DNA from: Thermoplasmata archaeon
Lineage (GTDB): Archaea > Thermoplasmatota > Thermoplasmata > Halarchaeoplasmatales > Halarchaeoplasmataceae
NCBI GenBank assembly: GCA_003552585.1
Contig: PUNK01000035.1
Span: 93-64,092 of the forward strand
DNA: 64,000 bases
Direction of reading: 5' to 3'
The translations under genes were made by a program, and so were the position numbers. The notes under the pieces are model-generated. The model had not been told where the DNA came from, ran no database searches, and saw only the letters and a list, made by a program, of their open reading frames with translations. Within the stretch, counting starts at the first letter, position 1. The number at the start of each line of letters is the position of its first letter. Shown here piece after piece: positions 1 through 64,000 of the stretch.

Positions 1-295
1 GCCAGGTTGGTTGCTTTTTAGTAGGAGTGTCTTGGTGCCTGAGGGAAAGGGACCCTTAGTACGAGAGGAACAGGGTCTCGCAGCCACTAGTCTACCAGTT
101 GTCCGACAGGGCAGAAGCTGGGTAGCCACGCTGTATGAAGATAAAGGCTGAAAGCATCTAAGCCTGAACCTTTTCCTGAAACGAGGCACCTAAAGACTCC
201 TGTAGAAGACGGGTTTGATAGAACCGGGGTGTAAGTACGAAGCTTCGGCGACGTATTCAGCCCACGGTTACTAAACGTCTGGACTGCCGTTTACA
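1..295 (+). rRNA. rrl: 23S rRNA, 3'-terminal ~300 nt (window begins inside the gene); 3' boundary approximate
   Basis: Sarcin-ricin loop AGTACGAGAGGAAC at 58-71 and conserved GGCTGAAAGCATCTAAGC at 146-163. In 23S, about 130-150 nt normally follow the latter. No 5S rRNA recognisable downstream. Confidence 0.85.
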
Positions 296-339
296 TTTTG
301 GGCTGGTCATCAGACAGGTCTGCGTGTGTGTTGTTTTTT

Positions 340-729
340 TTACCACAAACCGTATGGCGTAGTTGCATCTATCGAGAGATGAGATATATAACCCAACAAA
401 AAATAATAAAGGAATAACACTCCATAATGTGTCCTTTTCAAGATCGCTAAAAGGGAGATGCACCATAATATTAACAAGATCATAAACAATAATCTGCTGT
501 GGGCAAAACGACGGTGGCGCGAGGAAAACGGCGGATCTAAAATATCTGGTAATATAGCTCCTGAAACAGTTCCTCCTAACATCAGAATGATCGTTAGAAA
601 TGAAGAACCAAGCAAGGAGTATATTATACCGGTCAATGAAGGTAAGTTCATAGTCCGTAGTACTTTCAAAAGCACGAACCCGATGATCCCGAATAAAAGT
701 CCGAATAGGATGTGTGTATTTCTACGCAT
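340..729 (-). CDS. membrane-bound metal-dependent hydrolase, YdjM/DUF457-like
   Basis: 129 aa, multi-TM. N-terminal M..THxLFG and C-terminal SHLxxDxxTxxG motifs typical of the DUF457 family. Confidence 0.5.
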   Translation of the reverse strand: MRRNTHILFGLLFGIIGFVLLKVLRTMNLPSLTGIIYSLLGSSFLTIILMLGGTVSGAILPDILDPPFSSRHRRFAHSRLLFMILLILWCISLLAILKRTHYGVLFLYYFLLGYISHLSIDATTPYGLW

Positions 730-817
730 ATTACCGCATTAAAAAAGATATATTTATAGAGGACAGATAGAGGTGTGTGAAAGTAAAAAGGAGATCATGT
801 TTGGATAGATTTTTTAT

Positions 818-1981
818 ATGTGCAAAGCGTCTGCCAGTTGGATGACCGAACGAGATGATAAACCGGAAGAAGATTACGTGTTGACTCCCTGGGAGGTCAA
901 AGGCAGTATCGATTATGAACAATTGATAAAAAAATTTGGCACCGAGAAGATCGACGAGGAGCTTCTTTCAAGGATAGAAAACATAGCCGGGGAACTGCAC
1001 TTCATGCTCAGGCGAGGGATATTTTACTCTCACAGAGATATGAAATGGATTTTAGATGAATATGAAAAGGATAATAAGTTTGTTTTATATACCGGTCGGG
1101 GCCCCTCAGGCCACACTCACGTAGGTCATCTGATGCCGTGGATATTTGCGAGGTGGATACAAGAGCGTTTTGATGTTGAACTTTACTTTCAGTTGACAGA
1201 TGATGAAAAATATCTGTTCAACTTTGACATGGAGCTCGAAGACACTCATGATTTCGCATTAGAGAACGCTTTAGATATCATAGCTATTGGTTTTGATCCC
1301 GATAAAACGCATATCCTTATAGATACAGATGATATAGACACGCTTTATCCTCTAGCACTTAAAGCCGCAAAGAGGATAAATTTTTCAACCGTAAAAGCAG
1401 TGTTTGGATTTGACAATTCCACCAACGTTGGAGGTATATTTTACACCTCTATTCAATCCGCCCCATGTTTTTTACCTTCGGAGTTGGAGGATAGAAAGGT
1501 TCCAGTTGTGATACCATGTGGGATAGACCAGGACGCCCATTTTAGGGTGACTAGGGATATCGCTGAAACCTTGGGCTATTACAAGCCAGCCCTCCTCCAC
1601 AACAAGTTGGCGCCCTCACTTGACGGCTCAGGAAAGATGTCAGCTAGCATACCTAACACCACCATATTCACTACTGATACGGGTGACGAGGTAGACCGCA
1701 AGATCGACGAGGCTATCACCGGTGGAAGGATATCAGCAAAAGAACAGAGGGAAAAAGGTGGAAATCCCGATATCTGTGCGGTGCAGAATTATAGATTTTA
1801 CCTTTTTGAAGAAGACGACAGACGAGTTGCTGAAATCGCAGATAGATGTAGGTCGGGCGATCTACTGTGTGGAGAGTGTAAGGGATTGTTGAAGGACAAT
1901 ATCAAATCGTTTTTAGAAAGGCATCAAAAGAGAAGGGAAAAGGCGAGAGAACAGCTGCAGGATTTTCTTTTTGAAAACTGA
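818..1981 (+). CDS. trpS: tryptophanyl-tRNA synthetase, archaeal/eukaryotic type
   Basis: Class I aaRS HIGH-like motif GHTHVGH and KMSAS motif. Overall TrpRS-like layout; true start may be the downstream Met (MTERDD...). Confidence 0.9.
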   Translation: MCKASASWMTERDDKPEEDYVLTPWEVKGSIDYEQLIKKFGTEKIDEELLSRIENIAGELHFMLRRGIFYSHRDMKWILDEYEKDNKFVLYTGRGPSGHTHVGHLMPWIFARWIQERFDVELYFQLTDDEKYLFNFDMELEDTHDFALENALDIIAIGFDPDKTHILIDTDDIDTLYPLALKAAKRINFSTVKAVFGFDNSTNVGGIFYTSIQSAPCFLPSELEDRKVPVVIPCGIDQDAHFRVTRDIAETLGYYKPALLHNKLAPSLDGSGKMSASIPNTTIFTTDTGDEVDRKIDEAITGGRISAKEQREKGGNPDICAVQNYRFYLFEEDDRRVAEIADRCRSGDLLCGECKGLLKDNIKSFLERHQKRREKAREQLQDFLFEN

Positions 1982-2078
1982 ATAGCTGAATTATATGCTG
2001 GCATTTGTTCTTGAAAGAAAAACTTATATATAGTAGAGGCAACATGAGTTTGTTCTACCCGATTCAAGGTGAAATCAG

Positions 2079-5000
2079 ATGCGATTCAGTATGCCAAAGC
2101 TAGGTGACAAACGAGAAAAAAAGGACAAGGATGAATCTACCTTCTTTGAAGACAGATGGGGAACTATAATATGTCTTGTAGGTATTTTTATCCTGGCCTT
2201 CTTTGTACGGACATATTTTGCGTTCGAGCTATCGACTAAATTTGGAACCCCGTATCTACTTACAGGTGGTTCCGACGCTTATTATTATGAGAGGATCGTA
2301 GAATATATCGCATTCAACAACCGTCACCTGCTTCATGACAACATGCTAAATTATCCTCTAGGTCTTACGAATCCCCGACCCCCTATGTTTGGTTGGACGA
2401 CCGCATTGAGTGCTTATTTTATATACCCTTTTGTCGGTGATCTTACCCAGGCAGTTCATTATTCATTCATCTTATCCACGGGATTCTGGGGAGCTCTGAC
2501 GATCTTTCCAACATACCTTGTGGGAAGAGATACCTTCGGAAAGAAGGCGGGGATCGCAGCAGCATTCCTTTTAGCGATAAGCGCCGGGCATCTTCAGAGA
2601 AGTATCATAGGCAATGGTGACCACGACGCGATATATCTTTTCTTTATCGTTGCAGGTTTTTACTTCTTCATGAAGGCTCTGAAAGGCATCCCTGAGGATA
2701 AAGTGTGGGTAAAAGATTGGAAAGTTAGAAAGGATATAAAGAAAGGGATAAACGAATTCGTATCCGGAAACAAACGTTCACTTCTTTACGCCGCCATGGC
2801 CGGTATGTGTGTGGCAACTGTAGCTCTCAGCTGGCAGGGTTATGCCTACGTGTTTGTGATCATCTTAGCATATTATTATGTCCAATTATTCATCGACAAG
2901 TTTAGATACAGAGATTCTTTGGGTGTCACATTCTGTGTAGGAATAGTGTTATCGATGGCACTCCTTTTGGCGGCACCATTTTATCTTACCTCCGGAGTAG
3001 GTGCTCGCTTACCCGATGCAGTTGGGATATGGTACGATGTACCCCTGATATTGACGATAATCGCGATGGTCGGAGGGGTGTTCTTGACAATATCCCGGGA
3101 CTATCCCTGGGTCCTTGTATTTTCTACCATGGCTGCGGTTATAGCAGGTGTTCTGTTTTACGCAGTATACATAAATCCAGCTTTCATGACTGCTCTCACC
3201 ACCGGTGCAGGTTACTTCGTAAGAACACCGGCGATAGAGACGATCGCGGAGGCTCAGGCACCAGAGTTCAGCAACCTCGTTTTATCCTTCGGTCCGGCCA
3301 GCTTTTTCTTATCTGTAGCAGGTATAGCGCTGGCTATATGGAACCTGAAGGGAAAGTGGACCACCGATTTCTTATTCATATTGGTTTGGACCGCCTTTGC
3401 AATATATATGGCCACATCCGCTGCAAGGTTCATCTTCAACGGGTCACCTGCGTTCGCTTTGACCGCTGGTTGGGTCATCGCCATCATAGTGGATAGGACC
3501 GAGTTCAATACGTTGTATGATAGAGTGAAAAGTTTCAGAGGCGACTTAGTAATTGGTTTGAAAAGAGGTGTAAAAGCCCGCCATGTGATCACTGCTTTGT
3601 TCTTAGTATTCTTGATAATGTTGCCTAACGTGATGTATGGTTTTGATGCAGGCATACCCTTCGAAGAGAAAGGAAGGTACGATGATCAAATTCACAGCAG
3701 CCTCCCAGAGTTCATGCGTCCGGATGCAGATGACGAGAGACAGCAGAATTGGCACCTTGGCGCCTTCGGTTATGGTCTGGATAAACCAACCGATTACTGG
3801 CCTGCAGCTTGGGAATGGTTAGATGAAAAGAATTCACACATCCCTCCTGAACAAAGGCCAGGGTTTATGAGCTGGTGGGATTACGGTTTTGAATCGGTCC
3901 AAAGAGGAAAGCATCCCACAGCGGCTGACAACTTCCTTTCCGGACATAGGTTTGCTGGAAATATATTGATGTCCCAGAACGAGACCGAGATGGTATCGCT
4001 CATGTTGGTAAGGATGCTTGAAGCTCCGGTGAGGGAGGATGGAGGATTAGAAGGTGATATCCGAACCATCTTGGAGAATCACTTGGGCAGAGAAAAGACC
4101 GATCACCTTGAAGATGTTATGTTGAATCGGGAAGAATATCGAGAAGTGGTTTTATCCAATCCAGATATATATCGTCCAAGGGCCGAGGATATGCATCCTC
4201 AAAATGTGATGTATGCAAAAACGATGGGTCTGCTTGCCACCGAAGAATTGGACACTATAACTGATATATATAGGGAGATCACGGATGAGATGGGCAAATT
4301 ACTAAAATATCTTGCGGTCGATACACGGCTCTTCCCCATGTCTGCGAGGCAGACAGGTATATTCTATGCTCCTGCTAAACTTTCAGGACACAGGATCGGT
4401 GGAGAAGCTCAGGCCAGAACACCCATCGATTTCTTTACCATATTATATGTAGATGAACAGGGTAATGAATATGAAGACCCGGATGATATACCACCAGAGG
4501 TTCGGATAGTTGATTATAAAATCGATTATACCGATATGTTCTATAATACCGCACTTTACAGGGTCTTTGTAGGATACGCAAATCATTGGGTCGGTGCAGA
4601 CGAGGGCATCCCTGGTCTAGGGGAGGAACAACAGCAACAACAACCTCAACAACAGCAGGAACAACCGATGCCTGGTTGGGGTCTGGAACACTTTAGAATA
4701 GCTACTAGAACAGCATATTACAACCCGTATCCTCATGAAGAAGTACGTGACCATCCCGAAGCATGGAGAGCAGTTTCGCTACAAGAGGCTTTAGAGTATC
4801 AGGAACGAGGAGAGGGCACTGTTGACTTGAGTGCACAGAGTTATATGAGGCAGGGTGTTGTTATCCTGGAATATTCACATGGTGCTCTTGTATCCGGAAG
4901 GGTGACTACCGAGGATGGCACTCCTATCCCTGAAGCCCGGGTCACGGTGACCGATGAATACGGCACTCCACATCACGTAAGCTATACTGATCAAGAAGGT

Positions 5001-8000
5001 AATTATGAGGTCAAAGCCCCTAGAGGTGAGATCAGTATTCATGTAACCACAGGTGGTCAAGAAGGGGAGGCGCCTGGACATGATACAGAACCTCCACTTA
5101 CAAGGAGTGGCGATGAGATAACGTTTGAAGATAATCCTGAAGATGAGTTCGAGTTGCCTCCAGGAGAAGAGATGCCTCCTATTGAGGAGATGCCACCTGA
5201 GGAAGAGATGCCACCGATTGATCAACCCCCTGTTGAAGAACCACCGGAAGAACCTTTAGACCAACAAAAGCTGACGAAAACTGAAAATATCGTATTGGCC
5301 TCGACTACACTTGAAATATCAGAAGAACAGGCCATGAGAAGGAAAAGGGATAGAACAGGAGACGGTCGATGGGATTATTTGATAAGAGAAGACATGACAG
5401 TTCCTGCCGGTGAGATCGATGTTAATGTATTCATCGATGTTGACGACAGTGAAGAATATTCACCAGAGCATGATACATTGGTCCCCTCTTCTATAACAAT
5501 AGAAAACGAGAGACACGGAGTTAGAAGGGAATCTGGCCCAACGGATGGAAGTCACACATTCTCCGGATTAATACCTGGAGTTTACAAGTTAAATACCGAT
5601 GTTGGCACGGAAGAGGTCGAAGTTTATGTTCAGCCAGGGGAAACAGCTACCGAAGACATAGCTGTAGACACATCTCATCTTGAGGGTAGTGTAGAGGTCG
5701 ACGAAGACATAGATTACTCAGATATACGTCTTTATCTCGAGGAAAAGGATGGGGATGAGTACTGGAGTACCACAATAGATGATCAAGGAAATTATACCTT
5801 TTCTAATGTCTATCCTGGAACCTATACTCTCGGGGTTGAAGAAGATGAATTTACCCTTAGAGGAGGACCGTTGGTGGTTGAGCTGCAAAGAGGGGAGACG
5901 GAGGAAAGGATATTAAACATCACGCATGCTCAGATAATAGAAGGAGAAGCAGTAAAAGAAGATTCAGTAATAACTAACCAGCGTATTTCCATCTCCGGAA
6001 TAGGAGATCATGATTACTATCATACGATAAGAACTGACGAATCTGGACAATTCAGGGTCAAACTTCCGGAAGGGGTTTACTCTATCTACGGACTTAATCA
6101 GAGGAATGAAGATAAGTTTGCACATCTAGGTCATCTTAACGCTCCTTACGAAGGGACATATAGAGCTGAATTTACACGTGCATTTAGATTACGTGGAAGA
6201 GTTGAGATCGATCAACAGCCTGTGGATCAGTTCAACCTGTTTATAACGAGCGAAGAAGATGGCGAGATGGAGTTGAAAACCAACTCAAAGGGGATGTTCA
6301 GTGTTGTTTTACCTTCGGACGAGTATTACATCTATGGATGGCACATAGAGTTGGATGCATCATTATTCTACTCCGGCTCTATCACACTAAATTCGGACAC
6401 AACTTATAATTTAGAAACAGAATTTGGAAGGATAGTGAGAGGAGTAACTTATAGAGAGACTGGAGAAAGTATTGAACCGGAAGAAAACTTGCCTATATCT
6501 ACTCAGATAGAGTTGATAATCGACGGTCAATCCACCCGGTTAAGATCGGCAAGGGACGGTAGCTTCACCGTGGTAATACCTGATAGGGATACAGAGATCC
6601 GATTTGAAAAACATGGATATTATGAGAAAGTAAAAACCGTCGAAACTGGAGAGGAATTTGATACGGATCTCTATTTAAGAGCTAAGAATGTGACAGTTGA
6701 GGGATCTACCGTTTTCGCACATGACGGTATAGTTCCTGACGGTATACCGGTTGTTTTTGAACCCATCGATGAATGGGGTATGAAAACCCAAGTCGATACG
6801 ATTGATGGAGAATACCTATTAGAAGTACACCCTGGCAGATACGAGGTGTCCGTCCAATATTCTCCCGAGGATCATGTGCGGTATATTGCTTCTGAAGAGA
6901 TAGAGATATTACCCGGAGAGAACGTCGAATTACCTTTGACACTCAAATATGCAGTAAGGATCCATGGATCTATTCAAGACAACCAAGGTGTAGAGCAATA
7001 TGCAAACATAACTTTCCAGGGTGAATATGAGGAAGAGATACGTGCTGATGGTAGCTACGAGATATACTTACCAACTGGAAGTTATTCATATTGGGCGAAG
7101 GGAGAAGATGAAGAAATGGTAGGAACGGGATCCTTCGAAGAAGATGAGCCCAAACAGGTAAACTTAACTTTGGAAGAAGCTGTTGTCTTCAACCCCTTGG
7201 TAAGATACGATGAAGAGCCTAGGGAAGGAATTCCCGTCGAATTCCAGAATATTGATTCAGGATTTTCATTCAATCATACAACGGATGTAGATGGTGGTTT
7301 CGAAGCTCTTTTAGCACCTGGTCAATATTCTGTATCCGTTGACCATATAACCACCGAACCTGTACGAGGTGTGACAAGAAAGGTTCATTATACTTATAGT
7401 GAAGAATATAATGTTGTAGGATCTACTTCTCCTCATATCCCACTTGAAAGAGAGTTTATAAATGCAACATTATATGGAACAGTAGCATTGGAAGATGAGG
7501 TTTTGGAAGGTGTGGAAGTGACCTTTGAAGCACTCTCCCCCGAGGCCATGTCTAAATCTACGGTAACTACCACTGGTGGACATTTCGAGATCGAGTTGTC
7601 GAAGGGCATGTATAGTGTTTATACCGTGTATGAAACCAGTATAGGGCACTTTGCAGCATTCCATGAGTTCGTTATGACTGACGAGGATGATGAGTTAGAT
7701 ATATCCTTGGAAAGAGCTAGAACATTATACGGTGCGGTATTCGCAGAGGGAGAGCGTTTGGAATCGGAAGTTTTGATCCGTTCAGAGGATGGTCTACAAC
7801 TGACTCTTGAAACGGACAGTAACGGAGAATATTTCACCGCCCTTCCTGAAGGTTTTTATACTATAGAAGTTACAGCTGAAATGGAACGAGAGATAATCGG
7901 TCTTACACAGTACAGAAAGAGTGAACAGGTCGATCTTCAATTCAATACGGAAAGAGATATAGAACTAGAGAAGGTAGAAGAATACGGTATAGAGATAGGT

Positions 8001-8777
8001 GAGGTCCGAGAAAAGTCAGCAAGACCAGGAGATACACTTGTCTACGATGTATCGATCAAAAATACCGGTAACGTGCATGATGACTTCATTATATCTGATA
8101 TGGATGCAGTATGGGATATGGAATTTGATCCAGATCAATTCTCATTGGATCCTCAGCAATCTAGGTCTGTCAGGATAAAGCTCCATGTGCACGAGAATGC
8201 CTCCGTAAGCCACCCACCAATACGTTTTGAAGTTGAATCGTTGAGTTCTGGTGAGACAGAAAGCCGAACAATCCGTGTGAATGTAGCTCAACATCACGGT
8301 GTTGAACTTCATCCTGAAGTTAGCAGCAAAGAAGTAAGAGATGGTAAAATAATTTATACGATACCGCTAGAAAACACAGGAAACGGCGAAGATACATATT
8401 CTCTTTATATACGAAACAGACCTAATTTAGAGACGCTTGGGTGGGACGTGTCTTTGGACAATCGTACTGTTGAGGCTAATGATGGTGAGATAGCCGATGT
8501 CGAGATAATCTTAACTCCAATCACATCTAGACCATCTGGACGAGTGAGGCTCGAAATAGAAGCAGTTTCTCAGGGGGATAATTCAGTCAGATATACGGAG
8601 AATTATCACATGGAGGTGCCTGCTATAACTTCAGATCCAGGAACTTTATTTTTGGTTGGGGAAGGGATCTTCCTTGAAAGAGAACCCTTCGAACTTAGCA
8701 GAATTCACTGGGCATTGATAATAATCGGTGTGGTGATCGCCGGTATATACGTTGCACGTAAGAGGAGGTGGTTCTAG
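2079..8777 (+). CDS. aglB: AglB/STT3 oligosaccharyltransferase fused to a ~1500-aa extracellular extension and a C-terminal TM anchor
   Basis: 2232 aa. The N-terminal ~550 aa is polytopic membrane domain with the STT3 signature WWDYG (MSWWDYGFE). The extension has repeated carboxypeptidase-regulatory-like beta-sandwich modules (GRVTTEDGTPIPEARVTVTDEYG..., GxVxDxxG patterns), a polyQ stretch (QQQQQPQQQQEQ, nt ~4625-4665), EEMPP repeats and a terminal TM plus RKRRWF. Confidence 0.85.
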   Translation: MRFSMPKLGDKREKKDKDESTFFEDRWGTIICLVGIFILAFFVRTYFAFELSTKFGTPYLLTGGSDAYYYERIVEYIAFNNRHLLHDNMLNYPLGLTNPRPPMFGWTTALSAYFIYPFVGDLTQAVHYSFILSTGFWGALTIFPTYLVGRDTFGKKAGIAAAFLLAISAGHLQRSIIGNGDHDAIYLFFIVAGFYFFMKALKGIPEDKVWVKDWKVRKDIKKGINEFVSGNKRSLLYAAMAGMCVATVALSWQGYAYVFVIILAYYYVQLFIDKFRYRDSLGVTFCVGIVLSMALLLAAPFYLTSGVGARLPDAVGIWYDVPLILTIIAMVGGVFLTISRDYPWVLVFSTMAAVIAGVLFYAVYINPAFMTALTTGAGYFVRTPAIETIAEAQAPEFSNLVLSFGPASFFLSVAGIALAIWNLKGKWTTDFLFILVWTAFAIYMATSAARFIFNGSPAFALTAGWVIAIIVDRTEFNTLYDRVKSFRGDLVIGLKRGVKARHVITALFLVFLIMLPNVMYGFDAGIPFEEKGRYDDQIHSSLPEFMRPDADDERQQNWHLGAFGYGLDKPTDYWPAAWEWLDEKNSHIPPEQRPGFMSWWDYGFESVQRGKHPTAADNFLSGHRFAGNILMSQNETEMVSLMLVRMLEAPVREDGGLEGDIRTILENHLGREKTDHLEDVMLNREEYREVVLSNPDIYRPRAEDMHPQNVMYAKTMGLLATEELDTITDIYREITDEMGKLLKYLAVDTRLFPMSARQTGIFYAPAKLSGHRIGGEAQARTPIDFFTILYVDEQGNEYEDPDDIPPEVRIVDYKIDYTDMFYNTALYRVFVGYANHWVGADEGIPGLGEEQQQQQPQQQQEQPMPGWGLEHFRIATRTAYYNPYPHEEVRDHPEAWRAVSLQEALEYQERGEGTVDLSAQSYMRQGVVILEYSHGALVSGRVTTEDGTPIPEARVTVTDEYGTPHHVSYTDQEGNYEVKAPRGEISIHVTTGGQEGEAPGHDTEPPLTRSGDEITFEDNPEDEFELPPGEEMPPIEEMPPEEEMPPIDQPPVEEPPEEPLDQQKLTKTENIVLASTTLEISEEQAMRRKRDRTGDGRWDYLIREDMTVPAGEIDVNVFIDVDDSEEYSPEHDTLVPSSITIENERHGVRRESGPTDGSHTFSGLIPGVYKLNTDVGTEEVEVYVQPGETATEDIAVDTSHLEGSVEVDEDIDYSDIRLYLEEKDGDEYWSTTIDDQGNYTFSNVYPGTYTLGVEEDEFTLRGGPLVVELQRGETEERILNITHAQIIEGEAVKEDSVITNQRISISGIGDHDYYHTIRTDESGQFRVKLPEGVYSIYGLNQRNEDKFAHLGHLNAPYEGTYRAEFTRAFRLRGRVEIDQQPVDQFNLFITSEEDGEMELKTNSKGMFSVVLPSDEYYIYGWHIELDASLFYSGSITLNSDTTYNLETEFGRIVRGVTYRETGESIEPEENLPISTQIELIIDGQSTRLRSARDGSFTVVIPDRDTEIRFEKHGYYEKVKTVETGEEFDTDLYLRAKNVTVEGSTVFAHDGIVPDGIPVVFEPIDEWGMKTQVDTIDGEYLLEVHPGRYEVSVQYSPEDHVRYIASEEIEILPGENVELPLTLKYAVRIHGSIQDNQGVEQYANITFQGEYEEEIRADGSYEIYLPTGSYSYWAKGEDEEMVGTGSFEEDEPKQVNLTLEEAVVFNPLVRYDEEPREGIPVEFQNIDSGFSFNHTTDVDGGFEALLAPGQYSVSVDHITTEPVRGVTRKVHYTYSEEYNVVGSTSPHIPLEREFINATLYGTVALEDEVLEGVEVTFEALSPEAMSKSTVTTTGGHFEIELSKGMYSVYTVYETSIGHFAAFHEFVMTDEDDELDISLERARTLYGAVFAEGERLESEVLIRSEDGLQLTLETDSNGEYFTALPEGFYTIEVTAEMEREIIGLTQYRKSEQVDLQFNTERDIELEKVEEYGIEIGEVREKSARPGDTLVYDVSIKNTGNVHDDFIISDMDAVWDMEFDPDQFSLDPQQSRSVRIKLHVHENASVSHPPIRFEVESLSSGETESRTIRVNVAQHHGVELHPEVSSKEVRDGKIIYTIPLENTGNGEDTYSLYIRNRPNLETLGWDVSLDNRTVEANDGEIADVEIILTPITSRPSGRVRLEIEAVSQGDNSVRYTENYHMEVPAITSDPGTLFLVGEGIFLEREPFELSRIHWALIIIGVVIAGIYVARKRRWF

Positions 8778-9557
8778 TTGCCTCACAATAAAGTATTCTC
8801 TTATTTTTTACTCTTAAGTATGCTCTTGTCCTTGCTTTTGATCCCCTCATCTACAAGAGCTTTCTCTCAACAAGGTGTTGATATCCATATTGATGGTCCT
8901 ACTGAGGTTTTTGTTCAGAAGACTGAGGAATTCAAAATCGAGATTAGAGGTGAATTTGCAACTCAAGAAGCTATCAATTGGAGTATAGAGATTCAAGAAA
9001 CGATGGGAGTGCATATAGAACCGATGACTGACGATTCCACGGAGAGCAATGTATTTTATGTTGATATCACCCCTTTGGAGGAAGACACTTTTACGATCCC
9101 TGTGAAAGGATACTGTTCTGATGGGGAGGAAGTCAGGTATAGTGAGACAAACATAGTTATTGAAACCAAAGAACCCAAAGTTCTAACGTTAGAGGTAAAA
9201 AATTCTCATGACTACAAAATAGACCGTGTAAGGGTCGGTCTTTACATAGACGATACACTTGTTAGGATTCAGAATGTCAACGATCTCGAGCCTAACGAGA
9301 CAAGGATGGTTGAGATATATTGGACCAAAGAAGATCTAGAGCCGGGAGAACATACTCTTGAAGTTTGGTTGGACTACGGACTCCATGGTGAAGATAGATT
9401 CGTTAGAGGAGAACAACTAATCAGCCGCACCTTTCATGTAGAGAGAGATCGAAATTACACGTGGATCATATTAGGTGTGATCGCTGCGGTGTCTGGAGTT
9501 ATATTCTTCCTTTATTATCACTCTAAAAAGAAAAGAAAGAGCAGAAGACCATGGTGA
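8778..9557 (+). CDS. secreted, C-terminally TM-anchored protein, unknown function, co-transcribed with aglB
   Basis: TTG at 8778 immediately after the aglB stop, with GGAGG 9 nt upstream. Alternative ATG at ~8819 begins a signal peptide (MLLSLLLIPSSTRAFS). N-x-S/T sequons present. C-terminal TM followed by a KKKRKSRR tail. Confidence 0.5.
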   Translation: MPHNKVFSYFLLLSMLLSLLLIPSSTRAFSQQGVDIHIDGPTEVFVQKTEEFKIEIRGEFATQEAINWSIEIQETMGVHIEPMTDDSTESNVFYVDITPLEEDTFTIPVKGYCSDGEEVRYSETNIVIETKEPKVLTLEVKNSHDYKIDRVRVGLYIDDTLVRIQNVNDLEPNETRMVEIYWTKEDLEPGEHTLEVWLDYGLHGEDRFVRGEQLISRTFHVERDRNYTWIILGVIAAVSGVIFFLYYHSKKKRKSRRPW

Positions 9558-9846
9558 TGAAGTCTCATCTAAATCTTCTCTAAGATCTTCCGTTAGAATT
9601 TATGATCTGGGTTTTTCGCCCTTCCTTAGGAAGTTTTCTTAAAGAGGGTGATCTCATCTGGAATTTAAGGGATGTTTTCAGACCACCTCCTAATGCATAG
9701 CCATCTGTTGAGGTAATCACTGTTTTATTCATCTGTCTCATAAGAGCAAATATTTCCTCCTCTCTAATTGACAGCGAGCTTCTTCACGTTCCGAAGATTG
9801 TGAGGAGGAGTAAAACATACTTATAATGGTTATCTAATTAACCACC

Positions 9847-10932
9847 ATGAGTTTGGCTGTAGTGGTTGGTACGAGGCCTGAGATAGTTAAGATGAGCCCG
9901 ATAGTGAGGGCTCTGGAGAAGAGATCAATAGAATACAACCTAATTCATACCGGGCAGCATTACGATCATGAGGTTTCTCAGATATTTATTCAGGAGCTGG
10001 AATTACCACTTCCCGATAAAAATCTAGACGTAGGCTCAGCTAGTCAAGGGATCCAAACTGCTCAAGCACTCATGGGTCTTGAAAAAACATTTAAGGAAAT
10101 GGATAATGAAATAGTGCTTGTTCAGGGGGATACCAATACGGTTTTAGCCGGTGCACTTGCTGCGACCAAAATGGGATTGAAGGTAGGCCACGTGGAGGCA
10201 GGCCTAAGGAGTTACGATCTGAGGATGCCTGAAGAGCACAATCGCCGTCTTACCGATCACTGTTCCCATATGTTATTTGCTCCTACCGAGAACAGTGCTG
10301 AGATCCTGCGAAAAGAAAGTGTTTGGGGTGATGTTCATGTCACGGGTAATACTGTGATAGATGCATGTTTACAGAATATGGAACTGGCCGTGTCTCGGGC
10401 AGAATTGGAGTTCGAGATGCCTGAAGATTTTGTTTTGATAACCGCTCACAGGGCAGAGAATGTTGATGACACTCGAGTTCTTGGTGAACTAATTAAAATT
10501 TTTAAAGGTATCGAGGGCATCAAGATCTACCCTATACATCCCCGTGCAGAAAAGATGTTTAAAGAAAAGGGTATGTATGACAAGCTAAGATCTATCGAGG
10601 GCCTCAAACTGTTAAAACCTCAAGGCTACTTTGAATTTCTGTTACTAATGAAACACGCTAGATATATATTGACCGACTCGGGTGGTATACAGGAGGAGGC
10701 TACTGCACCCAATATTCAAAAAAAGGTGTTCGTTTTAAGGGAATCAACAGAAAGACCTGAGGCAGTAAAGGCAGGTTATGCCGAGGTCGTCGGTACATCG
10801 AGTGAAAAAGTCCTCAAAGCCATAAATAGATTCGAAGAAGAGGATTGGCAACCTAATGAATGTCCTTATGGATATGGTAATGCAGGAGAAAAAATTGTCG
10901 ATATAATTACTAGATCAGATCTTGATATATGA
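9847..10932 (+). CDS. wecB: UDP-N-acetylglucosamine 2-epimerase (non-hydrolysing)
   Basis: N-terminus VVGTRPEIVKMSPIV...HTGQHYD and the overall WecB/MnaA layout. Confidence 0.9.
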   Translation: MSLAVVVGTRPEIVKMSPIVRALEKRSIEYNLIHTGQHYDHEVSQIFIQELELPLPDKNLDVGSASQGIQTAQALMGLEKTFKEMDNEIVLVQGDTNTVLAGALAATKMGLKVGHVEAGLRSYDLRMPEEHNRRLTDHCSHMLFAPTENSAEILRKESVWGDVHVTGNTVIDACLQNMELAVSRAELEFEMPEDFVLITAHRAENVDDTRVLGELIKIFKGIEGIKIYPIHPRAEKMFKEKGMYDKLRSIEGLKLLKPQGYFEFLLLMKHARYILTDSGGIQEEATAPNIQKKVFVLRESTERPEAVKAGYAEVVGTSSEKVLKAINRFEEEDWQPNECPYGYGNAGEKIVDIITRSDLDI

Positions 10933-11740
10933 CTTTGAGAATCTTGATAATTTTTTCGGGATGATGATACCTTTCAACAAATTCTCTTGGTTCGTCGATC
11001 TGGTCCGGGTTCTCGAACCCATAATAGATCGTGTATTTTTCGGGAAAATCGGTGTAAGTCCGTAGGCCACAAGCCATAGCTTCTAAGCGACCCAATGAAA
11101 CCGGGTCTCTCAGAGCACCTATCATGGATTTGTAATTGTTGAATAGTTTAGGAAGCTCTTCATGGGCAACGAAATCCAATATATTAACATTTTTTGGAAA
11201 CTCTATTTCGGTACCCCAATTTACGCAGTCATAAACTCTGTCAGAATCAATAAGTTTTAGAATTCTTTGTTCGCCGGCGAACCGTCCAAAAAGGAGTATC
11301 CGTTCGCTTTTTTTTACTTCAAGAGGGCGAAACAGTTTCAGGTCTACTGGATTTGGTATGTATGTTCCAGCTGACCATTCAAGTAGGTCTGGAGTACTCA
11401 AAAGAACTTTGTCTGCTCTTCGCCTGGTGATAGAACTGTATATTCTATGGTGTATAGGGAGGTTTCTCGCTCCATCAGATTCGATTCTTCGGATGTCACT
11501 GCCGTGACAGTGTAAAACAAATGGAATCCCCTTCCTTCTTGCTTGTCTGCCTGCTTTTATCGTGTTTTTGGTAAGGCAATAATGCCCATGAACTATATCG
11601 TAATCTTTTTCCACCTTCCCAGTTAAACTGATATCGATATTTATGTCTACAGCATATCTTTGGTAAGTGCGGATTATGTTTCGCATCGGGACCGCATCAG
11701 GAGAGCATACGTGTAATACGTTCATTCGGACCGTTATCAA
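10910..11740 (-). CDS. glycosyltransferase, GT4-like (compact)
   Basis: C-terminal GRLEAMACG (E-x7-E region) typical of GT1/GT4 retaining transferases. Convergent with wecB, 23-nt overlap. Confidence 0.65.
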   Translation of the reverse strand: MITVRMNVLHVCSPDAVPMRNIIRTYQRYAVDINIDISLTGKVEKDYDIVHGHYCLTKNTIKAGRQARRKGIPFVLHCHGSDIRRIESDGARNLPIHHRIYSSITRRRADKVLLSTPDLLEWSAGTYIPNPVDLKLFRPLEVKKSERILLFGRFAGEQRILKLIDSDRVYDCVNWGTEIEFPKNVNILDFVAHEELPKLFNNYKSMIGALRDPVSLGRLEAMACGLRTYTDFPEKYTIYYGFENPDQIDEPREFVERYHHPEKIIKILKVIYQDLI

Positions 11741-11947
11741 CCCAACGGATAAATTACCTTTCGGTCGAACCGATAATAATTATGTAGGTTATAGTTTTCT
11801 TATGGAAAATACACCCCTTTTCGCCCGTTTGATCCTTCCAAAAAGAATAAAACTATACTAAATCTTTTATAGGACTTGCTTTCATCAATCCTTCCCTGAA
11901 GAGTTGTTTCCTCTTCACATATGCTAATATCCCAAGGAGGATCAAAT

Positions 11948-13744
11948 ATGGTACAAATCCATGACCAAACGCTAAGAGATGCGCACCAATCCGTACTTGC
12001 AACTAGACTGCGTACGGAGGATATGGTACCGATATGTTCTAAGATGGATAAAGTAGGTTTTCATTCTCTGGAAGTATGGGGTGGAGCTACTTTTGACGCA
12101 TGCATTCGGTACCTAAATGAAGATCCATGGCAGAGGCTCAATACTTTGAGTGAACATCTGCCAAATACCCCTCTTCAGATGTTGGAGAGGGCTATGAATA
12201 TAGTCGCCTATAGGAACTATCCCGACGACGTTGTTAAGAAGTTTATATATTATGCGCATAAGAATGGTTGCGATAATTTCAGGATATTCGACGCTCTCAA
12301 TGATCTTCGGAACATGAGGGTTCCCATTGAAACAGCAAAGAAAGTGGGGGGACACGTTCAAGGCTCGCTCTGTTATACGATATCTCCAGTCCATACGGTG
12401 GAGAGGTATGTTGAAGACTTTAAAAAGTTGGAGAGGATGGGTTGCGATTCCTTGTGTATAAAGGACATGGCAGGGATGATCTCGCCTACCAGAGCTTATG
12501 ATATAATCAAAGGTTGTAAGGATGCAGGGATAAAGATCCCTATAGATTTACACAGCCACAACACCTCGGGTATGACCGGATTATCGTACATGAGTGCCTG
12601 TCAAGCGGGTGTGGATATACTGGACACTTCTATATCGTCACTGACCGGTGCGACAGGGCAACCTCCAACCGAGTCCGTTGTCGCGGCTTTGAAGGACACT
12701 GAGTACGATACTGGTTACGACATGAATCTGCTTATGGAAATCAGGGAATACTTCAATGAAATTTGGAGAAAGTACAGTCATTTACACAGGGAACAAGCCC
12801 TTAGGATAGATCCTTCTGTAACCATGCATCAGATCCCTGGAGGTATGCTTTCTAATCTTGTCAACCAGCTTGAAAAGCAGGGAGCTGCAGACAAATACGA
12901 AGAGGTGTTAAAGGAGGTTCCAAGAGTTAGGAAGGACTTTGGATACCCTCCTCTTGTCACTCCGTCCTCTCAGGTGGTCGGTGTTCAATCGGTGATGAAC
13001 GTTAAATTCGGTAGATACGAGAGGATCACTAACGATACTAAGGAGTACTTCAGAGGGATGTATGGCAGGCCACCAGGAGAGATCTCGGAAGAGATGTACG
13101 AGAAAATCCTCGGTCCCAACTGGGAAGACGAAGTTATAGATGATAGACCGGCCAGCCTGAAGGAGCCGGAATTCAAGAAGAGAAAGGATGAGCTTGAAGA
13201 TCTCGGTCTTCTTAAAAAGCCAGAGGACGTGCTTACCTACACTATATACCCCGACATAGGTCTTAAATTCCTCAAAGGGCAGGTGAAGCCGGAATTCACC
13301 TCGGATCAATTACCATTAAAGAAGCCTGAAGAGGAAAAAGAGGTTATCCGAAGACCGGAATACCCCATCCAGGGAAAGGTAAAGGTGGACGGCAAGAACT
13401 ACCGGGTGAAGATGAAGAACGAGGATAAGGTCACCGTCGATGGAAAAGATTACCGCATATCAGTCCTCTTCCCAGAAGGTCAAAAGAGTTCTTCAACTAA
13501 ATCAGAAAAGAAATCAGCACCTTCGGGTGAAGAAATAGAGGTGGTCTCACCAATGCTCGGCACCATTCTTAGAATTCCTGTAAACACAGGAGAAAAGGTG
13601 AGTGCGGGCGATCCCATAGCCATACTAGAAGCTATGAAGATGGAGAACGACATATCTGCACCTAAAGACGGGACAGTCAAAGAGCTGCACGTCAAGAAAG
13701 GCGAGGATGTTGAAGAAGGTGCATTGATCGCAACCTTGGTGTGA
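11948..13744 (+). CDS. oadA: oxaloacetate decarboxylase alpha subunit / pyruvate carboxylase subunit B (carboxyltransferase + biotinyl domain)
   Basis: HMGL-like carboxyltransferase N-domain (HSLEVWGGATFD...). C-terminal biotinyl domain with the EAMKM biotinylation motif. GGAGG 8 nt upstream of ATG at 11948; the ORF is open from 11921. Confidence 0.85.
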   Translation: MVQIHDQTLRDAHQSVLATRLRTEDMVPICSKMDKVGFHSLEVWGGATFDACIRYLNEDPWQRLNTLSEHLPNTPLQMLERAMNIVAYRNYPDDVVKKFIYYAHKNGCDNFRIFDALNDLRNMRVPIETAKKVGGHVQGSLCYTISPVHTVERYVEDFKKLERMGCDSLCIKDMAGMISPTRAYDIIKGCKDAGIKIPIDLHSHNTSGMTGLSYMSACQAGVDILDTSISSLTGATGQPPTESVVAALKDTEYDTGYDMNLLMEIREYFNEIWRKYSHLHREQALRIDPSVTMHQIPGGMLSNLVNQLEKQGAADKYEEVLKEVPRVRKDFGYPPLVTPSSQVVGVQSVMNVKFGRYERITNDTKEYFRGMYGRPPGEISEEMYEKILGPNWEDEVIDDRPASLKEPEFKKRKDELEDLGLLKKPEDVLTYTIYPDIGLKFLKGQVKPEFTSDQLPLKKPEEEKEVIRRPEYPIQGKVKVDGKNYRVKMKNEDKVTVDGKDYRISVLFPEGQKSSSTKSEKKSAPSGEEIEVVSPMLGTILRIPVNTGEKVSAGDPIAILEAMKMENDISAPKDGTVKELHVKKGEDVEEGALIATLV

Positions 13745-13932
13745 TTGAAATGACCCCGCTAGAAGTTATAGGTATAGGTCTTATCGTGGTATTCGTGACC
13801 CTTGGAATACTGACCATGAGCACTTATCTGATCGGATTGATCGTCAACAAGTATTTTGATAAACCGGATGATGATGAAAAAGCTAGGGTGGCAGCCATCG
13901 TGGCTGCGATACGATCAAGGGGTGTGCTTTAG
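13741..13932 (+). CDS. oadG: oxaloacetate decarboxylase gamma subunit-like small membrane protein
   Basis: 63 aa, single TM, between the alpha and beta subunits; start overlaps the oadA stop. Confidence 0.55.
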   Translation: MIEMTPLEVIGIGLIVVFVTLGILTMSTYLIGLIVNKYFDKPDDDEKARVAAIVAAIRSRGVL

Positions 13933-15036
13933 ATGTTTGAAACTGGTTTTTTTGCGATAAGCTGGCAACAGGTTGTTATGCTTGCGATCGGATTACTGTT
14001 GATTTACTTGGGAGTTTCTAAAAACATGGAGCCACTCCTTTTGGGTCCTATCGGTTTCGCAGTAATACTCGCTAATCTTCCTTTAACCGGTATCACTGCT
14101 GAACCATCTGGTCTTTTACACGTTGTTTATGAAGAACTAGTGGCCACCGGGATCGTACCACTGGTCATATTTCTAGGTATAGGCACGATGACCGATTTTT
14201 CTCCTTTACTTGCCAATCCAAAAACATTCTTACTGGGAGCAGCAGCTCAGATCGGTATATTCCTTGCTTTAGGATTGGCCATACTGATCGGTTTTGACTT
14301 GAGCGCAGCAGCGTCTATCGGAATCATCGGAGGTGCTGACGGTCCCACAGCGATTTATGCAGCCACTCAGCTTGTAGCCGATCGACCGGCTATAATAGCA
14401 GCGGTAACTGTATCCGCATATTCATATATGGCACTGGTCCCGATCATACAACCACCAATCATCAAAGCCATGACCACTAAAGAACAGAGAAAGATCCGGA
14501 TGGGAAAGATGAGAAAGGTGAGTAAACTTGAAAAGATAGTATTTCCCATCGGAGTTACTATCATCGTCGGACTGATCGTCCCCTCTGCATTACCCCTTGT
14601 AGGTATGTTGATGCTTGGAAATCTGTTTCAGACCTCCGGTGTTATGGATAGGCTATCCGATACCGGTGGTAATGCATTGATGGATATAGCGACGATAATG
14701 CTCGGTTTGGGGGTCGGTTACTTGATGACTGGGAACACATTCTTACAATTGGAGACCATAAAGATCTTACTTCTCGGAGTTTTTGCCTTCGCCACCGCCA
14801 CTGCAGGGGGCACGGTTTTTGGACTCATATTCTATAAACTATCAGGGGGCAAAATCAATCCGATGGTTGGTGCGGCCGGTGTTTCAGCAGTACCTATGGC
14901 CTCTCGCGTGGTGCAAAAGATGGGACAGGAAGAGGATGCAGGGAGTCATCTTTTGATGCATGCTATGGGACCGAACGTAGCAGGTGTTATCGGCTCTGCT
15001 ACAGCGGCAGGAATTTTGATCGGATTACTTGGGTGA
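13933..15036 (+). CDS. oadB: Na+-transporting oxaloacetate/methylmalonyl-CoA decarboxylase beta subunit
   Basis: 367 aa polytopic membrane protein resembling the OadB/GcdB family; directly follows oadG. Confidence 0.8.
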   Translation: MFETGFFAISWQQVVMLAIGLLLIYLGVSKNMEPLLLGPIGFAVILANLPLTGITAEPSGLLHVVYEELVATGIVPLVIFLGIGTMTDFSPLLANPKTFLLGAAAQIGIFLALGLAILIGFDLSAAASIGIIGGADGPTAIYAATQLVADRPAIIAAVTVSAYSYMALVPIIQPPIIKAMTTKEQRKIRMGKMRKVSKLEKIVFPIGVTIIVGLIVPSALPLVGMLMLGNLFQTSGVMDRLSDTGGNALMDIATIMLGLGVGYLMTGNTFLQLETIKILLLGVFAFATATAGGTVFGLIFYKLSGGKINPMVGAAGVSAVPMASRVVQKMGQEEDAGSHLLMHAMGPNVAGVIGSATAAGILIGLLG

Positions 15037-15370
15037 TAATATGAAAAATGTATTCATAAAAAAAGGAAATGAAAGCAAACAAAAAGAGGTTGATGGTAAG
15101 ATATTTCGCCTTCTCCAGAAGTCGAATAACATGGAAGCGATAATAGCAGAATTAGATGTAGGTGTGGAATCTGACAGGTACTTTCATGAAGGGGAAGAAT
15201 TCCACCTGGTGCTCAGCGGCGAGATAGAATATATCGTCGGAGATGAGGTATATAGAATGGAGGCGGGAGACAGCCTTTGGCATGTTTCAGATATTTCCCA
15301 CGGAGCCAAGAACGTTGGAGATGAAAAAGCGGTATACATAACTATAAGCACGCCTCCGACGTTTATGTGA
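15029..15370 (+). CDS. cupin-domain protein
   Basis: 113 aa with a cupin_2-like two-motif core (HxH...E, ...H). Confidence 0.55.
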   Translation: MGDNMKNVFIKKGNESKQKEVDGKIFRLLQKSNNMEAIIAELDVGVESDRYFHEGEEFHLVLSGEIEYIVGDEVYRMEAGDSLWHVSDISHGAKNVGDEKAVYITISTPPTFM

Positions 15371-15373
15371 GAT

Positions 15374-16024
15374 GTGAACATGGACATATTCAGGTTTGAT
15401 AAAATCACGTCTTCAAACGATCTAGCTAGGAGTCTTTTTGGCGATAAGGATGACGAATTTGTCGTGGTCGCTAAAGAACAAACAGGTGGAAAAGGACGCA
15501 ACGATCGAAAGTGGGAGTCCCCTCCAGGAAATCTGTATTTCTCTTTGTGTACGAAGGTTACTAGAGCAGCTACATTACGGGCAGGAGTTGCAGTAGCTAA
15601 ATGTTTAGATGACCTTGGTCTCAAAGTTTCCCTAAAGTGGCCCAACGATGTGTTAGTGGATGGTAAGAAAATTGCAGGCATACTTTCTGAGGGAGTTAAC
15701 AACCATGTTATCATCGGATTTGGAGTGAATGTTAATAAGGTGCCGGTTGAGAATGCAACATCCATCGTAAATGAATTAGATAGAGATATAGACTGCGAAA
15801 CTCTTATGGAAGGCATGATAAGTCGATTCCAAAAGTGTGAGGATTTTATGGCTACTTATAGGAAATTTTCCTGCACCATAGGGCGAAATGTGAAGATAAA
15901 AACACCTTCTGGTATAGAAAAAGGTTTGGTTGAAGATGTGGATGAGCAAGGTCGCTTAATATTTGAGGATGGTAGAAAAATATTGGCGGGGGATGTAATA
16001 TACTTAAGAGAAGATAACGAATAG
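15374..16024 (+). CDS. birA: biotin--protein ligase (group I, no HTH)
   Basis: GGKGRNDRKWESPPGNLYFS matches the BPL GRGRxGRxW biotin-binding motif. KIAGIL... catalytic region; 216 aa. Confidence 0.8.
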   Translation: MNMDIFRFDKITSSNDLARSLFGDKDDEFVVVAKEQTGGKGRNDRKWESPPGNLYFSLCTKVTRAATLRAGVAVAKCLDDLGLKVSLKWPNDVLVDGKKIAGILSEGVNNHVIIGFGVNVNKVPVENATSIVNELDRDIDCETLMEGMISRFQKCEDFMATYRKFSCTIGRNVKIKTPSGIEKGLVEDVDEQGRLIFEDGRKILAGDVIYLREDNE

Positions 16025-16072
16025 ATTCGATTGAGATGGGTTTTTAGCAGCCATGTAAGAAGCTGTTTATTT

Positions 16073-17509
16073 TTAAGAAATGTTTTTAAAAAGAGAACGT
16101 AGTAGCTCAAAATCTTTCGGTTCTATAGCTTTTAACAAATAAAGAAGAACAAAGTAAAGAAGAATCGATATAGGGATTGTTATAGTGATAGAGAGGGGGA
16201 TGAACAATGCAGCAGCCATCACCATGCTAGCACCGAAAGGTTTCCATAGGTAAGATAACGGCACGGGGCTTATCGTTAAACTCACTTGATGATAATTGAT
16301 TATGAAATGCAGCATCTCCGCAAAAACCACAGCAGCTGCTGCCCCTTGGACCCCCCATCTAGGGATTAGATACAATGCAGACAATATTAGGAATATAGAA
16401 GAGAATAGTAAGTTGCGCACGGTCAATTTTGTTTGATCTGTCGACCAAAGAACCATTTTAAGACTTCCATTCATGAAAAGAAATGGGATCACCCAGATTA
16501 GTATCCTGAAAACAGGTAGAGTAGCACTGTATTCTTCTATATAAATAAAACCCAATATCTCGTGTCCTGATACATAAAGCCCAACTGTTATGGGGAGAGA
16601 TAGGGCCAGCATGTAGCGCATGGATATCCTGTAAGTGTATCGTAGAGCCTGTTTTGCAGTTTGATACATTCGTGAAAAAACGGGATAAAGAGCTCTTCCA
16701 AATGAATAAGGAACTACCCCTAAAAAGATAACCACCTTCCAGCTGGCACTATAAACACCGATTCCAAAGTCTCCTACTATCAAGCTCAAAAGGAGTATGA
16801 TTATATGTCCGTAAAAAACTGCAAGGAAGGCAAAGGAGGTGAAATGAACCGTTCCCTTGGTAGTCTGAACGATCGTATTGGGTTTTTGAAAAGTACCTTT
16901 TAAACTGACCGTGTAAACGACTGCTGATATAATAAGCCGGATAATGTTTGCAAATAATAGAAACAATATTATTCCTTCTAAGTCAAGTCCAAGAAAAAGG
17001 GCGGAGATCCCTGCAAAAAGATATAATAGATGGCCAAAAAAATCTATTTTTCCTTGTAAATCCATTCTTTCATGTCCCTGGAATATAGCGTTGAACGAAC
17101 CGTATATTTTTTCTATTATCAAGAGACCTCCAGCTAGTAATAGTACGGTTATGGTTATACCTGTCTCTATAGTAGAAAGTATAAATCTATAAATCACAGC
17201 CAATATGGCTAGATATAGAAAAGAAAGGATAACCCTTGACATCAATACGTTTGAAACGAGTTTAGAAGTGACTTCTGGTCTTCTAGAGATGCTTCTTATA
17301 GTCATCTCATCGAATCCAAAGTCTACCACGACAGCAGCTATATAGGCCACTGCCAAGGCAAGGTTAAAGATCCCAAAATTCACTGGAAGAAGATGGTTTG
17401 CCAACAATATTATGAACACTGCAGACATTATCCTAGACGAAAACTTAGCAACGACTAACCATGCAGTATTCCTTGCAATACGAGTACTCGTTCTCAATTT
17501 ACCATGCAT
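16073..17509 (-). CDS. oligosaccharide/polysaccharide flippase (Wzx/MOP superfamily)
   Basis: 478 aa, ~12-14 TM. N-terminal RNTAWLVVAKFSSRIMSAVFIILLAN typical of the polysaccharide-biosynthesis flippase family. Confidence 0.7.
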   Translation of the reverse strand: MHGKLRTSTRIARNTAWLVVAKFSSRIMSAVFIILLANHLLPVNFGIFNLALAVAYIAAVVVDFGFDEMTIRSISRRPEVTSKLVSNVLMSRVILSFLYLAILAVIYRFILSTIETGITITVLLLAGGLLIIEKIYGSFNAIFQGHERMDLQGKIDFFGHLLYLFAGISALFLGLDLEGIILFLLFANIIRLIISAVVYTVSLKGTFQKPNTIVQTTKGTVHFTSFAFLAVFYGHIIILLLSLIVGDFGIGVYSASWKVVIFLGVVPYSFGRALYPVFSRMYQTAKQALRYTYRISMRYMLALSLPITVGLYVSGHEILGFIYIEEYSATLPVFRILIWVIPFLFMNGSLKMVLWSTDQTKLTVRNLLFSSIFLILSALYLIPRWGVQGAAAAVVFAEMLHFIINYHQVSLTISPVPLSYLWKPFGASMVMAAALFIPLSITITIPISILLYFVLLYLLKAIEPKDFELLRSLFKNIS

Positions 17510-17523
17510 GGATTATCCGATAT

Positions 17524-18537
17524 CTATAAAAATTCATTGGCAAGATTCACCATCCATCGGGTCACATCTGTTTTCTCTTCGATCATCTTTTTTCTAGCAA
17601 GTTCTCCATCGGGAGGTGTGTTCAAAAAGTCTTTTACAATGTCGAGAGCGATGTGAGGTGTACTCGCAGTAGTACCTACCTGATATCTTTTTTCTTGATC
17701 ATCAAGATAGCTCCTTCTCCCCTTGGAAAGATAAATCCATGGAGTGCCTAGCACCCCTGCTTCAGAAGCGGCCGTTGCCCCTTCACCTACGTAAAGAGAG
17801 GCGTGTGCTAGAAGTTGATGGTACAGATTTTCCGGGAGAGGATTACGGTACTTTTGCAGTGAGCTTGGCAGATCGAACTCTGAATCAACAACGATGTCTG
17901 AGAGTTCAGAGAGCTTTTTAATGAAATCTATTTTTTGATCCATGCTCATTATGGATTCCCCCTCTTGATGACTGGCATCAAGTGAAGATAAACGTATCAC
18001 TATGTAGTCCTTAATAGAAAGTCTGGTATCGTCGATCGATGATGGATCCGGGCAAAACCTTTCCGGGTGGAGGTATGCTAATTCGTGGTATCCCGGGTAG
18101 GCCCGATGTTTTTTTGAAGGCACTTTTCCCCGGTAACAATCAGGTGTAGCTACGATACTAGCAAAAGGGAAGGTGAGAAGATTAGTTAGTTTAGCCCCCT
18201 CAGTGTCCGTAAAATCGATGGTCGGGGTCCCGAAAAAAGCTCCCGCATGTACTGAATATAAGCCTCCTATCGAGGCTGTAAGATCCGGTTCGAACTTGCG
18301 TGCTTTGGCCAACAAACGTATATCGTTCATCAGAACACCCCATGCCTTGGAAGGCCTATTTGGATAGGTTCGGCCGAAATAGGTGTAATCTAAACCGAAG
18401 AGGTCCAACAATTTTGTGGTGTTTTCTCTCTCCTTAACAGCTATATGGATCTCATGGTTTTTTGATTCCATCTCATCTATGAAGTGTCTAAAGAAATGGA
18501 CGTGGGCAGGATGCCCCATAGCTATCAATATGTTCAA
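17524..18537 (-). CDS. DUF354 family protein (predicted glycosyltransferase/epimerase-like)
   Basis: N-terminus MNILIAMGHPAHVHFFRHFI matches the DUF354 signature. This family is frequently linked to wecB-type genes. Confidence 0.65.
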   Translation of the reverse strand: MNILIAMGHPAHVHFFRHFIDEMESKNHEIHIAVKERENTTKLLDLFGLDYTYFGRTYPNRPSKAWGVLMNDIRLLAKARKFEPDLTASIGGLYSVHAGAFFGTPTIDFTDTEGAKLTNLLTFPFASIVATPDCYRGKVPSKKHRAYPGYHELAYLHPERFCPDPSSIDDTRLSIKDYIVIRLSSLDASHQEGESIMSMDQKIDFIKKLSELSDIVVDSEFDLPSSLQKYRNPLPENLYHQLLAHASLYVGEGATAASEAGVLGTPWIYLSKGRRSYLDDQEKRYQVGTTASTPHIALDIVKDFLNTPPDGELARKKMIEEKTDVTRWMVNLANEFL

Positions 18538-18592
18538 ACGGACACCGATAAAAGTGATAGATTAGGATGGTTATAAAGATAATCCGGTCAAT

Positions 18593-20407
18593 TTAACCTA
18601 CTTTGACCTTTTTCCCTTCGTTCAAGGCCCGAATTATGTTTTTACCGGAATGAGTGTTCTTTCTTATCTTGATCGTTCCATCCCGTCCTACCGTGGCGGT
18701 GGTTAGGTGTTCTCCATCCGCGTACAGATCCACGGTTTCTTTTGAAAATCTACTCCCCACATCTACCACTACTTGATCGGATTCCATGTACACGTTTACC
18801 GTCTTCATCTCTTGACTCTTTTTTTCTCCGCCGTAAGCTTTCACATCTATTTTTACTCCTAGATCTTGTTCGATGTGGGCGATACGCTGACCACCTTTGC
18901 CAAGGAGTGCAGGGATCTGATTATCCATAACATACACCGTGACACTATCTGAAGAGTTCACATCGCAATCTACGGGCCCGTTGACATATTGACTTATATA
19001 TCGTTGGATCTGGTACGAAGCGAGTTCCCATATAGGATCCATTTCTTCTGAAGAGGTCTCCTCCACAGGCATAACCACCACCTGTTCCCCATAGGTGTAA
19101 ATCTCGTATTCAGGAGTACCGGTTTCGAAATCACATACCTCTATCACGGGTCGAGCTAGGTCTTCCTGAACCATCCCTGAGGGAACCTTAACGGTGAATT
19201 TGATGTCGTATACCTTGGTTATCTCTCCTGCTTCAACAAAGATGATGGTATCGACTACTTGGGGCACCATACCGAGCTCGACTCTGCCTATCAGTCGTTG
19301 AAGGGCGTCTATAGCTCTGTTGGCGTGCGTTACACCGACCATCCCTACCCCTGCCAACCTCATATCAGCAAAGACCTTGAAGTCGGGGGTCTTTCTTACC
19401 TCGTCAAAAATAGTGTAGTCAGGTCTTACGAGCAATAAAACATCTGAAGTGTTTTCTAGACTGCCCCCGAGATCGGTATACTGTGTGATATCGTCTGGAA
19501 CTTGAAGATCTCTAGGTTTTTCCATCGTCTTGACAACGAAATCCTTTTTCATAAGGTATATGGCGACCGCCTGGGCTAGAGTGCTTTTTCCAGCACCAGG
19601 TGCACCTGCCAGCATAACCCCTCTCCTTTTTCCCGCTATCCTCTCTTTCAACTCTTCAGATAAACGATATTCATCCAAGTCTACCCTGGCAACAGGTTTT
19701 ACGGCGGTTATCTCGAAACCATCTGAGAAGGGAGGACGGGATATAACTATCCGCATGTCTCCTAATTGGACGATCGTCGCACCACTCTTATCCATCTCGA
19801 TGAAACCTTTTGCTGACCTTTTTGTCCTTTCGATGATCTCATGAGCGATCTGCCTTAATTCGGGTTCATCCATAATTCTATCTTCTATGGTCTCGATCCT
19901 CATGTTCCCAGGAGTGCCTTTTTTTGCCTTGGGTCTTGTTCCCACTCTAAGATGGACCGACATCGTCTCTTCGTCAAAATAGTCCCTTATCCATCTTTTA
20001 CCTTCGATGTCTTCTATCTCGGGTTTCAGGTATTTCACTCTGATACCCTTGGCTTTGGCGATCTTTGCTTGTACCATATCGCTGGTCATGAGCAGTGCGC
20101 TTTCCTCCTCTGCGAGGTCCCTCACCATTGCATCTATCTCCCCCTCCTCAGCGTACTTGACCTGAAATCTATCTGGCCTATTTCCCTTGAAAACCATTGA
20201 TATATCGTGGGTGTCTATTAGTTTTCTGAGAGATCCTATTTCTTCCAGTCCGCTCATGCCCGTCTCTTTACCTTTATTGGCCTGTGCTTCCAGCTCGGCT
20301 ATCACCGCTTCTGGGATGATGATCTCGAATCCATCGAGTTCCCCCTCCTTTACCATAGAAGTTATTCGACCGTCGATGATAACACTTGTATCAGTTAAAA
20401 CCTTCAT
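18593..20407 (-). CDS. PIN-domain + P-loop ATPase + KH-domain protein (PINA-like)
   Basis: N-terminal PIN (VLTDTSVIIDGRI...). Walker A GAPGAGKST and Walker B region. C-terminal KH-like GKGGQRIAHIEQDLG. Confidence 0.75.
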   Translation of the reverse strand: MKVLTDTSVIIDGRITSMVKEGELDGFEIIIPEAVIAELEAQANKGKETGMSGLEEIGSLRKLIDTHDISMVFKGNRPDRFQVKYAEEGEIDAMVRDLAEEESALLMTSDMVQAKIAKAKGIRVKYLKPEIEDIEGKRWIRDYFDEETMSVHLRVGTRPKAKKGTPGNMRIETIEDRIMDEPELRQIAHEIIERTKRSAKGFIEMDKSGATIVQLGDMRIVISRPPFSDGFEITAVKPVARVDLDEYRLSEELKERIAGKRRGVMLAGAPGAGKSTLAQAVAIYLMKKDFVVKTMEKPRDLQVPDDITQYTDLGGSLENTSDVLLLVRPDYTIFDEVRKTPDFKVFADMRLAGVGMVGVTHANRAIDALQRLIGRVELGMVPQVVDTIIFVEAGEITKVYDIKFTVKVPSGMVQEDLARPVIEVCDFETGTPEYEIYTYGEQVVVMPVEETSSEEMDPIWELASYQIQRYISQYVNGPVDCDVNSSDSVTVYVMDNQIPALLGKGGQRIAHIEQDLGVKIDVKAYGGEKKSQEMKTVNVYMESDQVVVDVGSRFSKETVDLYADGEHLTTATVGRDGTIKIRKNTHSGKNIIRALNEGKKVKVG

Positions 20408-20474
20408 GTATGTTCATTTTATGCTTAAGTATAAAACTCTTTTTAATGAAAATTTAATAGTTGGGACTGATTAG

Positions 20475-21047
20475 TCATGTTGGCCCTGGGACAGGTTCTA
20501 TTATTTCAACATGGTCGGGTGGCTGGAACTCATTGTCTGGTATATCATTATTTACCTCTATATTGGAAACAAAAAAAGTGACCTCTTGTCCTGTATCTGG
20601 ATCGTCCTCCGTGATGGTAAAATCATCAGTTCCTTCTTTAAGAATATCTTCAGTCATACCCTCTATCAGTTCCCATAATGGGATTGCTTCTTCCATACCA
20701 AAAGTTCCGGTTGTTTTCAACCATGCATCGCCATATGCTCTATGGTATTCTTCGCTGTCAGAGAAATAATAAAACGCTATATCTTCCTGGTTCCACATCA
20801 TTATTTGTTCATTTCCCTCCCTATCAAATCCTCTGAAGGAGAAATCAAAATCATCGTCACCGATATTTCTAGCTCTGATGTTATAATATGCATTAGGATT
20901 ATCTTCTAGGGTAATAGTTGCCTCTAAACTCTGTACCTCGTCGGGTGCCTCATCATCAAGGCAACCAGTGGATGTAGAAATAATTATAATTATGAGTAAC
21001 ACGACTAGGACGTTCTTGAGTATTTTTTTGTTCATCTTATTCAACAA
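20475..21047 (-). CDS. secreted acidic lipoprotein, unknown function
   Basis: Signal peptide with lipobox-like STGC; D/E-rich. Confidence 0.45.
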   Translation of the reverse strand: MLNKMNKKILKNVLVVLLIIIIISTSTGCLDDEAPDEVQSLEATITLEDNPNAYYNIRARNIGDDDFDFSFRGFDREGNEQIMMWNQEDIAFYYFSDSEEYHRAYGDAWLKTTGTFGMEEAIPLWELIEGMTEDILKEGTDDFTITEDDPDTGQEVTFFVSNIEVNNDIPDNEFQPPDHVEIIEPVPGPT

Positions 21048-21132
21048 AATATTGTTACCTCTGGTTAATATATTTTGGCATTGTCGACCTAATTGTCAAA
21101 AAATATTTTACTGACTTTAAAGATAGGACAGT

Positions 21133-21699
21133 ATGTATTGGCTAACGGTGGTCGGTATCGCATTTGTTTTAATCACTTTAGCAGAACTCGGTGACAAAAC
21201 GCAATTGATGACGGTCACCCTCGCCTCGAAGTATCCCCGGATGCCAGTATATTGGGGTGTTTTGTTAGGTATGGCTTTTGTCACTTTACTTGGAGTTGCA
21301 GTGGGGACGATAATCTACTCGTATATACCGGTGACAATAGTCAAGATTATAGCGGGGTCTTTGTTCATTTTTTTCGGTATTTACACCTTTTTATTGGAAG
21401 ATGATGATGCTGTAGAGGACATCGATGAAAAACACGTTTTTCGTAATTCATTTACTCTATCTATGATCGCTGAATTCGGAGATAAAACACAGTTAGCAGT
21501 GATAGCCTTGACTGCCAGGTATGCCTCCCCATCATCGGTATTCATCGGGGCAGTGATGGGCCTAGCTTTGATAGTTGGGATCGGTACTTTGCTTGGTGAT
21601 AAGATATCCCAAGTGGTGGAGAGAGACAAGATCGAGCTAGGAGCGGCTATATTGTTTGTAGTCCTCGGTGTTTTTTTCATTGTAGAGGCATTATTATGA
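21133..21699 (+). CDS. UPF0016/GDT1 (TMEM165) family cation/H+ antiporter
   Basis: Two E-x-G-D-K-T-Q repeats (LAELGDKTQL, IAEFGDKTQL) in a 6-TM protein. Confidence 0.8.
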   Translation: MYWLTVVGIAFVLITLAELGDKTQLMTVTLASKYPRMPVYWGVLLGMAFVTLLGVAVGTIIYSYIPVTIVKIIAGSLFIFFGIYTFLLEDDDAVEDIDEKHVFRNSFTLSMIAEFGDKTQLAVIALTARYASPSSVFIGAVMGLALIVGIGTLLGDKISQVVERDKIELGAAILFVVLGVFFIVEALL

Positions 21700-21750
21700 A
21701 TGTATTATGCTTTCAATAAATACTATTTAGAACTAGTATGATTCTTTATT

Positions 21751-22293
21751 ATGCCTAGGTGGAAGAAAAAAAGCTCTGAACTGATCGCCAAGTCAACCCT
21801 TTTTACTATGCTAGAAGACGAGGTTATCCTACCCGATGGTACAGAGAAGAAATATACAATTGTAGACTTTCCAGATTTTGCAGGTGTACTGCCAATCTAC
21901 GAGGACCAGTTTGTTTTTGTACAAAATTACAGGTATCCTATCGATGAATTTGTACTCGAGATACCAGCAGGCCTTATCGATCAGGGTGAAACTCCTTTGG
22001 AGACAGCCAAGAGAGAATTGGAAGAAGAAACAGGATATGTTCTTAAAAATGCTCGAGACCTGTGTACTTATCATCCTATAGCCAGTTTGAATACTCAGAA
22101 AGCCTATCTTTTTTTAGGTGAAGTAGTGGAAGGAGGAAAAAAAGCTCCAGACAAAGGAGAAGATATGAAAACTTGTCTTTTAGATATTGAAGAAACTTAC
22201 GAGAGGCTGTACGATGGTGAAATAATCCATCCTCATACTATGATCGCGCTATTCTTTGCAAAAAGGAAGGTTGAGGCATTGAAAAGACTGTAA
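21751..22293 (+). CDS. Nudix hydrolase (ADP-ribose pyrophosphatase-like)
   Basis: Nudix box GLIDQGETPLETAKRELEEETGY. Confidence 0.8.
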   Translation: MPRWKKKSSELIAKSTLFTMLEDEVILPDGTEKKYTIVDFPDFAGVLPIYEDQFVFVQNYRYPIDEFVLEIPAGLIDQGETPLETAKRELEEETGYVLKNARDLCTYHPIASLNTQKAYLFLGEVVEGGKKAPDKGEDMKTCLLDIEETYERLYDGEIIHPHTMIALFFAKRKVEALKRL

Positions 22294-22340
22294 TTTTGCG
22301 AAAAAGTTTATACCTTTTGTATCTAATCAGCCGATAGTTT

Positions 22341-23591
22341 ATGGCTAAATTTATCCGAACCGACAGCGGAATTCTCTGTTGTTCTTACTGTGGAACTGCT
22401 GTAGAGAAGGAAGACGAATCTTGTCAGAATTGTGGCGAAAGGCTTGAGGGAGAGATAACTGACGGTAAGGTATGCCAATCCTGTAATACGGTCTCAAGTA
22501 GACTTGAGGATATATGTCCTAACTGTGGTGCGGAACTCGACTTGATTAAACCTAAGAGCGAGGATGATGAATATCTTTCGCGCCTACTCGGCTGGAGCGA
22601 CGAGGCAGAAGAAAAACTACGCTCGAAAGTTGAGGAGAAAAAAAAAGCAGTAGACGTTTTCAAAAAGATGACCTCTGCTGGAGCTGTAAAAAGTGAAGAT
22701 GATGATATGAAAGATACTGATGAACTATATGATACAGAAAATGGCATCGACTTTGACATGATATTTTCGAAGATCAAAGATAGGAAGGAAAGGGTGAAAG
22801 AAGAACTTCAAAACGTTAATGATGATCTAGTTGTGGAAAAATACGAGAATGAACTTGATCATCTCAAAGAAATGGAGGATACAGCAAGTAGGATGGAAAA
22901 GAATGTGAAACAAACTATATCTAAACAAGAAGAAGAGTTCAAGCTAAAGAGGGAGGAACTAAAAGAGAGGATTAGGGAATTTAAGAAGGTCGTCAAAAGA
23001 AGGGAATCAGAGAAGAATAGGATTAACGAACACAAAGAAAAACTTACAAAAAAAGAAGATGAATTGAAAAAATGGGAGACCCAACTCAGGGCTTGGGAAG
23101 AAGACCTCAGAGATAAGGAAGAAGATATTAGACAAATAAAGGAGATGTATGAGGACGGGGAAAGACAACTAGAGGAGATAGAAAGGGAACTTCCTGAAGA
23201 AGGAGGAGTGACTGAAGAGGAATGGCTTGATGAGCAGAAAAGGGTTCAGAGGGAACTCTTTAAATTGAAGGATGTTTGGGAGGACGATGAAGAGCTTGAA
23301 GAGCTTGATGGGCAAAGTCTACGATATTTCAGAAAGAAGATCAAAGAAAAAGAGGAAGAATGGAAGCAGAAAATGAAGGATCTAGAGAAAGAGCTAGAAA
23401 GGGTGAGGGAAGAGAAGGAGATGGTCATGAAAAAGGAATTGGACATCGACCTGGAAAGAGATGAGATAGGAGAGATCCTGACCGTGCTTGATACATTGTT
23501 GGGTCATCTTCCGGAAGAGAAAATTTCAGAATTTGCAAGTTCGGAGCATTTTGAGCTTTACGAAAAAGTGCTGGATGCTTTTGAAATTTAA
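22341..23591 (+). CDS. double zinc-ribbon protein with long E/K-rich coiled-coil tail
   Basis: Two CxxC-x(n)-CxxC pairs in the N-terminal 70 aa (CSYCG...CQNCG; CQSCN...CPNCG), then ~340 aa of charged coiled coil. Confidence 0.6.
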   Translation: MAKFIRTDSGILCCSYCGTAVEKEDESCQNCGERLEGEITDGKVCQSCNTVSSRLEDICPNCGAELDLIKPKSEDDEYLSRLLGWSDEAEEKLRSKVEEKKKAVDVFKKMTSAGAVKSEDDDMKDTDELYDTENGIDFDMIFSKIKDRKERVKEELQNVNDDLVVEKYENELDHLKEMEDTASRMEKNVKQTISKQEEEFKLKREELKERIREFKKVVKRRESEKNRINEHKEKLTKKEDELKKWETQLRAWEEDLRDKEEDIRQIKEMYEDGERQLEEIERELPEEGGVTEEEWLDEQKRVQRELFKLKDVWEDDEELEELDGQSLRYFRKKIKEKEEEWKQKMKDLEKELERVREEKEMVMKKELDIDLERDEIGEILTVLDTLLGHLPEEKISEFASSEHFELYEKVLDAFEI

Positions 23592-23603
23592 GGAGATCGT
23601 CAG

Positions 23604-26600
23604 ATGGGTCTACGGGAAAAAGCCAGAAAGTTACGTGAGGAAGAGAAACGCATCGAAGAGGACGAAGAGAAAGTTACAGAGGAGTTGGAAGAGTTCCAGG
23701 AACGCCTCAAAGAATTAAAAGAAGAGATAAAAGAACTGGAAGAAAAAAGGGAGGAAGTTCTAGAGGATGTTAAAAAGGAGCAAGCAGAACTGGACGAACT
23801 CATCGAAGAAAAGAAAGAAGCAGAATATGAGGTAGAACAACTTCAAGAAAAGGAAGAGGAATTGATTCAGAAAAGGGAGGATTTGGAGAAAGAGAGAAAG
23901 GATCTAGAATATGAACTTAAAACGAAGGAGAAGGAACTTGAAAAAAGGGAGGAAGAGCTCGAAAAGGAGATAAACGATCTTGAGACTTTCAAAACATCTT
24001 TAGATGAAAGGGAAGAAGAGCTTGCTGAAAAGGAGAAAGAGATCGAGGAGTTAAAAGAAAAAGGAGATGTGATCAGTACTGAACTCGAGGAAATTGAGAA
24101 ACAAAAGAACGAACTGGAAAAGGAAAGAACAGAGCTTGAAGAGGAAAGGGAAGAGCTTACGGAGCTTAAAAAAGATATAGACGAGAAGGAAAAAGAACTC
24201 GAAGAAATGGAAAAGGATATCAAGCATAAAGAGGAGGAACTTGAGGAGATCGAGGAAAAGAGAAAAGAGTTGGAGAAAGAAGAAGAGCAGATAGGTGAGA
24301 GAGAAAGATCTTTGGAAAAATCTCAGGCGGAGTTGAAAAGCGGATTTGAGGAATTGGAACAACTAAAAGCAGATTTAGAGGAGAGAGAACAGAAATTACA
24401 GGATCAAAAAGAGGAGCATGAAGAAGCACTCAATGAAGCGGAATTATTAAAACAGCAGCTGGAAGAAAGAGAGTCTACCCTCGTAGAGAAGGAAAAAGAA
24501 GTGGATGAACTTGAAGAAGAGTTAGAAGAACGGGAGAAAAGTCTCAGAGGTAAAAAGGGTGCTTTAACACGTAAAGAAAATGCATTGACGGAGCTTGAAG
24601 AGCAGTTGAATGAAAAAGAAAGGATGTTGGAAGAGAAAGAAGAAAAGCTAAAAGAGGAAGTTGAGGAGCAGTTGTTCGAGGAAAGGAAACAAGAACTCGA
24701 CGAGCTCGATGGAGAGCTATCTTCCAAAAGGGATGAGAGGGAGGAATTGGAAAGCAAATTAGAGGATTTACAAGGTGAATTACAATCTTTAGAAAAAAGA
24801 AAAGATGAACTTCAGACTCTGAAAGAGGAGGTCCAGCAAAGAGAGAAGCAAGTTGAGGAGAAAGAAGAGCATCTTGAACAAAGAGAGGCTGAAGTCAGTG
24901 ATAAAGAGGAGTTGATAGATCAGGCTGAAGAGAGATTGGAGGAGCTTGAAGAAAGGGAGCAAGAGCTTGACTCAAAAGAACAGAAATTGACAGGATTAGA
25001 GACCCATTTAGAGGAGAGGGAGGAGAATTTAAAGGACAAGGAAGCAGAAATAGACGAAAGGCAGACAGAACTAGATCAATTGGAAACAGAGATAACCGAA
25101 AAAGAGTCATCACTCGCAGAGAGAGAGGAAAAACTTGATGTAAGGTCATCTGAACTTGATGAAAAGGAGGGGGATTTGGAGGAAAGAGAGGAAAAGGTCC
25201 AAAAGAAAGAGAAGGATTTAGATGATCTAGATACAGAGCTGGGTAAAGAAGAAAACAGGCTAGAGGAATGGAAGGCTGAGTTGGAAGACTGGGAAGAAGA
25301 GGTTGAAAGCAAAGAAGAAGAGTTAGATTCATTAGAACAAGAGGTGCAAAAAAGAGTCGAGTCGGTAGAAGAAAGAGAAGAAGAACTGGCAGAAATTGAG
25401 AGTGGATTGGATGATAAGGAAAAGGATCTTATTGAAAGAGAGGAGGAAGTAAATTCACTCAAAGAGGAACTCCGGTTAAAAGAAGAGAGATTGGAAGAAA
25501 GAAAGAAGAACTTAGAGGATCTAGAAAGCAATCTAGATGGTGTCGAAGCCCGTCTTGTCAAAAAAGAAAAGAAATTAGAAAAGTTTGAGGATGACCTTAA
25601 CGAAAGAAAAGATGAAATAGATAAGCGAGAAGAAAAATTGATCGCTAGGGAGAAAGAACTGGAGCGGGAAAGCGAGCTTTTAGAGGAAAAGAGTGGAGAA
25701 CTAAGCGAACTAAATTCAGAATTAGATAATAGAAAATCCCGTTTAGATAAACGAGAGGAAGGATTGGATACGAGAGAAGAAGGGCTTGCAGGATGGGAGG
25801 AAAAACTTGAGCAGAGAGAAAGCTCGGTACAGAAGTTAGAGAACAAATTGGGTTCGATGGAAAATGATTTGATCAAACTTGAGTCTCGCCTAGAAAAGAG
25901 AGAAGCTGAACTGAAGGAATGGAAAGAGAGGTTAAACTCACGTGAGGATGAGCTGGATGAGAGGGAAAAAGAGATCAAGGAAACAACTGATGAACTCAAA
26001 GAAAAAGGTAAAGATCTTGAGAAGCTAGAGGATAGATTGGATGAGAGAGAGGAGGAACTGAACTCGAAGGAAAGCGAACTTGAAGATAAAGATAACAGAC
26101 TCATCTCAGAGAAGAAAAATCTCAAGCTCAAAGAAGAAGGGCTGCACGAATTGAGAGAAGAACTTGCCGACTTTGAGACCGAGTTGGACGAGCGAAATGA
26201 GAAATTTGAACAGAATGTCCAAAAGAAGGAAGAAGAACTAGAAAAGAAAGAGGCTTCATTAGAGCAGCGAGAAGAGATTTTAGATGAGATGGAGGATAAG
26301 TTATCTACAAAGGAGAAAGACCTGAATCAGCGTGAAGGCAGTTTGTCACATCGGGAAGAGAAATTAGAAGAAAGGAAGAGTGAACTCGAAGAGCGAGACT
26401 CTACGGTATCTTTGTTGGAGGACGGCTTAAAAGAGCTTCAAGATGAATTAGAAAAATGGAGAAACCAGCTAGAGGAAAAGGAGGAAGAGATAGAACTTCA
26501 GAGCAATAAAGCTGAGAAACAGTTGAAAGAAGCGAAGAGACTAGATGCAAGGTTGGATCAACGTGAAAATGCAATTCAAGAAAACTTAGAGAAGGTTGAA

Positions 26601-27584
26601 AATGAGAAGAAAGAGGTATTAAATCTGTGGACTGAGGTAGGCGAAAAACTCGAGAGGTTGAGTACACTAGAGGAGGAATTAGAAGATAAGGAAGAAAAAT
26701 TAGATAAATTAGATGATGAGTTGTCTTCTAGGGAAAGAAACATCTCAAATAGAGAGAAAGCGGTGAGTGAAAAGGAAATAAAGTCAGCTGATAGGGAGAG
26801 AAGGATACAGGAACAGATAGAGGACTTGACTTCGGAGATGGAGAAGATACAGTCCTGGAGTGAAGCTGTCCTTGACAAGGAAGAGCAAGTACGTCAGTGG
26901 AAAGAGGATCTCGAGTCTTGGGAGGATGAACTTGAAGATCGAAGGGAAGAAATAGAAGATCAAAGACGTGAACTAAAAGAGATGAGAGAGAAAGTTCCCC
27001 AACGCTTGGAGGAGGTTAAGAAGAGAGAGAAGAAAGTAGAAAGGAAAAGAAGAGACATGATCAATTGGAAGGAAAAATTACAGGCCAAGGAAGAGCTGTT
27101 GAAGGACCAAGAAAGGGAGATGGAAGAGGAAAGAAAGCATCTAGAAGAGGTTAAGGAGAGTGCCATGAACTTCATGGACTATGCCCGATCAAAGAAGGCA
27201 AGAGAAGAGAAGAAATTACGTGAGCAGATAAAAAAGGAAAGGGAAAAATTGGAAAGAGAGAGACATTTGCTTGAAGAAGAGCTAAAAGAGCGTGAGAAAC
27301 GGTTGGAGGATAGGGAAGAGGATCTCGAAACAAAATCATCAAGGATAGAAGAGATCGAAAAGGATTTGAAGGTCCGTAAAGAAAAATTAGATGCCCAACA
27401 GAAGGATATCGTTGAGGAGAGGGAAGAACTAACTGAGATGTGGTCTCAAGTGGAGGAGGAGGCAGAGAAGGTAAAAGATCTTGAGGATTGGGAATCCGAA
27501 TTGAAAGTGAAAGAGGACAAATTGAAAAAGAAGAAAGAAAGGATCGATAGGATGAAGAAGCACTTAGATGACCTTCTCAGTTAG
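23604..27584 (+). CDS. giant (1326 aa) E/K/L-rich coiled-coil protein, no recognisable enzymatic domain
   Basis: Continuous heptad-like KEKELEKREEELEKE repeats throughout. No Walker motifs at either end. AGGAGA RBS 7 nt upstream. In the same frame as the preceding gene, separated by a single TAA. Confidence 0.7.
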   Translation: MGLREKARKLREEEKRIEEDEEKVTEELEEFQERLKELKEEIKELEEKREEVLEDVKKEQAELDELIEEKKEAEYEVEQLQEKEEELIQKREDLEKERKDLEYELKTKEKELEKREEELEKEINDLETFKTSLDEREEELAEKEKEIEELKEKGDVISTELEEIEKQKNELEKERTELEEEREELTELKKDIDEKEKELEEMEKDIKHKEEELEEIEEKRKELEKEEEQIGERERSLEKSQAELKSGFEELEQLKADLEEREQKLQDQKEEHEEALNEAELLKQQLEERESTLVEKEKEVDELEEELEEREKSLRGKKGALTRKENALTELEEQLNEKERMLEEKEEKLKEEVEEQLFEERKQELDELDGELSSKRDEREELESKLEDLQGELQSLEKRKDELQTLKEEVQQREKQVEEKEEHLEQREAEVSDKEELIDQAEERLEELEEREQELDSKEQKLTGLETHLEEREENLKDKEAEIDERQTELDQLETEITEKESSLAEREEKLDVRSSELDEKEGDLEEREEKVQKKEKDLDDLDTELGKEENRLEEWKAELEDWEEEVESKEEELDSLEQEVQKRVESVEEREEELAEIESGLDDKEKDLIEREEEVNSLKEELRLKEERLEERKKNLEDLESNLDGVEARLVKKEKKLEKFEDDLNERKDEIDKREEKLIAREKELERESELLEEKSGELSELNSELDNRKSRLDKREEGLDTREEGLAGWEEKLEQRESSVQKLENKLGSMENDLIKLESRLEKREAELKEWKERLNSREDELDEREKEIKETTDELKEKGKDLEKLEDRLDEREEELNSKESELEDKDNRLISEKKNLKLKEEGLHELREELADFETELDERNEKFEQNVQKKEEELEKKEASLEQREEILDEMEDKLSTKEKDLNQREGSLSHREEKLEERKSELEERDSTVSLLEDGLKELQDELEKWRNQLEEKEEEIELQSNKAEKQLKEAKRLDARLDQRENAIQENLEKVENEKKEVLNLWTEVGEKLERLSTLEEELEDKEEKLDKLDDELSSRERNISNREKAVSEKEIKSADRERRIQEQIEDLTSEMEKIQSWSEAVLDKEEQVRQWKEDLESWEDELEDRREEIEDQRRELKEMREKVPQRLEEVKKREKKVERKRRDMINWKEKLQAKEELLKDQEREMEEERKHLEEVKESAMNFMDYARSKKAREEKKLREQIKKEREKLERERHLLEEELKEREKRLEDREEDLETKSSRIEEIEKDLKVRKEKLDAQQKDIVEEREELTEMWSQVEEEAEKVKDLEDWESELKVKEDKLKKKKERIDRMKKHLDDLLS

Positions 27585-28578
27585 TCCTACGTATCATCAG
27601 ATCGACAAGGTCTTCTAGTATCTCTTTATAATATGTATCCTGAATGAACCTGATCTCCCGTTTAGCTTCATGAGCATATCTTCTAGCTTTCATTTTACAG
27701 TGTTCCAAAGAACTGCTATTTTTTAGAAGAGAAAGGACCTCTTCTATCTCATCCTCTGTGTTTTTCTCTTTATCTAGTAGATTTTTTAGACGTTCGGGGT
27801 TCTCAAGATTTTGAAGTGCATGGATAATGATAAACGTTCGCTTTCCTGAACGTATGTCACTACAAACAGGTTTGCCTATCTCGTCTTGATCTCCGACAAG
27901 ATCTAGATAATCATCCTGAAGTTGGAAGGCGATACCCATCTTTCTAGCGTATTCCCCCATCCTTTGGATATGTTCTTCGGGAGCACCTGCTATGATTGCC
28001 GCACCCTTAGTACAGGCCTGGAAAAGATGACTAGTTTTTTTCTCTATCATGTTTATAAATTCTTCTTCTGTAATATCGTAGGTGCTTTCAAATCGCATGT
28101 CTTCATCCTGCCCCTCGGCGACTTTTAGAACGGAATCTGCTACCTCATCTAGAAGGTAAGATAGAGCATCTCCTTCAAGTTCAGTGTGAGATAATACTTT
28201 AAAGGCTAATGCGAAGAGGGCATCGCCCACATTAATTGCGCTACCAACTCCTTCTCTCTTATATATAGTTTCTATTCCCCTGCGAACAGGATCTTTATCC
28301 ATTATATCATCGTGGACAAGAGTAAAATTGTGTATCAATTCCATACTTATTCCCAATGGCAAAGCCTTTTTTTCTTCGATCCCTAAGGCTCCTGCAGATA
28401 TCATGGCTAAAAAGGGACGCAGCTTTTTTCCTCCGGCTTTGGGGTACACTGCCATCAGTTCCCATAAAGGATGTTGTTCATCTCGATCGAAGAGCTCCTC
28501 GATCTCAGATTCGATCAGTATCTTCCTTTCCTTTATCTCTTCCATAAGATCTATCATGGTTAATCTCCCCCTGTCCAC
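27577..28578 (-). CDS. idsA: geranylgeranyl (polyprenyl) diphosphate synthase
   Basis: First aspartate-rich motif LVHDDIMD and second motif QLQDDYLD. Confidence 0.85.
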   Translation of the reverse strand: MDRGRLTMIDLMEEIKERKILIESEIEELFDRDEQHPLWELMAVYPKAGGKKLRPFLAMISAGALGIEEKKALPLGISMELIHNFTLVHDDIMDKDPVRRGIETIYKREGVGSAINVGDALFALAFKVLSHTELEGDALSYLLDEVADSVLKVAEGQDEDMRFESTYDITEEEFINMIEKKTSHLFQACTKGAAIIAGAPEEHIQRMGEYARKMGIAFQLQDDYLDLVGDQDEIGKPVCSDIRSGKRTFIIIHALQNLENPERLKNLLDKEKNTEDEIEEVLSLLKNSSSLEHCKMKARRYAHEAKREIRFIQDTYYKEILEDLVDLMIRRTN

Positions 28579-29618
28579 TCGATCAGTTCCCCCGTCAGGA
28601 TCACCCTTCTTTTTTTGAGATCATCTACCGACCTGCAGCCGGTGAGGAACATGGTCGCTCTTAATCCTGCTATCACACTTCGCAGATATTTTATGACTTC
28701 CTCCTTAGGGCTGGTAACAGATGGAAGGACTCCTCCAGCTATTCCAGCTATATCCGCTCCAAGGGATATCGCCTTTGCAATATCTATCCCCGTCCTGATA
28801 CCTCCTGTAGATATCAACGGCAGATCTGATGATCTCCTACATTCTAGTATTGATACGGGTGTGGGTATTCCCCAGTCCCATAACGCTTCAGCAATTTCTT
28901 TTCTGACTCCTTGTCGATAATATTCAACGGCTGAAAAAGACGTTCCCCCCATACCACCGACATCTATTGCTTTAACTCCGGTATCAGTTAAGGAAACAGC
29001 CATCTCTTCTGAGATACCTGCCCCAGTCTCTTTCGCTATCACTGGAAGTTCATCACATATCTTAGAAAGGGCTGAAAGTACTCCTTCACTTTTTGTATCT
29101 CCTTCTGGTTGGACAACCTCTTGCAGGTAATTGAAATGTACTGCTAGATAATGTCCACCTATCATCTTCATAGCTTCCTCACACTTTTCGATCCCAAATG
29201 CCTCAGAACCTTCCTGAGGTATCAATTGGGGTGCTCCGATATTGCCTATCACCAGAGGTGGGTCGTATTCTTTAATCACTTCGTAAGTTTTTCTTAAATC
29301 TTCATTCTCCAATGCGGCACGTTGACTTCCGACGCCGAATGGTATGCCGATCTTTTCAGCTGCATAAGCCAACCTTTCATTTACCTTTCTTGCACCTGCA
29401 TATCCACCTGTGATCGCAGATATCATTATAGGTGCTTCGAGTTTTTTACCAAGGAATTCTGTTTCCAAAGAGATATCTGAGTGATCTACTTCCGGAGCGG
29501 CGTTATGAAACAATTTTACCATGTTCCAGTAATCTTTTTCTATCTCGACTTTTTCTTCTAAACATATCCTCATATGATCTTCTTTCCGTGATTCGATCAT
29601 GGTCTCACCTCTGTACAA
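28560..29618 (-). CDS. fni: isopentenyl-diphosphate delta-isomerase type 2 (FMN-dependent)
   Basis: N-terminal RKEDHMRICL and TIM-barrel FMN oxidoreductase layout of IDI-2. Confidence 0.85.
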   Translation of the reverse strand: MYRGETMIESRKEDHMRICLEEKVEIEKDYWNMVKLFHNAAPEVDHSDISLETEFLGKKLEAPIMISAITGGYAGARKVNERLAYAAEKIGIPFGVGSQRAALENEDLRKTYEVIKEYDPPLVIGNIGAPQLIPQEGSEAFGIEKCEEAMKMIGGHYLAVHFNYLQEVVQPEGDTKSEGVLSALSKICDELPVIAKETGAGISEEMAVSLTDTGVKAIDVGGMGGTSFSAVEYYRQGVRKEIAEALWDWGIPTPVSILECRRSSDLPLISTGGIRTGIDIAKAISLGADIAGIAGGVLPSVTSPKEEVIKYLRSVIAGLRATMFLTGCRSVDDLKKRRVILTGELIEWTGGD

Positions 29619-30343
29619 ATAGTTTTTTTTCCTTCAAGAAGGGTTGAAAGTCTTCCAGGAACGCTTCCATTCACTATATAAGTGGGACATTTTTCAGCGA
29701 TGTTTAACATAAGACGGGTTTTTCGTTCCATCCCTCCTGTGACATCGACTCCTTCTCCACTTTTTAGAAAATCGTCATCTCTCAATGGAAGCATATCGGG
29801 ATCAAACATATCCACGATCTCTCCCTCTTTATATATCCCATCAACATCGGTCACAAATATGGCGGTATCAGCTAAAGGAGCTAAGCCCAACATCAGGTCG
29901 TCTCCAGAACATATGGTCACCTGTCGCTTATGGTCTATAGCAACATCTCCGAATGTTACGGGGATTGCTCCTAGATCAAGATAATCTTTTACGATCTTTG
30001 TGTTGATCTCCTTCATATCACCATCTTCAAAGGTGGTGATCATACCCCCTGGAATCGATACAGCCCAAAGGTTGTTTTCCAGCATCAGATCTATTATTTT
30101 AAGATTGAATACCCTCATCGCCTTCTGAACTTCAGCAGTACCTCTCGCTGGTTCTTTCGGAGAGGGTGAATTGAGTTCGTAACGCATCGCTCCTGGATGT
30201 CCAAAACTTCCTCCTCCATGTACAATAACCAACTCGTCAACCGAATCCATCTCTTTTACAAGTCTCTCAGCTGTTTCATTCTTGAAAGAGAACGGTTTGT
30301 TCTTGTCGGTCAATACGCTTCCCCCCAATTTGATCAAGATCAA
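29597..30343 (-). CDS. isopentenyl phosphate kinase (amino-acid-kinase fold)
   Basis: ILIKLGGSVLTDK N-terminus and HGGGSFGH motif. Annotated start is TTG. Confidence 0.8.
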   Translation of the reverse strand: MILIKLGGSVLTDKNKPFSFKNETAERLVKEMDSVDELVIVHGGGSFGHPGAMRYELNSPSPKEPARGTAEVQKAMRVFNLKIIDLMLENNLWAVSIPGGMITTFEDGDMKEINTKIVKDYLDLGAIPVTFGDVAIDHKRQVTICSGDDLMLGLAPLADTAIFVTDVDGIYKEGEIVDMFDPDMLPLRDDDFLKSGEGVDVTGGMERKTRLMLNIAEKCPTYIVNGSVPGRLSTLLEGKKTICTEVRP

Positions 30344-30348
30344 GTGTA

Positions 30349-30510
30349 TTACCTGTCCTTTTTTCTACTACAAATGGCAAATTCATCGCCATCAAAAAAG
30401 ACCTCACGGTCAGGATACTCTTCTTGCAGGTCATTTATCATCTTCTGGATATCTTCCAGAGTGATCTCGTCGTCATTTCTATCTATCCTTTTGTGGATCC
30501 TTTTGTCCAT
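30349..30510 (-). CDS. hypothetical 53-aa protein upstream of the IPK/IDI-2/GGPPS operon (below ORF-track threshold)
   Basis: Translated by hand: MDKRIHKRIDRNDDEITLEDIQKMINDLQEEYPDREVFFDGDEFAICSRKKDR. Ends 6 nt before the IPK start. Confidence 0.3.
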   Translation of the reverse strand: MDKRIHKRIDRNDDEITLEDIQKMINDLQEEYPDREVFFDGDEFAICSRKKDR

Positions 30511-30880
30511 TTGGATTCCTCAAACTTACGGGATAGATAGGTATGTCACTACTTATATTTTTTTGGTGTTTGTAAAGAGCTAAATCAGTAAATTTTCTTA
30601 GAAAACATCGATCTGAGCGTATGACAAATTGGGAAATAATTAAGTTATCATATCTTAAATTAGCTGCTCACGGCGAGCGATAGGTATAAATAGTATGCGA
30701 TAGCTATATTCATGTCTGACGATGGTATGACAAAGGATGGGATATCATATGACAAAGAAAATGTCGTTCTGGGATAAAGTAGACGAATACAAGTATTTGA
30801 TAATGTACTATGTGTATTTTGCCACTTGTTTGACCGTGGCCTTGTGGCTGGCTAAACCTTTCGACTTATTGGTTTCGATG

Positions 30881-31834
30881 CTAAGTTAAGGAAAGAACGG
30901 TTTGGGCTATCGACTCCGCACTGTTGTATTTTGGTTTCCAACCAAGTGAGTTCAACTTATCGATGGAAAGACGCATAGCCTTCACATCCCCTTTCCAGCC
31001 CCGACCATCTCCTGCACCACCGGTCCAACTGTATTGTACATCCTCTAATCCCATCTCTCTGCAGACAATATCCGCGATCTCCTTTACACTGATACTATCT
31101 TCAGAACCCAGGTTATAATAATCGACTTTTTTATCGCTTTTTTCAGTGGCATAAAGCATTCCATCGATACAGTCAGATATGTGGAAATAAGATTTTATGG
31201 TTCCAGGAGGGCTTCCGAGTATCTCAAGTTTATGAGGATCATCTTCCAGCTTTTTGACAAAGTCGTAAGTGACACCGTGAGTACTTCTTGGACCTACTAC
31301 GTTAGCGAATCTAAAATGAACTGACTTCATGTTGAAGGTGTGACAATATGCCGAAATGAGAGCTTCGCAAGAAAGTTTGGATGCACCGTACAATGAAATC
31401 GGTTCAAGTGGACCAAATGATTCTGGTGTAGGTATAACATCGGTCTCTCCGTACACGGTGGAAGTGGATGTAAAAACAATATCTTTTGTTCCAAGCTCCC
31501 TCATAGCTTCCAGTATGTTGTAAGTGGCTAAAACATTCTGCTCCAGATGAACATATGTATCGCTCGCCCCAAGTCTTACATCAGGGTTAGCTGCAAGATG
31601 AAAGACCATGTCGCATCCTTCCATCTCCTTCTTTAATCTGTCTGTATCTAAAACATCTGCTATTATCAGGTCGAAAGAGTCGTTATCTTCGAGATGTTCT
31701 ACCATCTCTATTTTCCCTGATGATAGATTATCGTATCCTTTGACATAGTTATCTTCAACCAGGGCATCTGCTAGATGGCTTCCGATAAATCCAGCTGCTC
31801 CGGTTAACAGTATTTTTCGTCCTTTTATTTTCAT
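30881..31834 (-). CDS. NAD-dependent nucleotide-sugar epimerase/dehydratase
   Basis: Rossmann motif LLTGAAGFIGSHL and YxxxK in the SDR-extended fold. Confidence 0.8.
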   Translation of the reverse strand: MKIKGRKILLTGAAGFIGSHLADALVEDNYVKGYDNLSSGKIEMVEHLEDNDSFDLIIADVLDTDRLKKEMEGCDMVFHLAANPDVRLGASDTYVHLEQNVLATYNILEAMRELGTKDIVFTSTSTVYGETDVIPTPESFGPLEPISLYGASKLSCEALISAYCHTFNMKSVHFRFANVVGPRSTHGVTYDFVKKLEDDPHKLEILGSPPGTIKSYFHISDCIDGMLYATEKSDKKVDYYNLGSEDSISVKEIADIVCREMGLEDVQYSWTGGAGDGRGWKGDVKAMRLSIDKLNSLGWKPKYNSAESIAQTVLSLT

Positions 31835-32643
31835 GTGCTTTCCTCCTTCTCGGCTAAATAATTTTTAGTGAAAAAATACAAGAAAACCAATATTGTAATC
31901 ACAACTAAAAGCGATCCTATACCCTGGAAGATACTGCTTCTAAATGCACGGAGTATAGCATCACCAACGAAGTAAGAGGTACTTGCGATCAGAAAACAGC
32001 CTGTAAATGATCCAATTATTATCGAAAACCACGTATGGTATTTGTTCATACCTATCACTCTACCCATTATAGAAGCTCCCACACCTCCACTTCCCTGGAA
32101 TGGGATCACCACGAAAAGAGCTATACCTAGATAAGCTAGCTTTTTGATCCATGGTTTTTCTTTCATTTTTTGAGCACCGAAGTTCTGGAATCGAACGATC
32201 CAATCGCCAATTAACGGAATCTTTTCAGCGATATAGAAATTCCACAGTAGGAAATATGAGGTTATAATATCGACGAACGCTATTGAGCTGGCAACAAGAA
32301 AGATGATTTGATGAGGGGCATAGAGTCCTTTTCTAGTTAATTCTGTAACCACTATCGGTATGACACTTTCCTTACCAGCAGGGGGGAAGAAGTATGCGAA
32401 GATGCCTCCACCCATCACCCAGAAGGTTGAGCCATTGGGGATGATAAGGTACAGTAAATAGATGTAAGTGAACCCGATCAGGAATGGATTGAAGAAAAGG
32501 AATAGTTTACCCCATATCGTTTTAAAGAACCCGTCTTCTTCGTATAATGTATCATCCATCGTTATAGGGAACTCATGGCTATTAAAATAACTTTTGGATA
32601 TTCTTAAAAAGAAACGGGTATCAATGCATGGTCCTTTTGCCAC
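31831..32643 (-). CDS. polytopic membrane protein (COG2426 / small multidrug export-like)
   Basis: About 6 TM segments. The first 28 codons overlap flpA, so the real start is probably MDDTLY at ~32559. Confidence 0.45.
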   Translation of the reverse strand: MAKGPCIDTRFFLRISKSYFNSHEFPITMDDTLYEEDGFFKTIWGKLFLFFNPFLIGFTYIYLLYLIIPNGSTFWVMGGGIFAYFFPPAGKESVIPIVVTELTRKGLYAPHQIIFLVASSIAFVDIITSYFLLWNFYIAEKIPLIGDWIVRFQNFGAQKMKEKPWIKKLAYLGIALFVVIPFQGSGGVGASIMGRVIGMNKYHTWFSIIIGSFTGCFLIASTSYFVGDAILRAFRSSIFQGIGSLLVVITILVFLYFFTKNYLAEKEEST

Positions 32644-33233
32644 CTGGATATCACGATAGGTTCCTTCACATCCAAGCCATTTTCTTTAAGTTCTCTTTTC
32701 ACTTCCTGATAGATCTTTGTCGGCTCCTTACTAATATCGATGCTGCGCGCTTTAACGGCTATCATACCCAGTGCTCCTTTTTTTAGGACACCTATGTTTT
32801 TCAAGAAGATGTTCGACTGGTCCCGTTGTGCTATATCTTGGTACAAAAAGTCGACCTTATCAACTATATCGTTGTAGTTACCAGGATGTCTTGCATCGGC
32901 AAGGATAGGAAAAATGTTGGGCCGTTTTTGGGATAATGAAAGCAGCTTTCTATAGGCTGTGGGGGATACCTCAACTGCAAAGATGCGTCCACTGGCTGCC
33001 ATGTCTGAAAGATGACTGACCGTGGTCCCTTGACCGGCACCTAGGTAAAGGATATCGCTATCTTCTTTAATCTGTAGATTTCCTCCTAGCTTGAGATATG
33101 CCGAAAGTTTACTCCTATGTGGATTCCAGTGCCTATATTCTACACCATCGAAGCTTCGTAATTCTTCCCCGTAAACGGCCTTTCCGGGAACAAGATTCTT
33201 GGTAAAATACTCGCCACTGTGTTCTTTTATCAT
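32604..33233 (-). CDS. flpA: fibrillarin-like rRNA/tRNA 2'-O-methyltransferase
   Basis: ILYLGAGQGTTVSHLSD SAM-binding motif and GMIAVKARSID. Near full-length similarity to archaeal FlpA. Confidence 0.85.
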   Translation of the reverse strand: MIKEHSGEYFTKNLVPGKAVYGEELRSFDGVEYRHWNPHRSKLSAYLKLGGNLQIKEDSDILYLGAGQGTTVSHLSDMAASGRIFAVEVSPTAYRKLLSLSQKRPNIFPILADARHPGNYNDIVDKVDFLYQDIAQRDQSNIFLKNIGVLKKGALGMIAVKARSIDISKEPTKIYQEVKRELKENGLDVKEPIVISRWQKDHALIPVSF

Positions 33234-34321
33234 CTCATCTCTTCTATAACTTGTGGGAATTCTTCTGCAAATACCTCGATTTCCTCTTGAGGTATGGTGA
33301 ATGAAACTCTTATGAAATTTTCACCGGCGGTCTTCGAAACATAAGTTCCCGCCCGCACGAAGATATCGTGTTCCTTCAACAGGACCTCCTGTACATCATC
33401 AGGATGTAACCCGGTTTCCTCTATATCGATTATGAACATGTTTGTGTTGGAAGGGTAAACCGGCAGGTGAGTCCCATCCGTTTTTTCGACAGCTTCCTTT
33501 ATTATGGCTTGATTTTTTCGAGATTGTTCAAGCATGTCCGAAAGCCACTCATCCTTCGTTTCAAGTGCTACTTTTGCACCAACCTGGGCGAGGATATTGG
33601 AAGATAATGGATTCGACCTGTATCTACTTATTTCATCGAACATATGATCAGGGGTTATCAACGAACCTAAACGCATTCCTGCAAATCCACAGTTTTTGGA
33701 GAAAGAGTAGATTATCAGAGTCCTTTCCGGTACGAAATCGGTTGCAAGAGTATGGTCGAAAGCAAAATCTCTGTATGTGATATCGTCTATTACCCATAGG
33801 TCGTTGTCCTCGGCTATCTCAGATATGCCTTTAACTTCATCTCTCGTATACGAACTTCCTAGAGGATTAAGGGGATCGATCAAAAGTATAGCCTTCGTTG
33901 AATCATCCACCCTTTCGTTTATGTTCTCCACGGTCATACGATAGGGCTCTCGATAGACGTTTATCTCCTCGAGGTTCGTTTTACAGAGTTCTATCTGATG
34001 ATGGATCGGCATGAAGCTTGGGTCCGAAGCGATAACACTATCACCTGGATCGAACAGCGCTCGAGTCATGAAATAACTCGCTTCGATCGCACCATTGGTG
34101 ATGATACTGCCGAACCCTTCTTCAAGGCCGAGATCTCTTAGAAGGGCTTCTTTCAACCCCTTCAATCCCTGCTGATGTGGGTAAAGGGCGTATTTTCTTT
34201 CTTTCACAGCATCTATGATCGCCTCTTGGATGAGGGGTGAAGTTTCCAACTCATTCGTATTCTGGCTCATCCAGATTATTTCATCTTCCCGGTCGTGAGC
34301 ATATCTAAAGGGATCTTCCAT
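33230..34321 (-). CDS. class I/II PLP-dependent aminotransferase
   Basis: SFSKNCGFAGMRLG (SxSK PLP-lysine motif); 363 aa. Confidence 0.75.
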   Translation of the reverse strand: MEDPFRYAHDREDEIIWMSQNTNELETSPLIQEAIIDAVKERKYALYPHQQGLKGLKEALLRDLGLEEGFGSIITNGAIEASYFMTRALFDPGDSVIASDPSFMPIHHQIELCKTNLEEINVYREPYRMTVENINERVDDSTKAILLIDPLNPLGSSYTRDEVKGISEIAEDNDLWVIDDITYRDFAFDHTLATDFVPERTLIIYSFSKNCGFAGMRLGSLITPDHMFDEISRYRSNPLSSNILAQVGAKVALETKDEWLSDMLEQSRKNQAIIKEAVEKTDGTHLPVYPSNTNMFIIDIEETGLHPDDVQEVLLKEHDIFVRAGTYVSKTAGENFIRVSFTIPQEEIEVFAEEFPQVIEEMR

Positions 34322-34374
34322 TCAAACACCAGGGAAGGGAGGAGAACTACTTGTATAAGATATTTGGGTGCAGA

Positions 34375-34387
34375 AAATTATTTATTA
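34375..34387 (+). promoter_or_regulatory. putative archaeal TATA box/BRE for tRNA-Glu
   Basis: AAATTATTTATTA lies 23-35 nt upstream of the tRNA 5' end and is preceded by purine-rich CAGAAAA. Confidence 0.45.
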
Positions 34388-34409
34388 CCGCTCCCTTTTG
34401 AGCACGTTG

Positions 34410-34505
34410 GCTCCTGTGGTGTAGTCCGGCCAATCATTTCGGCCTTTCGAGGCCGATCCCGGCCGTAGATAGCCGAATACCTGGGTTCGAATCCCAGCAG
34501 GAGCA
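34410..34505 (+). tRNA. tRNA-Glu(UUC) with a 21-nt intron (mature length 75 nt)
   Basis: Hand-folded: acceptor GCTCCTG/CAGGAGC. D-arm GTGTAGTCCGGCCAATCAT is typical of archaeal tRNA-Glu. Anticodon stem TCGGC/GCCGA, loop CTTTCGA (anticodon TTC). T-arm CTGGG-TTCGAAT-CCCAG. Discriminator A. Confidence 0.75.
34450..34470 (+). other. tRNA intron (inserted at/after position 37-38 of the anticodon loop)
   Basis: Removing the 21 nt (AGGCCGATCCCGGCCGTAGAT) restores a canonical 7-nt anticodon loop and 5-bp stem. The intron duplicates the GGCCGA of the stem, consistent with a bulge-helix-bulge fold. Confidence 0.55.
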
Positions 34506-34507
34506 TT
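34489..34507 (+). repeat. direct repeat copy 1 (3' end of tRNA-Glu, GAATCCCAGCAGGAGCATT)
   Basis: Identical 19-mer recurs at 34596-34614. Confidence 0.7.
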
Positions 34508-34595
34508 AAAATTTTTTTAATGCGACTATAGTGATGAGAACCTCGGTTCGTGAACAAATTTACAATTTGTGAGCGTTTGGAATCTTTTCCGAACA

Positions 34596-34614
34596 GAATC
34601 CCAGCAGGAGCATT
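34596..34614 (+). repeat. direct repeat copy 2, att-like partial duplicate of the tRNA-Glu 3' end
   Basis: GAATCCCAGCAGGAGCATT, 88 bp downstream of copy 1, in non-coding DNA. Confidence 0.7.
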
Positions 34615-34714
34615 TTAAACTCTTCAAAAGTGCAAGTAAGTGGAAAAATCCTCTTATTTTTCAACGAAGGAGTATACCTTTTTAGCGTTCTTTTCTACTC
34701 TTTTATTCTAATTG

Positions 34715-35650
34715 TCAATTTTCCCCAAGCACATTGATAAGATAACCCATGGTCTCGATATCTTTTCTGTTATGCTCTATTATGGGTATCAGTGTACCTG
34801 GATTTTTCTTACGCAAGTAAATCTCGTAAAAATGTGGTACCAACGCGCTGGAAATATCCTGTTCTCTTTTATGTCCAAGAACGTGTTCCTCTAAAGTGAC
34901 CAGTTTGTGGTTTGGAACATTTTTCAGTTTTCCTCTAACCATATGTAAAAGATCGAAGTGAGGTTCTTCAATCTCTCCTTCGATACCTAAAACGTCCATC
35001 CTCTCTCTGATAAATCTAGAATCAAAACTTCTTCCGTTAAAACTGACAAGGTATTTTTTCCTTTTTTTCTCTTTTAAAAACTCAAGGATAACGGCAGCTT
35101 CTTCATCCAAGTCTCTAGCAAAGTATTGTCTTATATCCAATCGTCCATTTGACCAGGTTCCAACACCTATAAGAAATGCGGGTCTATATCTGAGACCCAT
35201 TGTTTCAATATCGAAGAAGAGCAGCTCTTCTGGTTCAACCAATCCCATCAGTGCATGTGTTAAAGGATGTGATATGCTGTGCCACCTCTCGATCCTTTTT
35301 TGTAGTCTTCGTACATTTTTTACTTCTAGATCTTTGAGGATAGGCTTTACCTTTTCACAATAACAATCGTCATCTCGCAACTTATCCAGTCGATCTAAGC
35401 CACAGCTTTTCAGAGAGTTCACCGTTTTTGGTCCCACCCCTTTAATCAATCTTAAGTCATTCATTATGGCATTTTTTGCATATTCTTCTGATGGGAGTTT
35501 AAGCTCCATCCTTCCTCCCGATTCGATCATGTAATAGCATCCTCTCGTATTGAGCAGTTCTTCTCCCTGAACTACTTCTTCCAACTTTTGGTCCCGGTGC
35601 TCTGACATCAACCTCCATTTCAACTTTTCGATCTTGTAAATATCTGACAT
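34715..35650 (-). CDS. DEDD-type 3'-5' exonuclease domain protein with HhH motif (RNase H-like, YprB-like)
   Basis: HhH LIKGVGPKTVNSL. Exo motifs FFDIETMG (I), SFNGRSFD (II) and IIEHNRKDI (III). Confidence 0.6.
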   Translation of the reverse strand: MSDIYKIEKLKWRLMSEHRDQKLEEVVQGEELLNTRGCYYMIESGGRMELKLPSEEYAKNAIMNDLRLIKGVGPKTVNSLKSCGLDRLDKLRDDDCYCEKVKPILKDLEVKNVRRLQKRIERWHSISHPLTHALMGLVEPEELLFFDIETMGLRYRPAFLIGVGTWSNGRLDIRQYFARDLDEEAAVILEFLKEKKRKKYLVSFNGRSFDSRFIRERMDVLGIEGEIEEPHFDLLHMVRGKLKNVPNHKLVTLEEHVLGHKREQDISSALVPHFYEIYLRKKNPGTLIPIIEHNRKDIETMGYLINVLGEN

Positions 35651-35666
35651 TTAGCTATATCCCCTT

Positions 35667-36098
35667 TTATCTTACTTCTAAATTATCTTTTAGTCCCCTG
35701 ATCTTTTTCACCACTGTATCAGGGTCAGCTACACCTTTGAAGGTGACCTTGATCTCCCCGTAAGTTCCTATCCTTACATCTCCAAAGTTGATCAGTTCAC
35801 CCAGATTTCCCTTGTATATGCTGACCGACTTAACATCTTCAATATCCTGCTTTTCCATCCCCTTACCAAGGTGCAGCGATCTATTACTGTAAACACCTTT
35901 GTTTGTTATCCAATAGTCGGAAGTTAGCTTATCCAAGGAGATAATGACAAACAGTGCAAGCCCGAGTAAGAATAAAATGGGGAATACGAGTCCAAAGAAG
36001 ATCCAAAACAAAGCTGAAACTAACCAAAGTGTGTAACTCTTCCAACACCTTTGACCGTACCAAATAACCTTCTTATCTTTCAGTCCTTTTTTTATCAT
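35667..36098 (-). CDS. membrane-anchored bacterial-type PH-domain (bPH_2/DUF304-like) protein
   Basis: Two N-terminal TMs followed by a ~90-aa beta-rich domain resembling YdbT/bPH. Confidence 0.45.
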   Translation of the reverse strand: MIKKGLKDKKVIWYGQRCWKSYTLWLVSALFWIFFGLVFPILFLLGLALFVIISLDKLTSDYWITNKGVYSNRSLHLGKGMEKQDIEDVKSVSIYKGNLGELINFGDVRIGTYGEIKVTFKGVADPDTVVKKIRGLKDNLEVR

Positions 36099-36111
36099 AT
36101 ATCATTCTCCG

Positions 36112-38700
36112 TCATTCGAGGAATTCAGGAGGAAGATAGTCTGTCTCCTCTTCCTCATACAACTCCTCTTCGTCGAATTCTAGATCTTCTAATTCCTCTT
36201 TCTTTGTAAAGAAAACAGCCAAGGCGATCCCGCCGGCAACAACTATAACTATAGATGAGATCACCATCATTATGTCCAATGATGTGGTCCGAATCCTGTA
36301 CATCCTTATCTCACCTAAATCCATTTCCTCTCCCGGAGGTACTGTAACTTCTCTTTTAACCGTTTGATATCTTTCTTTTTGGAAGGTGATTTCATACTCA
36401 CCAGCATACGTCTCTATTTTAAATCTTCCATCATGATTAGTGAACACGACATCTCCAGATTCTAGCTCCACCTTAACATCGTGGATCGGATCACCTCTGT
36501 GGTCGACTACAACGCCGGTCAGGTTTCCACTTCTCATGGTTGTGAATGACCATGAATAGGTCTCTTCCAATTCATTCCCTGCAAGGTCGCTACCGTTAAC
36601 AAATATAGTATAATTAGTACCGTATTCTACATCGTTTTCTGGAGCCGCTCTTACTCTATCTTCATCGACCCATGTATGATTGCCTATGGAAAGTTTATCT
36701 GAACTTATATTTACCGATCCTTGATCCATCTCTTCGGAGAATGTGATGTCGATAACAAAATCTCTAGAGACCTCGTCTCCCCTGGGTCGAGCATAGAGAA
36801 CCTCAGGAATGGTGTGATCGACGAATATTTGTAGAGATATGTTCGCTTCGTTACCCGCTCTATCTACAGCTTCCATTCGTATAATATATTCTCCTTCAGT
36901 TAAATTCTCAAACCGATGTGTTCCCTTTGGTGGCACTTCAAACCAATCGCCTTCATCCAGTCTTACCCTTACATCTTCTACACCTGAATTATCGTCGGTC
37001 ACGTTCCACTCCAAAAGGATGAAATCTTTATTAGTGTAATAACCGTCATATGGATAGATGATCTCTATCTCTGGTGACACATCGTCTGGTGACCCTTCCA
37101 TTACCTGGGTGTGAAGGCTTTCTCCAACATCATTGAATGCTGATAACCTGTAATAATATGTTTCATTGATCTCCACTTCGGTATCCGTGTAATTAAACTT
37201 CCCAATATCTTCGATCTCTTCGAGGAGAGAAAAGGAGGTAGGTTCATCACCTTTGTATATCCGATACCCAAGGAGTTCAGTTTTACCCATGGATCGAGGT
37301 TCATCCCACACGATGTTCAGGTATTCTTTACCAGGATCAACTGATGCGTTTCTAGGGTGACTCGGGATGACAGGCATGGATGGTTCTACGAGCGGTAGGT
37401 AATCCTTTGCATCACTTCCAGTGATATTGTATGCTTTATCCACCATCCCATCCTCATCTTCATCGGGTTCGGTCCACTCACTCCAGTGATTCCCAATATC
37501 TGAGGAGTTCCATCTGTTCAAACTAGTGTCATCTCTTCCCTGGCTTTTTGTTTCGTTGTTCAGCTCTCGTATCCCATTGTTATACATAAAAGCGTTTTCA
37601 TAGATCAAATTTTTTGATGATCCCTGGGTCAATATCATACCCTTCCCTGGTGCCCTCATGATCCGGTTATGATGTATGGTATTATTATGGGAATTCCCAA
37701 CCGTTACACCGTTGTTATAGATGATGTTGTTGGATATCATATTGTGGTTCGAGTGAGATTCAAGAACCAAACCAGCTTGTCCATTGTCGATGATTTTGTT
37801 GTCGGCTACAGTCACATGATCAGAGTTGTGAAGGATGATACCCTCTCTACCGTGTTCAAATATATTATTCTCCAAAGTGATATTATTAGATGAATGGATC
37901 CTTAGACCCGCACGAGGACTACTTCTGAATTCGGAGTTTGATACATCTATATCTGAGGAATATGCTAAGATCGATTCAGTATCTGATAGGTCTAAATTCT
38001 GCAGGGTTGCATAGCTAACGTTGGCAAATATGACCTGTCCCGCATTTGAAATTTCCATCCAACCCAAGTTTTCATTGGCGTAGTATTCGATCGGTTTGCC
38101 AGAAAAGGTGTTATCAACCATGATTTGATTTGCCAGAGTTTCTCTATCTAACGTGATGGTCAAGGGGCCATCATATAACGAATTGCCTTCAAATCTATTA
38201 TTTATTGAGCCCTCTATAGATATGCTTACTTCGTTGCCTTCGAAATTATTATCTTCTACTATGTTAGATGCGGAACTCCTGATGAGCAATCCTATGTGGT
38301 TGTTGTTGAAATCACTATCTATCACCCTAACATTACTGCTTTGATGGAGCAGCAATCCTGCTCCCTTTTTCCATATACTATCATCATGAGAAGCATTTCT
38401 GAATTCACAACTTTTAAAATCGGTGTGAAGTGTTGTATTGCCCATATAAAAAGAGTTCCCATCCCCTTCAAAAACATAATTTTCTATAATAAAAGGGTCT
38501 TGTTCTGTACCCTCTCCCTCTATATTTTCTTCTTCTACAAAATCCAACAACTCATCGTCGCTATCAATTCTGACACCTTTTTCATTATGATCATCTTCTG
38601 CAGTACTATTATCTAAAAGGTACATTGAACTGGAGCCGAAGATGATGATCGCTATGAGAACGATCGATATCAGTTTTTGTTCTGTTTTCGCCATTACCAT
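36112..38700 (-). CDS. secreted right-handed parallel beta-helix (NosD/PbH1-like) surface protein with Ig/FN3-like and CarbopepD_reg-like domains; C-terminal TM + acidic tail
   Basis: Signal peptide. Multiple PbH1 repeats (NNHIGLLIRSSASNIVEDNNFEGN..., NIFEHGREGIILHNSDHVTVADNKIIDNGQAGL...). GVVVDHRGDPIHDVKVEL CarbopepD-like module. C-terminal TM then EELEDLEFDEEELYEEEE. Confidence 0.7.
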   Translation of the reverse strand: MVMAKTEQKLISIVLIAIIIFGSSSMYLLDNSTAEDDHNEKGVRIDSDDELLDFVEEENIEGEGTEQDPFIIENYVFEGDGNSFYMGNTTLHTDFKSCEFRNASHDDSIWKKGAGLLLHQSSNVRVIDSDFNNNHIGLLIRSSASNIVEDNNFEGNEVSISIEGSINNRFEGNSLYDGPLTITLDRETLANQIMVDNTFSGKPIEYYANENLGWMEISNAGQVIFANVSYATLQNLDLSDTESILAYSSDIDVSNSEFRSSPRAGLRIHSSNNITLENNIFEHGREGIILHNSDHVTVADNKIIDNGQAGLVLESHSNHNMISNNIIYNNGVTVGNSHNNTIHHNRIMRAPGKGMILTQGSSKNLIYENAFMYNNGIRELNNETKSQGRDDTSLNRWNSSDIGNHWSEWTEPDEDEDGMVDKAYNITGSDAKDYLPLVEPSMPVIPSHPRNASVDPGKEYLNIVWDEPRSMGKTELLGYRIYKGDEPTSFSLLEEIEDIGKFNYTDTEVEINETYYYRLSAFNDVGESLHTQVMEGSPDDVSPEIEIIYPYDGYYTNKDFILLEWNVTDDNSGVEDVRVRLDEGDWFEVPPKGTHRFENLTEGEYIIRMEAVDRAGNEANISLQIFVDHTIPEVLYARPRGDEVSRDFVIDITFSEEMDQGSVNISSDKLSIGNHTWVDEDRVRAAPENDVEYGTNYTIFVNGSDLAGNELEETYSWSFTTMRSGNLTGVVVDHRGDPIHDVKVELESGDVVFTNHDGRFKIETYAGEYEITFQKERYQTVKREVTVPPGEEMDLGEIRMYRIRTTSLDIMMVISSIVIVVAGGIALAVFFTKKEELEDLEFDEEELYEEEETDYLPPEFLE

Positions 38701-38875
38701 TCCTATACCATTTAAAATATTCCTTATTATTATAACTTTTGTATTGGATCCTGTGTTCCAGTGTGTATGGATATGGGGTTCGATAGAACACCCTCCTCAT
38801 AGGTCTTCCCCAAATCGCCAGGTATGAAGAAACTATAAATATTCCCCGTTGATTAGACCTTTAAGAGGATAAAAT

Positions 38876-39268
38876 ATGGATATGGCGGAATTAAAAGATA
38901 GGTTCCTGATGGCCTTTAAAGATAATAAAGATATTTGGGCCTATATAGCATCTATCTCTGCCATCCTGGTCACAATATCTGCCATACTTATCGTCTTTGC
39001 TGGAGATACGGGTATCTTTTTGGGTGCGATTATTATATCATCAGCCATAACTTTTCTTGTAGCCTCTTTGTTTGCGCTTGTTTTTGGAATTATTGGAGGG
39101 CCGATCATCGGCTTGTTTTTTGGTTTGTTCTTTGGAACTTATATCAGCTTTTGGATAGGTGGTCCCCAAGCGGCATATGTATCGTCCTTTGCCTCACCTA
39201 TTGCAGGCGTTGTTTCTGGTTATTTGACGGGAAAAGTAGGTAATACCTACGTTCCATCCGATGAATAG
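38876..39268 (+). CDS. small Gly-rich 3-TM membrane protein, possible partner of the FtsZ-like GTPase
   Basis: 130 aa; ends 24 nt before the FtsZ-like gene on the same strand. Confidence 0.45.
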   Translation: MDMAELKDRFLMAFKDNKDIWAYIASISAILVTISAILIVFAGDTGIFLGAIIISSAITFLVASLFALVFGIIGGPIIGLFFGLFFGTYISFWIGGPQAAYVSSFASPIAGVVSGYLTGKVGNTYVPSDE

Positions 39269-39292
39269 TTTTATATCGATTAAATCATTTAC

Positions 39293-40234
39293 ATGACCGA
39301 GGTCTTAATGGTAAAGATTAAAAGGTTCGGGGCGCAGACTGAAGATCCGATAAAGAGACCGGACACCATGATCTTTGGTATTGGAGGTGCCGGTAGGAAT
39401 ATTTTATCTTCGATGATCGACACTCCACACCTTTCTAATGTGGACAAATTTGAGGTCGGGTGTGTAGATATGCTCCCCAACCTACCGTTTATACAGATCG
39501 ATAAGCGAGATATGAAGGAATCTTTTGATTCAAAATCTTCCTTCGGGATACGTCCCCCTAACCCAACCGAAGAAAAGCTGATCCGCAGGATCAAAAATGC
39601 TGATATTCTATATCTATTATCCGGTATGGGTGGACGGACAGGAAGCTGGACCACTCCTACATTAGCTCATATCGGAAAGAACAAAGGGGCCTTCACCATA
39701 GCCCTGCTTGCAATGCCTTTCGAAACAGAAAATACAGGGCGATGTCGTTTTGCAGAGGAGGCTAAGGATAGGGTTGGAGAACATGCAGACATCTTGGGCG
39801 TGTTCAGCAACAGTCGATTACTAAGTCTAAATCCACATCTACCTATGACAAAAGCGTTCGACGTTATGAATAATATAATCAGTCTTCCCGTGCAGGACTT
39901 AAATGCTGTTGTGACAAAGGATGATCTAAAAACTCTAAAAGTATTCTGTGACGGTGTCGATGAGTTCAGGATAGGTGCGGGGTATGGTAGGGGTAGAGAG
40001 AGGGGTAAACGGGCCTCCGAAGAGGCCTTACGTTCTCCATGGTTGGATGATTTTTCCGACTACCGTACCATACTCAGTGTTGTCACTAGTGGTGTAGGTT
40101 CAGCCGAGCTCGAGGCCAGCGATGCACTCGATATAATCAGTGAAAAGGCACCGAAGGCCAACATCCTCTGGGGACTTAGAAAAAACCCCGAGCTGGGGGA
40201 AAGAACAAAAGTGACCTTATTGGCTGGAAAATAA
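39293..40234 (+). CDS. divergent FtsZ/tubulin-superfamily GTPase (FtsZ-like paralog, 313 aa)
   Basis: T1 GIGGAGRN. T4 tubulin signature degenerated to GMGGRTGSWTTP. T5 PFETENTGRCRF. SNSRLL (FtsZ NDxLL). C-terminal domain EALRSPWL...VTLLAGK. Lacks the FtsZ C-terminal linker and tail. Confidence 0.7.
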   Translation: MTEVLMVKIKRFGAQTEDPIKRPDTMIFGIGGAGRNILSSMIDTPHLSNVDKFEVGCVDMLPNLPFIQIDKRDMKESFDSKSSFGIRPPNPTEEKLIRRIKNADILYLLSGMGGRTGSWTTPTLAHIGKNKGAFTIALLAMPFETENTGRCRFAEEAKDRVGEHADILGVFSNSRLLSLNPHLPMTKAFDVMNNIISLPVQDLNAVVTKDDLKTLKVFCDGVDEFRIGAGYGRGRERGKRASEEALRSPWLDDFSDYRTILSVVTSGVGSAELEASDALDIISEKAPKANILWGLRKNPELGERTKVTLLAGK

Positions 40235-40257
40235 ATTGAAAAGAAAGGGGTTGGGGA

Positions 40258-41268
40258 CTATTCCTTTTTGCGGAATACGTAGTACACTGCTGGAATAGCT
40301 ACCGCCACGAGCAGAAGTATGAAACCAGCATGTGGTATATCCTCTGCTGCAGATACTTCTATCCATTGTGTGCTGAAGTTCTCAACGTGGAACACGTAAA
40401 CTGCACCTCCACCGACACTGGCGTTTGATCGGTCCAGTCCTTCATAATTCACCGCATCACTGGTCTCTATCTCCAAGTCGCCTTCAGCGTCTGCGAGATG
40501 TTCGTCTGCAAAGGCCCTGTTCATGAGTATAGATACATGGTTGGTATGGTTATTATCGGTAACCTCGATCCTCAGTACGCCGTCTTCAAAGGAAACGGTC
40601 ACCATATCTACACCTCTTGGATCACCCGCATTCACCACTGCAGCGGCCCATGGTTCGTATCCTTCTACCTTTAGAAACGTGACTGCACCGTGAGCAGCAG
40701 CGTTCTTGGCGGAATCGTAATATCCCTTTGCATCTTCGACAGGTGGTACAAAGTCCGACGGAGGTGTTCTACCAGATACTTCTATCCATTGTGTGCTGAA
40801 GTTCTCGATATGGAATACATATACCGCTTGGTCAGCCGCAATCTCGTGTGCTTCGTTCAATCCTTCGTAATTCACGGCATCGCTGGTCTCTATCTCTAAA
40901 TCACTCTCAGCCTCTGCTAAATGTAGATCTGCAAATTCTTTGTTCATTAATATTGTAACGTGATTTGTATGGTTTGAATCCGTTGCTTCGATCCTCAATA
41001 CACCGTCTTCGAAGGAAACGGTTACCATATCTACACCCCTTGGATCACCGGCATTCACCACCATGACTGCCCACGGTTCGTATCCTTCTACTTTGAGGAA
41101 TGAAGCCGCTCCTTGACTAGCAGCTTCCTCCACCATGTCAGTATGTACATCGATGGATATGTCATAGTCCCCTGGATCGATAGCCATCGTCTGTGCAGCT
41201 GTAGCTAACAGCAATACAAGCATGATGACGAACATCGATCTTATCAGGTTGTTTTTTCTCATCTTCAT
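40258..41268 (-). CDS. secreted protein made of two near-identical ~140-aa repeats, C-terminal TM anchor
   Basis: Signal peptide. FLKVEGYEPWA..VVNAGDPRGVDMVTVSFEDGVLRIE.TD.NHTNHV.ILMN..FAD.HLA.AE.DLEIETSDAVNYEGL occurs twice. TM + RKKE at the C-terminus. Confidence 0.6.
   Translation of the reverse strand: MKMRKNNLIRSMFVIMLVLLLATAAQTMAIDPGDYDISIDVHTDMVEEAASQGAASFLKVEGYEPWAVMVVNAGDPRGVDMVTVSFEDGVLRIEATDSNHTNHVTILMNKEFADLHLAEAESDLEIETSDAVNYEGLNEAHEIAADQAVYVFHIENFSTQWIEVSGRTPPSDFVPPVEDAKGYYDSAKNAAAHGAVTFLKVEGYEPWAAAVVNAGDPRGVDMVTVSFEDGVLRIEVTDNNHTNHVSILMNRAFADEHLADAEGDLEIETSDAVNYEGLDRSNASVGGGAVYVFHVENFSTQWIEVSAAEDIPHAGFILLLVAVAIPAVYYVFRKKE
40350..41120. repeat. intragenic tandem duplication (~420-bp unit x2, ~85-90% nt identity)
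   Basis: For example AGATACTTCTATCCATTGTGTGCTGAAGTTCTC at ~40352 and ~40774; the long shared blocks continue. Confidence 0.7.
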
Positions 41269-41340
41269 TCACCTATCTATACAAAAGTCATGTCAATATA
41301 AAGTAGATTATGGTACAATTATGAAACAAAGAAAAGGGTT

Positions 41341-41652
41341 TTAGCCGAAGATGGTACCTACACCTGCAGCTGCGTCTTCATCAGCTTTTTTAATGGCCTT
41401 GAATATATCTTCCCCTTCATCGATCTTCTCGATATCCTTTTCGGAGAAGATATCCTCGGCCTTCTCCAGTGCCTTTTGACTGCCTTCGATGAGCACGTAT
41501 GTTATATCTTCATCGAAACCGAGACTTTCACCATCTCTTATACTCGCACTCTGTTTGCTCACCAGCTCATCGGAAAGAGCTTCAGAGATCGCTGACTTTT
41601 TCTCGTTGGGAACTTTGAATATGAAGTACATATTTTGCCTCGACAAACTCAT
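41341..41652 (-). CDS. small acidic protein with ribosomal-stalk (P1/aL12)-like C-terminal tail
   Basis: 103 aa. C-terminus ...KKADEDAAAGVGTIFG resembles the conserved archaeal P1 C-terminus (EEEALAGLxALFG). The N-terminal part is not clearly P1-like. Confidence 0.4.
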   Translation of the reverse strand: MSLSRQNMYFIFKVPNEKKSAISEALSDELVSKQSASIRDGESLGFDEDITYVLIEGSQKALEKAEDIFSEKDIEKIDEGEDIFKAIKKADEDAAAGVGTIFG

Positions 41653-41667
41653 AACATAAAAATGTTA

Positions 41668-43398
41668 CTAATCATCGTTAGAGACTTTTTTAAGATAGAT
41701 CAAGACGATCACCACCATCACCCCTGTTATCCCCAGTACGAGGTATCGCATCTCTTCAGAGAGTAGATAATCATCTATGCTTATTTCTACACTCTCTGAT
41801 CTTGGACCTTCTCCTCCTTCGCTAACTGCTGTGATAAAATATGTGTAAGTTTCTCCCCTCTCGACTTGGGTATCCTGGTAATGATAGTTTTGAGTATGGG
41901 CGATGACTTTTCCGTCACGATATACATTAAATCCTATATCAGTGAATATTCTTCTTTCGTTTATATCCCAGTAAAGCTCTATACTTCCATCTTTTTCGAA
42001 TACTTCTATGTTCTTCACCTCGGGTGGGGTATAAAGATCAGAAGTAGTTAGGTCTATCCTTCTTCCCCAGTTGTCATCGATAGTAAAATTGAGCATGGTT
42101 TCATCTACACTGATCGTAAATGTGTCATCTTTTTCATAACCATGTTTCAAAAGATTCCCTAGGTTAAGTTCATAGTACCCGTTGGTGTCGGTGTCTATAT
42201 ACAAACTTTCTCCAGTATGCTGGTTTTTGATTTTGACCTCAGAGAACCATGGATCTTTTTCATCCTCATCCCAAACATTACCATATACAATGTACGGCAC
42301 AGGTGGATACAGGTCTTGATTTCCATCTCCAAGGTCGGTATCAGCTATCCTGCACTGGTATATCAAGGAGTCGTCCAGATCTTGATTTATCTCCATTATA
42401 AGAGCCTCACGAGGATAGAACCCCTCAGCACCAGTATATATTTCAAATAAGAAGGAGTGCGCCCCTGTGTTTTCGTATACCCAATCTGTAGCACCACCTG
42501 GGGCGCTGTACCCTATCTCTTTCTCAGCCCTCCCATATGAATAAGTTCTATCTTCATCTCCACGTTTCGTAGTAAAAGAAGTCATATGTTCCGCAACCGC
42601 CCTGTACCAGTCTTCATGCGGGGTAGGTAGGTTTGCGAAGCCCCAGGGTATCAAGAGTGTTCCCCAATATGAATGTAAGTTCTGATAAGATTGTATGTCG
42701 TTCTCTATGATGAATTCTTTTAAAGCCAAGGTTTCGTTCTCTGAAAAGGGTTTTTCACCACGATAGTCATCTCTATGAGGATAGTCACTCCCCTCCCTCC
42801 AATAGATATCCCAGTTTCTATTCAGATCGACTCCTATGTTGTCTCCGGGGATGGAGTCATTACGATTTTTTCTCCAATTTTGTCTTCTACTGATATCACC
42901 ATCCCCATCATATATGTATCCGTCTGGATTTAAAACAGGCATAACGAAGATCCTTCTGTTGTTTATCAACCAGTGGATCGTATCGTTGCTGTCGTACCCA
43001 TCTATCAATCTCCAAGTTAGATAAGAGGCGACTTGGATAGAAGACCATTCTCTGGCATGCATACCACCGTCTATAAGTATGGAAGGCTTTTTCTCCACTT
43101 GAGTGTTGGAACCAGTGATCTCCAACACCCAAAGATTCCTTCCCTCCCAAGAGTGGCCTATATGGTGTCTAGTAACTATATGAGGGTAGTTTGTTTCTAG
43201 TTCTATATACCATCCATAAAGTTCATCCACTGAGGGATAATTTTCATCGAAGGGGTAATCCGATCGGATATTTTGTTCTTCATAAGGCCCTAAGTCCCCC
43301 TCTAATCCTACTGTCGTACTTCCCAGGAGAAGCAGAAGAACGAGTATGATTGAAACTGCTCGTATTTTCATCGTGAATAGATTCAGCCCGTTAGACAT
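41668..43398 (-). CDS. secreted M14 zinc carboxypeptidase with FN3-like domain and C-terminal TM anchor
   Basis: Signal peptide. HxxE zinc motif in GGMHAREWSS and carboxypeptidase-A-like core. C-terminal TM + KKVSNDD. Confidence 0.75.
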   Translation of the reverse strand: MSNGLNLFTMKIRAVSIILVLLLLLGSTTVGLEGDLGPYEEQNIRSDYPFDENYPSVDELYGWYIELETNYPHIVTRHHIGHSWEGRNLWVLEITGSNTQVEKKPSILIDGGMHAREWSSIQVASYLTWRLIDGYDSNDTIHWLINNRRIFVMPVLNPDGYIYDGDGDISRRQNWRKNRNDSIPGDNIGVDLNRNWDIYWREGSDYPHRDDYRGEKPFSENETLALKEFIIENDIQSYQNLHSYWGTLLIPWGFANLPTPHEDWYRAVAEHMTSFTTKRGDEDRTYSYGRAEKEIGYSAPGGATDWVYENTGAHSFLFEIYTGAEGFYPREALIMEINQDLDDSLIYQCRIADTDLGDGNQDLYPPVPYIVYGNVWDEDEKDPWFSEVKIKNQHTGESLYIDTDTNGYYELNLGNLLKHGYEKDDTFTISVDETMLNFTIDDNWGRRIDLTTSDLYTPPEVKNIEVFEKDGSIELYWDINERRIFTDIGFNVYRDGKVIAHTQNYHYQDTQVERGETYTYFITAVSEGGEGPRSESVEISIDDYLLSEEMRYLVLGITGVMVVIVLIYLKKVSNDD

Positions 43399-43471
43399 AT
43401 TTTAGCTTGTCGTTTAATTATATCCAAAAGTAACACTTTTATAACAACCTTCTTTCACCCCTTCTTATACC

Positions 43472-43993
43472 ATGAAAGATGATAGCCATACATGTACATA
43501 TATGATTGAGGATGATACGAGTGAAACGAAGATCATCGTAGAGTGTGGAGAGTGTTCTAATAGTTTTTCGTTTAGATCATGCCTTCCTGAGATAGTAAGA
43601 TCGTGGGACAAGGTATCTAATTCAGATAAATTGATTTTTTCAGATACCTTTGAACGTAAGTACTCCAAAGGAACCGTTGAGATCATCTCATTCTTTCTTT
43701 CTCTACACGAACAATTTAAAAGAAATTCACGACGTGATCCTGATAAAAAAGAATGTAAGAAATGTGTTATTTCACCAAAAAGGATCTATTCTAGCTTGAT
43801 CGTTGACTTGGAGAAAGATCCCGAAGATATGTTTGAGTCGATCAACTCTGCAGCCCTCGAGCTTATGAAATCCAGCGGATGTCGGTCATGCAGGAGAGCA
43901 ACTATTGAGGAGTTAAGGGTGTTGTCTTCTTCTTTACTTGATATGAACTCGAGAGTATTATCGAAAGCATACGGTATTGTAGGTGAGGGATAG
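43472..43993 (+). CDS. hypothetical Cys-pair protein (possible Zn-binding), overlaps the start of the secretion ATPase
   Basis: 173 aa. Cys pairs CGEC, CKKC and CRSC. 11-nt overlap with the downstream gene. Confidence 0.4.
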   Translation: MKDDSHTCTYMIEDDTSETKIIVECGECSNSFSFRSCLPEIVRSWDKVSNSDKLIFSDTFERKYSKGTVEIISFFLSLHEQFKRNSRRDPDKKECKKCVISPKRIYSSLIVDLEKDPEDMFESINSAALELMKSSGCRSCRRATIEELRVLSSSLLDMNSRVLSKAYGIVGEG

Positions 43994-45716
43994 GATGAAA
44001 TATGAGGATCCTTTGAGACGTATCAGAGATGTAGATGGTGAAAGGTTCTTCCGTGGAATAGATAAAATGATGGAGAGTGAAGAAGAAAAACGTCCGTCGT
44101 TCTCTCACTCTTGGTTAGATGAACAGGTACCTTCTGATTCTGAAAGGCTTTTAGAGTATAACGTTAAAAACTCGACGGTCAGATTGTATAGGCTGAAGGA
44201 TGAGACGGAAGACCTCTATCATCTTGTTCCATCCGAATACTCGATGGAGGAGAAGGAAGCCTATTTACTCAACATGATAAAAAAGCACATCGCTGAAACC
44301 TATCCCAGGAACGCGGATTTTTCATCTACAGACATGGTCAAGGAATACCTTCTTAATACTGGGAGGAGCATCATAGAAAGTACGGCGACTAAAGAATCGA
44401 TCAAGCTTGGAGACAGCCGTGAGGAGGAGCTAAAAAATATAGATGAACTTTCGTCCCTACTCGTCAAATACACGGTGGGTTATGGTGTACTTGAAACTCT
44501 TTTCAAGGATCCTAATGTACAGGATATTTACATAAACGCACCATCAGAGCAAAATCCCGTATATGTGGAATTGTCTGGAATACCTGACATACGTGAACGC
44601 TGTCGAACGAATATTTACGTCAGTATAGATGGTGTTGATGGCCTTCTTTCCAGGATGCGTTCAGAAAGTGGGGAGCCCTTTTCTGAGGCCTTTCCCGTTC
44701 TAGAGATGGACCTAAGTGAATTCAACAGTCGTGCCACGGCGATAGGTCCTCCTTTGAGCCCGGACGGAATAGCACTGGCTTTTCGAAGAAGGGATTCCGA
44801 GCCCTGGACCCTTCCAAGATTGATATCCGTGGGTAGCCTTACTCCTCTGGCAGCCGGTCTCCTCTCATTCCTTGTAGATGGAAGGAGCACCATCCTGGTA
44901 GCTGGTAGTAGGGGTGCTGGGAAAACATCACTATTGGGTGCCCTAATGATGGAGTTTCCCAGAAGTCAAAGGGTGCTGACAATAGAAGATACAAGAGAGC
45001 TACCTTCAGAGAGCATGCAGGAAGCGGGATACAACATACAGAGCATGACTGTAAGTTCCTTTTTAGATGAGGATGATCTGAGTGCCGATGATGCTTTACG
45101 AGTTTCTCTTCGTTTAGGAGAATCTTCACTGGTACTTGGAGAAGTCAGAGGTCAGGAAGCTAGGACGTTGTACGAAGCCATGAGAGCCGGGACTGCTGGA
45201 AGTGCGGTCATGGGTACGATCCACGGTGATTCACCTAGATCTGTCTATGAAAGGGTGGTTCACGATATGGGGATCTCGGAGAAGAGTTTTGCAGCGACCG
45301 ATATAGTCGTGATCGCCGGTCTGGTCAGACCCGGGGGTACGCAAACGAGGAAGCGAAGGGTGACTCATATCTCTGAATATGATGAAGGAGAATTCTCGAA
45401 CTTGATGGAGTATTCTAGTGAACTAGAGCCAACCGACGTGTTGATGAAGCAGTCTGAAAAGGTAGGTGCAATAGCCCGTTCATGGGGCATGAGGTACGAA
45501 GAGGCCATACAGAATATCGGTGTGAGGGCACATATGAGGAAAATGATGGTTGAGAAAGCCGAAGAGAAGGGGAAGCATCTGCTCCGTCCGGAATGGGTCT
45601 CTGAGGCCAACAGCGTGTTCTGGAACCTTATAGAAGAACACCAGGGTACAGGTTCTTTAGCTGGTGTAAAAAAGGATTGGACTGAGTGGTTCCTGAAGAG
45701 GGTAAAACATGTCTAG
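43983..45716 (+). CDS. type II/IV secretion-system ATPase (FlaI/TadA/PilB family; archaeal type IV pilus/archaellum assembly ATPase)
   Basis: Walker A GSRGAGKTS, VLTIEDTREL, Asp/His boxes VLGEVRGQEA...GTIHG. Confidence 0.8.
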   Translation: MRDRMKYEDPLRRIRDVDGERFFRGIDKMMESEEEKRPSFSHSWLDEQVPSDSERLLEYNVKNSTVRLYRLKDETEDLYHLVPSEYSMEEKEAYLLNMIKKHIAETYPRNADFSSTDMVKEYLLNTGRSIIESTATKESIKLGDSREEELKNIDELSSLLVKYTVGYGVLETLFKDPNVQDIYINAPSEQNPVYVELSGIPDIRERCRTNIYVSIDGVDGLLSRMRSESGEPFSEAFPVLEMDLSEFNSRATAIGPPLSPDGIALAFRRRDSEPWTLPRLISVGSLTPLAAGLLSFLVDGRSTILVAGSRGAGKTSLLGALMMEFPRSQRVLTIEDTRELPSESMQEAGYNIQSMTVSSFLDEDDLSADDALRVSLRLGESSLVLGEVRGQEARTLYEAMRAGTAGSAVMGTIHGDSPRSVYERVVHDMGISEKSFAATDIVVIAGLVRPGGTQTRKRRVTHISEYDEGEFSNLMEYSSELEPTDVLMKQSEKVGAIARSWGMRYEEAIQNIGVRAHMRKMMVEKAEEKGKHLLRPEWVSEANSVFWNLIEEHQGTGSLAGVKKDWTEWFLKRVKHV

Positions 45717-47676
45717 GCTTTACGAAAGACTTTGTCGAAGAGTGAATCAACTTGTAGGTGTCGATAGGGAGACGCTGGAATCTCGAAGGGAGGAGAAGAG
45801 AGATAAATTTTTAGAAAGTAAGGATGATCTGAGAAGGGCAGAGGTGAGTTTGAGAGAAGCATCGATATTAGATGGGAAGGGATCCAAAGAGTACAAAGAA
45901 GCTTCAAGTGAAGTCGAAAGAAAAAAGAAAATTTTGAAGAGGGCGAAGGAGTCATATACCCAGGAACGATTCGAGAAAACAGTATATTTTACTGGTATGG
46001 ACCTTGTGCAGGAGGAGGTTTTAAATTTTGCCGTAGTAGTCTTTTTAACTACCTTTTTCGCACTTCTTACAGGTATATATGTCTATCATATCTATCGTCC
46101 TATGAGTATTGTAGAACTTACTATGTACGTGATCCCCACCCTCCTCATCATCCCTTTACTTTCATTGTTATTTACCGCCAATTATCCGGAAATACTTGAG
46201 AAACGATTACAGGCAGAGTCAATAGGTAAAGCTCCTGAGAGTATCAATTATATGACCATGTCTATGAGGGTAAAACCTTCACTATTTCAAGCCCTGAAAT
46301 TCGCTTCTGAAAATGCTGAGGAGCCCATGGCCAGCGGATTAAAAAAGGTACTTTGGGAGGTATACACACGAAAGAGGTCTAGCATAGAAGAGTCCTTCAT
46401 GGCCTTCGCTCTCGAATGGGGTGAATGGAACGATGACCTAAAAAGATCTTTATTCTCTATTCGCTCAGCCGTGCTCGAAAAAACAAAAGAGGGCCTGGAA
46501 GGTTCGTTAGAACGGGCTAACGATATCATAATCGATGGAACCAAACAACAGGTAAAAGAATTTTCAGACTCTTTGAGCATGCCCACCACCGTTCTTTTTG
46601 CGATAGGTATAATCCTTCCCATAATGATCGGGGCCTTACTCCCAATGATGAGTATAAGCGACCTGGACATGATGCAGGAACAAACTACGAGCGGAGTCGG
46701 TATCTTTCAGATGGTTTTGATGATGAACATCGTCACCCCCATCGCTGCATTCATGTATTCCTACTATATACTATCAAAACGCCCAGGCACCGTTTCACTG
46801 CCACGCGTCGACCTTAGAGAGGATAAAACATCGGCTTTCATCGCTTTCATCATATTCGTTATTCTCTTTTTTGTATTTTATATATCTAGGGGATCTTTAT
46901 CTTATTTGATGCCACTACCTCTATTGTGGCCCCCCGTCTTTTCCCTTTCCTTTTACTTGTTGGTCACATCCTCAAAACCACGTCAGACTAGGAGGGAATT
47001 TATAAAGATGGAGAAGGAATTTCCAGATACTCTTTTTCAACTGGGCAGCCGCTTGGCTGAAGGTGCCCCTGTAGAAACCGCTCTCACATCGGTTTCCAAA
47101 AGTATGGAGGGAGCCAAGATAGCTGAGTTATTTACAAGGATATCTAACACGTGTAGGCTGCATCAGATGTCTATGGAAACCGTACTTTTCGGTAAAGAGG
47201 GTATGCTGAATGAACACCCTTCAAGTATGATAAGAGCCAGTATGAAAGCGGTAGTATCATTATCAAAAAAAGTGGCTGGTGAGGCGGGATTAACTGTGAT
47301 GCGGATTTCTAATTACCTTAAAGATATGCAGATGATGGAAGAGGATATGCGATCCGAACTTTACAGCTCGGTACAGATGATGGAAGCTACATCTATGTTC
47401 TTTGCACCTGTGGTCATGGGGGTTGTTACCGGGATGTACCATCTACTGTATGAGATATTCTTGGATATCTCAGGAGCACAATTGATATCGCCCTCGAATT
47501 TTACTGCTGTGATCTCGGTTTACTTATTGACCACCGGTTTTGTCGTAACTTACTTTACAGAGGGGATAAAATCTAGAAATGATCCTATCGAGTTTAGATA
47601 CTCACTAGGAAGGATGCTTCTTGTATGTACCGTACTTTACTCCACTGTCCTCTGGTTATCGGGTCTACTCCTCTGA
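45709..47676 (+). CDS. polytopic membrane platform protein (FlaJ/TadC-like, T2SS-F-like)
   Basis: 655 aa. Alternating cytoplasmic helical domains and TM bundles. Start overlaps the ATPase stop by 8 nt. Confidence 0.55.
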   Translation: MSRLYERLCRRVNQLVGVDRETLESRREEKRDKFLESKDDLRRAEVSLREASILDGKGSKEYKEASSEVERKKKILKRAKESYTQERFEKTVYFTGMDLVQEEVLNFAVVVFLTTFFALLTGIYVYHIYRPMSIVELTMYVIPTLLIIPLLSLLFTANYPEILEKRLQAESIGKAPESINYMTMSMRVKPSLFQALKFASENAEEPMASGLKKVLWEVYTRKRSSIEESFMAFALEWGEWNDDLKRSLFSIRSAVLEKTKEGLEGSLERANDIIIDGTKQQVKEFSDSLSMPTTVLFAIGIILPIMIGALLPMMSISDLDMMQEQTTSGVGIFQMVLMMNIVTPIAAFMYSYYILSKRPGTVSLPRVDLREDKTSAFIAFIIFVILFFVFYISRGSLSYLMPLPLLWPPVFSLSFYLLVTSSKPRQTRREFIKMEKEFPDTLFQLGSRLAEGAPVETALTSVSKSMEGAKIAELFTRISNTCRLHQMSMETVLFGKEGMLNEHPSSMIRASMKAVVSLSKKVAGEAGLTVMRISNYLKDMQMMEEDMRSELYSSVQMMEATSMFFAPVVMGVVTGMYHLLYEIFLDISGAQLISPSNFTAVISVYLLTTGFVVTYFTEGIKSRNDPIEFRYSLGRMLLVCTVLYSTVLWLSGLLL

Positions 47677-48201
47677 AATATTTCTTACGTGATCTATCCC
47701 TCTTTTTAAAGCACGCATGTTAAGATCTACAAACCTTGGTGGAACGGTATCCTTTACAGATTCCTCCAGCGCCTTTTCAGGGACGAGTCCAGCGGCTTCG
47801 TTGAAAGCCCCTATCATGACTATATTTGCAACGATGGTGTTACCCAACTCTTCGGCTATGTTTTTTGCTGGGACCTTTATCGCCTCTTCATAGTCTACAT
47901 AGGGGACCGTGTCCGGATCGATAACTACTACCGCATCATCGCTGAGGTCGTTGCTGTATTTGTCGAAGGCAGCCTGGGACATGACCATCATGTACTGGGT
48001 TTCAGGAAGTCCGCTGTAACCGATCTCTCTATCTGATATGATCACCTCTGAACGGGCTGCACCTCCTCTTGCCTCTGGCCCATAACTCTGTGCCTGGATC
48101 GCTTCGTAATCGTGGAAAACACTGGCAGCCTTTCCGAGGATATAGCCTGCGGTCATGATCCCTTGTCCCCCACTCCCGCACAAGCGTATATTTTTTCTCA
48201 T
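47665..48201 (-). CDS. korG: 2-oxoacid:ferredoxin oxidoreductase gamma subunit
   Basis: N-terminus IRLCGSGGQGIMTAGYILG typical of Por/Kor gamma. Confidence 0.8.
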   Translation of the reverse strand: MRKNIRLCGSGGQGIMTAGYILGKAASVFHDYEAIQAQSYGPEARGGAARSEVIISDREIGYSGLPETQYMMVMSQAAFDKYSNDLSDDAVVVIDPDTVPYVDYEEAIKVPAKNIAEELGNTIVANIVMIGAFNEAAGLVPEKALEESVKDTVPPRFVDLNMRALKRGIDHVRNISEE

Positions 48202-49061
48202 TCTTCCAACTCCTTCAAAAGTCTGTAATATCTTTCCTCTAGTGGTTCACGCTCCTCTTCATGAAGGACTCCGATCTTTATCATCTTGTCTGCCCTTTCT
48301 TTTTCCTCTTCAGAACCGAACTTCTGGATCTTTTCATAATCCTCTACAAGTATGGTGTTCTTCTCGTAGAATTCCCACAGATCCTGTAGCTGCCTGTACC
48401 TATTCCGCCGTCCGTAGGCTGTTGGACATGGTGAAAGTAGCTCGATCAGTGAAAAACCATTGTTTTCTAAGCCCTCGCTTATAGAGCTGATCGGTTGATG
48501 CGGTCTGAACACGGGCCACTTTGCAACGTAGCTGGCACCCGATGAGATAGCCATCTTGCTTATATCGAATGGTGGTTCTATGTTGCCGTAAGGTGCTGTT
48601 GTTGCCTTATCCTTCTCAGGAGTAGTTGGGGCAACCTGCCCGCCGGTCATACCGTAAATAAAATTGTTGACGACGATAACTGTCATGTTGAGATTTCTCC
48701 TGGCAGCGTGGATGAAATGGTTTCCACCAATACCTATACAGTCACCGTCGCCTGTGAAAACGATCACATTGAGGTCGGGTTCACTCATCTTCACTCCTGT
48801 GGCGAATGCCAGGGCACGTCCGTGTGTAGTATGTAGTGCATCCGCTTCTATGTAACCTGGTATCCTTGACGAACAACCGATACCGGAAAGGAAAACGGTT
48901 CTATCCATATCAAGTCCCACTCTATCTACGGCTCTGAGGGTGTAATCTATCACGTTACCTAGACCACAGCCGTCGCAGAAAATATGCGGCATCATATCCT
49001 TCCGTAGATATTTTTCTTGTAATTCCTTTCCACTGATCATCTTTTTATTATCATTGGCCAT
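48198..49061 (-). CDS. korB: 2-oxoacid:ferredoxin oxidoreductase beta subunit (TPP-binding)
   Basis: TPP motif GDGDCIGIGGNHFIHAARRNLNMTVIVVNNFIYGMTGGQ. Confidence 0.85.
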   Translation of the reverse strand: MANDNKKMISGKELQEKYLRKDMMPHIFCDGCGLGNVIDYTLRAVDRVGLDMDRTVFLSGIGCSSRIPGYIEADALHTTHGRALAFATGVKMSEPDLNVIVFTGDGDCIGIGGNHFIHAARRNLNMTVIVVNNFIYGMTGGQVAPTTPEKDKATTAPYGNIEPPFDISKMAISSGASYVAKWPVFRPHQPISSISEGLENNGFSLIELLSPCPTAYGRRNRYRQLQDLWEFYEKNTILVEDYEKIQKFGSEEEKERADKMIKIGVLHEEEREPLEERYYRLLKELEE

Positions 49062-49065
49062 CCTA

Positions 49066-50214
49066 TCACACCTCCTTCAGTATCTCATCCGGTGTATGCA
49101 CTTCGCCCCCGATCTTACTAGAAAGGACGACTTCACAGTCTGCGAACTCTTTTACCTTGTGATACAACTGTCCGGTATTCATCTCCACCACTACTATTTT
49201 ATCGACTTTTTTGGACAATTCTTTTACCGGGTCATTTGGGAAAGGCCACAGTGTTTTAAGCCTAAGGTATCCGATCTTTTTACCTTGATCTCGCCCTTTC
49301 GACATCGCTCCCAGGGCACTGCGGCTTGCTAGCCCATAGGAAAGAAGAACCACATCAGCGTCTTCGATGTTCCTCTCTTCAATATCTGTCAGCTCTTCCC
49401 GGTCATCAGTGATCTTTTCTATCTGTCTTCTCACGAGTCTATCGTGGTCCTCCTGGTCATCTGTAGCCGGAAAACCGTACTCATTGTGTGTAAGCCCTGT
49501 GACATAAGTGTGATATCCTGTACCGAAGGCAGCGAATTCGGGTACTTTTATATTCCCGTAATTCCCTTCGCCGAAAGGTACGTATTCTTCGGGTGGAACA
49601 TCAGGTTTCTTCCTTTCAAAAAGTTCGATTTCATCTGGGATGACAACTTTCTCTCTCATGTGTCCTATATCGGCACTGATCATCACGAACACCGGGCTCC
49701 TGTACTTTTCAGACAGGTTGAAAGCCTTGATCGTCAAATCGACCGTTTCTTGTATGGTATTCGGTGATAGTGCTATTGCCTGGTAGTCACCATGACTGCC
49801 GTACCTTGACTGCATGACGTCTCCTTCCGCTCCAAGAGTGGGTTGACCCGTGGAAGGGCCGGACCTTTGGACGTTTGCGAGTACGAGAGGAGTTTCAGTC
49901 ATGTAGGCAAAACCAATATTTTCCTGCATAAGCGAAAAACCTGGTCCGCTCGTGGCTGTCATAGCCTTTGCCCCTGTCCAGGAGGCTCCGATGACGGCAG
50001 CGATACTGGCCAATTCGTCTTCCATCTGTATATTCACTCCACCCACTTTAGGTATCAAGCTGGCCATCATCTCGGCGATCTCAGATGCAGGAGTGATCGG
50101 GTATCCTCCGTAGAAATTGCAACCCGCAAGAAGGGCACCGTAACAGACGGCGGTATCCCCGTGTATGAACTGCTTCTTTGGACCAAGAACTTTTTTTACC
50201 TTCTCAAGATTCAT
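49066..50214 (-). CDS. korA: 2-oxoacid:ferredoxin oxidoreductase alpha subunit
   Basis: GDTAVCYGALLAGCNFYGGYPITPASEI N-terminal core. Confidence 0.85.
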   Translation of the reverse strand: MNLEKVKKVLGPKKQFIHGDTAVCYGALLAGCNFYGGYPITPASEIAEMMASLIPKVGGVNIQMEDELASIAAVIGASWTGAKAMTATSGPGFSLMQENIGFAYMTETPLVLANVQRSGPSTGQPTLGAEGDVMQSRYGSHGDYQAIALSPNTIQETVDLTIKAFNLSEKYRSPVFVMISADIGHMREKVVIPDEIELFERKKPDVPPEEYVPFGEGNYGNIKVPEFAAFGTGYHTYVTGLTHNEYGFPATDDQEDHDRLVRRQIEKITDDREELTDIEERNIEDADVVLLSYGLASRSALGAMSKGRDQGKKIGYLRLKTLWPFPNDPVKELSKKVDKIVVVEMNTGQLYHKVKEFADCEVVLSSKIGGEVHTPDEILKEV

Positions 50215-50495
50215 GATCTGCCCCCAGCCTTTTTCTTTCTATCCACACCACAGCAGAGGAGTACCTTTTCCTTTTTAGAGGATTTTTTCTCCTCTTCCTC
50301 CTCGACTATGATGGCAAAATCAGGACATATCATCTCGCACAATCTACAACCGGTACACTTATCTTCGATCTCGATGGGTTCGTAGATGCCTCTCTCGTTG
50401 AGCTCTTCAGCCCTTTCCAGAGCATCGACGGGGCAGAAGCGTATGCACAGCCCACATCCCTTGCAGTATTCTTTGTTTACTTCTATCATTTTCAA
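50211..50495 (-). CDS. korD: 2-oxoacid:ferredoxin oxidoreductase delta subunit (2x[4Fe-4S] ferredoxin) with charged Cys-containing C-terminal tail
   Basis: CKGCGLCIRFCP and CTGCRLCEMICP. Tail EEEEEKKSSKKEKVLLCCGV. Confidence 0.75.
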   Translation of the reverse strand: MKMIEVNKEYCKGCGLCIRFCPVDALERAEELNERGIYEPIEIEDKCTGCRLCEMICPDFAIIVEEEEEKKSSKKEKVLLCCGVDRKKKAGGRS

Positions 50496-50501
50496 TCCAC
50501 C

Positions 50502-52157
50502 TTATAGGGTGACGCTAATGTCTAGATGCCTTTCCAATACCTTTTTACCTCTGTATTCTGGCAGCAACCTCGGCGAAGTGTCTTTAGTATCTATACCGGC
50601 CTTTTCGAGGTCTTCTGTATGTTTATCGATGTGTTCGAGGCTCAATTTTGCAGGTGAACCGGCTTTCTGAGCCCGTTTCGCGGCGGCCATACCCGCTCGT
50701 CTTCCGAAAACGTTGAAATCCAGTAATGAATTACCCATCAGACGGTTCTTACCGTGGATCCCACCTGAAACTTCACCACTAGCGAATAAACCTTTAACAG
50801 GAGTAGATCCGTCGGGATTTATCACAAGACCTCCATTCTGGTAGTGGAGCGTTGGGAAAACAAGTATCGGGTCCTTTGTCATGTCTATACCGAACCTCTT
50901 GTATTGTCTGACCATGGCCGGAAGCCTGTCTTCTATAGTTCCTTCGCCTTCCAACTCGTCTATCAGAGGCGAGTCAAGCCATACTCCTTTCATACCTGTA
51001 GGAGTCGTGACCCCTTTTTCTCTTCCATAGCACTCTCGGATTATCGCGGCGGCTTCAACATCCCTCGGTTCAAGAGGGTTGACGAACATCTCACCGTCAA
51101 CATTCACCGGTTGAGCGCCCAGACTTCTTACTTTCTCCGTGACTAGGAGACCTACGACTTGATCAGGATGTGCAGCGCCTGTCGGGTGATACTGTACACT
51201 GTCCATATCTCTTAGAGGTACGCCCGCCCGATAACCCATGACAAGACCATCAGCTGTCGCACCGTAATGGTTCGTGGTCGGATAGGATTGTATGTGAAGT
51301 CTGCCGAATCCACCTGTGGCCATGATGGTGGATTTTGCTCGAACGACATAATATTCGTTCGTTTCGAGGTTCATCAGCAATGCTCCTGTCACTTCTCCGT
51401 TTCCATCTGTAAGTAGTTCGACTGCCGGAGCGAATTCTAAGACCGGTATATCTTTGTTCCTGAATTCGTCTCTTAGTACCCTCATTATCTCCATACCGGT
51501 ATAATCGCCCGCCGAGTGAAGTCGGTATCTTGATGTCCCTCCTCCCGGAAGTTCAACGAAATCGCCGTCTTTATCCCTATCGTACATCACACCGAGTTCT
51601 TCATGCCACTTCATTATCTTAGGCGCATCCTCGGTGAGCGCTTTCAATAAAGCCTCGTCATTAGTGAAGTGCCCTCCTCCTATGGCATCTAGGTAATGTT
51701 GTATAGGCGAATCGATCTCTTTATCAGCAGCCTGTATGCCTCCCTGGGCCATCATGCTGTTCGAGTCTCCGTGCCTCAGCTTCGTGGCCAAAAGGATATT
51801 TTCGGGAGAGATTCCCTCTTTGACGGCCCATAGAGCGGCTACGGTACCGGCTCCGCCACCGCCGATTATCAATATATCGACATCGTGATCTATCTGTGAC
51901 AAGTCCACCTCATCCGGATCTATCAGGCTTGGTGAATGGAGCAGTTGAGCTAATTCGACAGGGGCCTTTTCACCCTTGCTGGGACCAACGACCAGTTCTT
52001 TTTTACCTTCTTCCCTGTAATCCGGATGGAACCTGTTGAGGACCTCTTCAGATTCTTCCGCACCCATCCTTTCGAAGGTCTTTCCAACCCTTTCAGACCG
52101 GGTTTTTTCGACCTTTTCGATGGACTTCCTCATGTGATCTGGGTAACCGTCTTCCAT
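50502..52157 (-). CDS. fumarate reductase/succinate dehydrogenase flavoprotein subunit (TfrA/SdhA-like) with ~90-aa N-terminal extension
   Basis: FAD motif IIGGGGAGTVAAL. RHGDSNSMMAQGG (covalent-FAD His region). Catalytic region HYTMGG-like. Confidence 0.8.
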   Translation of the reverse strand: MEDGYPDHMRKSIEKVEKTRSERVGKTFERMGAEESEEVLNRFHPDYREEGKKELVVGPSKGEKAPVELAQLLHSPSLIDPDEVDLSQIDHDVDILIIGGGGAGTVAALWAVKEGISPENILLATKLRHGDSNSMMAQGGIQAADKEIDSPIQHYLDAIGGGHFTNDEALLKALTEDAPKIMKWHEELGVMYDRDKDGDFVELPGGGTSRYRLHSAGDYTGMEIMRVLRDEFRNKDIPVLEFAPAVELLTDGNGEVTGALLMNLETNEYYVVRAKSTIMATGGFGRLHIQSYPTTNHYGATADGLVMGYRAGVPLRDMDSVQYHPTGAAHPDQVVGLLVTEKVRSLGAQPVNVDGEMFVNPLEPRDVEAAAIIRECYGREKGVTTPTGMKGVWLDSPLIDELEGEGTIEDRLPAMVRQYKRFGIDMTKDPILVFPTLHYQNGGLVINPDGSTPVKGLFASGEVSGGIHGKNRLMGNSLLDFNVFGRRAGMAAAKRAQKAGSPAKLSLEHIDKHTEDLEKAGIDTKDTSPRLLPEYRGKKVLERHLDISVTL

Positions 52158-52160
52158 CTT

Positions 52161-52862
52161 CTATCCCTCCTCCTCGAACTTACGTTCTTCATAGCACTTT
52201 TTGAGCTCATCTATAGTCATCTTCAACATCTCTTCGTATTCTTCAGTATATATTCCTTCCTCTAGCTCTTTTATCCTTTTCTCAAGCTCACTGCTGTCTA
52301 GATCCAGATATCGTCCTTTTAATCGTCTCGCCAGCTGGGCAAGATGGTAGTGTTTTATATCTGCTGGACATCTGATGGAGCAGAGCCCACAGTGTAAGCA
52401 GTCGAATGAGAGCTTTGCAGTCCTTTCGACGTCGCCGCGTAAAGCAGCTTGGACATAATCCATCACTTCGATGTCTTGAGGACAGGCCTTGCTGCACGTG
52501 TTACAGCTGACACATCTAGCGATCTCGGGATAGAGATCGAGTAACACGTTGTCCTTCTCCCCAGGATCCACGTCTTCTATTTCATATGCTTCCCTGAGGG
52601 CGGGTACGAAGGGTAACTGCACCAGGAACATCCCGTCTTCGACCGCAGTTTGACATGCGAGATCCATCTTGAGCTTATAGTCATCTTCCTTTCTATATAC
52701 GGTGGAACAGGCTCCACAGAAACCTCCTCTGCAGCCGCATCCCCTCACATACTTGTAACCAGCGTATTCGAGTGCAGTCATTATAGTGAGTCCCTCGGGA
52801 ACCCTGTATCTCCTGCCCATGACGTATATGTCTATCATATTTTGTTCTTCTTGATCAGCCAT
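52161..52862 (-). CDS. iron-sulfur subunit (SdhB/FrdB-like: [2Fe-2S] + 2x[4Fe-4S])
   Basis: CGCRGGFCGAC plant-ferredoxin-like cluster, then CVSCNTCSKACP and CLHCGLCSIRCP. Confidence 0.75.
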   Translation of the reverse strand: MADQEEQNMIDIYVMGRRYRVPEGLTIMTALEYAGYKYVRGCGCRGGFCGACSTVYRKEDDYKLKMDLACQTAVEDGMFLVQLPFVPALREAYEIEDVDPGEKDNVLLDLYPEIARCVSCNTCSKACPQDIEVMDYVQAALRGDVERTAKLSFDCLHCGLCSIRCPADIKHYHLAQLARRLKGRYLDLDSSELEKRIKELEEGIYTEEYEEMLKMTIDELKKCYEERKFEEEG

Positions 52863-52867
52863 TCATA

Positions 52868-53722
52868 TCACTCCAAGAAATCTTTAAGCGCACCTCTTGG
52901 GTTTATCTTATGTTTTTTTAGCCCCGCTTCCATACCGAACGACAGCGCCATCAACTCGGTGAGGTATAACACGGGTATTTTATGATCACTAACTCGTTGA
53001 TGATAATCGAGGTTGAACTGACATAACGGACACGAGAGTGCTATTACATCCGCCCCGTCTTCAGCGGCACGTGCCACGATCTCCTCGACCCTATTTTCCA
53101 CGATATCTCCCCTGTTCACTGTATGGTAAGAACCGCAGCACTCGGTCCTTTTGGGATTAACGATGGTATTTGCACCAAGGAGCTCGAGTATGTCCTCCAT
53201 GATCATCGGATCTTCGGTGTTATCTATGGAAACATGGTTCGGCCTTAGCAACATGCATCCGTAATAAGTGACGACGTTCAAACCGTCTAGTGGCTTTTTG
53301 ACCAACTTTTTTATCTCATCCTTCATATCTCTAAAAAGTTCAAAGATGTGATGAACTTCGACCTGACCTTCGTAATCAGGGTCTTCGTCCAAAAATTCAT
53401 TCATCGTTTCCAGTTCATCCGGTTTTTCTTTCATCCTCTTGTTGGCCTGTTTCAGCACGTTGTAGCACATATCACAGAGGGTGACCAGTTCTCTCTCACC
53501 TTGCTCTTGAGCACACAACATGGTCCTCACAGCGGCGATCTGATGCATTATGTCATCTGTTGCCAGGGACTGCACGGCGCCGCAGCAGTACCAGTTATCC
53601 ATTTCAACCAGTGGTTTACCCAATGCTTCCATGACCTTTTTAGAGCTCTCTTCGTAGTCACTGGCCTTGGTTTTTAACGTGCATCCAGGATAATAAAGGT
53701 AGCCATCCTCCATCTGTATCAC
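52868..53722 (-). CDS. HdrB-like protein with two CCG domains (heterodisulfide reductase B / TfrB C-terminal half / SdhC type E-like)
   Basis: YYPGCTL..., WYCCGA and ECCGSYH Cys-rich CCG motifs. Confidence 0.75.
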   Translation of the reverse strand: MIQMEDGYLYYPGCTLKTKASDYEESSKKVMEALGKPLVEMDNWYCCGAVQSLATDDIMHQIAAVRTMLCAQEQGERELVTLCDMCYNVLKQANKRMKEKPDELETMNEFLDEDPDYEGQVEVHHIFELFRDMKDEIKKLVKKPLDGLNVVTYYGCMLLRPNHVSIDNTEDPMIMEDILELLGANTIVNPKRTECCGSYHTVNRGDIVENRVEEIVARAAEDGADVIALSCPLCQFNLDYHQRVSDHKIPVLYLTELMALSFGMEAGLKKHKINPRGALKDFLE

Positions 53723-54105
53723 CCCGTCTCCTTCCTGAAGCAGCCGACTACGGCGAGCTGAGGTAGCTCCTCTATGTTATCTAAACCATCCAGGTCGACC
53801 ATATCTATATCCTCTCTCAGCAAAGTCAATCTGACCGCTTCCATTATCTTAGCGATGTCTATATCTCTTGGACATCTTACGCTGCAGGTAAAACAGGCCG
53901 CACAGATCCACATCGTGTTGTTTTTCATTATCCCCTCTCGATCCCCTAAAACTATCCGCTTGAATATCCTTTCTGGTAATACATCCATCTCTTCAACAAA
54001 AGGACATCCTGCGGAACAGGTACCACAGCGTATACAAGCATTTACCGACTCACCTGACAGCTCTTCCACCTTTTCTAGAAATTCCAGATCCCTTTTCACC
54101 TTCAT
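53719..54105 (-). CDS. HdrC-like 2x[4Fe-4S] ferredoxin subunit
   Basis: CIRCGTCSAGCP and CAACFTCSVRCP; 128 aa. Confidence 0.7.
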   Translation of the reverse strand: MKVKRDLEFLEKVEELSGESVNACIRCGTCSAGCPFVEEMDVLPERIFKRIVLGDREGIMKNNTMWICAACFTCSVRCPRDIDIAKIMEAVRLTLLREDIDMVDLDGLDNIEELPQLAVVGCFRKETG

Positions 54106-55559
54106 GATCTACCACCCAATCCCTGTGAAAAGGTCTTATAGACTTTTTTATCGTTATCGTAAAGGGTCACTTTCATGGGCGTATCCCCCATAGCTGAGTG
54201 GGTAGCACAAGCAAGACACGGATCGTAGGCTCTGAACGCTCTTTCAACACTGTTGAGCATACCTTCTTTTACATCTCCACCGTCAACGTATTTTTTTGCT
54301 GCGTCCCTGACACTCATGTTTATCGCTGCGGCATTGTGAAGAGTAGCTACGATGAGGTTCACCTCTTCTACAAGCCCCTCCTCGTCAAGTGTGTAATCAT
54401 GTATCAGTGTTCCTCGGGCAGCTTCAACTATACCTACACCTTTCCCGGGCTCACCGGGTTCGTTCCTTATATCGTTGTCCTCGATATTATCATCACGGAT
54501 CAGTTCATCTACCAGCTCGGCTGCCTGGAGGATCTCTATCAATCTCGCCCAGTGATAGGAAAGGGTTGAGTGAGCAGGCTTACCGCCCAGTGTTTCGAAC
54601 ATCTCTTCGTATTCTTCCTGAGCCTTGGGCGTCTGCATACCGTCCGCCGCATTCAACCTACCCAAAGTACCTACACGGTAAACTCCTGAATCTTCTCCCT
54701 CTTCAAATCCCTTCCATCCTATATCTTTCAGGTATGGGAATTTCATGTAGCTCCATGGTTCGACGTGCTCTCTTATCACATCCAAGTAATCCGCACCGGA
54801 GAACTCGGCATACTTCTTTCCGTCGGGATCAACGACCCTGACTTTACCATCCTTGTGGCTCACCTTATCATCTTTGACGAGACCCATGCTGTAGAGCTCT
54901 AAACGGTCCTCTTCTATGGGTTTTTTGTACTCCTTGAGTATCTTGTCTTTGAATAGATCGAGTGAAAATTTGGCGAAGTCCACCATCCCTTCGGAGATGT
55001 CCATTATCTCTTCCCTTTCATCAGGAGCTAGGGATCTGCTGACACCACCGGGTATTCCGAACATCGGATGGATAGCTTTGCCACCTAGTGTCGAGATCAC
55101 CCTTTGTCCGTTAGCTCTCTGTCGGATGACCTGCTTACCAACGTCGACTCCCATCTTATTTATGATGCCGATTATATTCCTCTCCTCCTTCGGTGCGTCG
55201 ACACCCATTATGAAATCGGGACTCGCTAGATAATAGAAATGAAGCAGGTGGTCAGCGTAGATATAGCCGTTGTACATCAATTCTCGCAGCTTGTTAGCCG
55301 TCTCAGTGGGTTCAACCCCGTAGGCGTCGTCCAGCGCCTTCGTGGCGGCCATGTGATGAGCCACGGGACACACACCACATATCCTGCTGGTCAGAGAGGG
55401 CATGTCCTCCGCTCTTCTACCCTGACAGAACTTTTCAAATCCTTTGTATTCGGGTACCTGCAGGTAAGCGTTCTTAACGTTCTTTTGTCCGTCCAAAAAT
55501 ATGTCTATCTTGCCGTGTCCTTCAAGTCTTGTTATCGGATCTATCGATATCTTATCCAT
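54102..55559 (-). CDS. mvhA: [NiFe] hydrogenase large subunit (F420-non-reducing hydrogenase MvhA-like)
   Basis: N-terminal RICGVC Ni-binding motif and C-terminal DPCLACATH motif, followed by a ~30-aa maturation tail. Confidence 0.85.
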   Translation of the reverse strand: MDKISIDPITRLEGHGKIDIFLDGQKNVKNAYLQVPEYKGFEKFCQGRRAEDMPSLTSRICGVCPVAHHMAATKALDDAYGVEPTETANKLRELMYNGYIYADHLLHFYYLASPDFIMGVDAPKEERNIIGIINKMGVDVGKQVIRQRANGQRVISTLGGKAIHPMFGIPGGVSRSLAPDEREEIMDISEGMVDFAKFSLDLFKDKILKEYKKPIEEDRLELYSMGLVKDDKVSHKDGKVRVVDPDGKKYAEFSGADYLDVIREHVEPWSYMKFPYLKDIGWKGFEEGEDSGVYRVGTLGRLNAADGMQTPKAQEEYEEMFETLGGKPAHSTLSYHWARLIEILQAAELVDELIRDDNIEDNDIRNEPGEPGKGVGIVEAARGTLIHDYTLDEEGLVEEVNLIVATLHNAAAINMSVRDAAKKYVDGGDVKEGMLNSVERAFRAYDPCLACATHSAMGDTPMKVTLYDNDKKVYKTFSQGLGGRS

Positions 55560-56526
55560 CTACATCACCTCTGCGGTACTGCAGGTAACTGCTTGGAAGA
55601 CTGAACGTGTAGAACGAGCCAGTAGGATCCCTTATGCTGTCTATCGCCTCTTGAAGTTCGTCCTCTTCCATATTCTCTTCCCCTTCTATACCAACTACGG
55701 AAGCCAATGCGGAAAGCATCCTCGATCCCTGGTCTTTCATGCCTCTCACCGGACCGTTGCATCCGACACATGGATGAGCTGCTACCGATGGGCAAGGGGC
55801 TTCACACATCCCCGCCGTGGCAGGACCCATGCACAGGACACCTTGGTCAAGTATACACTTCTCTGGATCTATACTGACTTCCTGTATCGGTCTTATCTTC
55901 TCTATCCTCTTTTCCTCCCTATCCATCGCACACACGTCACAAACACTCTTCTGGGAGATCAGGTCGTACTTACCCACGTCTTCGTCACCCAAAAGGGCGG
56001 TGAACGCCTCTTCAAGCTGGACAGGTAAAGGGGGACATCCTGGAAGATAATGATCCACCTCTATCACCCTATCCAGGGGAACGACGTGATGTAGTAGAGA
56101 CGGTAATTCGAGTTCCCCTTCCTCCACCTTTGATTCATTTTGAGGTCTTACACCATCGTCTGTAGAGCGTGTCGAGTAACCGACCTCTATCAGTTCCTCC
56201 TTTGAAGAGAGGTTACCCAGGCCGAAGAGTCCCCCGATGCTCGAACATGAGCCGTAGGCAACGACCTTTTTAGCTTTCTCTCTGATGAGTTCGACCATCT
56301 CTTTGTTCTCTTCAGACCTTATCGAACCGTTTATGAAAGCTATGTCGATCTCCTCGTCCTCCATTGCTTCTAGGTCTTCATATTTAGGATCCATAGCACA
56401 GGGCCAGAAAACGATGTCAGCCTTTTCTATAACGTCAAGTATCATCTCGTCTATGTCGAGTACACTAACTTCACAACCACCACATGCGGCACACCAGTAA
56501 AACGCGATCTTTTTCTTCATCATCAT
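55552..56526 (-). CDS. mvhG: [NiFe] hydrogenase small subunit (MvhG-like)
   Basis: IAFYWCAACGGCEVS proximal cluster motif and further Cys clusters. Confidence 0.85.
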   Translation of the reverse strand: MMMKKKIAFYWCAACGGCEVSVLDIDEMILDVIEKADIVFWPCAMDPKYEDLEAMEDEEIDIAFINGSIRSEENKEMVELIREKAKKVVAYGSCSSIGGLFGLGNLSSKEELIEVGYSTRSTDDGVRPQNESKVEEGELELPSLLHHVVPLDRVIEVDHYLPGCPPLPVQLEEAFTALLGDEDVGKYDLISQKSVCDVCAMDREEKRIEKIRPIQEVSIDPEKCILDQGVLCMGPATAGMCEAPCPSVAAHPCVGCNGPVRGMKDQGSRMLSALASVVGIEGEENMEEDELQEAIDSIRDPTGSFYTFSLPSSYLQYRRGDVDG

Positions 56527-56948
56527 TCCTCCAGGGGCACATCGCTCAGGTCGAGAGGACCGAGCTGTTTCACTTCTTCAACCATTTCTTTCATAACTTT
56601 TGCGAACTTACCCCCCTCCGCTGATGATATCCATTCTAGACGCAATCTTTCCGGGTTTATCCCCATATCTTTTAGTATCTTGGACATCATCTCTATCTTC
56701 CTTTTGGTCTTATAGTTCCCGTTTATATAATGGCAGTCTCCCGGGTGACATCCTGCCACTAGTACCCCATCAGCTCCCTCCTGAAACGATTCGAGGACGT
56801 GCTCAGGTGAAACACGGGAGGAGCACATCAGGCGGATACTCAATATGTTGGGCGGGTACTGTTCCCTGTTAACGCCGGCCAGGTCGCCTCCTGCGTAACT
56901 GCACCAATTACAGAGAAAAGCTATGATCCTTGGTTCATGCTCATCCAT
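56523..56948 (-). CDS. mvhD: methyl-viologen-reducing hydrogenase delta subunit (MvhD)
   Basis: PRIIAFLCNWCSYAGGDLAG typical MvhD [2Fe-2S] region. Confidence 0.85.
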   Translation of the reverse strand: MDEHEPRIIAFLCNWCSYAGGDLAGVNREQYPPNILSIRLMCSSRVSPEHVLESFQEGADGVLVAGCHPGDCHYINGNYKTKRKIEMMSKILKDMGINPERLRLEWISSAEGGKFAKVMKEMVEEVKQLGPLDLSDVPLEE

Positions 56949-56949
56949 A

Positions 56950-59900
56950 TCACATCACCTCTTCTTCCATCAAGGCCGCCTGTATCATGGCGTTGATCGT
57001 CTCGTTATCGTATCCCTTTTGGTCTATAGCGCCTATGGGACAAACACTGGCACATGCTCCGCATCCTTTACACAACACGTCCGTTATCTTTGCTATCTCA
57101 TCTTCAGGATCGTGTTCTATCGCACCATAAGGGCACACGGATATGCACATCTTACATCCGCTGCATAGATCATCGTCCACTACTGAGATTATACCTTCGC
57201 TCTTGGAGTAGCCTTTCATCATGGGTACGAGTGCTTTGGAAGCTGCACCTTCAGCCTGGGCTAACGTATCAGCGACGTTCTTCGGATAATGGGCGCCCCC
57301 TGCTAGATAAACGCCTTCTGATGGGAATTCAAGCGGTCTAAGCTTAGCGTGGGCTTCCATGTAGAAGCTTGCAGGATCAGAGGCCACCTTCAACATCTTC
57401 TTAAGATCGTTGACGCTCGAGTCGCCCTCTAGCTGCATCGCCAGTACAAGGTAATCCGCATCGATCTCGAGGTCCTCGTCCAACAAGTTGTCGTGAACTT
57501 TGACACCGATCCTTTCACCCACTTCTATCTCTGGTTCGTTCTCGGTGGAATACCTGAGGAATATGACACCTTCATCCCCCTCGACTTCCATATAATATTC
57601 TTCTTCTTTCTTACCGAACACTCTCATATCCTTGTAGAGTATGTATACGTTCGCGTCAGGGTAGCGTCTTTTTATCTCTTTGGCATTCTTCAGGGAGTTA
57701 CCACAGCCAACCCTGCAGCACCACGGACGCTCTTCCTCTAGAGCTCCGACACAGTTGATGAAGACGATGTCTTTCGGTTCCTCCAGCTCATCCTTCTTTA
57801 GAGATCGGTCGAGCTCGAGCTGGGTCATGATCCGGTCATCTTCACCGTAAGAATAGAAATCCTTCGGATCTATCTCTTGGAATCCGGTTGCGAGTACAAT
57901 CGTGTCGACCTCGATCTCTTCTTCGTTAACGGTAACTTCGTAGTTGCCTATGTACCCGTCTATACCTTCGATCTTTGCAGAGGTGATAACCCTGATGTCT
58001 TCTTCATCGATTTGATGTATCAGTTCTTTAGCGAATTTCTCTGCATCTATCTCGGATGGGAAAAGGGTGTCTAATTCGTTCAGCTTGCCTCCCAATCTAT
58101 CCTCCTTTTCCACAAGGGTGACCTCCTGTCCGGTTTGAGAAAGGCTCAAAGCCGTGCGCATACCTGCCGGCCCCCCACCGATAACAAGGGTCCTGTTGCC
58201 AACATCGATCTCGCTTTCGGTCAGAGCATAAAGCCTTCTTGCCTTAGCCACGGCCATCTTTGTTAGGATTTCCGCCTTCTTGGTTGCTTTCTCGTTGTCA
58301 TCACTGTGTACCCAACTGCACATGTTACGGATGTTAGCCATCTCGAAAAGGTACTTGTTCAATCCTGCTTCCTCGAGGGTCTGCTGGAACACCTGCTCGT
58401 GAGTTCGGGGTGAACAGGCGGAAACGACTATCCTGTTCAGATCATGTTCATCTATGGCCTCTTTGATCAATTTCTGGGCATCCTCAGAACATGCGAATAC
58501 GGAATCGTTTACGTATACGACTCCCGGCAGGTCTTTAACAGATTCTGAAACGCTGTTGACATCTAGATAATTGGCGATGTTTTTACCGCAGTGACACACG
58601 AAAACACCTATCCTGGGTTCCTGATCAGACACATCTTTTTCAGGTGTCTTTTCAGTTTTCTTTTTCCACCTTTCTCTTCCTTTGAGCGGTTCAAGAGCTC
58701 TCCCTGCAGCTCCACTCCCTTGGGCAACACTGTCCGGTATGTCCTTTGGCGACTGGGCACAGCCTGCTAGGTATATGCCCTCTCTTGAAGAATCCATAGC
58801 ATCGGTGAGATCCTCTTTGGATTGGAAGAATCCGTTCTCATCCAATTCTATATCCAATATCTTTGACAGCTCTTCGTTTCCCGAGGAAGGCATGATGGCT
58901 GACGAAAGGACGACCATGTCGACGTGGTCCGTTTTAACCTCTCCTTTCTCGGTATCCTCAAATTCTATGGCTAAACTACCATCCGGTTCTTCGTAAATAC
59001 GAGAGGGCCTTCCACGTATGTAATTCACTCCCTTCTTTTTTGCCTTGTCGTAGTACTGCTGGAAGTCCTTACCATAGGTCCTCATGTCCATGTAATATAT
59101 GGAGGTATCAACATCGGACATCTCGCTTTTAGTGATGGATGCCTGCTTCGTTGCATACATACAGCAGACCCTAGAACAGTAAGGCATACCCTTTTGTTTG
59201 CAGCGTGAACCGACACATTGGATCCATGCTATCGACTCAGGTTCTTTGCCATCTGAGCGCTTCAACGGTTTTCCACCGGTTGGGCCCGAAGCCGACATCA
59301 ATCTTTCGAACTCCAAGGCCGTGTAAACGTTGTCATATCTGGTGTATCCATACTCGTCTCTCCATTCCTGTGGCTGCATCATCTCGTAACCAGTGGCCAC
59401 TATGATACTGCCCACCTCTATCTCTATCTCTCGTGATTTTTCAAGGAAATCTATGGCATCTGCATCACAAATGCGCTCGCAAGCACAACAGCCCACGCAG
59501 TGGTCATAGTCAATCGTATATGTTAGAGGGACAGACTGTGGATATTCCACATATATCGCTTTTCTATAGCTCATCTCCTGTTCGAATTCACTAGGAACCT
59601 GAACGGGACAGGCATCTGCACAATCTCCACATCCTGTGCAGATATCAGGATCCACGTATTTCGTTTTTTTCCAGATCTTAACATTGAATCTTCCGGCACT
59701 TCCAAGCACTTCTTTGACCTCTGAGTAAGTAAGGATGTCGATATTCTCGTTTCTGCTCGCTTCTACCATCTTTGGCGAAGATATACAGATAGAACAGTCA
59801 TTTGTGGGAAAGGTCTTATCCAGTTTGACCATATTTCCCCCGATACTAGGGGATTTATCCACGATTACAACCTCGTAACCCTTTTCAGCCAGATCAAGAG

Positions 59901-59952
59901 CGGATTGAACACCGGTGATTCCGCCTCCGATTATTAGGACGTCTTTTTTCAT
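56950..59952 (-). CDS. hdrA: large HdrA-like flavoprotein (1000 aa) with two dinucleotide-binding modules, internal MvhD-like segment and C-terminal 2x[4Fe-4S] ferredoxin
   Basis: VLIIGGGITGVQSALDLA at aa 5 and TLVIGGGPAGMRTALSL at aa ~600. RIGVFVCHCGKNIANYLD (MvhD/HdrA-insert-like) at aa ~450. CSGCKMCISVCP and CKGCGACASVCP at the C-terminus. Confidence 0.8.
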   Translation of the reverse strand: MKKDVLIIGGGITGVQSALDLAEKGYEVVIVDKSPSIGGNMVKLDKTFPTNDCSICISSPKMVEASRNENIDILTYSEVKEVLGSAGRFNVKIWKKTKYVDPDICTGCGDCADACPVQVPSEFEQEMSYRKAIYVEYPQSVPLTYTIDYDHCVGCCACERICDADAIDFLEKSREIEIEVGSIIVATGYEMMQPQEWRDEYGYTRYDNVYTALEFERLMSASGPTGGKPLKRSDGKEPESIAWIQCVGSRCKQKGMPYCSRVCCMYATKQASITKSEMSDVDTSIYYMDMRTYGKDFQQYYDKAKKKGVNYIRGRPSRIYEEPDGSLAIEFEDTEKGEVKTDHVDMVVLSSAIMPSSGNEELSKILDIELDENGFFQSKEDLTDAMDSSREGIYLAGCAQSPKDIPDSVAQGSGAAGRALEPLKGRERWKKKTEKTPEKDVSDQEPRIGVFVCHCGKNIANYLDVNSVSESVKDLPGVVYVNDSVFACSEDAQKLIKEAIDEHDLNRIVVSACSPRTHEQVFQQTLEEAGLNKYLFEMANIRNMCSWVHSDDNEKATKKAEILTKMAVAKARRLYALTESEIDVGNRTLVIGGGPAGMRTALSLSQTGQEVTLVEKEDRLGGKLNELDTLFPSEIDAEKFAKELIHQIDEEDIRVITSAKIEGIDGYIGNYEVTVNEEEIEVDTIVLATGFQEIDPKDFYSYGEDDRIMTQLELDRSLKKDELEEPKDIVFINCVGALEEERPWCCRVGCGNSLKNAKEIKRRYPDANVYILYKDMRVFGKKEEEYYMEVEGDEGVIFLRYSTENEPEIEVGERIGVKVHDNLLDEDLEIDADYLVLAMQLEGDSSVNDLKKMLKVASDPASFYMEAHAKLRPLEFPSEGVYLAGGAHYPKNVADTLAQAEGAASKALVPMMKGYSKSEGIISVVDDDLCSGCKMCISVCPYGAIEHDPEDEIAKITDVLCKGCGACASVCPIGAIDQKGYDNETINAMIQAALMEEEVM

Positions 59953-59974
59953 GGTAACCTACCACGGGAATTAG

Positions 59975-60180
59975 GTAATCTGTTTGGCGGGAATGTCAAG
60001 GGGTTAATAATACCTTTGGTAATATTTTGAAAATGCATGCCAACCAGATTGATGAATCATAGTGGTACGAGGTGGTATTTAAATGTTTTCTATTACCTTG
60101 TAAAATTATACATAATAGGTTGTTTAGTATCCATCATTTTTTAAAAAGTTATAAATATATGAGTGAGGATATCATGCATA
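59975..60180. promoter_or_regulatory. divergent AT-rich intergenic region holding the promoters of the hdrA operon (minus) and the USP gene (plus)
   Basis: TATA-like TTATAAATATAT ~35 nt upstream of the USP ATG. On the other strand, ATTATTAA ~55 nt upstream of the hdrA ATG. Confidence 0.35.
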
Positions 60181-60206
60181 CTGAATAATAAAGTTGGCTG
60201 TTTAGT

Positions 60207-61013
60207 ATGTTTGATGGAATATTGATCGCTACGGATGATTCTCCTTCAATGAAAAGTGCGCTAGAGTACACCGCTAACATATTTCCTTCCTCAAATTACC
60301 ATCTGATAAATGTTATCAACACGAGCGATAGGAGCATACCTCAAACACCTCTGATGAGGAGTAAACTTGAAGAGATATCGAGAGAGACCATCGATCACGG
60401 CAAAAATATACTGTACTCTATGGGTATCTCGAAGGTAAACACAGCCATACCTGAAGGGGTCCCATCTAAGGAGATAATGAGATATGTTGAGGAACACGAT
60501 ATCGATCTTTTGGTTCTGGCCACTCATTCTAAAGTAGGCTCTCAGGAGATACACATAGGGGATACGGCTCTACATTCCCTTCAATTGACTCACATACCTT
60601 CGCTCATATTTTCCTGCCAATGCAAATCTAAGGTACCTAAATCGATATTCAATCCAACCACATTCAGCACATACTCCGTGGAAGCAACCTTTCTGGCGCT
60701 GGAGTTGGCTTCTTTCTTCGGTGCTGATCTTACCACGTATCACATAGGGAAAGCGGACCCTGGTGAGGAACTGGATGAGGTCAGGAGGATGGCAAAGGAT
60801 AAGAGCGTGGATTTCCGTGTAGTGGTGGATAGAGATGCAACCGATGAAAAGTTGGTGAAGGAGTCAAACAAGTACGACTTCATCGTTGGGAGCAGGGGAA
60901 GGGGAGGTTTACTGTACAAGTTCAGACATCTTATCCCTCAACTAGCGTTGAGTGACCTGGAAAAGGAATTGATAACCGGGAGCCCGATTCCGTTTCTGAT
61001 GGTTGGAGATTGA
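60207..61013 (+). CDS. tandem universal stress protein (UspA) domains
   Basis: GILIATDDSPSMKSALEYT N-terminal USP motif and a second USP-like half; 268 aa. Confidence 0.65.
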   Translation: MFDGILIATDDSPSMKSALEYTANIFPSSNYHLINVINTSDRSIPQTPLMRSKLEEISRETIDHGKNILYSMGISKVNTAIPEGVPSKEIMRYVEEHDIDLLVLATHSKVGSQEIHIGDTALHSLQLTHIPSLIFSCQCKSKVPKSIFNPTTFSTYSVEATFLALELASFFGADLTTYHIGKADPGEELDEVRRMAKDKSVDFRVVVDRDATDEKLVKESNKYDFIVGSRGRGGLLYKFRHLIPQLALSDLEKELITGSPIPFLMVGD

Positions 61014-61122
61014 AGGGACGTGTTATTTTTTCTTGTAGGTAAGGTGGTGTAAAACGTGCATAAATAATTTAAATACCTAATCTTTTTACAACCACTACAA
61101 ATTTCTAAATTAGAGGATAAGG

Positions 61123-62133
61123 ATGTCATTGGAAAAAGCAGCGAAAACAGCAGTGAAAACGTGCATGGGTGTTAAGGACGGTGAGTATGTAGTGATAGTT
61201 TCGGACCGTTCTACCCTAAATATTGGAAAAGAACTTAGAAAAGCAGCTTTGGAATCTACTAATGGAGTTCGATTTTTCAATCTAGATATATATGGAGAAA
61301 GACCATTAGATTATTTCCCAGATACTATCAAAAAAGCAGCAACAGAAGCTGATGTTACTTTCTGGACCGCACATTCTTACGAAGGTGAATTGGAAACGAC
61401 TAGAAGACCCTTCATAGAAGCGGCGATGGTCGGAGGGAGGCATGCCCATATGGTGGGTATAACTGAACAGGTGATGAATGATGCGGTAGCTGTTGATTAT
61501 GATATCTTGGATGAATTTACCCATAAACTCGCTGCTAAATTAAAAGAAACTGGTGAAGTTAGAGTGACTAATCCCCAGGGAACCGATTTAAAGGCTAGAT
61601 TCAATGATAGATGGAAGTGGGTTCCATCTACGGGCATTTGTAAGTTACCAGGACATTGGCACAATCTTCCGGGTAGTGAAGTTTATACCGCCCCTTGGAG
61701 GATGGAAGGCACCATAGTGGTTGACGGTGTTTTAGGAGACTATTTCAGTAATATGTTTTCACATGCAGATTTTCAGGAAACACCTTTGACGGTTGAGGTA
61801 GAAAATAAAGAAAGACCACGCTGTGTAGATTTGAAATGTGAAAACGAGGATATTTTAGAGGAGGTAAAGAAATATCTTTCTCTGAACGAATGTTCCTCTT
61901 TAGTTGGTGAAATGGGTTTAGGGACGAATATTTTCTTGGACGAAATCACCGAAAATACGTTACAGGACGAGAAATTCCCAGGAGTCCACATTGCTTTTGG
62001 CGATCCTATGGGAAGTGAAACCGGGGCCGATTGGTCCTGTCCGGAGCATTTGGATATGATACTAACGAAATGTAACGTATGGTTGGATGACGAAAAGATA
62101 ATGGAAGAGGGAGATTACCTCATCGATTATTGA
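61123..62133 (+). CDS. M29-family (AmpS/PepS-like) aminopeptidase
   Basis: N-terminus LEKAAKTAVKTCMGVKDGEYVVIV and C-terminal HIAFGDPMGSE...HLDMIL resemble thermophilic aminopeptidase T. Confidence 0.55.
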   Translation: MSLEKAAKTAVKTCMGVKDGEYVVIVSDRSTLNIGKELRKAALESTNGVRFFNLDIYGERPLDYFPDTIKKAATEADVTFWTAHSYEGELETTRRPFIEAAMVGGRHAHMVGITEQVMNDAVAVDYDILDEFTHKLAAKLKETGEVRVTNPQGTDLKARFNDRWKWVPSTGICKLPGHWHNLPGSEVYTAPWRMEGTIVVDGVLGDYFSNMFSHADFQETPLTVEVENKERPRCVDLKCENEDILEEVKKYLSLNECSSLVGEMGLGTNIFLDEITENTLQDEKFPGVHIAFGDPMGSETGADWSCPEHLDMILTKCNVWLDDEKIMEEGDYLIDY

Positions 62134-62520
62134 AGAGAGTTGGGAGAAGCTGGCTTATCGCACTCTCGATGGAGACCTTGGTGCTCTAGCACGTAAAGAT
62201 GATGAATTACGGCCCAGGATTCTGTTATCATCAAATCATCGTGTTTGCATTTGAGTACGATCGTACAAATTGTTCCTCATTCATAAGCTCGATTTTAACG
62301 AACAATCCCATCCGAACTAATAATCAAACTTTCCCTTTCTAAATCATCGACCGCAAATCATAACCAACATCTTTCAGATGAAGATCCTCCCGAGGTTCTC
62401 TCCTATCATCGTGGTTCTCTAGGAATCCACCTTTGACTCAAAATATATGGACATATGTATCGATGTTTGTTTGAAATGTTATGGAAACCATTATTTAGGG
62501 TATTTTAGTTATGATGTTCG

Positions 62521-62925
62521 ATGGAAAGTAAAGTTTTGATATACGGCCTTGCAGTGTGGTTTGTATTTTACGCGATAGCAATCGGTTTGAACCAAATCTT
62601 CGGGCACTTCCGCGATTGGGGTGCAGACGGAAGAACCACTTACTTGGTGTACATCTTATTTTTATTGGTGACTTTATTCGTCTTGACTTACCTTTTGATA
62701 AAAAAATCTAATATCTCTTTCTTACAGGAGGAGCTTATCGTCATCGGCGTCATGTGGTTTATCTTGACATTGGTCGTAAGTTTTCTATTCGGAGTGCCCT
62801 GGGGTGGAAGATACTGGCACAGATTTGTTTCTTTGCCACAGATATCACTAGGCGACGGTGCACTTATCCTACTACTAGCTCAATTGCTGGCACCTATAAC
62901 CACTAAATTCGTTGTTGATATTTAG
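62521..62925 (+). CDS. small 4-TM membrane protein, unknown
   Basis: 134 aa, hydrophobic. Confidence 0.4.
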   Translation: MESKVLIYGLAVWFVFYAIAIGLNQIFGHFRDWGADGRTTYLVYILFLLVTLFVLTYLLIKKSNISFLQEELIVIGVMWFILTLVVSFLFGVPWGGRYWHRFVSLPQISLGDGALILLLAQLLAPITTKFVVDI

Positions 62926-63065
62926 TATTTTTATAATGATCGAAGAGAAATGTTTTCCCTGCAGCAGCATAACCTAAAAGGGATCGTTCCGTCAGAGGAG
63001 ATCTTTTTTTCAAAAAAAGTTATTATATCAATCACATCTTAGGTTTAACGACCACTAGAAAGGTA

Positions 63066-63647
63066 ATGAATATGGACAAAGAAACCATAGTGATCGTTTC
63101 CGGCCTCCCTAGGAGCGGAACTTCTATGATGATGGAGATGCTTGAGAAGGGCGGATTGGAAGTTCTTACAGATAAAAAACGACAGCCGGACGAGGACAAT
63201 CCCAAAGGATATTACGAATTTGAGAGGGTTAAAAAGCTTCCTGATGATACGGGATGGCTTGAAAACGCCAAAGGGAAGGCTGTAAAGGTATTGGGAGAGC
63301 TTATCAAATATCTTCCAGATGATCATCGGTATAAGGTCGTCTTCATGGAGCGTGAACTCGACGAGGTCATCGAGTCGCAGGAAAAGATGCTCAAGCGAAA
63401 GGGGAAGGATGGAGATGATCTATCTAAAGAAGAGCTAAAACAGATACTCAAAGATTATAGGGTCATATTGAAAAGAAATATCAGATCACATCCTAACATG
63501 GATGTAATCTACCTTAGCTATAACGATATAATGAGTTATCCCGAAACAGTGCTGGAAAGCGTATCCGCTTTTTTGGGTGGCTCACTAGATGTGAAAAAGA
63601 TGCTCGCCGTAGTGGATGAGGAACTGTACCGGAATAGGGCACAGTGA
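63066..63647 (+). CDS. sulfotransferase-family protein
   Basis: 5'-PSB P-loop VIVSGLPRSGTSMMMEML and 3'-PB-like region. Confidence 0.65.
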   Translation: MNMDKETIVIVSGLPRSGTSMMMEMLEKGGLEVLTDKKRQPDEDNPKGYYEFERVKKLPDDTGWLENAKGKAVKVLGELIKYLPDDHRYKVVFMERELDEVIESQEKMLKRKGKDGDDLSKEELKQILKDYRVILKRNIRSHPNMDVIYLSYNDIMSYPETVLESVSAFLGGSLDVKKMLAVVDEELYRNRAQ

Positions 63648-64000
63648 ATGATCTGCTTAAGCTACTATGATGTTCATCTTACTGTCGAGAGCGTCGCCGT
63701 ATATCAGCACATCTCCATTTCTGATTGGTCATGCGGGAATGCTGTAAAAATTCATCACAAACCCTGCTATCAGAACTATCTTATTTTTACGAGACGGAAC
63801 CACTATCTAAGCTATGTACGATTTGCCAGTAATTCCAAGCGAAATGATCACAAAATAACCGATGACACTTTATGCCGAAAACTAATTAAGAGAGCTTAAC
63901 TGTGTGTTAACTTAAGGTGAGAATATGAGCTATATCGGTGGAAGTACGGTAAGAAAGATTTTAGCAATCAACTTGACGTTGATGTTGGTTTTGACATTTG

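Follow-up and report, generated by a model that had tools for sequence, protein, structure and literature searches.

AglB, STT3 and PglB oligosaccharyltransferases have the GT-C fold and form CAZy family GT66; in archaea, AglB is the enzyme by which sugars are attached to surface proteins. No characterised AglB is known to have either a stalk after its globular domain or a dedicated downstream partner of the kind described below, and a literature search found no paper describing an AglB with this stalk architecture. AglB-L of Archaeoglobus fulgidus (AfAglB-L; PDB 3WAJ, 3WAK, 5GMY and 7E9S) is a single-subunit archaeal oligosaccharyltransferase with deposited chains of 875 residues. Here we analyse a giant AglB encoded in a 64,000-nucleotide stretch of DNA from a Thermoplasmata archaeon (hereafter, the window). 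Like AfAglB-L, the protein has a GT-C transmembrane fold and a C-terminal globular domain, and it conserves the first-loop Asp, the D-H-D/H motif, TIXE and WWDYG. Unlike AfAglB-L, to which it is only 16% identical, it adds ~1300 residues behind the globular domain, comprising 11 transthyretin-like domains, two CARDB-like ones and a further membrane anchor, and it has a dedicated partner gene on its 3' side.

The giant AglB/STT3 gene occupies positions 2079..8777 on the + strand, the strand of all features given below. It is one ORF of 2232 aa without an internal stop, ending in a TAG at 8775-8777, and an identical protein is present in NCBI-derived data (P0001). A TATA-box-like TTATATATA (2024..2032), read from the sequence 47 nt 5' of the ATG, is a putative promoter of the gene, and a GGTGA Shine-Dalgarno-like motif lies 5' of the ATG at 2068-2072. 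We conclude that this is a real, intact giant AglB gene, about 2.5 times the normal size because 13 small beta-sandwich domains have been added and the chain is re-anchored in the membrane.

Relatives of the giant AglB were found in 381 species-level genomes. Of the best 80 loci in this set, 67 hold a complete single ORF; the lengths run from 1797 to 2335 aa around a median of 2164 aa. More than 120 protein clusters of 2120-2384 aa match the protein, as do 292 representatives at the 50% identity level (E <= 1e-30), which are mostly 2000-2775 aa long. The cultured Methanomassiliicoccus luminyensis has a giant member of 2173 aa. Across 44 aligned members stalk length stays within 1188-1289 aa, and the alignment is collinear, with domain number and order constant over soda-lake sediment, rumen and bioreactors. 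Judged by these sequences, the giant AglB is the standard form in a large Thermoplasmata clade, comprising Methanomassiliicoccales and the haloalkaliphilic Halarchaeoplasma, Natronoplasma and Saliniplasma groups, and not one genome's oddity. The length that had drawn attention in the original prediction is therefore the norm in related genomes, the single-ORF architecture recurring in over 100 protein clusters alongside the 67 complete ORFs.

The enzyme core consists of two parts. The transmembrane GT-C domain (aa 1-525; 2079..3653), delimited by Pfam, the AF2 model, Foldseek and hydropathy, has a basic cytoplasmic N-terminus and 13 TM helices as read from the AF2 model; Pfam STT3 (PF02516) matches aa 64-455 with 57.6 bits, above its gathering threshold of 24.5. 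The AglB C-terminal globular domain follows (aa 526-929; 3654..4865), as placed by the AF2 model, Foldseek and TIGR04154, and its mean pairwise identity in the family comparison (46.9%) is the same as that of the TM core. The AF2 model of the core (pLDDT 84.8, pTM 0.83) found AfAglB-L 7e9s as its best Foldseek match, with an E-value of 7.6e-28 and a target-normalised TM-score of 0.66. Further matches were to STT3A/B (E 1e-16 to 1e-19) and PglB, and the top matches ranged from 7.6e-28 to 1.5e-10.

A phmmer comparison with AfAglB-L aligned the catalytic segments. D66 in GGSDAYYY (2274..2276), the first-loop catalytic and metal-binding Asp, aligns to GGNDPWYY, and D181-H182-D183 in GNGDHDA (2619..2627), the second acidic/His metal-binding motif, aligns to GFNDHH. 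External loop 5 carries its TIXE motif as TIAE (aa 388-391; 3240..3251), and WWDYG (aa 599-603; 3873..3887) is the only WWDxG in a six-frame translation of the window. D66, H182, D183, T388, I389, E391 and W599-G603 are invariant across the 44 family members. For the Ser/Thr pocket, which a DK or an MI motif forms, there is a conserved segment, VDTRLFP...GIFYAPAKL (aa 747-768), that sequence alone did not assign to either motif. The N-terminal ~930 aa thus look like a functional, catalytically intact AglB/STT3, with all tested catalytic motifs invariant in the family and a model that matches AfAglB-L.

After the globular domain, ~1270 aa (aa 930-2200) form the added stalk. Its AF2 model is all-beta with a mean pLDDT of 87.5; the pTM of 0.43 makes the inter-domain geometry unreliable, such that an arch and a compact body are not told apart. 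The first beta-sandwich domain, D1 (aa 930-1085; 4866..5333), has its best Pfam CarboxypepD_reg stretch at aa 938-995. It is followed by ten CarboxypepD_reg/transthyretin-like domains, D2-D11 (aa 1111-1958; 5409..7952), delimited by AF2, hhalign and Pfam, and PF13620 CarboxypepD_reg exceeds its cut-off of 32.3 with 155.8 bits. In an all-against-all hhalign comparison the eleven units were mutually homologous at 93-99% probability (93-98% for D1 against D2-D11). Other Pfam matches in D2-D11 were NOMO_5th, SdrD_B and SpaA. D1 is conserved to the degree of the enzyme core, with a mean identity of 44% in the family, and the enzyme probably includes it as an integral part; D2-D11 are merely 22-28% identical, which fits a generic spacer and a diversifying surface protein equally well.

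The stalk ends in two CARDB/DUF11-like domains, C1 and C2 (aa 1959-2180; 7953..8618), with NTGN motifs at aa 1995 and 2099. They match each other at 99% probability in hhalign and are unrelated to D1-D11; all their HMM matches are sub-threshold (FixG_C, 25.5 vs 25.6; DUF11 repeat, 20.8 vs 24; choice_anch_T, 60.9 vs 70). NF033506, the PACE-CTERM putative S-layer protein model, aligned to the CARDB-like region only, with 29.5 bits against a cut-off of 110. A C-terminal TM helix (aa 2208-2226), predicted by hydropathy and as an AF2 helix, and the polybasic tail RKRRWF close the protein (8700..8774). This helix is the sole hydrophobic segment beyond aa 525, and a TM helix with a basic tail is found at the C-terminus of all 44 aligned members, among which no PGF-type sorting motif is conserved before it. 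With a cytoplasmic polybasic tail, the chain would therefore exit and re-enter the same membrane. In keeping with extracellular exposure, N-X-S/T sequons occur 2-3 times over expectation in many family members; the excess in the window protein is slight (9 observed vs 5.9 expected). The stalk is likely itself an N-glycosylation substrate.

Most of the original prediction stands at this point. It described a 2232-aa AglB/STT3, borne out by the uninterrupted ORF, Pfam STT3 and the structure match; many carboxypeptidase-regulatory-like repeats after the core, recovered by HMMs, AF2, fold search and internal-repeat profile comparison; and a second, C-terminal anchor, which is the hydrophobic segment ahead of RKRRWF. 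The WWDYG motif exists, two residues beyond the start given for it (aa ~597). The stalk of ~1500 aa was an overestimate, and the actual figure is ~1270 aa, since aa 526-929 are the ordinary AglB globular domain.

The partner gene lies directly downstream (8778..9557) and encodes 259 aa from a TTG at 8778, or 245 aa from the ATG at 8820 called in the source record. An AGGAGGTG Shine-Dalgarno-like stretch (8763..8770) within the K-R-R-W codons of the giant gene, 7 nt 5' of the TTG, is the partner's putative ribosome-binding site. The product has a signal peptide, CARDB-type domains and a TM helix, and its tail reads KKKRKSRRPW; PF07705 CARDB scores 30.1, above its cut-off of 22.7. In 67 of 68 loci, including that of M. 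luminyensis, a partner gene of ~250 aa sits directly 3' of the giant gene, tightly adjoining or overlapping it. In profile comparison the partner matched the C1-C2-TM module of the giant (hhalign, 96.8% probability, E 2.8e-10). By its sequence it is a type-I membrane protein and a remote homologue of the stalk's membrane-proximal module, although this homology may be just the common CARDB-type fold. The partner gene beside a giant AglB is a new observation here, and the pair appears common to hundreds of Thermoplasmata genomes.

We consider it probable that the protein is a functional-looking AglB whose stalk, together with the partner, serves as an extracellular scaffold and whose low-complexity tracts are loop insertions. 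Stalk and partner could form an extracellular arch or scaffold of fixed length; at ~3 nm per domain its contour would be ~40 nm, so that an arch would reach ~20 nm at most. Such a scaffold would arrange the AglB enzyme inside the cells' glycoprotein coat. In Methanomethylophilus alvi, the one cultured relative whose envelope could be documented, neither a cell wall nor an S-layer was seen (PMC10673518). The suggestion of a scaffold or spacer draws on the architecture, on the conserved length and on analogy.

Eukaryotic oligosaccharyltransferase (OST) has non-catalytic subunits, such as ribophorins and OST48, that are type-I membrane proteins carrying beta-sandwich domains in the lumen, and the stalk and partner could also be built-in equivalents of these. 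Instead of being a passive scaffold, the stalk and partner would then act on nascent secreted polypeptides by recruiting, holding or shielding them, or would link the enzyme with the Sec translocon. This idea fits a partner that is universally present, lies close against or overlaps the giant gene, and has a signal peptide, beta-sandwich domains, a TM helix and a basic tail, as it fits the conservation of D1 to catalytic-core level. Among the Pfam matches are NOMO and EMC7, two beta-sandwich families that occur in translocon-associated ER proteins (PMC11169918). In at least 17 loci a thioredoxin gene lies 3' of the partner, and in M. luminyensis its product has a weak OST3_OST6 Pfam match. However, this thioredoxin is missing from the window, and it has neither a signal peptide nor a TM helix and is therefore probably cytoplasmic. 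Neither stalk nor partner matched any OST accessory subunit in sequence or fold, the Foldseek matches of the stalk were generic tandem-Ig strings (TM-scores <= 0.30 target-normalised and <= 0.13 query-normalised), and ten fast-evolving repeats exceed what a binding platform needs. We regard subunit equivalents as unlikely, and favour the scaffold.

Could the stalk instead be an adhesin or cell-contact module, with the AglB core chiefly its membrane anchor? The domain types (CarboxypepD_reg, SdrD_B, SpaA and CARDB) are those typically seen in adhesins and pilins of bacteria, and D2-D11 evolve fast. Yet membrane anchors at both ends are unusual in a projecting adhesin, adhesins usually vary in repeat number whereas domain number and order here are fixed across habitats, and the AglB catalytic residues are invariant. 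An adhesin is thus quite improbable, and an enzyme carrying a scaffold remains our preferred reading.

Two low-complexity tracts had been predicted at the junction of core and stalk, as possible linkers or slippage-prone regions. Both exist, in other places. The polyQ tract QQQQQPQQQQEQ (aa 851-862; 4629..4664) is in a variable surface loop inside the globular domain, predicted to be disordered (pLDDT < 50 at aa 851-859); across the family the loop varies, and only one other member (P0016) has a comparable polyQ. The three EEMPP units (at aa 1030, 1036 and 1042; tract aa 1030-1047; 5166-5219) belong to an acidic, Pro-rich insertion of ~65 aa in a loop of D1 (aa 994-1059; 5058..5255), which was delimited by AF2 and the alignment, has pLDDT < 50 throughout and is missing from all 43 other aligned members. 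The disorder expected of a linker is therefore predicted, and the inter-domain position is not borne out. TRF detects both repeats in the DNA, EEMPP as an imperfect 18-nt repeat. Slippage finds little support because the polyQ codons are mixed CAA/CAG with CCT and GAA interruptions (the longest pure run being CAA x3) and synonymous differences separate the three EEMPP units.

It is very improbable, in our judgement, that the tracts are functional contingency elements driven by slippage, or linkers that adjust stalk length or flexibility. Their tandem repetition in the DNA and predicted disorder would suit such a role, as would the independent polyQ in the same loop of P0016 and a different acidic repeat insertion, in D2, of the halophilic member P0017. 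Against this, the tracts are missing from the closest relatives (64-68% identical in the core), their repeat units are imperfect, and they sit in loops and not between domains. The model and alignment point to lineage-specific disordered loop insertions encoded by imperfect repeats. These are in line with the bias of the halophilic subclade towards acidic, low-complexity sequence, and no conserved role attaches to them.

That the long ORF is an artefact, either a chimeric assembly or AglB and surface-protein genes fused by a sequencing frameshift, has only its unusual length against characterised AglBs in its favour and is effectively refuted, because the 67 complete single ORFs come from independent Thermoplasmata genomes with differing assemblers and habitats, one of them being the isolate genome of M. 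luminyensis, and contigs carrying others are as long as 2.5 Mb. Moreover, the alignment stays collinear from end to end, and composition does not break across the core/stalk junction. No stop codon or frameshift divides these ORFs into two genes, the outcome that would have overturned the original prediction.

Among known protein families, the best NCBIfam match is TIGR04154 (archaeo_STT3), the archaeosortase A system-associated AglB subfamily. It aligned over aa 30-981 (model positions 1-789 of 831) with 232.3 bits, well below the curated cut-off of 450, and unlike that subfamily the window protein has no PGF-CTERM-like motif before its C-terminal TM helix. Because the alignment extends into D1, it suggests that ordinary AglBs of the TIGR04154 type already end in a beta-rich unit related to D1. 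As in eukaryotic multi-subunit OST, an STT3 homologue is combined with membrane-anchored extracytoplasmic beta-sandwich modules, but stalk and partner have no detected homology to its accessory subunits and the analogy is functional only.

NOMO and Nup210, eukaryotic lumenal Ig/transthyretin-like rods, also consist of a tandem string of beta-sandwiches followed by a TM anchor, a single C-terminal helix; NOMO, the nodal modulator, has ~12 such domains. NOMO_5th scored 55.9 bits against a cut-off of 27, a NOMO1-like_2nd match is recorded for family members, and Nup210 chains are among the Foldseek matches of the stalk. At the TM-scores given above, this likeness is one of domain type and does not imply orthology; membership of the NOMO family was rejected because the N-terminus is a 13-TM enzyme and the resemblance in overall fold is generic. 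In the ER, the spacing between membranes is set by the length of NOMO, a 'beads on a string' rod (PMC8327139). Whereas NOMO starts with a signal peptide and contains no enzyme, the giant AglB is a fusion to a 13-TM glycosyltransferase, anchored at both ends.

We read the giant AglB/STT3 gene as one uninterrupted ORF of 2232 codons at 2079-8777 on the forward strand, with no internal stop codon. A TATA-like element (TTATATATA, 2024-2032) and a GGTGA (2068-2072) lie upstream of its ATG. The original prediction listed a WWDYG motif, a polyglutamine tract, EEMPP repeats and a C-terminal helix, and we located every item in this ORF: WWDYG at residues 599-603, the polyglutamine tract QQQQQPQQQQEQ at residues 851-862, three EEMPP units at residues 1030-1047, and a single hydrophobic helix near the C-terminus (residues 2208-2226) followed by the tail RKRRWF. 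Both low-complexity tracts were picked up as DNA repeats by Tandem Repeats Finder. Pfam searches of the protein matched STT3 (57.6 bits) and CarboxypepD_reg (155.8 bits), together with NOMO_5th, SdrD_B and SpaA, and a borderline FixG_C towards the C-terminus. The top NCBIfam match was TIGR04154, the archaeal STT3 model, over residues 30-981 (232 bits, cut-off 450). The structure proposed from the sequence, an STT3 core followed by a repetitive stalk and a second membrane anchor, proved correct, because HMM matches, AlphaFold2 models, a fold search and repeat-profile comparison all agree with it.

A phmmer search of PDB sequences matched the giant protein to A. fulgidus AglB-L, aligning GGSDAYYY with GGNDPWYY and GNGDHDA with GFNDHH. 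An AlphaFold2 model of the core (residues 1-1110, 44 family sequences as input) had a mean pLDDT of 84.8 and a pTM of 0.83, and 13 TM helices could be read off it. Its top PDB match was AfAglB-L (7e9s; E 7.6e-28, TM 0.66), and eukaryotic STT3A/B and PglB were matched as well. When 44 full-length family members were aligned, D66, H182, D183, T388, I389, E391 and W599-G603 were invariant, T388, I389 and E391 being the TIXE motif of the giant protein. Judged by its motifs and predicted fold, the giant protein is a catalytically intact-looking AglB. We found no further AglB within the 64-kb window. The N-terminus and the C-terminal tail are both basic, in line with the positive-inside rule, and by this charge rule residues ~526 to ~2207 should be extracellular.

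The AlphaFold2 model of the stalk (residues 1086-2232) was all-beta with a mean pLDDT of 87.5, and its final helix was the TM segment; the pTM was 0.43, so the placement of the domains relative to one another is unreliable. We split the family alignment at the predicted domain boundaries and ran profile-profile comparisons between the segments. The 11 units D1-D11 (residues 930-1958) were mutually homologous at 93-99% probability, and C1 and C2 (residues 1959-2180), each of which contains an NTGN motif, were homologous to each other at 99%. This comparison detected no relationship between the two classes. C1-C2 matched DUF11, choice-of-anchor-T and FixG_C models below threshold. Mean pairwise identity was 44% for D1 and 47% for the core, as against 22-30% for D2-D11 and C1-C2, and D1 is thus as conserved as the enzyme core. 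Apart from D1, the best-conserved stalk element was a near-invariant DxxGDGxWDY motif between D1 and D2 (DRTGDGRWDY in the window; 5349-5378, residues 1091-1100), which resembles calcium-binding loops. In many members the stalk has 2-3 times as many sequons as expected, as in one case with 37 observed versus 13 expected. When the stalk model was compared with the PDB using Foldseek, only generic tandem-Ig proteins were matched (ciliary central-pair proteins, Nup210, alpha-2-macroglobulins and BaTIE), and TM-scores of at most 0.30 (at most 0.13 when query-normalised) mean that they offer no specific functional lead. We also considered archaeosortase/PGF-CTERM sorting of the giant protein and rejected it, because no conserved motif precedes the TM helix and TIGR04154 scored below its cut-off.

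An STT3 core and a stalk in one reading frame could be two genes joined by error, with a missed stop codon or frameshift between them. We tested this through relatives. Among the best 80 loci, 67 carried the gene as a single, complete ORF (median 2164 aa, range 1797-2335 aa), and one member, of 2173 aa, is from the cultured type species Methanomassiliicoccus luminyensis. Across the 44 aligned members the stalk measured 1188-1289 aa and the alignment was collinear. These results exclude a two-gene artefact, and the giant ORF stands as one gene. When 5.8 billion proteins were searched, more than 120 clusters matched; almost all measured 2120-2260 aa, and their sources were Thermoplasmata, Methanomassiliicoccales and Ca. 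Saliniplasma. With each GTDB species represented by one genome, 381 genomes contained a relative. The closest relatives came from soda-lake-sediment MAGs, including Ca. Halarchaeoplasma and Haladaptatiplasma, with core identity of 64-68%, and the source of the window is therefore most likely a haloalkaliphilic lineage of Thermoplasmata. With the core only as query, an exhaustive HMMER search at E ≤ 1e-30 yielded 292 representatives at 50% identity; most of the top 150 had 2000-2775 aa, some reaching ~3170 aa, at identities down to 29%. We conclude that a large clade has kept an intact-looking AglB that is fused to a fixed 11+2 series of beta-sandwich domains and ends in a second membrane anchor. 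Public labels for these proteins are automatic and inconsistent ("carboxypeptidase regulatory-like", "GT39", "STT3 domain-containing", "hypothetical"). The literature we searched on AglB and Thermoplasmata held no account of the architecture, an earlier mention being possible, and it is absent from a 2025 paper on the Thermoplasmatales surface and a 2024 review of N-glycosylation.

Several relatives depart from the common length. A few reach ~3170 aa and carry N-terminal extensions. Family proteins P0264-P0291, of ~1130-1290 aa, match core residues ~25-650 only, at ~33-38% identity, and may constitute a shorter sister form of the giant AglB lineage. In MAG UBA10834 (locus L074, 4070-9589) the giant ORF ends early, at ~1800-1840 aa, with the partner gene 1067 nt further downstream; in that genome this is probably a frameshift or assembly error, or the gene has become a pseudogene.

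Directly after the TAG of the giant gene, in the same frame, lies the partner ORF (8778-9557, forward strand). Its product has an N-terminus resembling a signal peptide, together with a CARDB domain (Pfam 30.1 bits, cut-off 22.7), a TM helix and a KKKRKSRRPW tail. The source record starts it at ATG 8820, giving 245 aa. The giant gene's K-R-R-W codons (AAG AGG AGG TGG) contain AGGAGGTG (8763-8770), 7 nt before the partner's TTG; as a putative ribosome-binding site of the partner, it may contribute to the conservation of the RKKRW-type tail. A word-indexed search returned only 3 partner homologues, and we took the distribution of the partner from the fetched loci by tblastn and HMM. By tblastn, the partner was directly downstream in 48 of 80 loci. 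The first downstream ORF had the same design of signal peptide and TM helix with polybasic tail, with offsets between -13 and +40 nt, and by HMM the partner was present in 67 of 68 eligible loci. All 8 positive loci kept out of HMM building scored strongly, the seven inspected at E ≤ 1e-56. In M. luminyensis B10 both genes are on contig CAJE01000020.1 and, as called, overlap by 4 nt. Stop-codon read-through into the partner was rejected as a general mechanism, since in most loci the partner is in a different frame and starts at -13 to +2 of the stop. Pairwise BLASTP gave no significant match between the partner and the giant's C-terminus; profile-profile comparison of the partner family with the giant's C1-C2-TM region gave 96.8% probability (E 2.8e-10, 152 columns). 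We conclude from these comparisons that the predicted partner is near-universal, adjacent, and homologous to the membrane-proximal module of the stalk.

A gene for a canonical WCGPC thioredoxin follows the partner on the same strand in at least 17 loci of the Methanomassiliicoccales type. The M. luminyensis copy (locus L081, 13437-13760, 107 aa) has a weak Pfam OST3_OST6 match, and at least 16 other loci carry the gene, including L036, L040, L054, L057, L060 and L069. The protein has no signal peptide or TM helix, and the window has no counterpart. There, the genes after the partner are a UDP-GlcNAc 2-epimerase, a GT4 glycosyltransferase and, further on, a flippase-like gene.

The original prediction noted the polyglutamine and EEMPP tracts as unusual and suggested that they could be linker or slippage-prone regions. 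The polyglutamine tract sits in the AglB globular domain, in a loop whose length and sequence are variable within the family; the nearest relatives read ...IEEVQPMP... at this position. Among aligned members only P0016 has a comparable run (SQQQQLQQQQQQQY, same loop), which apparently arose independently. The EEMPP units lie within a ~65-aa acidic, proline-rich insertion in a D1 loop (residues 994-1059) that none of the 43 other aligned members has. Both regions had pLDDT below 50. The polyglutamine codons are a mix of CAA and CAG broken by CCT and GAA, and synonymous differences separate the three 18-nt EEMPP units, so both would be weak substrates for slippage. P0017, from Ca. Saliniplasma, has a ~100-aa acidic insertion of GGMEI/DPG repeats in D2, unlike that of the window. 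Asp and Glu make up 20.9% of the window's stalk compared with ~10% in Methanomassiliicoccales members, and the tracts and acidic stalk together fit a general acidic, low-complexity drift of the halophilic subclade. We regard both tracts as incidental; the emphasis belongs on the clade-wide giant architecture and the partner gene.

Elsewhere in the window, an ORF of 1326 aa (23604-27584, forward strand; 31% Glu, 14% Lys, 14% Leu) looks like one continuous charged coiled coil. It accounts for an extreme purine skew (GC skew up to 0.51), and its RNase_Y_N Pfam match is probably compositional. Directly upstream (22341-23591, forward strand) is a 416-aa double-zinc-ribbon protein with an E/K-rich C-terminal end. 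A predicted surface protein of 862 aa (36112-38700, reverse strand) has a signal/anchor, a NosD-type right-handed beta-helix, Big_5 and CarboxypepD_reg, and ends in a TM helix and an acidic tail; M. luminyensis has a 1939-aa NosD beta-helix protein ~4 kb downstream of its giant AglB. A T2SSE-type ATPase (577 aa) adjoins a T2SSF/TadC-like membrane protein (655 aa) at 43983-47676 (forward strand), and this pair points to an assembly system resembling that of type IV pili or of the archaellum. Close by (41668-43398, reverse strand) is an M14 carboxypeptidase that has a TM helix at its C-terminus. From 48000 to 60000 the GC content is 0.47-0.49, compared with ~0.41-0.45 in the rest of the window, and this block encodes, all on the reverse strand, an HdrA-like 1000-aa flavoprotein with Fe-S clusters (56950-59952), a NiFe-hydrogenase large subunit (54102-55559) and an FAD-binding protein (50502-52157).

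AglB is commonly taken to be a single-subunit enzyme of 600-1000 aa. A class-level clade, with methanogens of gut and rumen and a cultured type species among its members, instead uses an AglB of ~2160 aa, with a conserved stalk length and an almost universal partner gene. In our preferred reading, stalk and partner would together make an extracellular scaffold of fixed length, because stalk length and domain order are kept despite low sequence identity and because the stalk is enriched in sequons in many members. Such a structural role would bear on what covers and spaces the Thermoplasmata surface and would physically link glycosylation to envelope building. Alternatively, stalk and partner could be equivalents of accessory subunits, acting in substrate handling or translocon coupling, which would represent an independent origin of a multi-component OST; we rank this below a scaffold. 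A stalk acting as an adhesin is likewise ranked lower. Because M. luminyensis is cultured, the structural and accessory-subunit ideas are directly testable.

A more far-reaching reading, which we consider unlikely, is that the OST of Methanomassiliicoccales and related Thermoplasmata is no single-subunit enzyme but an obligate two-protein machine, in which AglB has its own extracellular "ruler" of fixed length, paired with a dedicated CARDB partner. On that reading the assembly would be a major envelope element of these cells, which lack a wall and an S-layer. It could serve as a glycan-bearing canopy or bridge the gap between the two membranes that M. luminyensis is reported to have, and would physically couple glycan transfer to surface building. 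The scaffold hypothesis also draws on Methanomethylophilus alvi, a cultured Methanomassiliicoccales species in which no cell wall or S-layer was seen (PMC10673518), and on the precedent of NOMO, a rod of tandem Ig-like domains with a C-terminal TM helix whose length sets ER membrane spacing (PMC8327139). With the ~3 nm per domain implied by the NOMO data, 13 domains would give a contour of ~40 nm, and an arch anchored at both ends in the same membrane could rise no more than ~20 nm. Like NOMO, the giant stalk is a tandem string of beta-sandwich domains that ends in a TM helix.

What the first reader, a model, noticed from the sequence alone, without database searches (positions are those of the whole stretch)
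22341..27584. Double-zinc-ribbon protein plus 1326-aa pure coiled-coil protein, in the same reading frame across a single TAA
Together these are ~1740 aa of almost uninterrupted E/K/L heptad repeats with no ATPase head or other enzymatic domain. They are preceded by a Nudix hydrolase gene. Both ORFs are in frame (coordinate mod 3 identical) and separated by TAA plus 12 nt containing an AGGAGA RBS. They may therefore be a two-subunit filament or tether system, or a single giant gene with a stop that is read through or recently acquired. Possibilities include a long cytoskeletal or tethering assembly anchored by the Zn-ribbon head. I do not recognise a described family.
Basis: seen in the sequence. 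Interest (0 to 1): 0.7.

Follow-up and report, generated by a model that had tools for sequence, protein, structure and literature searches.

The report
Zinc-ribbon adaptor plus giant coiled-coil pair
Two separate, co-transcribed archaeal genes encode a small zinc-ribbon adaptor and a 1326-residue coiled-coil rod, and comparative evidence suggests the end of the first protein docks onto the first residues of the second, a pairing also seen next to pilus-type ATPases in other archaea.

Summary
Gene A (22341-23591, 416 aa) is followed by TAA, 12 nt with a GGAG ribosome-binding site, and gene B (23604-27584, 1326 aa) in the same frame.

The shared frame is a coincidence. In 21 related assemblies the pair is conserved, but about half have an 11-nt spacer and different frames. 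Stop codons vary and B always starts MGLRE[KR]A. These are two genes, not a read-through product, an SMC/Rad50 relative or a misassembly.

A consists of a double zinc ribbon, coiled coil, two conserved motifs and a C-terminal three-helix domain (Pfam PF27359 "TP_0179", function unknown). B is a register-perfect coiled coil with an odd core: position a is 100% aliphatic and position d is mostly Arg/Lys. Its net charge is -211.

The new result is a pairing rule. In 54 of 56 non-redundant loci, a gene ending in the TP_0179 domain is followed by a gene starting [GS]L[RLK][EDNQ][KR]. That gene encodes either a giant coiled coil or a PilB-type ATPase. One locus forms a three-gene chain, as the rule predicts.

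My best reading is an adaptor-rod assembly joined by this docking pair and acting as a tether or scaffold. The docking and the cellular role are inferred, not shown.

The parts
22300..22314 (+). BRE/TATA-like promoter element GAAAAAGTTTATACC, 27-41 nt upstream of the start of gene A. It implies a leaderless or near-leaderless A-B transcript.
   Evidence: The sequence is. The same GAAAA(A/T/G)GTTTATA(C/G) element sits at the same distance in 9 of 10 orthologous loci. Its function as a promoter is inferred.
22341..23591 (+). Gene A: 416-aa adaptor made of a double zinc ribbon, coiled coil and a C-terminal TP_0179 domain.
   Evidence: Orthologues share 44-57% identity in 10 Thermoplasmata MAGs.
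22380..22529 (+). Double zinc ribbon, aa 14-63, with four CxxC pairs.
   Evidence: Pfam DZR E 5.8e-07, 30 bits against a cut-off of 27.3.
22560..22613 (+). Conserved acidic-amphipathic motif EDDEYLSRLLGWSDEAEE, aa 74-91.
   Evidence: Conserved in alignment A1. It recurs as E[ED][EK][FY]LxKL[LI]xWG in distant class-1 A proteins of L026, L037 and L064.
22824..23189 (+). Long helix of A, aa 162-283, predicted coiled coil.
   Evidence: AlphaFold2 model m3d0302d6b6f5, pLDDT 80-94 in this stretch.
23190..23279 (+). Conserved helix-break motif LPEEGGVTEEEWLDEQKRVQRELFKLKDVW, aa 284-313.
   Evidence: Invariant P285, E293, E294, W295, Q303, E305, L306, F307, L309 and K310. Also present in L037 and L064.
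23466..23588 (+). TP_0179 C-terminal domain, aa 376-416: IGEILTVLDTLLGHLPEEKISEFASSEHFELYEKVLDAFEI. It is a small three-helix module with net charge about -10.
   Evidence: Precomputed Pfam PF27359 hit on the identical protein. AF2 gives three helices with pLDDT about 90. The motif lies at the extreme C-terminus in 146 of 163 family members held.
23589..23603 (+). TAA stop of A plus a 12-nt spacer carrying the GGAG ribosome-binding site (23592-23595) for B.
   Evidence: GGAG or GGTG abuts the stop in the orthologues, and spacers are 9, 11, 12 or 15 nt.
23604..27584 (+). Gene B: 1326-aa coiled-coil rod with net charge -211.
   Evidence: Orthologues are 1289-1438 aa.
23604..23639 (+). N-terminal peptide MGLREKARKLRE, the proposed docking helix for the TP_0179 domain.
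   Evidence: MGLRE[KR]A is invariant in 11 orthologues despite synonymous codon variation. The same peptide class starts the gene after 54 of 56 TP_0179 genes.
24969..26186 (+). 406-residue stretch (aa 456-861) of unbroken heptads with a = L/V/I in 58 of 58 heptads, d = R/K 59% or hydrophobic 34%, and e = E 72%.
   Evidence: The same a/d/e pattern holds in all 11 orthologues over aa 721-861.
27138..27215 (+). Conserved break in the coiled coil, HLEEVKESAMNFMDYARSKKAREEKK (aa 1179-1204), locally basic.
   Evidence: The heptad score collapses at aa 1188-1209. The motif is nearly invariant in orthologues and recognisable in L037 B as ALALMRYAKSVEEK.
27525..27581 (+). Conserved basic-amphipathic C-terminal motif KKKKERIDRMKKHLDDLLS (aa 1308-1326).
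   Evidence: The L037 counterpart is KRAHLEKMKERIESLLGE.

Best explanation
A and B are two separate genes of one bicistronic operon in a halo-alkaliphilic Thermoplasmata archaeon related to Ca. Halarchaeoplasmatales. They encode the two subunits of a long coiled-coil assembly.

B is a parallel-register coiled-coil rod. It would be about 197 nm long if continuous. Its length and heptad register are under selection.

A is an adaptor. Its C-terminal three-helix TP_0179 domain is acidic and hydrophobic. I propose it captures the basic amphipathic N-terminal helix of B (MGLREKARK). This would place A's own coiled coil and its double zinc-ribbon head at the N-terminal end of the rod.

The same 'C-terminal TP_0179 domain then N-terminal MGLxEKA peptide' pairing, written into gene order, joins other cargoes in other archaea. 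These cargoes include giant coiled coils carrying HhH or DUF835 domains, PilB-type ATPases, and chains of three proteins.

I therefore read the pair as a docking-domain-assembled tether or scaffold, a cytoskeleton-like element.

Shown: gene structure, conservation, heptad anatomy and the adjacency rule. Inferred: the physical A-B contact, the oligomeric state and the cellular role.
For: 1. Separate genes.
- Spacers of 9, 11, 12 or 15 nt put A and B in different frames in 5 of 10 genome-collection orthologue pairs.
- Stops vary, and L009 has extra in-frame stops.
- Metagenome relatives show the same.
- Public gene calls list A and B as two genes.

2. Operon.
- A BRE/TATA element is conserved upstream of A.
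- GGAG or GGTG abuts A's stop.
- Neighbours vary in distant loci, so the module is self-contained.

3. Coiled coil under register constraint.
- The 3.5-residue periodicity peak is 66 times the mean power.
- Position a is aliphatic in 58 of 58 heptads over aa 456-861, and the pattern is conserved in all orthologues.
- 68 of 127 indel runs are multiples of 7.
- The C-terminal ~600 residues align almost without gaps.

4. Pairing rule.
- TP_0179 is at the extreme C-terminus in 146 of 163 family proteins.
- 54 of 56 non-redundant TP_0179 genes are followed within 200 nt by [GS]L[RLK][EDNQ][KR]. My own rough estimate of the chance expectation is about 1% per locus.
- The downstream partner differs in kind. 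It is a giant coiled coil, a coiled coil with HHH_5 or DUF835, or a T2SSE ATPase.

5. Prediction fulfilled. In L063, B itself ends in a TP_0179 domain, and the next gene, 8 nt later, starts MGLKDRGRK.

6. Class-level covariation.
- GLR[DE][KR] peptides go with domain tails 'LDxxx[ILV]'.
- GLL[EQN]K peptides go with tails 'L[NSLT][KR]YK[INT]K'.

7. Minimal version. In L012, A is only zinc ribbons plus TP_0179 (about 113 aa) in front of a 1438-aa B.

8. Charge complementarity. The domain has net charge -10, and the first 11 residues of the peptide carry five Arg/Lys.
Against: - No direct test of A-B binding was possible.
- The covariation is confounded by phylogeny, because it separates two clades.
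- Loci were collected through the TP_0179 side. The reverse question was not tested: how many MGL-starting proteins lack an upstream TP_0179 gene.
- The d position is mostly Arg/Lys, which is unusual for a stable two-stranded coiled coil. The oligomeric state, strand orientation and even the need for a partner strand are therefore unknown.
- There are no expression or localisation data.
- The ligand of the zinc ribbons is unknown.
- One locus (L056) breaks the rule. L038 fails only the regex, because it reads MAGLRDQAK.
Confidence: 0.55

Rival explanations
1. One giant gene whose internal stop is read through, or was acquired recently (a pseudogene split).
For: In this window A and B share a frame across a single TAA.
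Against: - 5 of 10 genome-collection orthologue pairs have 11-nt spacers and different frames.
- Stops are TAA or TAG, and L009 has two more in-frame stops in its spacer.
- B's ATG and MGLRE[KR]A are conserved with synonymous changes.
- A ribosome-binding site precedes B in all loci.
- The boundary is also conserved in the ATPase-containing class.
Confidence: 0.02
2. An SMC/Rad50/MukB-type chromosome protein, or a JetC/LmuB defence protein, with its ATPase heads encoded elsewhere.
For: NCBIfam SMC_prok_B scores 171 bits and ASRP 122 bits. PADLOC JetC and LmuB also hit.
Against: - All scores are far below the curated cut-offs (567, 729 and 300 bits).
- The hits fall mid-model, within the region SMC-type models devote to the coiled-coil arms, at shifting positions.
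- There is no Walker A, Walker B or signature motif, no hinge and no CxxC hook in B.
- The heptad register is continuous, without a central fold-back point.
- Neighbouring genes are unrelated housekeeping genes.
Confidence: 0.03
3. Assembly artefact: a collapsed or expanded low-complexity repeat.
For: Extreme E/K/L composition.
Against: - There are no DNA tandem repeats beyond 15-53 nt micro-arrays.
- Orthologues of 1289-1438 aa occur in more than 15 independent assemblies from different samples.
- They align colinearly at 29-45% identity, with conserved unique motifs.
Confidence: 0.01
4. A and B are co-expressed but do not dock through TP_0179 and the MGL peptide. The two conserved termini each contact a common third partner, such as the membrane or a hub protein. 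Alternatively, the MGL N-terminus is a targeting or processing signal. B would then act on its own as a structural coiled coil.
For: - The N-terminus resembles basic amphipathic membrane-binding helices. This resemblance is my own recollection of PspA/Vipp1 helix alpha-0 and is a lead only.
- No binding test could be run.
- The covariation is only at the level of clades.
Against: - Strict adjacency holds across unrelated cargo types, and the three-gene chain in L063 fits pairwise contact.
- The MGLREKARK peptide has few hydrophobic residues for a membrane helix (L3, A7, L10).
- Neither protein has a transmembrane segment or a signal peptide-like hydrophobic stretch.
Confidence: 0.2
5. The cellular role is nucleoid tethering or organisation rather than a cortical or cytoskeletal scaffold. 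In this reading the zinc ribbons of A, and the basic motifs of B at aa 1179-1204 and at the C-terminus, bind DNA.
For: Relatives L037 and L064 carry an HHH_5 helix-hairpin-helix domain right after the MGL peptide (E 6e-16 and 5e-11). L037 B shares the C-terminal motifs of the window protein. From general knowledge, zinc ribbons often bind nucleic acids.
Against: - The window protein has no HhH domain.
- Other relatives carry DUF835/iKaiC, a signalling-type domain, at the same place.
- The rod has net charge -211.
- The sister class attaches to pilus-type ATPases at the membrane.
Confidence: 0.15

Closest known systems
Docking domains of modular polyketide and non-ribosomal peptide synthases (general knowledge, not tested here)
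   Same: A short helical domain at the C-terminus of one subunit pairs with a short N-terminal helix of the next. The pairing order is mirrored by gene order, and chains of more than two subunits occur, as in L063.
Bacterial coiled-coil-rich cytoskeletal proteins such as crescentin, FilP and Scy (general knowledge)
   Same: Very long proteins built almost only of coiled coil, without a nucleotide-binding domain, and proposed to act as scaffolds or tethers. From memory, Scy is of similar size.
   Different: There is no detectable homology. The heptad core is different (a invariant aliphatic, d mostly Arg/Lys). The net charge is extreme. A dedicated zinc-ribbon adaptor with a docking domain is present. 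Filament formation is untested.
SMC / Rad50 / archaea-specific SMC-related proteins
   Same: Long coiled coils, and weak profile hits that fall mid-model in SMC-type profiles.
   Different: No ATPase heads, hinge or zinc hook. Scores are 3-6 fold below the curated cut-offs.
Pfam PF27359 (TP_0179), named after the Treponema pallidum hypothetical protein TP0179
   Same: A's last ~45 residues are a member according to precomputed Pfam hits.
   Different: The family is uncharacterised, and TP0179 is listed only as a hypothetical protein. The link to an N-terminal MGLxEKA peptide in the next gene was not found in the searched literature. The bacterial members could not be examined here.
HP0958/FlgZ of Helicobacter pylori, a zinc ribbon plus coiled-coil hairpin accessory of a filament machine (cited in PMC4858521)
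   Same: A small cytoplasmic protein combining a zinc ribbon with a coiled coil, associated with a secretion-ATPase-driven filament system. This resembles the class-2 relatives.
   Different: The zinc ribbon is C-terminal and single in HP0958. HP0958 has no TP_0179 domain and no giant partner. No homology was tested or detected.
ER/K single alpha-helix (SAH) domains
   Same: Very high content of E, K and R, and predicted as an uninterrupted helix.
   Different: i to i+4 opposite-charge pairs are not enriched (201 observed against 218 +/- 12 in shuffles). There is an invariant aliphatic seam every 7 residues.

Membership tests
Double zinc ribbon (Pfam PF12773 DZR) | Two consecutive zinc ribbons, each with two CxxC knuckles, and a profile score above the gathering threshold | tested here: met
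   aa 14-63 score 30 bits against a cut-off of 27.3, E 5.8e-07. CxxC pairs at positions 14, 28, 45 and 59.
Pfam PF27359 (TP_0179 domain) | Profile match to the family model | tested here: met
   Precomputed PF27359 hits on the identical protein P0001 and on all orthologues. The model is absent from the local Pfam copy, so no score could be recomputed.
SMC / Rad50 / MukB-type proteins | N- and C-terminal ABC-ATPase head halves (Walker A, Walker B, signature motif) | tested here: not met
   No G....GK[ST] and no hhhhD[ED] in A or B. The best NCBIfam score is 171 bits against a cut-off of 567, and the best stretches fall mid-model.
SMC / Rad50 / MukB-type proteins | A central hinge or CxxC zinc hook that lets the coiled coil fold back | tested here: not met
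   B has no Cys. Heptads run continuously through the middle of the protein.
Canonical heptad coiled coil | 3.5-residue hydrophobic periodicity with hydrophobic residues at both a and d | tested here: inconclusive
   Periodicity is very strong and position a is 100% aliphatic. Position d is only 34% hydrophobic and 59% Arg/Lys. Oligomeric state is not testable here.
ER/K single alpha-helix | Enrichment of i to i+4 opposite-charge pairs and absence of a hydrophobic seam | tested here: not met
   201 pairs against 218 +/- 12 in shuffles. An invariant aliphatic seam is present.
RNase Y (Pfam RNase_Y_N PF12072, TIGR03319) | An N-terminal membrane anchor plus KH and HD domains. The RNase_Y_N hit alone formally passes its cut-off (90 bits against 32). 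| tested here: not met
   The hit is four scattered coiled-coil stretches. The full-length model TIGR03319 scores 59 bits against a cut-off of 454. There is no transmembrane segment, with maximum hydropathy of -0.1. I treat the hit as compositional.
SEC10/PgrA surface exclusion domain (TIGR04320) | A secreted, cell-wall-anchored Gram-positive surface protein. The domain hit formally passes its cut-off (104 bits against 70). | tested here: not met
   Six scattered stretches in coiled coil. No signal peptide-like hydrophobic stretch or anchor, and the host is an archaeon. I treat the hit as compositional.
Intermediate-filament-like coiled-coil-rich proteins (crescentin, FilP class) | Nucleotide-independent self-assembly into filaments in vitro and in vivo | not testable with these tools
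   This needs purified protein and EM.
Proposed TP_0179 / MGL-peptide docking pair (defined in this report) | A gene ending in the TP_0179 domain, immediately followed by a gene whose product starts M(x0-4)[GS]L[RLK][EDNQ][KR] | tested here: met
   In the window...FELYEKVLDAFEI*, then 12 nt, then MGLREKARK. 54 of 56 loci overall follow the rule.
Proposed TP_0179 / MGL-peptide docking pair (defined in this report) | Physical binding of the domain to the peptide | not testable with these tools

The most novel reading that the evidence does not exclude
TP_0179 and the MGLxEKA peptide form a general archaeal docking code written into gene order. It assembles proteins head-to-tail, both as A to B pairs and as A to B to C chains. 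In Thermoplasmatota it would build a previously unknown coiled-coil cytoskeleton or tether from rods about 0.2 um long with a non-canonical Leu/Arg core. The same code would recruit type-IV-pilus ATPases to their accessory proteins.
Probability: 0.3. Interest if true: 0.8.

Novelty: new variant of a known kind. Interest (0 to 1): 0.6.

Why it matters
As far as I know, no coiled-coil cytoskeletal element of archaea has been characterised experimentally, and little is known about cell architecture in uncultured Thermoplasmatota. This pair offers three things.

- A concrete, conserved candidate: a length-constrained rod of about 200 nm with its own adaptor.
- A simple, testable protein-protein recognition rule. 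It assigns a role to an uncharacterised Pfam domain with 3629 cluster representatives at E <= 0.001.
- A link between that domain and pilus-type ATPases.

If the docking is real, the 45-residue domain and 10-residue peptide would also be a compact natural tag-and-catcher pair. The heptad pattern (a always Leu/Val/Ile, d mostly Arg/Lys, e Glu), kept over hundreds of residues and across orthologues, is of interest for coiled-coil design.

Tried and rejected
- Read-through or single gene: rejected from orthologue frames and stops.
- Misassembly: rejected and by the independent assemblies.
- SMC/Rad50/JetC/LmuB: the hits are compositional and no head motifs are present.
- RNase_Y_N and PgrA hits formally exceed their cut-offs, but they are scattered coiled-coil matches without the defining domains.
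- SAH: rejected.
- PDB sequence searches with the A profile and with B's C-terminal 163 aa found nothing.
- Word-indexed homology searches were saturated by coiled-coil words, or limited by the short domain length, and returned few hits.
- Literature searches for TP0179, SpiroCoCo, the peptide strings and DUF835 gave no functional description.
- The archaeal type IV pilus survey (PMC4858521) and the ESCRT survey (PMC11188069) mention other zinc-ribbon or coiled-coil accessory proteins, but not this pair.
- B's exact sequence is not on record in the contig index.
- The window's own T2SSE/T2SSF locus (43983-47676) is not of the TP_0179/MGL class.


Full report
**1. The observation**

- The coordinates are exact. 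ORF A is 22341..23591 (+, 416 aa) and ORF B is 23604..27584 (+, 1326 aa).
- The junction is GAAATT-TAA-GGAGATCGTCAG-ATG. TAA lies at 23589-23591, a GGAG ribosome-binding site at 23592-23595, and both starts are 0 mod 3.
- A matches the Pfam double zinc ribbon above threshold and has four CxxC pairs.
- B is 31% Glu, 14% Lys and 14% Leu, with no Cys and a single Pro.
- The hydrophobic pattern of B has a 3.5-residue spectral peak 66 times the mean power, and autocorrelation maxima at every multiple of 7.
- The upstream gene is a Nudix hydrolase.
- TRF finds no tandem DNA repeat longer than 53 nt in the region, so the repetitiveness is at the protein level only.

**2. Where it comes from**

- The identical A protein is on a soda-lake sediment contig (JGI 3300000477, SL_5KL_010_SED) and in an NCBI record.
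- A scan of one genome per species found 11 related loci. All are Thermoplasmata MAGs, and one is named Ca. Saliniplasma, order Ca. Halarchaeoplasmatales.
- The window starts with the 3' end of an archaeal 23S rRNA. Otherwise it carries housekeeping genes.

**3. Two genes, not one**

- In all 10 loci that hold both genes, A (405-455 aa) is followed by a B of 1289-1380 aa. In L002, B runs off the contig end. In L012, a short A precedes a 1438-aa B.
- The spacer is 11 nt in five loci, which puts the genes in different frames. It is 12, 9 or 15 nt in five others, which keeps them in the same frame.
- Stops are TAA or TAG. L009 has two additional in-frame stops in its spacer.
- Metagenome relatives show the same mixture.
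- B always begins MGLRE[KR]A[KR]K. The codons for G, L, R, E, K and A vary synonymously, so selection acts on the peptide.
- GGAG or GGTG abuts the stop of A everywhere.
- A BRE/TATA-like element GAAAA(A/T/G)GTTTATA(C/G) is conserved 27-41 nt upstream of A's ATG in 9 of 10 loci.
- I infer a leaderless A-B transcript that is independent of Nudix. The Nudix synteny is lost in L009, L010 and all distant loci.
- Public gene calls list the two as separate genes. The B orthologue has no Pfam hit on record.
- The same-frame arrangement in this window is therefore a coincidence, and the read-through idea is rejected.

**4. Anatomy of A**

The alignment of seven homologues and the AlphaFold2 model (pLDDT 70) give this layout:

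| Residues | Feature |
|---|---|
| 14-63 | Zinc ribbons |
| 74-91 | Conserved acidic-amphipathic motif EDDEYLSRLLGWSDEAEE |
| about 110-134 | Low-confidence linker |
| 162-283 | Long helix |
| 284-313 | Conserved break and motif LPEEGGVTEEEWLDEQKRVQRELFKLKDVW |
| 324-388 | Second long helix |
| ends at 416 | Compact C-terminal module |

- A model of the last 59 residues, built with 23 homologues, gives three helices at pLDDT about 90.
- This module is Pfam PF27359, 'TP_0179'. TP0179 of Treponema pallidum is listed only as a hypothetical protein in the literature I could search.
- The module has no significant structural neighbour in the PDB.

**5. Anatomy of B**

- Heptads run essentially without loss of register for hundreds of residues. 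The only strong break is at aa 1188-1209.
- Over aa 456-861 the heptad positions are as follows:
  - Position a is L/V/I in 58 of 58 heptads.
  - Position d is Arg/Lys in 59% and hydrophobic in only 34%.
  - Position e is Glu in 72%.
- The same a/d/e pattern holds in all 11 orthologues.
- Indels among orthologues are multiples of seven in 68 of 127 runs. The C-terminal ~600 residues align almost gap-free. Part of the 7-fold bias may come from aligning periodic sequence.
- Net charge is -211, or -0.16 per residue. The mean for 28 other proteins of the window is -0.043.
- i to i+4 opposite-charge pairs are not enriched, so this is not an ER/K single helix.
- Conserved non-heptad features are:
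  - the N-terminal peptide;
  - an LP at about aa 1131;
  - the basic motif HLEEVKESAMNFMDYARSKKAREEKK (aa 1179-1204);
  - the C-terminal KKKKERIDRMKKHLDDLLS.
- There is no Walker motif, no Cys and no transmembrane segment.
- Hits to SMC, Rad50, JetC, LmuB, RNase_Y_N and PgrA are scattered coiled-coil matches without the defining domains.
- A continuous coiled coil of 1326 residues would be about 197 nm long.

**6. The pairing rule (the main new result)**

- An exhaustive profile search with the C-terminal region of A found 3629 cluster representatives at E <= 0.001.
- In 146 of the 163 sequences held, the motif LDxLLGxLPxxxIxxFxxSxxFxLYEKVLxxYxI lies at the very C-terminus.
- Two small members sit immediately upstream of T2SSE/T2SSF/pilin loci. 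The ATPase there begins MGLLEKGQEKK or MGLLEKAKQKK, the same kind of N-terminus as B.
- A metagenome scan gave 50 further loci.
- Over all loci, 54 of 56 non-redundant genes ending in this domain are followed within 200 nt by [GS]L[RLK][EDNQ][KR]. L038 reads MAGLRDQAK, and only L056 lacks the motif.
- There are two classes:
  - Class 1 has a zinc-ribbon A protein followed by a 1200-1750-aa coiled-coil protein starting MGLR[DE][KR]A.
  - Class 2 has a Lys/Glu-rich protein followed by a 585-670-aa PilB-type ATPase starting MGLLEKAQQKK.
- In class 1, the segment right after the peptide is variable. It is absent in the window, a DUF835 (inactivated-KaiC) domain in L025 and L026 (and, from its sequence, L038), and an HHH_5 domain in L037 and L064.
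- L037 B shares the C-terminal motifs of the window protein.
- In L012, A is reduced to zinc ribbons plus the domain.
- The rule made a prediction that held. L063 B (606 aa) starts MGLKDRLRQ and itself ends in a TP_0179 domain. The next gene, 8 nt downstream, starts MGLKDRGRK.
- Peptide class and domain tail co-vary. GLR[DE][KR] goes with 'LDxxx[ILV]', and GLL[EQN]K goes with 'L[NSLT][KR]YK[INT]K'. This separates two clades and is not independent evidence.
- Flanking genes in distant loci are unrelated housekeeping genes, so the module is self-contained.

**7. Mechanism**

The best-supported model has these steps:

- A and B are made from one transcript.
- The acidic three-helix TP_0179 domain of A binds the basic amphipathic N-terminal helix of B.
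- This caps one end of a long, stiff, highly acidic rod with A's coiled coil and zinc-ribbon head.
- The other end of the rod carries conserved basic motifs.

The logic resembles the C-terminal/N-terminal docking domains of modular synthases, where gene order mirrors assembly order. That comparison rests on general knowledge, and there is no homology.

Gene structure, conservation, heptad anatomy and the adjacency rule are shown. Binding, stoichiometry, strand orientation and the cellular role are inferred. The cellular role could be a cortical scaffold, a nucleoid tether or a spacer for a membrane machine. The HhH variants point to DNA, and the ATPase class points to the membrane, so I do not commit beyond 'tether or scaffold'.

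**8. Novelty**

- The zinc ribbon and the TP_0179 domain are catalogued families, and long coiled-coil scaffolds are a known kind.
- I found no description of this archaeal pair, of the non-canonical Leu/Arg heptad, or of the domain-peptide adjacency rule.
- I rate it a new variant of a known kind, with moderate-to-high interest, because it turns an uncharacterised domain into a directly testable interaction.

**9. Limits**

- Loci were collected from the TP_0179 side only.
- Bacterial members were not examined.
- No complex prediction could be run.
- The afdb50 library was unavailable.
- There are no expression data.

Noticed in passing
window 2079-8777 (+): A 2232-aa protein with an N-terminal STT3/AglB oligosaccharyltransferase domain, fused to a very long array of CarboxypepD_reg and Ig-like repeats. 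This is unusually large for an archaeal AglB.
   Followed up: no
window 43472-47676 (+): A type-IV-pilus-like locus: a Cys-rich 173-aa ORF, a T2SSE ATPase (577 aa, GTG start) and a T2SSF protein. The ATPase has no MGL peptide and the upstream ORF has no TP_0179 domain, so this genome's own pilus-type locus is not of the class-2 kind.
   Followed up: partly
window 18593-20407 (-): A 604-aa protein combining PIN, a T2SSE-like P-loop ATPase and KH domains.
   Followed up: no
window 39293-40234 (+): A short (313 aa) FtsZ/tubulin-family protein. I did not determine whether it is FtsZ or a CetZ-like paralogue.
   Followed up: no
window 34410-34505 (+) and 1-294 (+): A tRNA match spanning 96 nt, which probably contains an intron, and the 3' end of the archaeal 23S rRNA at the window start.
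   Followed up: no
L063 676-3991: A three-gene chain. A zinc-ribbon/TP_0179 protein is followed by a 606-aa protein that starts MGLKDRLRQ and ends in TP_0179. A third gene then starts MGLKDRGRK.
   Followed up: yes
L041 (two places): One locus carries two separate TP_0179-to-GLL(N/Q)K pairs, which suggests duplicated modules next to a T2SSE ATPase.
   Followed up: no
L014 244-2082: The class-2 ATPase repeats the peptide motif inside its disordered N-terminal extension. It starts MGLLEKGQEKKE, and a second copy reads RSLLEKAQQKKESE about 60 residues in. These may be two docking sites.
   Followed up: no
L012 14512-15393 (+): In this relative, the giant coiled-coil gene is followed by a further 293-aa charged, helix-rich ORF on the same strand. 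It has no MGL start.
   Followed up: no
window 54102-59952 (-): NiFe-hydrogenase large and small subunits next to a 1000-aa HdrA-like flavoprotein with Fe-S domains. This is typical of anaerobic Thermoplasmatota energy metabolism.
   Followed up: no

Follow-up and report, generated by a model that had tools for sequence, protein, structure and literature searches.

A second copy of the tRNA-Glu 3' end in a Thermoplasmata archaeon is probably the 3' end of a conserved, cloverleaf-like structured unit

Introduction

Does a tRNA gene that is followed closely, on the same strand, by a perfect copy of its own 3' end mark the edge of an integrated element, or can such a copy belong to something else? 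The question is raised by the DNA analysed here, a stretch of 64,000 nt (the window) from a Thermoplasmata archaeon, in which a tRNA-Glu gene and a second copy of its 3' end lie side by side (Table 1). Islands of tyrosine integrases leave tDNA fragments as attL and attR, the principle on which Islander is based (PMC4383910, PMC9897764), and an earlier note on this DNA interpreted the repeat as the attL/attR scar of an island that was either degraded or could not be delimited. Our results argue for a different explanation, i.e. that the second copy is probably the 3' end of a conserved structured unit (unit A), one of a tandem family and most likely a plus-strand RNA, rather than a recombination scar. 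Relatives are referred to below by locus number (L003 etc.) where they have to be told apart.

Results

An intron-containing tRNA-Glu(UUC) gene

The Rfam tRNA model matches the plus strand over the entire gene at 49.8 bits (gathering score 29) and puts an insert of 24 nt at the anticodon loop. With the unspliced sequence, ARAGORN found the same span and named no isotype, and with its intron option it misparsed the gene as Arg(tcg) i(42,9); after removal of the 21-nt intron AGGCCGATCCCGGCCGTAGAT it called tRNA-Glu(ttc) with a canonical 75-nt cloverleaf, the anticodon TTC being at 34446-34448, the discriminator A at 34505 and CCA not being encoded. Orthologues of the gene occupy the same syntenic spot, upstream of the aminotransferase gene, a conserved upstream neighbour of the tRNA that lies outside the element and serves as a synteny anchor.

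As judged from comparison with the orthologues, the 21-nt insertion is an archaeal bulge-helix-bulge intron at position 37/38. Its boundary is ambiguous by one base in the window sequence, an A being present on both flanks; the intron-less orthologue L005 reads CTTTCG/AGCCGA (here and below the slash marks the intron boundary) and thereby fixes the boundaries. The bulges in the window are C36 G37/A and A U/A38, the central helix is formed by C32-U35 with GUAG (three pairs and one U.U), and the inner helix by GGCCG with CGGCC. A 20-24-nt intron is present at the same site in 30 orthologues, all of which have a 4-bp central helix with 4/4 paired and two 3-nt bulges, together with an inner helix of 3-6 bp that covaries (GACC with GGUC versus GGCC with GGCC). 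Thus, both the Glu isotype and the bulge-helix-bulge intron proposed in the earlier note are borne out. The motif of archaeal tRNA introns has been described (PMC7714728); position, size (20-24 nt), 3-4-3 geometry and inner helix are the same here, and nothing is unusual except for the one U.U in the window's central 4-bp helix.

Table 1. Features at and around the tRNA-Glu gene, with positions in the window
Feature	Positions	Strand	Basis or remark
Class I/II aminotransferase gene	33230-34321	-	Pfam PF00155; 40 related loci
tRNA-Glu(UUC) gene	34410-34505	+	Rfam tRNA match; ARAGORN after intron removal; syntenic orthologues
tRNA-Glu intron, 21 nt	34450-34470	+	Canonical 37/38 site, bulge-helix-bulge; orthologue comparison
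Repeat copy 1	34489-34507	+	tRNA G57-A73 plus TT
A/T-only spacer	34506-34521	+	T7 tract plus TATA-like A/T box; sequence and relatives
Unit A, predicted 91-nt conserved structured element	34522-34612	+	Covariance model R1; pair counts; single-sequence MFE
Repeat copy 2	34596-34614	+	Forms the end of unit A and the 3' strand of P1; T4 tract behind it
Unit B, shorter related unit	34632-34674	+	Model R2 match
RNase_H_2 superfamily protein gene	34715-35650	-	Pfam PF13482; syntenic in L005

The direct repeat and its surroundings

The 19-mer GAATCCCAGCAGGAGCATT occurs exactly twice in the window, on the same strand and 88 nt apart, as the earlier note had it, with an expected count of 0.04 and two or more occurrences in none of 100 shuffles. 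The first copy comprises the 3' part of the T loop, the 3' strands of the T stem and acceptor stem, the discriminator and then TT. The spacer and the second copy recur at 100% identity in a contig that Logan assembled independently (L001, SRR490150), so the repeat is not an assembly artefact.

Searches for the hallmarks of an island were negative, and these include the two by which the earlier note wanted its scar interpretation judged, a third copy and a break in composition. No third copy is present in the 64 kb, even allowing three mismatches, and none of ~35 related loci has a distant second copy. The region 34615-47700, for which the earlier note had suggested a composition check, has a GC content of 0.422 versus 0.421 upstream and a tetranucleotide r of 0.955 versus 0.943, i.e. 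there is no discontinuity. Pfam scans covered the main ORFs over 30.9-64 kb; in agreement with the earlier note, they gave no integrase domain for any scanned protein between 34.7 and 64 kb, a span of 29 kb downstream of the tRNA, and none was recognised when the tRNA-proximal ORFs of ~20 relatives were read by eye. A viral or plasmid attP for the 19-mer was also rejected: the tRNA pattern is absent from IMG/VR, a degenerate 17-mer gave 49 single matches there (46 outside called tRNAs, which mostly read as coding, and three in unrelated tRNAs), a phage search returned one spurious Microvirus match and a plasmid search none.

Downstream, the RNase_H_2 gene is convergent with the units and is an ordinary chromosomal neighbour, not an integrase. 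Synteny with L005 covers the first five genes downstream; other relatives have a different gene order 3' of the tRNA, implying that the site is rearrangement-prone, and transposase genes (IS200-like and IS5-like, named by eye) lie 3' of the tRNA in L011 and L018.

Unit A has a conserved, cloverleaf-like fold

The tRNA gene is followed by the 16-nt A/T-only spacer TTAAAATTTTTTTAAT, the equivalent of which in relatives reads YTTTTTAC..TTTTAAAAAT, after which unit A starts; the unit thus takes in the region between the repeats together with the second 19-mer copy. In the model, unit A is a cloverleaf-like fold of a terminal helix and three hairpins. The terminal helix, P1, pairs 34522-34535 with 34598-34611, combining a 5' strand with the tRNA-identical sequence, from T-loop G57 to the discriminator, as its 3' strand; tandem G.A pairs occur at 3:70 and 4:69. 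The hairpins are P2 (GAACC with GGUUC, 34538-34549), P3 (~34550-34574, flanks GUGA..GAGC) and P4 (UUUGGAA with UUCCGAA, ~34577-34594).

Covariance model R1 matches the unit in the window at 93.5 bits (E 6e-20), and the single-sequence MFE reveals the same four-way structure (z -1.95). In the R1 alignment, which was fitted to the model and comprises seven distinct sequences from about three lineages, 84.5% of cells are paired and 10 pairs have changed on both sides, a result reached in 0 of 500 shuffles, with slid controls giving at most two. P1 is imperfect, with 71.6% of cells paired and covariation that rests on two events. The only mismatch between a copy and its tRNA (L014, G71 to A) is offset by C2 to U in the 5' strand of the unit, and the U:A pair at 6:67 in the window corresponds to C:G elsewhere. 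Five of the seven distinct units have exactly the same core, GAGAACCTCGGTTC, and the hairpin is kept in the other two. G.U pairs outnumber A.C by 16 to 1, which indicates RNA from the plus strand; unit A is thus most likely a cloverleaf-like plus-strand RNA of ~91 nt, as predicted from the model. The likeness of the 5' end of the unit to the 5' end of the tRNA reaches significance in the window and in L003 and L058, but in no other member. Of the T arm, the window unit has the 3' half only, GAATCCCAG, the 5' half being missing.

Known classes of element do not fit unit A. With the window, L003 and L049 as queries, Rfam at both gathering and permissive (E up to 10) thresholds returned only tRNA, the rest being chance-level. 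An archaeal C/D box sRNA was considered in view of GUGAUGA at 34531-34537 and rejected; the next 12 nt are the conserved hairpin P2, not an unstructured guide, the D position is CCGA, ACGA or CUGU in several members, and box C of L003 is GGGAAGA. A hammerhead-like CUGAUGAG..CGAAAC has core positions that vary (GGGAAGAG in L003), as judged by eye. Also rejected were a split, permuted or multi-intron tRNA, the unit having neither the 5' acceptor strand GCUCCUG nor the 5' strand of the T stem; a reverse-transcription primer-binding site, the copy being same-sense and the opposite strand lacking TGG for CCA; and a K-turn, as the tandem G.A pairs come without a 3-nt bulge.

Unit A belongs to a tandem family that follows its own tRNA

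Comparison of the loci indicates that units A, B and C are a lineage-specific tandem family located 3' of tRNA-Glu in a hypersaline/soda-lake clade of Thermoplasmata. At least three lineages of Thermoplasmata have unit A immediately 3' of tRNA-Glu, and R1 matches it nowhere but at that position (nine loci); added protein look-ups and model searches brought no examples beyond these. It is missing from most relatives, and is therefore dispensable, and the distribution of units A, B and C is patchy, with gains and losses among close relatives.

A 17-nt copy of the tRNA tail, 107-177 nt downstream (start to start), is present in the window, L003, L058/L063, L009, L013 and L014, i.e. after six of ~30 tRNA-Glu genes versus none of eight other tRNAs in the loci. 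The aminotransferases of these species are only 68-78% identical to that of the window, and the copy is identical to its own species' tRNA variant (CCCAG-CAGGAGC, CCCGG-CGGGAGC or CCCGA-CGGGAGC) in five of the six, the exception being L014. In L003, L058 and L013 the identity extends 5-7 nt into the 3' flank. In the window, the tRNA and both units share a derived A67.

Model R2, trained on relatives only, matches the window at 34623-34677 (36.2 bits, E 2.5e-5). The unit B so identified consists of a 5' module GCAAGUAAGUGG, a hairpin (GAAAAAU with AUUUUUC) and a 3' end, AAGGAGUA, that is a degenerate copy (7/9) of the tRNA 3' end GCAGGAGCA. Unit A precedes unit B not only in the window but also in L003 and L058, so the array is older than the split between them; these two relatives have an A-B-C-A' array, and L003 a second, degenerate copy of unit A at 36.5 bits. 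L049 has three to five near-identical tandem units, the only ones among relatives to keep a complete T arm, with the same 3'-flank sequence after the tRNA and after every unit. Across the family, units are 43-160 nt in size.

Discussion

The 5' strand of P1 is tRNA-5'-end-like in the window and in L003 and L058, and the family may have arisen by partial tandem duplication of the tRNA-Glu gene. Gene conversion or unequal crossing-over would keep adjacent direct repeats identical, such that copy and tRNA change together; RNA structure alone leaves the tRNA-identical 3' strand of the T stem unaccounted for, so a DNA-level process is needed too. If the unit is expressed, the tRNA-like terminal helix and the T tract could give it tRNA-like RNA ends via RNase P, tRNase Z or T-tract termination. 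The T7 tract of the spacer appears terminator-like for archaeal RNA polymerase. Lying between tRNA and unit A, a tract of this type should stop most read-through in archaea, which argues against simple co-transcription of the two. The sole TATA-like box is 1-16 nt upstream of unit A, and would place the start site inside the unit, with the 5' strand of P1 excluded; this counts against the RNA model.

We consider it unlikely that the repeat is the remnant of site-specific integration, either of an element that entered the T-loop region of tRNA-Glu and was mostly deleted, leaving attL, ~88 bp and attR, or of a 107-bp unit mobilised in trans as a CIME-like non-autonomous element. Integration would explain a complete tDNA with a same-orientation 3' fragment, the left edge of which is in the T loop in every lineage (T-stem-region sites are present in Islander for 1836 of 3919 islands; PMC4383910), and, if repeated, would also account for the identity of copy and local tRNA; the variable gene order 3' of the tRNA and the transposases of L011 and L018 are consistent with it too. 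However, neither the 29 kb downstream nor the ORFs of relatives yielded an integrase, the related loci have no distant second copy, there is no compositional break, and site and unit are absent from the viruses and plasmids searched. The interval itself is at odds with a scar, being 88 bp versus kilobases for known islands, conserved across species with compensatory changes, and paired with the supposed attR copy, as are the identity that runs into the 3' flank in L003, L058 and L013 and, in L049, the same 3' flank behind the tRNA and each unit. An ancient integration may be the ultimate origin of the family.

The small local duplication that the earlier note gave as its fallback comes closer, but is incomplete, given the age of the duplication, its presence in several species, its structure and its lasting identity to the tRNA. 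In its neutral form, a functionless pseudo-tRNA fragment that arose by slippage or unequal crossing-over and is now decaying, it is very improbable: the patchy gain and loss of units, the degenerate copies (the second unit A of L003, the 3' end of unit B in the window) and the near-identical units of L049, which are typical of recent unequal crossing-over, are all as expected, but neutral DNA would not remain alignable at 68-78% protein identity, nor would it keep three hairpins through substitutions on both sides, a core identical in most distinct units with the hairpin kept in the exceptions, and the excess of G.U over A.C. There is also little to be said for the units acting as DNA rather than RNA, whether as a repeated module of terminator, promoter and leader (made up of the tRNA 3' end, the T tract, the A/T box and the GCGAC.. 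module) or as an array of protein-binding sites, e.g. ones resembling origin-recognition boxes (ORBs). Truncated units, with spacer and 5' module only, do lie directly before protein-coding genes in L003, L058, L004 and L008, and the A/T box is too near the first base of the unit to be its own promoter; in the window, though, no plus-strand gene follows the units, the next gene being convergent, and hairpin covariation with G.U pairs favours RNA. The sequence CCAGTGGAAA, present in unit B of relatives, is the core of the consensus for archaeal ORBs, CTTCCAGTGGAAACGAAAGGGGT (PMC4153887), whereas unit B of the window has GTAAGTGGAAA only. We rejected a replication origin (ORB array), as the likeness is limited to this 10-mer core in relatives, the window has no more ORB-like matches than expected by chance (25 versus 27.6), there is neither a G-string nor an inverted pair, and Pfam scans of 30.9-64 kb gave no Orc1/Cdc6 domain.

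A conserved structured unit ending in a tRNA copy thus accounts best for the locus, and a bolder version of this interpretation can be offered tentatively. Units A and B might represent a hitherto undescribed family of cloverleaf RNAs derived from tRNA-Glu and kept in register with the tRNA by concerted evolution; they could be mimics of its acceptor/T 'top half', e.g. a decoy for, or regulator of, an enzyme or toxin that recognises this half, or a regulatory RNA dependent on tRNA processing, like E. coli rtT. We regard this as possible but doubtful. If the unit is expressed, its RNA would be a candidate mimic of tRNA and could be curated as a new RNA family. In any event, the locus is a caution for island finders, because the usual sign of integration, a tRNA gene with a perfect 3' fragment on the same strand, here marks a small conserved structured element. 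The lineage-specific substitutions common to tRNA, unit A and unit B provide a compact natural example of concerted evolution.

Comparison with known systems

With integrase islands the locus shares a complete tRNA gene and a displaced, direct 3' fragment that starts in the T-loop/T-stem region; unlike them, it has no integrase, cargo, foreign composition or attP partner that we could find, and its 88-bp interval is conserved and structured. The closest known analogue of unit A is the tyrT operon of E. coli, with its repeats and the rtT RNA, RttR (PMC3318445), an sRNA encoded immediately 3' of a tRNA, in the same orientation and in tandem units, with a perfect 19-nt copy of that tRNA's 3' end as its own end. 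In E. coli K-12, which we checked, the 19-nt 3' end of tRNA-Tyr is present six times at tyrT-tyrV, and the annotated RttR begins 7 nt past tyrV and ends exactly on one copy. The same arrangement is found in the window, where the unit starts 16 nt after the tRNA, ends in an exact copy of its tail and is followed in tandem by unit B. We observed no sequence or structure homology of the window to RtT RNA, no Rfam family but tRNA reaching threshold. The bacterial copy includes the encoded CCA, and the units there are 178 bp long and near-identical, one overlapping a small ORF (tpr), whereas the archaeal units are of 43-160 nt, divergent and cloverleaf-like. They can also be compared across species, and thus add cross-species covariation, which is missing in the E. 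coli case, while extending an old and poorly understood curiosity to uncultured archaea.

Unit A further resembles mascRNA and the t-elements of plant mitochondria, in which a non-canonical cloverleaf or acceptor-like stem likewise lies beside genes; for t-elements, cutting by RNase P and RNase Z has been proposed (PMC1920247). A conserved T arm, GGTTCRANYCC, is the feature by which t-elements are recognised; unit A of the window lacks a complete one despite its cloverleaf-like fold. The end formation proposed here for unit A would nevertheless parallel that of both rtT/RttR in the tyrT operon and the plant mitochondrial t-elements.

Results

The tRNA-Glu gene, its intron and the repeat

The earlier note described an intron-containing tRNA-Glu gene followed by a perfect 19-bp repeat of its own 3' end, and our analyses confirm both parts of that description. 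The Rfam tRNA model matches the gene with 49.8 bits and a 24-nt insertion at the anticodon loop. ARAGORN without intron search finds the same interval but leaves the isotype unnamed ('tRNA-???'), and with intron search it parses the interval wrongly as Arg(tcg) with a 9-nt intron; once 34450-34470 is taken out, it returns a normal cloverleaf, tRNA-Glu(ttc). The tRNA-Glu of this clade is likely to be wrong or missing in automated annotation. Among 32 distinct orthologous genes, gathered with the aminotransferase gene as anchor and by scanning metagenomes for a DNA pattern, the single one without an intron (locus L005) reads CTTTCG followed directly by AGCCGA, which therefore places the intron between tRNA positions 37 and 38, give or take one A; the other 31, including the window's, carry introns of 20-24 nt there.

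The central helix pairs tRNA nucleotides 32-35 (CUUU) with intron RRRG, with all four pairs present in 30/30 relatives and one U.U in the window; it is bordered by 3-nt bulges, C36-G37-A and N-N-A38, and the inner intron helix of 3-6 bp alternates among orthologues between GACC/GGUC and GGCC/GGCC. By comparison with the bulge-helix-bulge motif as set out in PMC7714728, the intron is a predicted substrate of the archaeal splicing endonuclease, and is biologically ordinary; on this point the note had read the gene correctly.

The 19-mer GAATCCCAGCAGGAGCATT, which spans tRNA positions G57 to A73 and two further T, occurs twice in the window (chance expectation 0.04; 0/100 shuffles reach two), with no further copy there when up to 3 mismatches are allowed. 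The window sequence is present as an NCBI contig of 73.7 kb and also in Logan assemblies of run SRR490150. The Logan sequence is split between two contigs, whose ends fall in the tRNA gene or where it finishes (window 34446 and 34512), and the downstream contig reproduces the spacer and second repeat copy exactly.

Features of the tRNA-Glu site and its upstream neighbours (window positions)
Feature	Position	Strand	Description
Fibrillarin gene	32604-33233	minus	follows the aminotransferase gene; 1.2 kb from the tRNA
Class I/II aminotransferase gene	33230-34321	minus	upstream neighbour of tRNA-Glu
tRNA-Glu	34410-34505		intron-containing
Repeat copy 1	34489-34507		in tRNA 3' end
Unit A	34522-34612	+	91-nt element
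P1			terminal helix; first 14 nt of the unit, GCGACUAUAGUGAU, with the tRNA-identical strand AUCCCAGCAGGAGC
P2			GAACC/GGUUC
P3			6-9-bp hairpin with extension G-Y-G-A...G-A-R-C
P4			AGAAU../..AUUCU-like
Repeat copy 2	34596-34614		unit A 3' end
R2 match	34623-34677		unit B covariance model; 36.2 bits, E 2.5e-5
Unit B	34632-34674	+	shorter element

Unit A in relatives

Downstream of the gene in related loci, too, the final 17 nt of tRNA-Glu recur, at start-to-start distances of 119 nt (L003), 121 nt (L058/L063), 127 nt (L014) and 177 nt (L009, L013), and the intervals between tRNA and copy are homologous across these species. Each copy follows its own species' version of the T/acceptor stem (CCCGG-CGGGAGC or CCCGA-CGGGAGC; CCCAG-CAGGAGC in the window), the sole difference in L014 being G71 to A. 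The identity block begins at G57 throughout, except in L003, where it begins two bases earlier, and reaches 0-7 nt into the 3' flank, giving blocks of 19 (window), 26 (L003), 22 (L058), 24 (L013) and 17 nt (L009). The core GAGAACCTCGGTTC is identical in 5/7 distinct units, the exceptions varying in the hairpin loop only (CTT for CTC in L058; a longer loop in L014).

R1, a covariance model made from four unit A members, matches solely directly 3' of tRNA-Glu: in the window (93.5 bits), L003, L058/L063, L014, L009, L013 and L002/L052 (clipped by contig ends), as well as a degenerate second copy in L003. Within the fetched loci, a copy of the last 15 nt lies within 600 nt of 6 of ~30 tRNA-Glu genes versus 0/8 other tRNA genes. 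Rfam comparison of the archaeal units gave no family besides tRNA.

Predicted structure of unit A

RNAalifold, the single-sequence minimum free energy fold (z -1.95) and a manual model concur on a four-way, cloverleaf-like fold, with tandem G.A pairs in the P3 extension, which also has a second pair that varies between U.G, C:G and U:A. In a model-fitted alignment of 7 distinct sequences, which are related and aligned to fit the structure, standard pairs fill 84.5% of cells and 10/34 pairs change on both sides, values matched by 0/500 shuffles; with partners slid by 1-3 columns, at most 2 both-sided pairs remain. In P1, the G71 to A change of the L014 copy has its counterpart in C2 to U at the 5' end of the unit, and at pair 6:67 the window has U:A where four others have C:G. 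Paired cells hold 16 G.U versus 1 A.C, an imbalance that a + strand RNA would be expected to show, but DNA hairpins or a minus-strand RNA would not.

Units B and C, and other tRNA-derived arrangements

Unit B, found in L003, L058, L008, L011, L019, L035 and L128, has three parts: a 5' module (GCGAsCCAGUGG), then a hairpin (GAAAAAU/AUUUUUC) and finally a 3' end, GCGGGAGCA, identical to the last 9 nt of the tRNA in the relatives that bear it. R2, trained on relatives only, also matches in the window, and the order tRNA-A-B is therefore common to the window, L003 and L058; the arrays of the latter two go on with unit C and a truncated A, ahead of a small zinc-ribbon gene. The window's unit B ends in AAGGAGUA, with A at the equivalent of tRNA position 67, as in the window's tRNA and unit A, versus G in other lineages. 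That one lineage-specific change recurs in three neighbouring elements would be accounted for most simply by gene conversion or unequal crossing-over between direct repeats. The same process would appear in a different form in L049:7341-7932 (metagenome contig Ga0272441_10019334), where 3-5 tandem units of ~150 nt, 91-99% identical, directly follow tRNA-Glu. Each has the full T arm of tRNA-Glu (CTCGGGTTCGAATCCCGACG), a 58-nt insert within the acceptor 3' strand, GGGAGCA and then the 3' flank of the tRNA itself, and parts of the units fold into a mini tRNA-like element.

Unit C (L003:2236-2300, L004, L005, L008, L019), not found in the window, reads TTTACATATTTCTGAACGCTAGTGAAGAAATTGTAAAAAGGAG-hairpin-CTGCGCA, is always fused to a preceding GCGGGAGCA, and contains CUGA...GUGAAGA, similar to C'/D' boxes. 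Unit B of L003, L008, L019 and others holds CCAGTGGAAA, the core of the archaeal origin-recognition box consensus (window equivalent GTAAGTGGAAA, 34637-34648); the G-string, inverted partner and a nearby orc1 are all missing from its context. Another type of tRNA-derived fragment at the same site is a T-arm-like hairpin (for example CTGGGGTTCAAATTCCCCCAG or GGGGGTTCACATCCCCC) in the first 40 nt past tRNA-Glu in L016, L022, L041, L061 and L066, where units A and B are absent. The syntenic slot upstream of the aminotransferase gene holds tRNA-Val(GAC) in L029, L030, L033 and L040 (53-56% identity, labelled Methanomassiliicoccales/Thermoplasmata) and, in L020, an intron-containing tRNA-Ala(GGC); the slot's tRNA has therefore been swapped during evolution.

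Host and neighbourhood

The window opens within an archaeal 23S rRNA, of which it holds the last 294 nt. The aminotransferase's nearest relatives (62-78% identity) come from metagenome-assembled Thermoplasmata of soda-lake and hypersaline sediments, and those at 49-56% identity carry the label Methanomassiliicoccales or Thermoplasmata. The fibrillarin/aminotransferase neighbourhood is kept across the clade; Pfam scans of 30.9-64 kb found no Nop5 domain. Almost every relative has its own gene order 3' of tRNA-Glu, in contrast to the conserved 5' side; by eye, ORFs resemble an IS200/IS605-type TnpA in L011 (268-762 nt past tRNA-Glu) and an IS4/IS5-type transposase in L018 (1406-2353 nt past it).

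Pfam matches in ORFs of 34.7-64 kb include an RNase_H_2 superfamily protein, a NosD/beta-helix surface protein, an FtsZ/tubulin-like protein, an M14 peptidase, a type IV pilus-type ATPase with its membrane partner, and succinate dehydrogenase-like and hydrogenase/heterodisulfide-reductase-like genes. Judged from translations, 47665-49061 may encode 2-oxoacid:ferredoxin oxidoreductase subunits. The block at 50500-60000, of raised GC (0.48), encodes succinate dehydrogenase/fumarate reductase-like, CCG-domain, NiFe-hydrogenase and HdrA-like proteins and is an Mvh/Hdr-type module within a Thermoplasmata genome. Strand composition is extreme at 22000-28000 (GC skew up to 0.51, AT skew 0.47), which covers a 416-aa zinc-ribbon protein and a 1326-aa protein; the latter's Pfam matches are only coiled-coil-like (RNase_Y_N, Exonuc_VII_L), and it is therefore probably a long low-complexity or coiled-coil protein. 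In a 2232-aa ORF at 2079-8777, an STT3 oligosaccharyltransferase N-terminal domain is accompanied by many CarboxypepD_reg and Ig-like repeats.

Discussion

Alongside the observed conservation, fold, strand bias, co-variation with the tRNA and array order, we consider it rather likely that unit A yields a small RNA from the + strand and descends from the tRNA-Glu gene, with tRNA-like ends and repeats kept identical by DNA exchange. Its ends would pair into a terminal helix like that of a tRNA, with the tRNA's own sequence as the 3' strand; the 3' end would be set by the T tract after the copy, and possibly by tRNA-end-processing enzymes, as for the tRNA. DNA-level exchange would hold the 17-26-nt direct repeats identical, and the 5' strand would keep pace via compensatory change. 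Transcription, processing, repeat conversion and any cellular role are what we infer. The weak points of the RNA reading are an imperfect P1, a sole TATA-like box too near the first base of unit A for a start there, and a T7 tract between tRNA and unit A, which should terminate archaeal RNA polymerase; the unit A family is, moreover, small and dispensable. That unit A is instead a neutral duplication seems very improbable beside the both-sided pair changes, and we give equally little credence to a DNA-level cassette beside the preponderance of G.U over A.C.

The repeat had also been read as the att-like scar of a tRNA-targeting integrase. Islands of this kind carry an integrase, and their ends are marked by a tRNA gene that has been restored and a fragment displaced from it (PMC4383910); archaeal examples span 9-23 kb, one with 44-bp repeats (PMC9897764). 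The orientation of the repeat and its left edge within the T loop fit integration, but no other feature does: the copies lie 88 bp apart, and Pfam scans of ORFs in 34.7-64 kb find no integrase, as the note itself had remarked. The region 34615-47700 is compositionally unremarkable (GC 0.422 vs 0.421; tetranucleotide correlation with the rest of the window the highest, 0.955), the first five genes after 34615 are syntenic with L005, and none of ~35 relatives' loci has a second, distant copy within 10 kb. IMG/VR holds no copy of this tRNA-Glu; the degenerate 17-mer has 49 matches there, all single, 46 outside called tRNAs (mostly in apparent coding sequence) and 3 in unrelated tRNAs, and phage and plasmid collections gave nothing relevant. 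Island features are thus missing, and the two outcomes that the note had set against its scar, no third copy (window) and no compositional break (34615-47700), are those obtained; an integration remnant behind the repeat is unlikely.

The main value of the finding lies in a caution for island prediction and in a candidate new archaeal RNA family; the site is a tRNA-linked, tRNA-derived structured unit of a kind already known but little studied. In plant mitochondria, t-elements resemble a tRNA or its acceptor stem and are cleaved by RNase P and RNase Z (PMC1920247). They are a second functional analogue; the window's unit A lacks their recognition T-arm motif. In E. coli, 178-bp repeats that include the tRNA 3' end lie behind the tyrT operon. 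In K-12 MG1655, the 19-nt tRNA-Tyr 3' end occurs six times at tyrT-tyrV, the downstream units recur every 178 bp, and the annotated sRNA RttR starts 7 nt past tyrV and ends exactly at one of the tRNA-3'-end copies. A 2024 preprint sums up rtT RNA as taking part in the processing of the tyrT transcript and probably also in the stringent response. E. coli rtT/RttR is the closest known case, and its architecture is common to the archaeal units.
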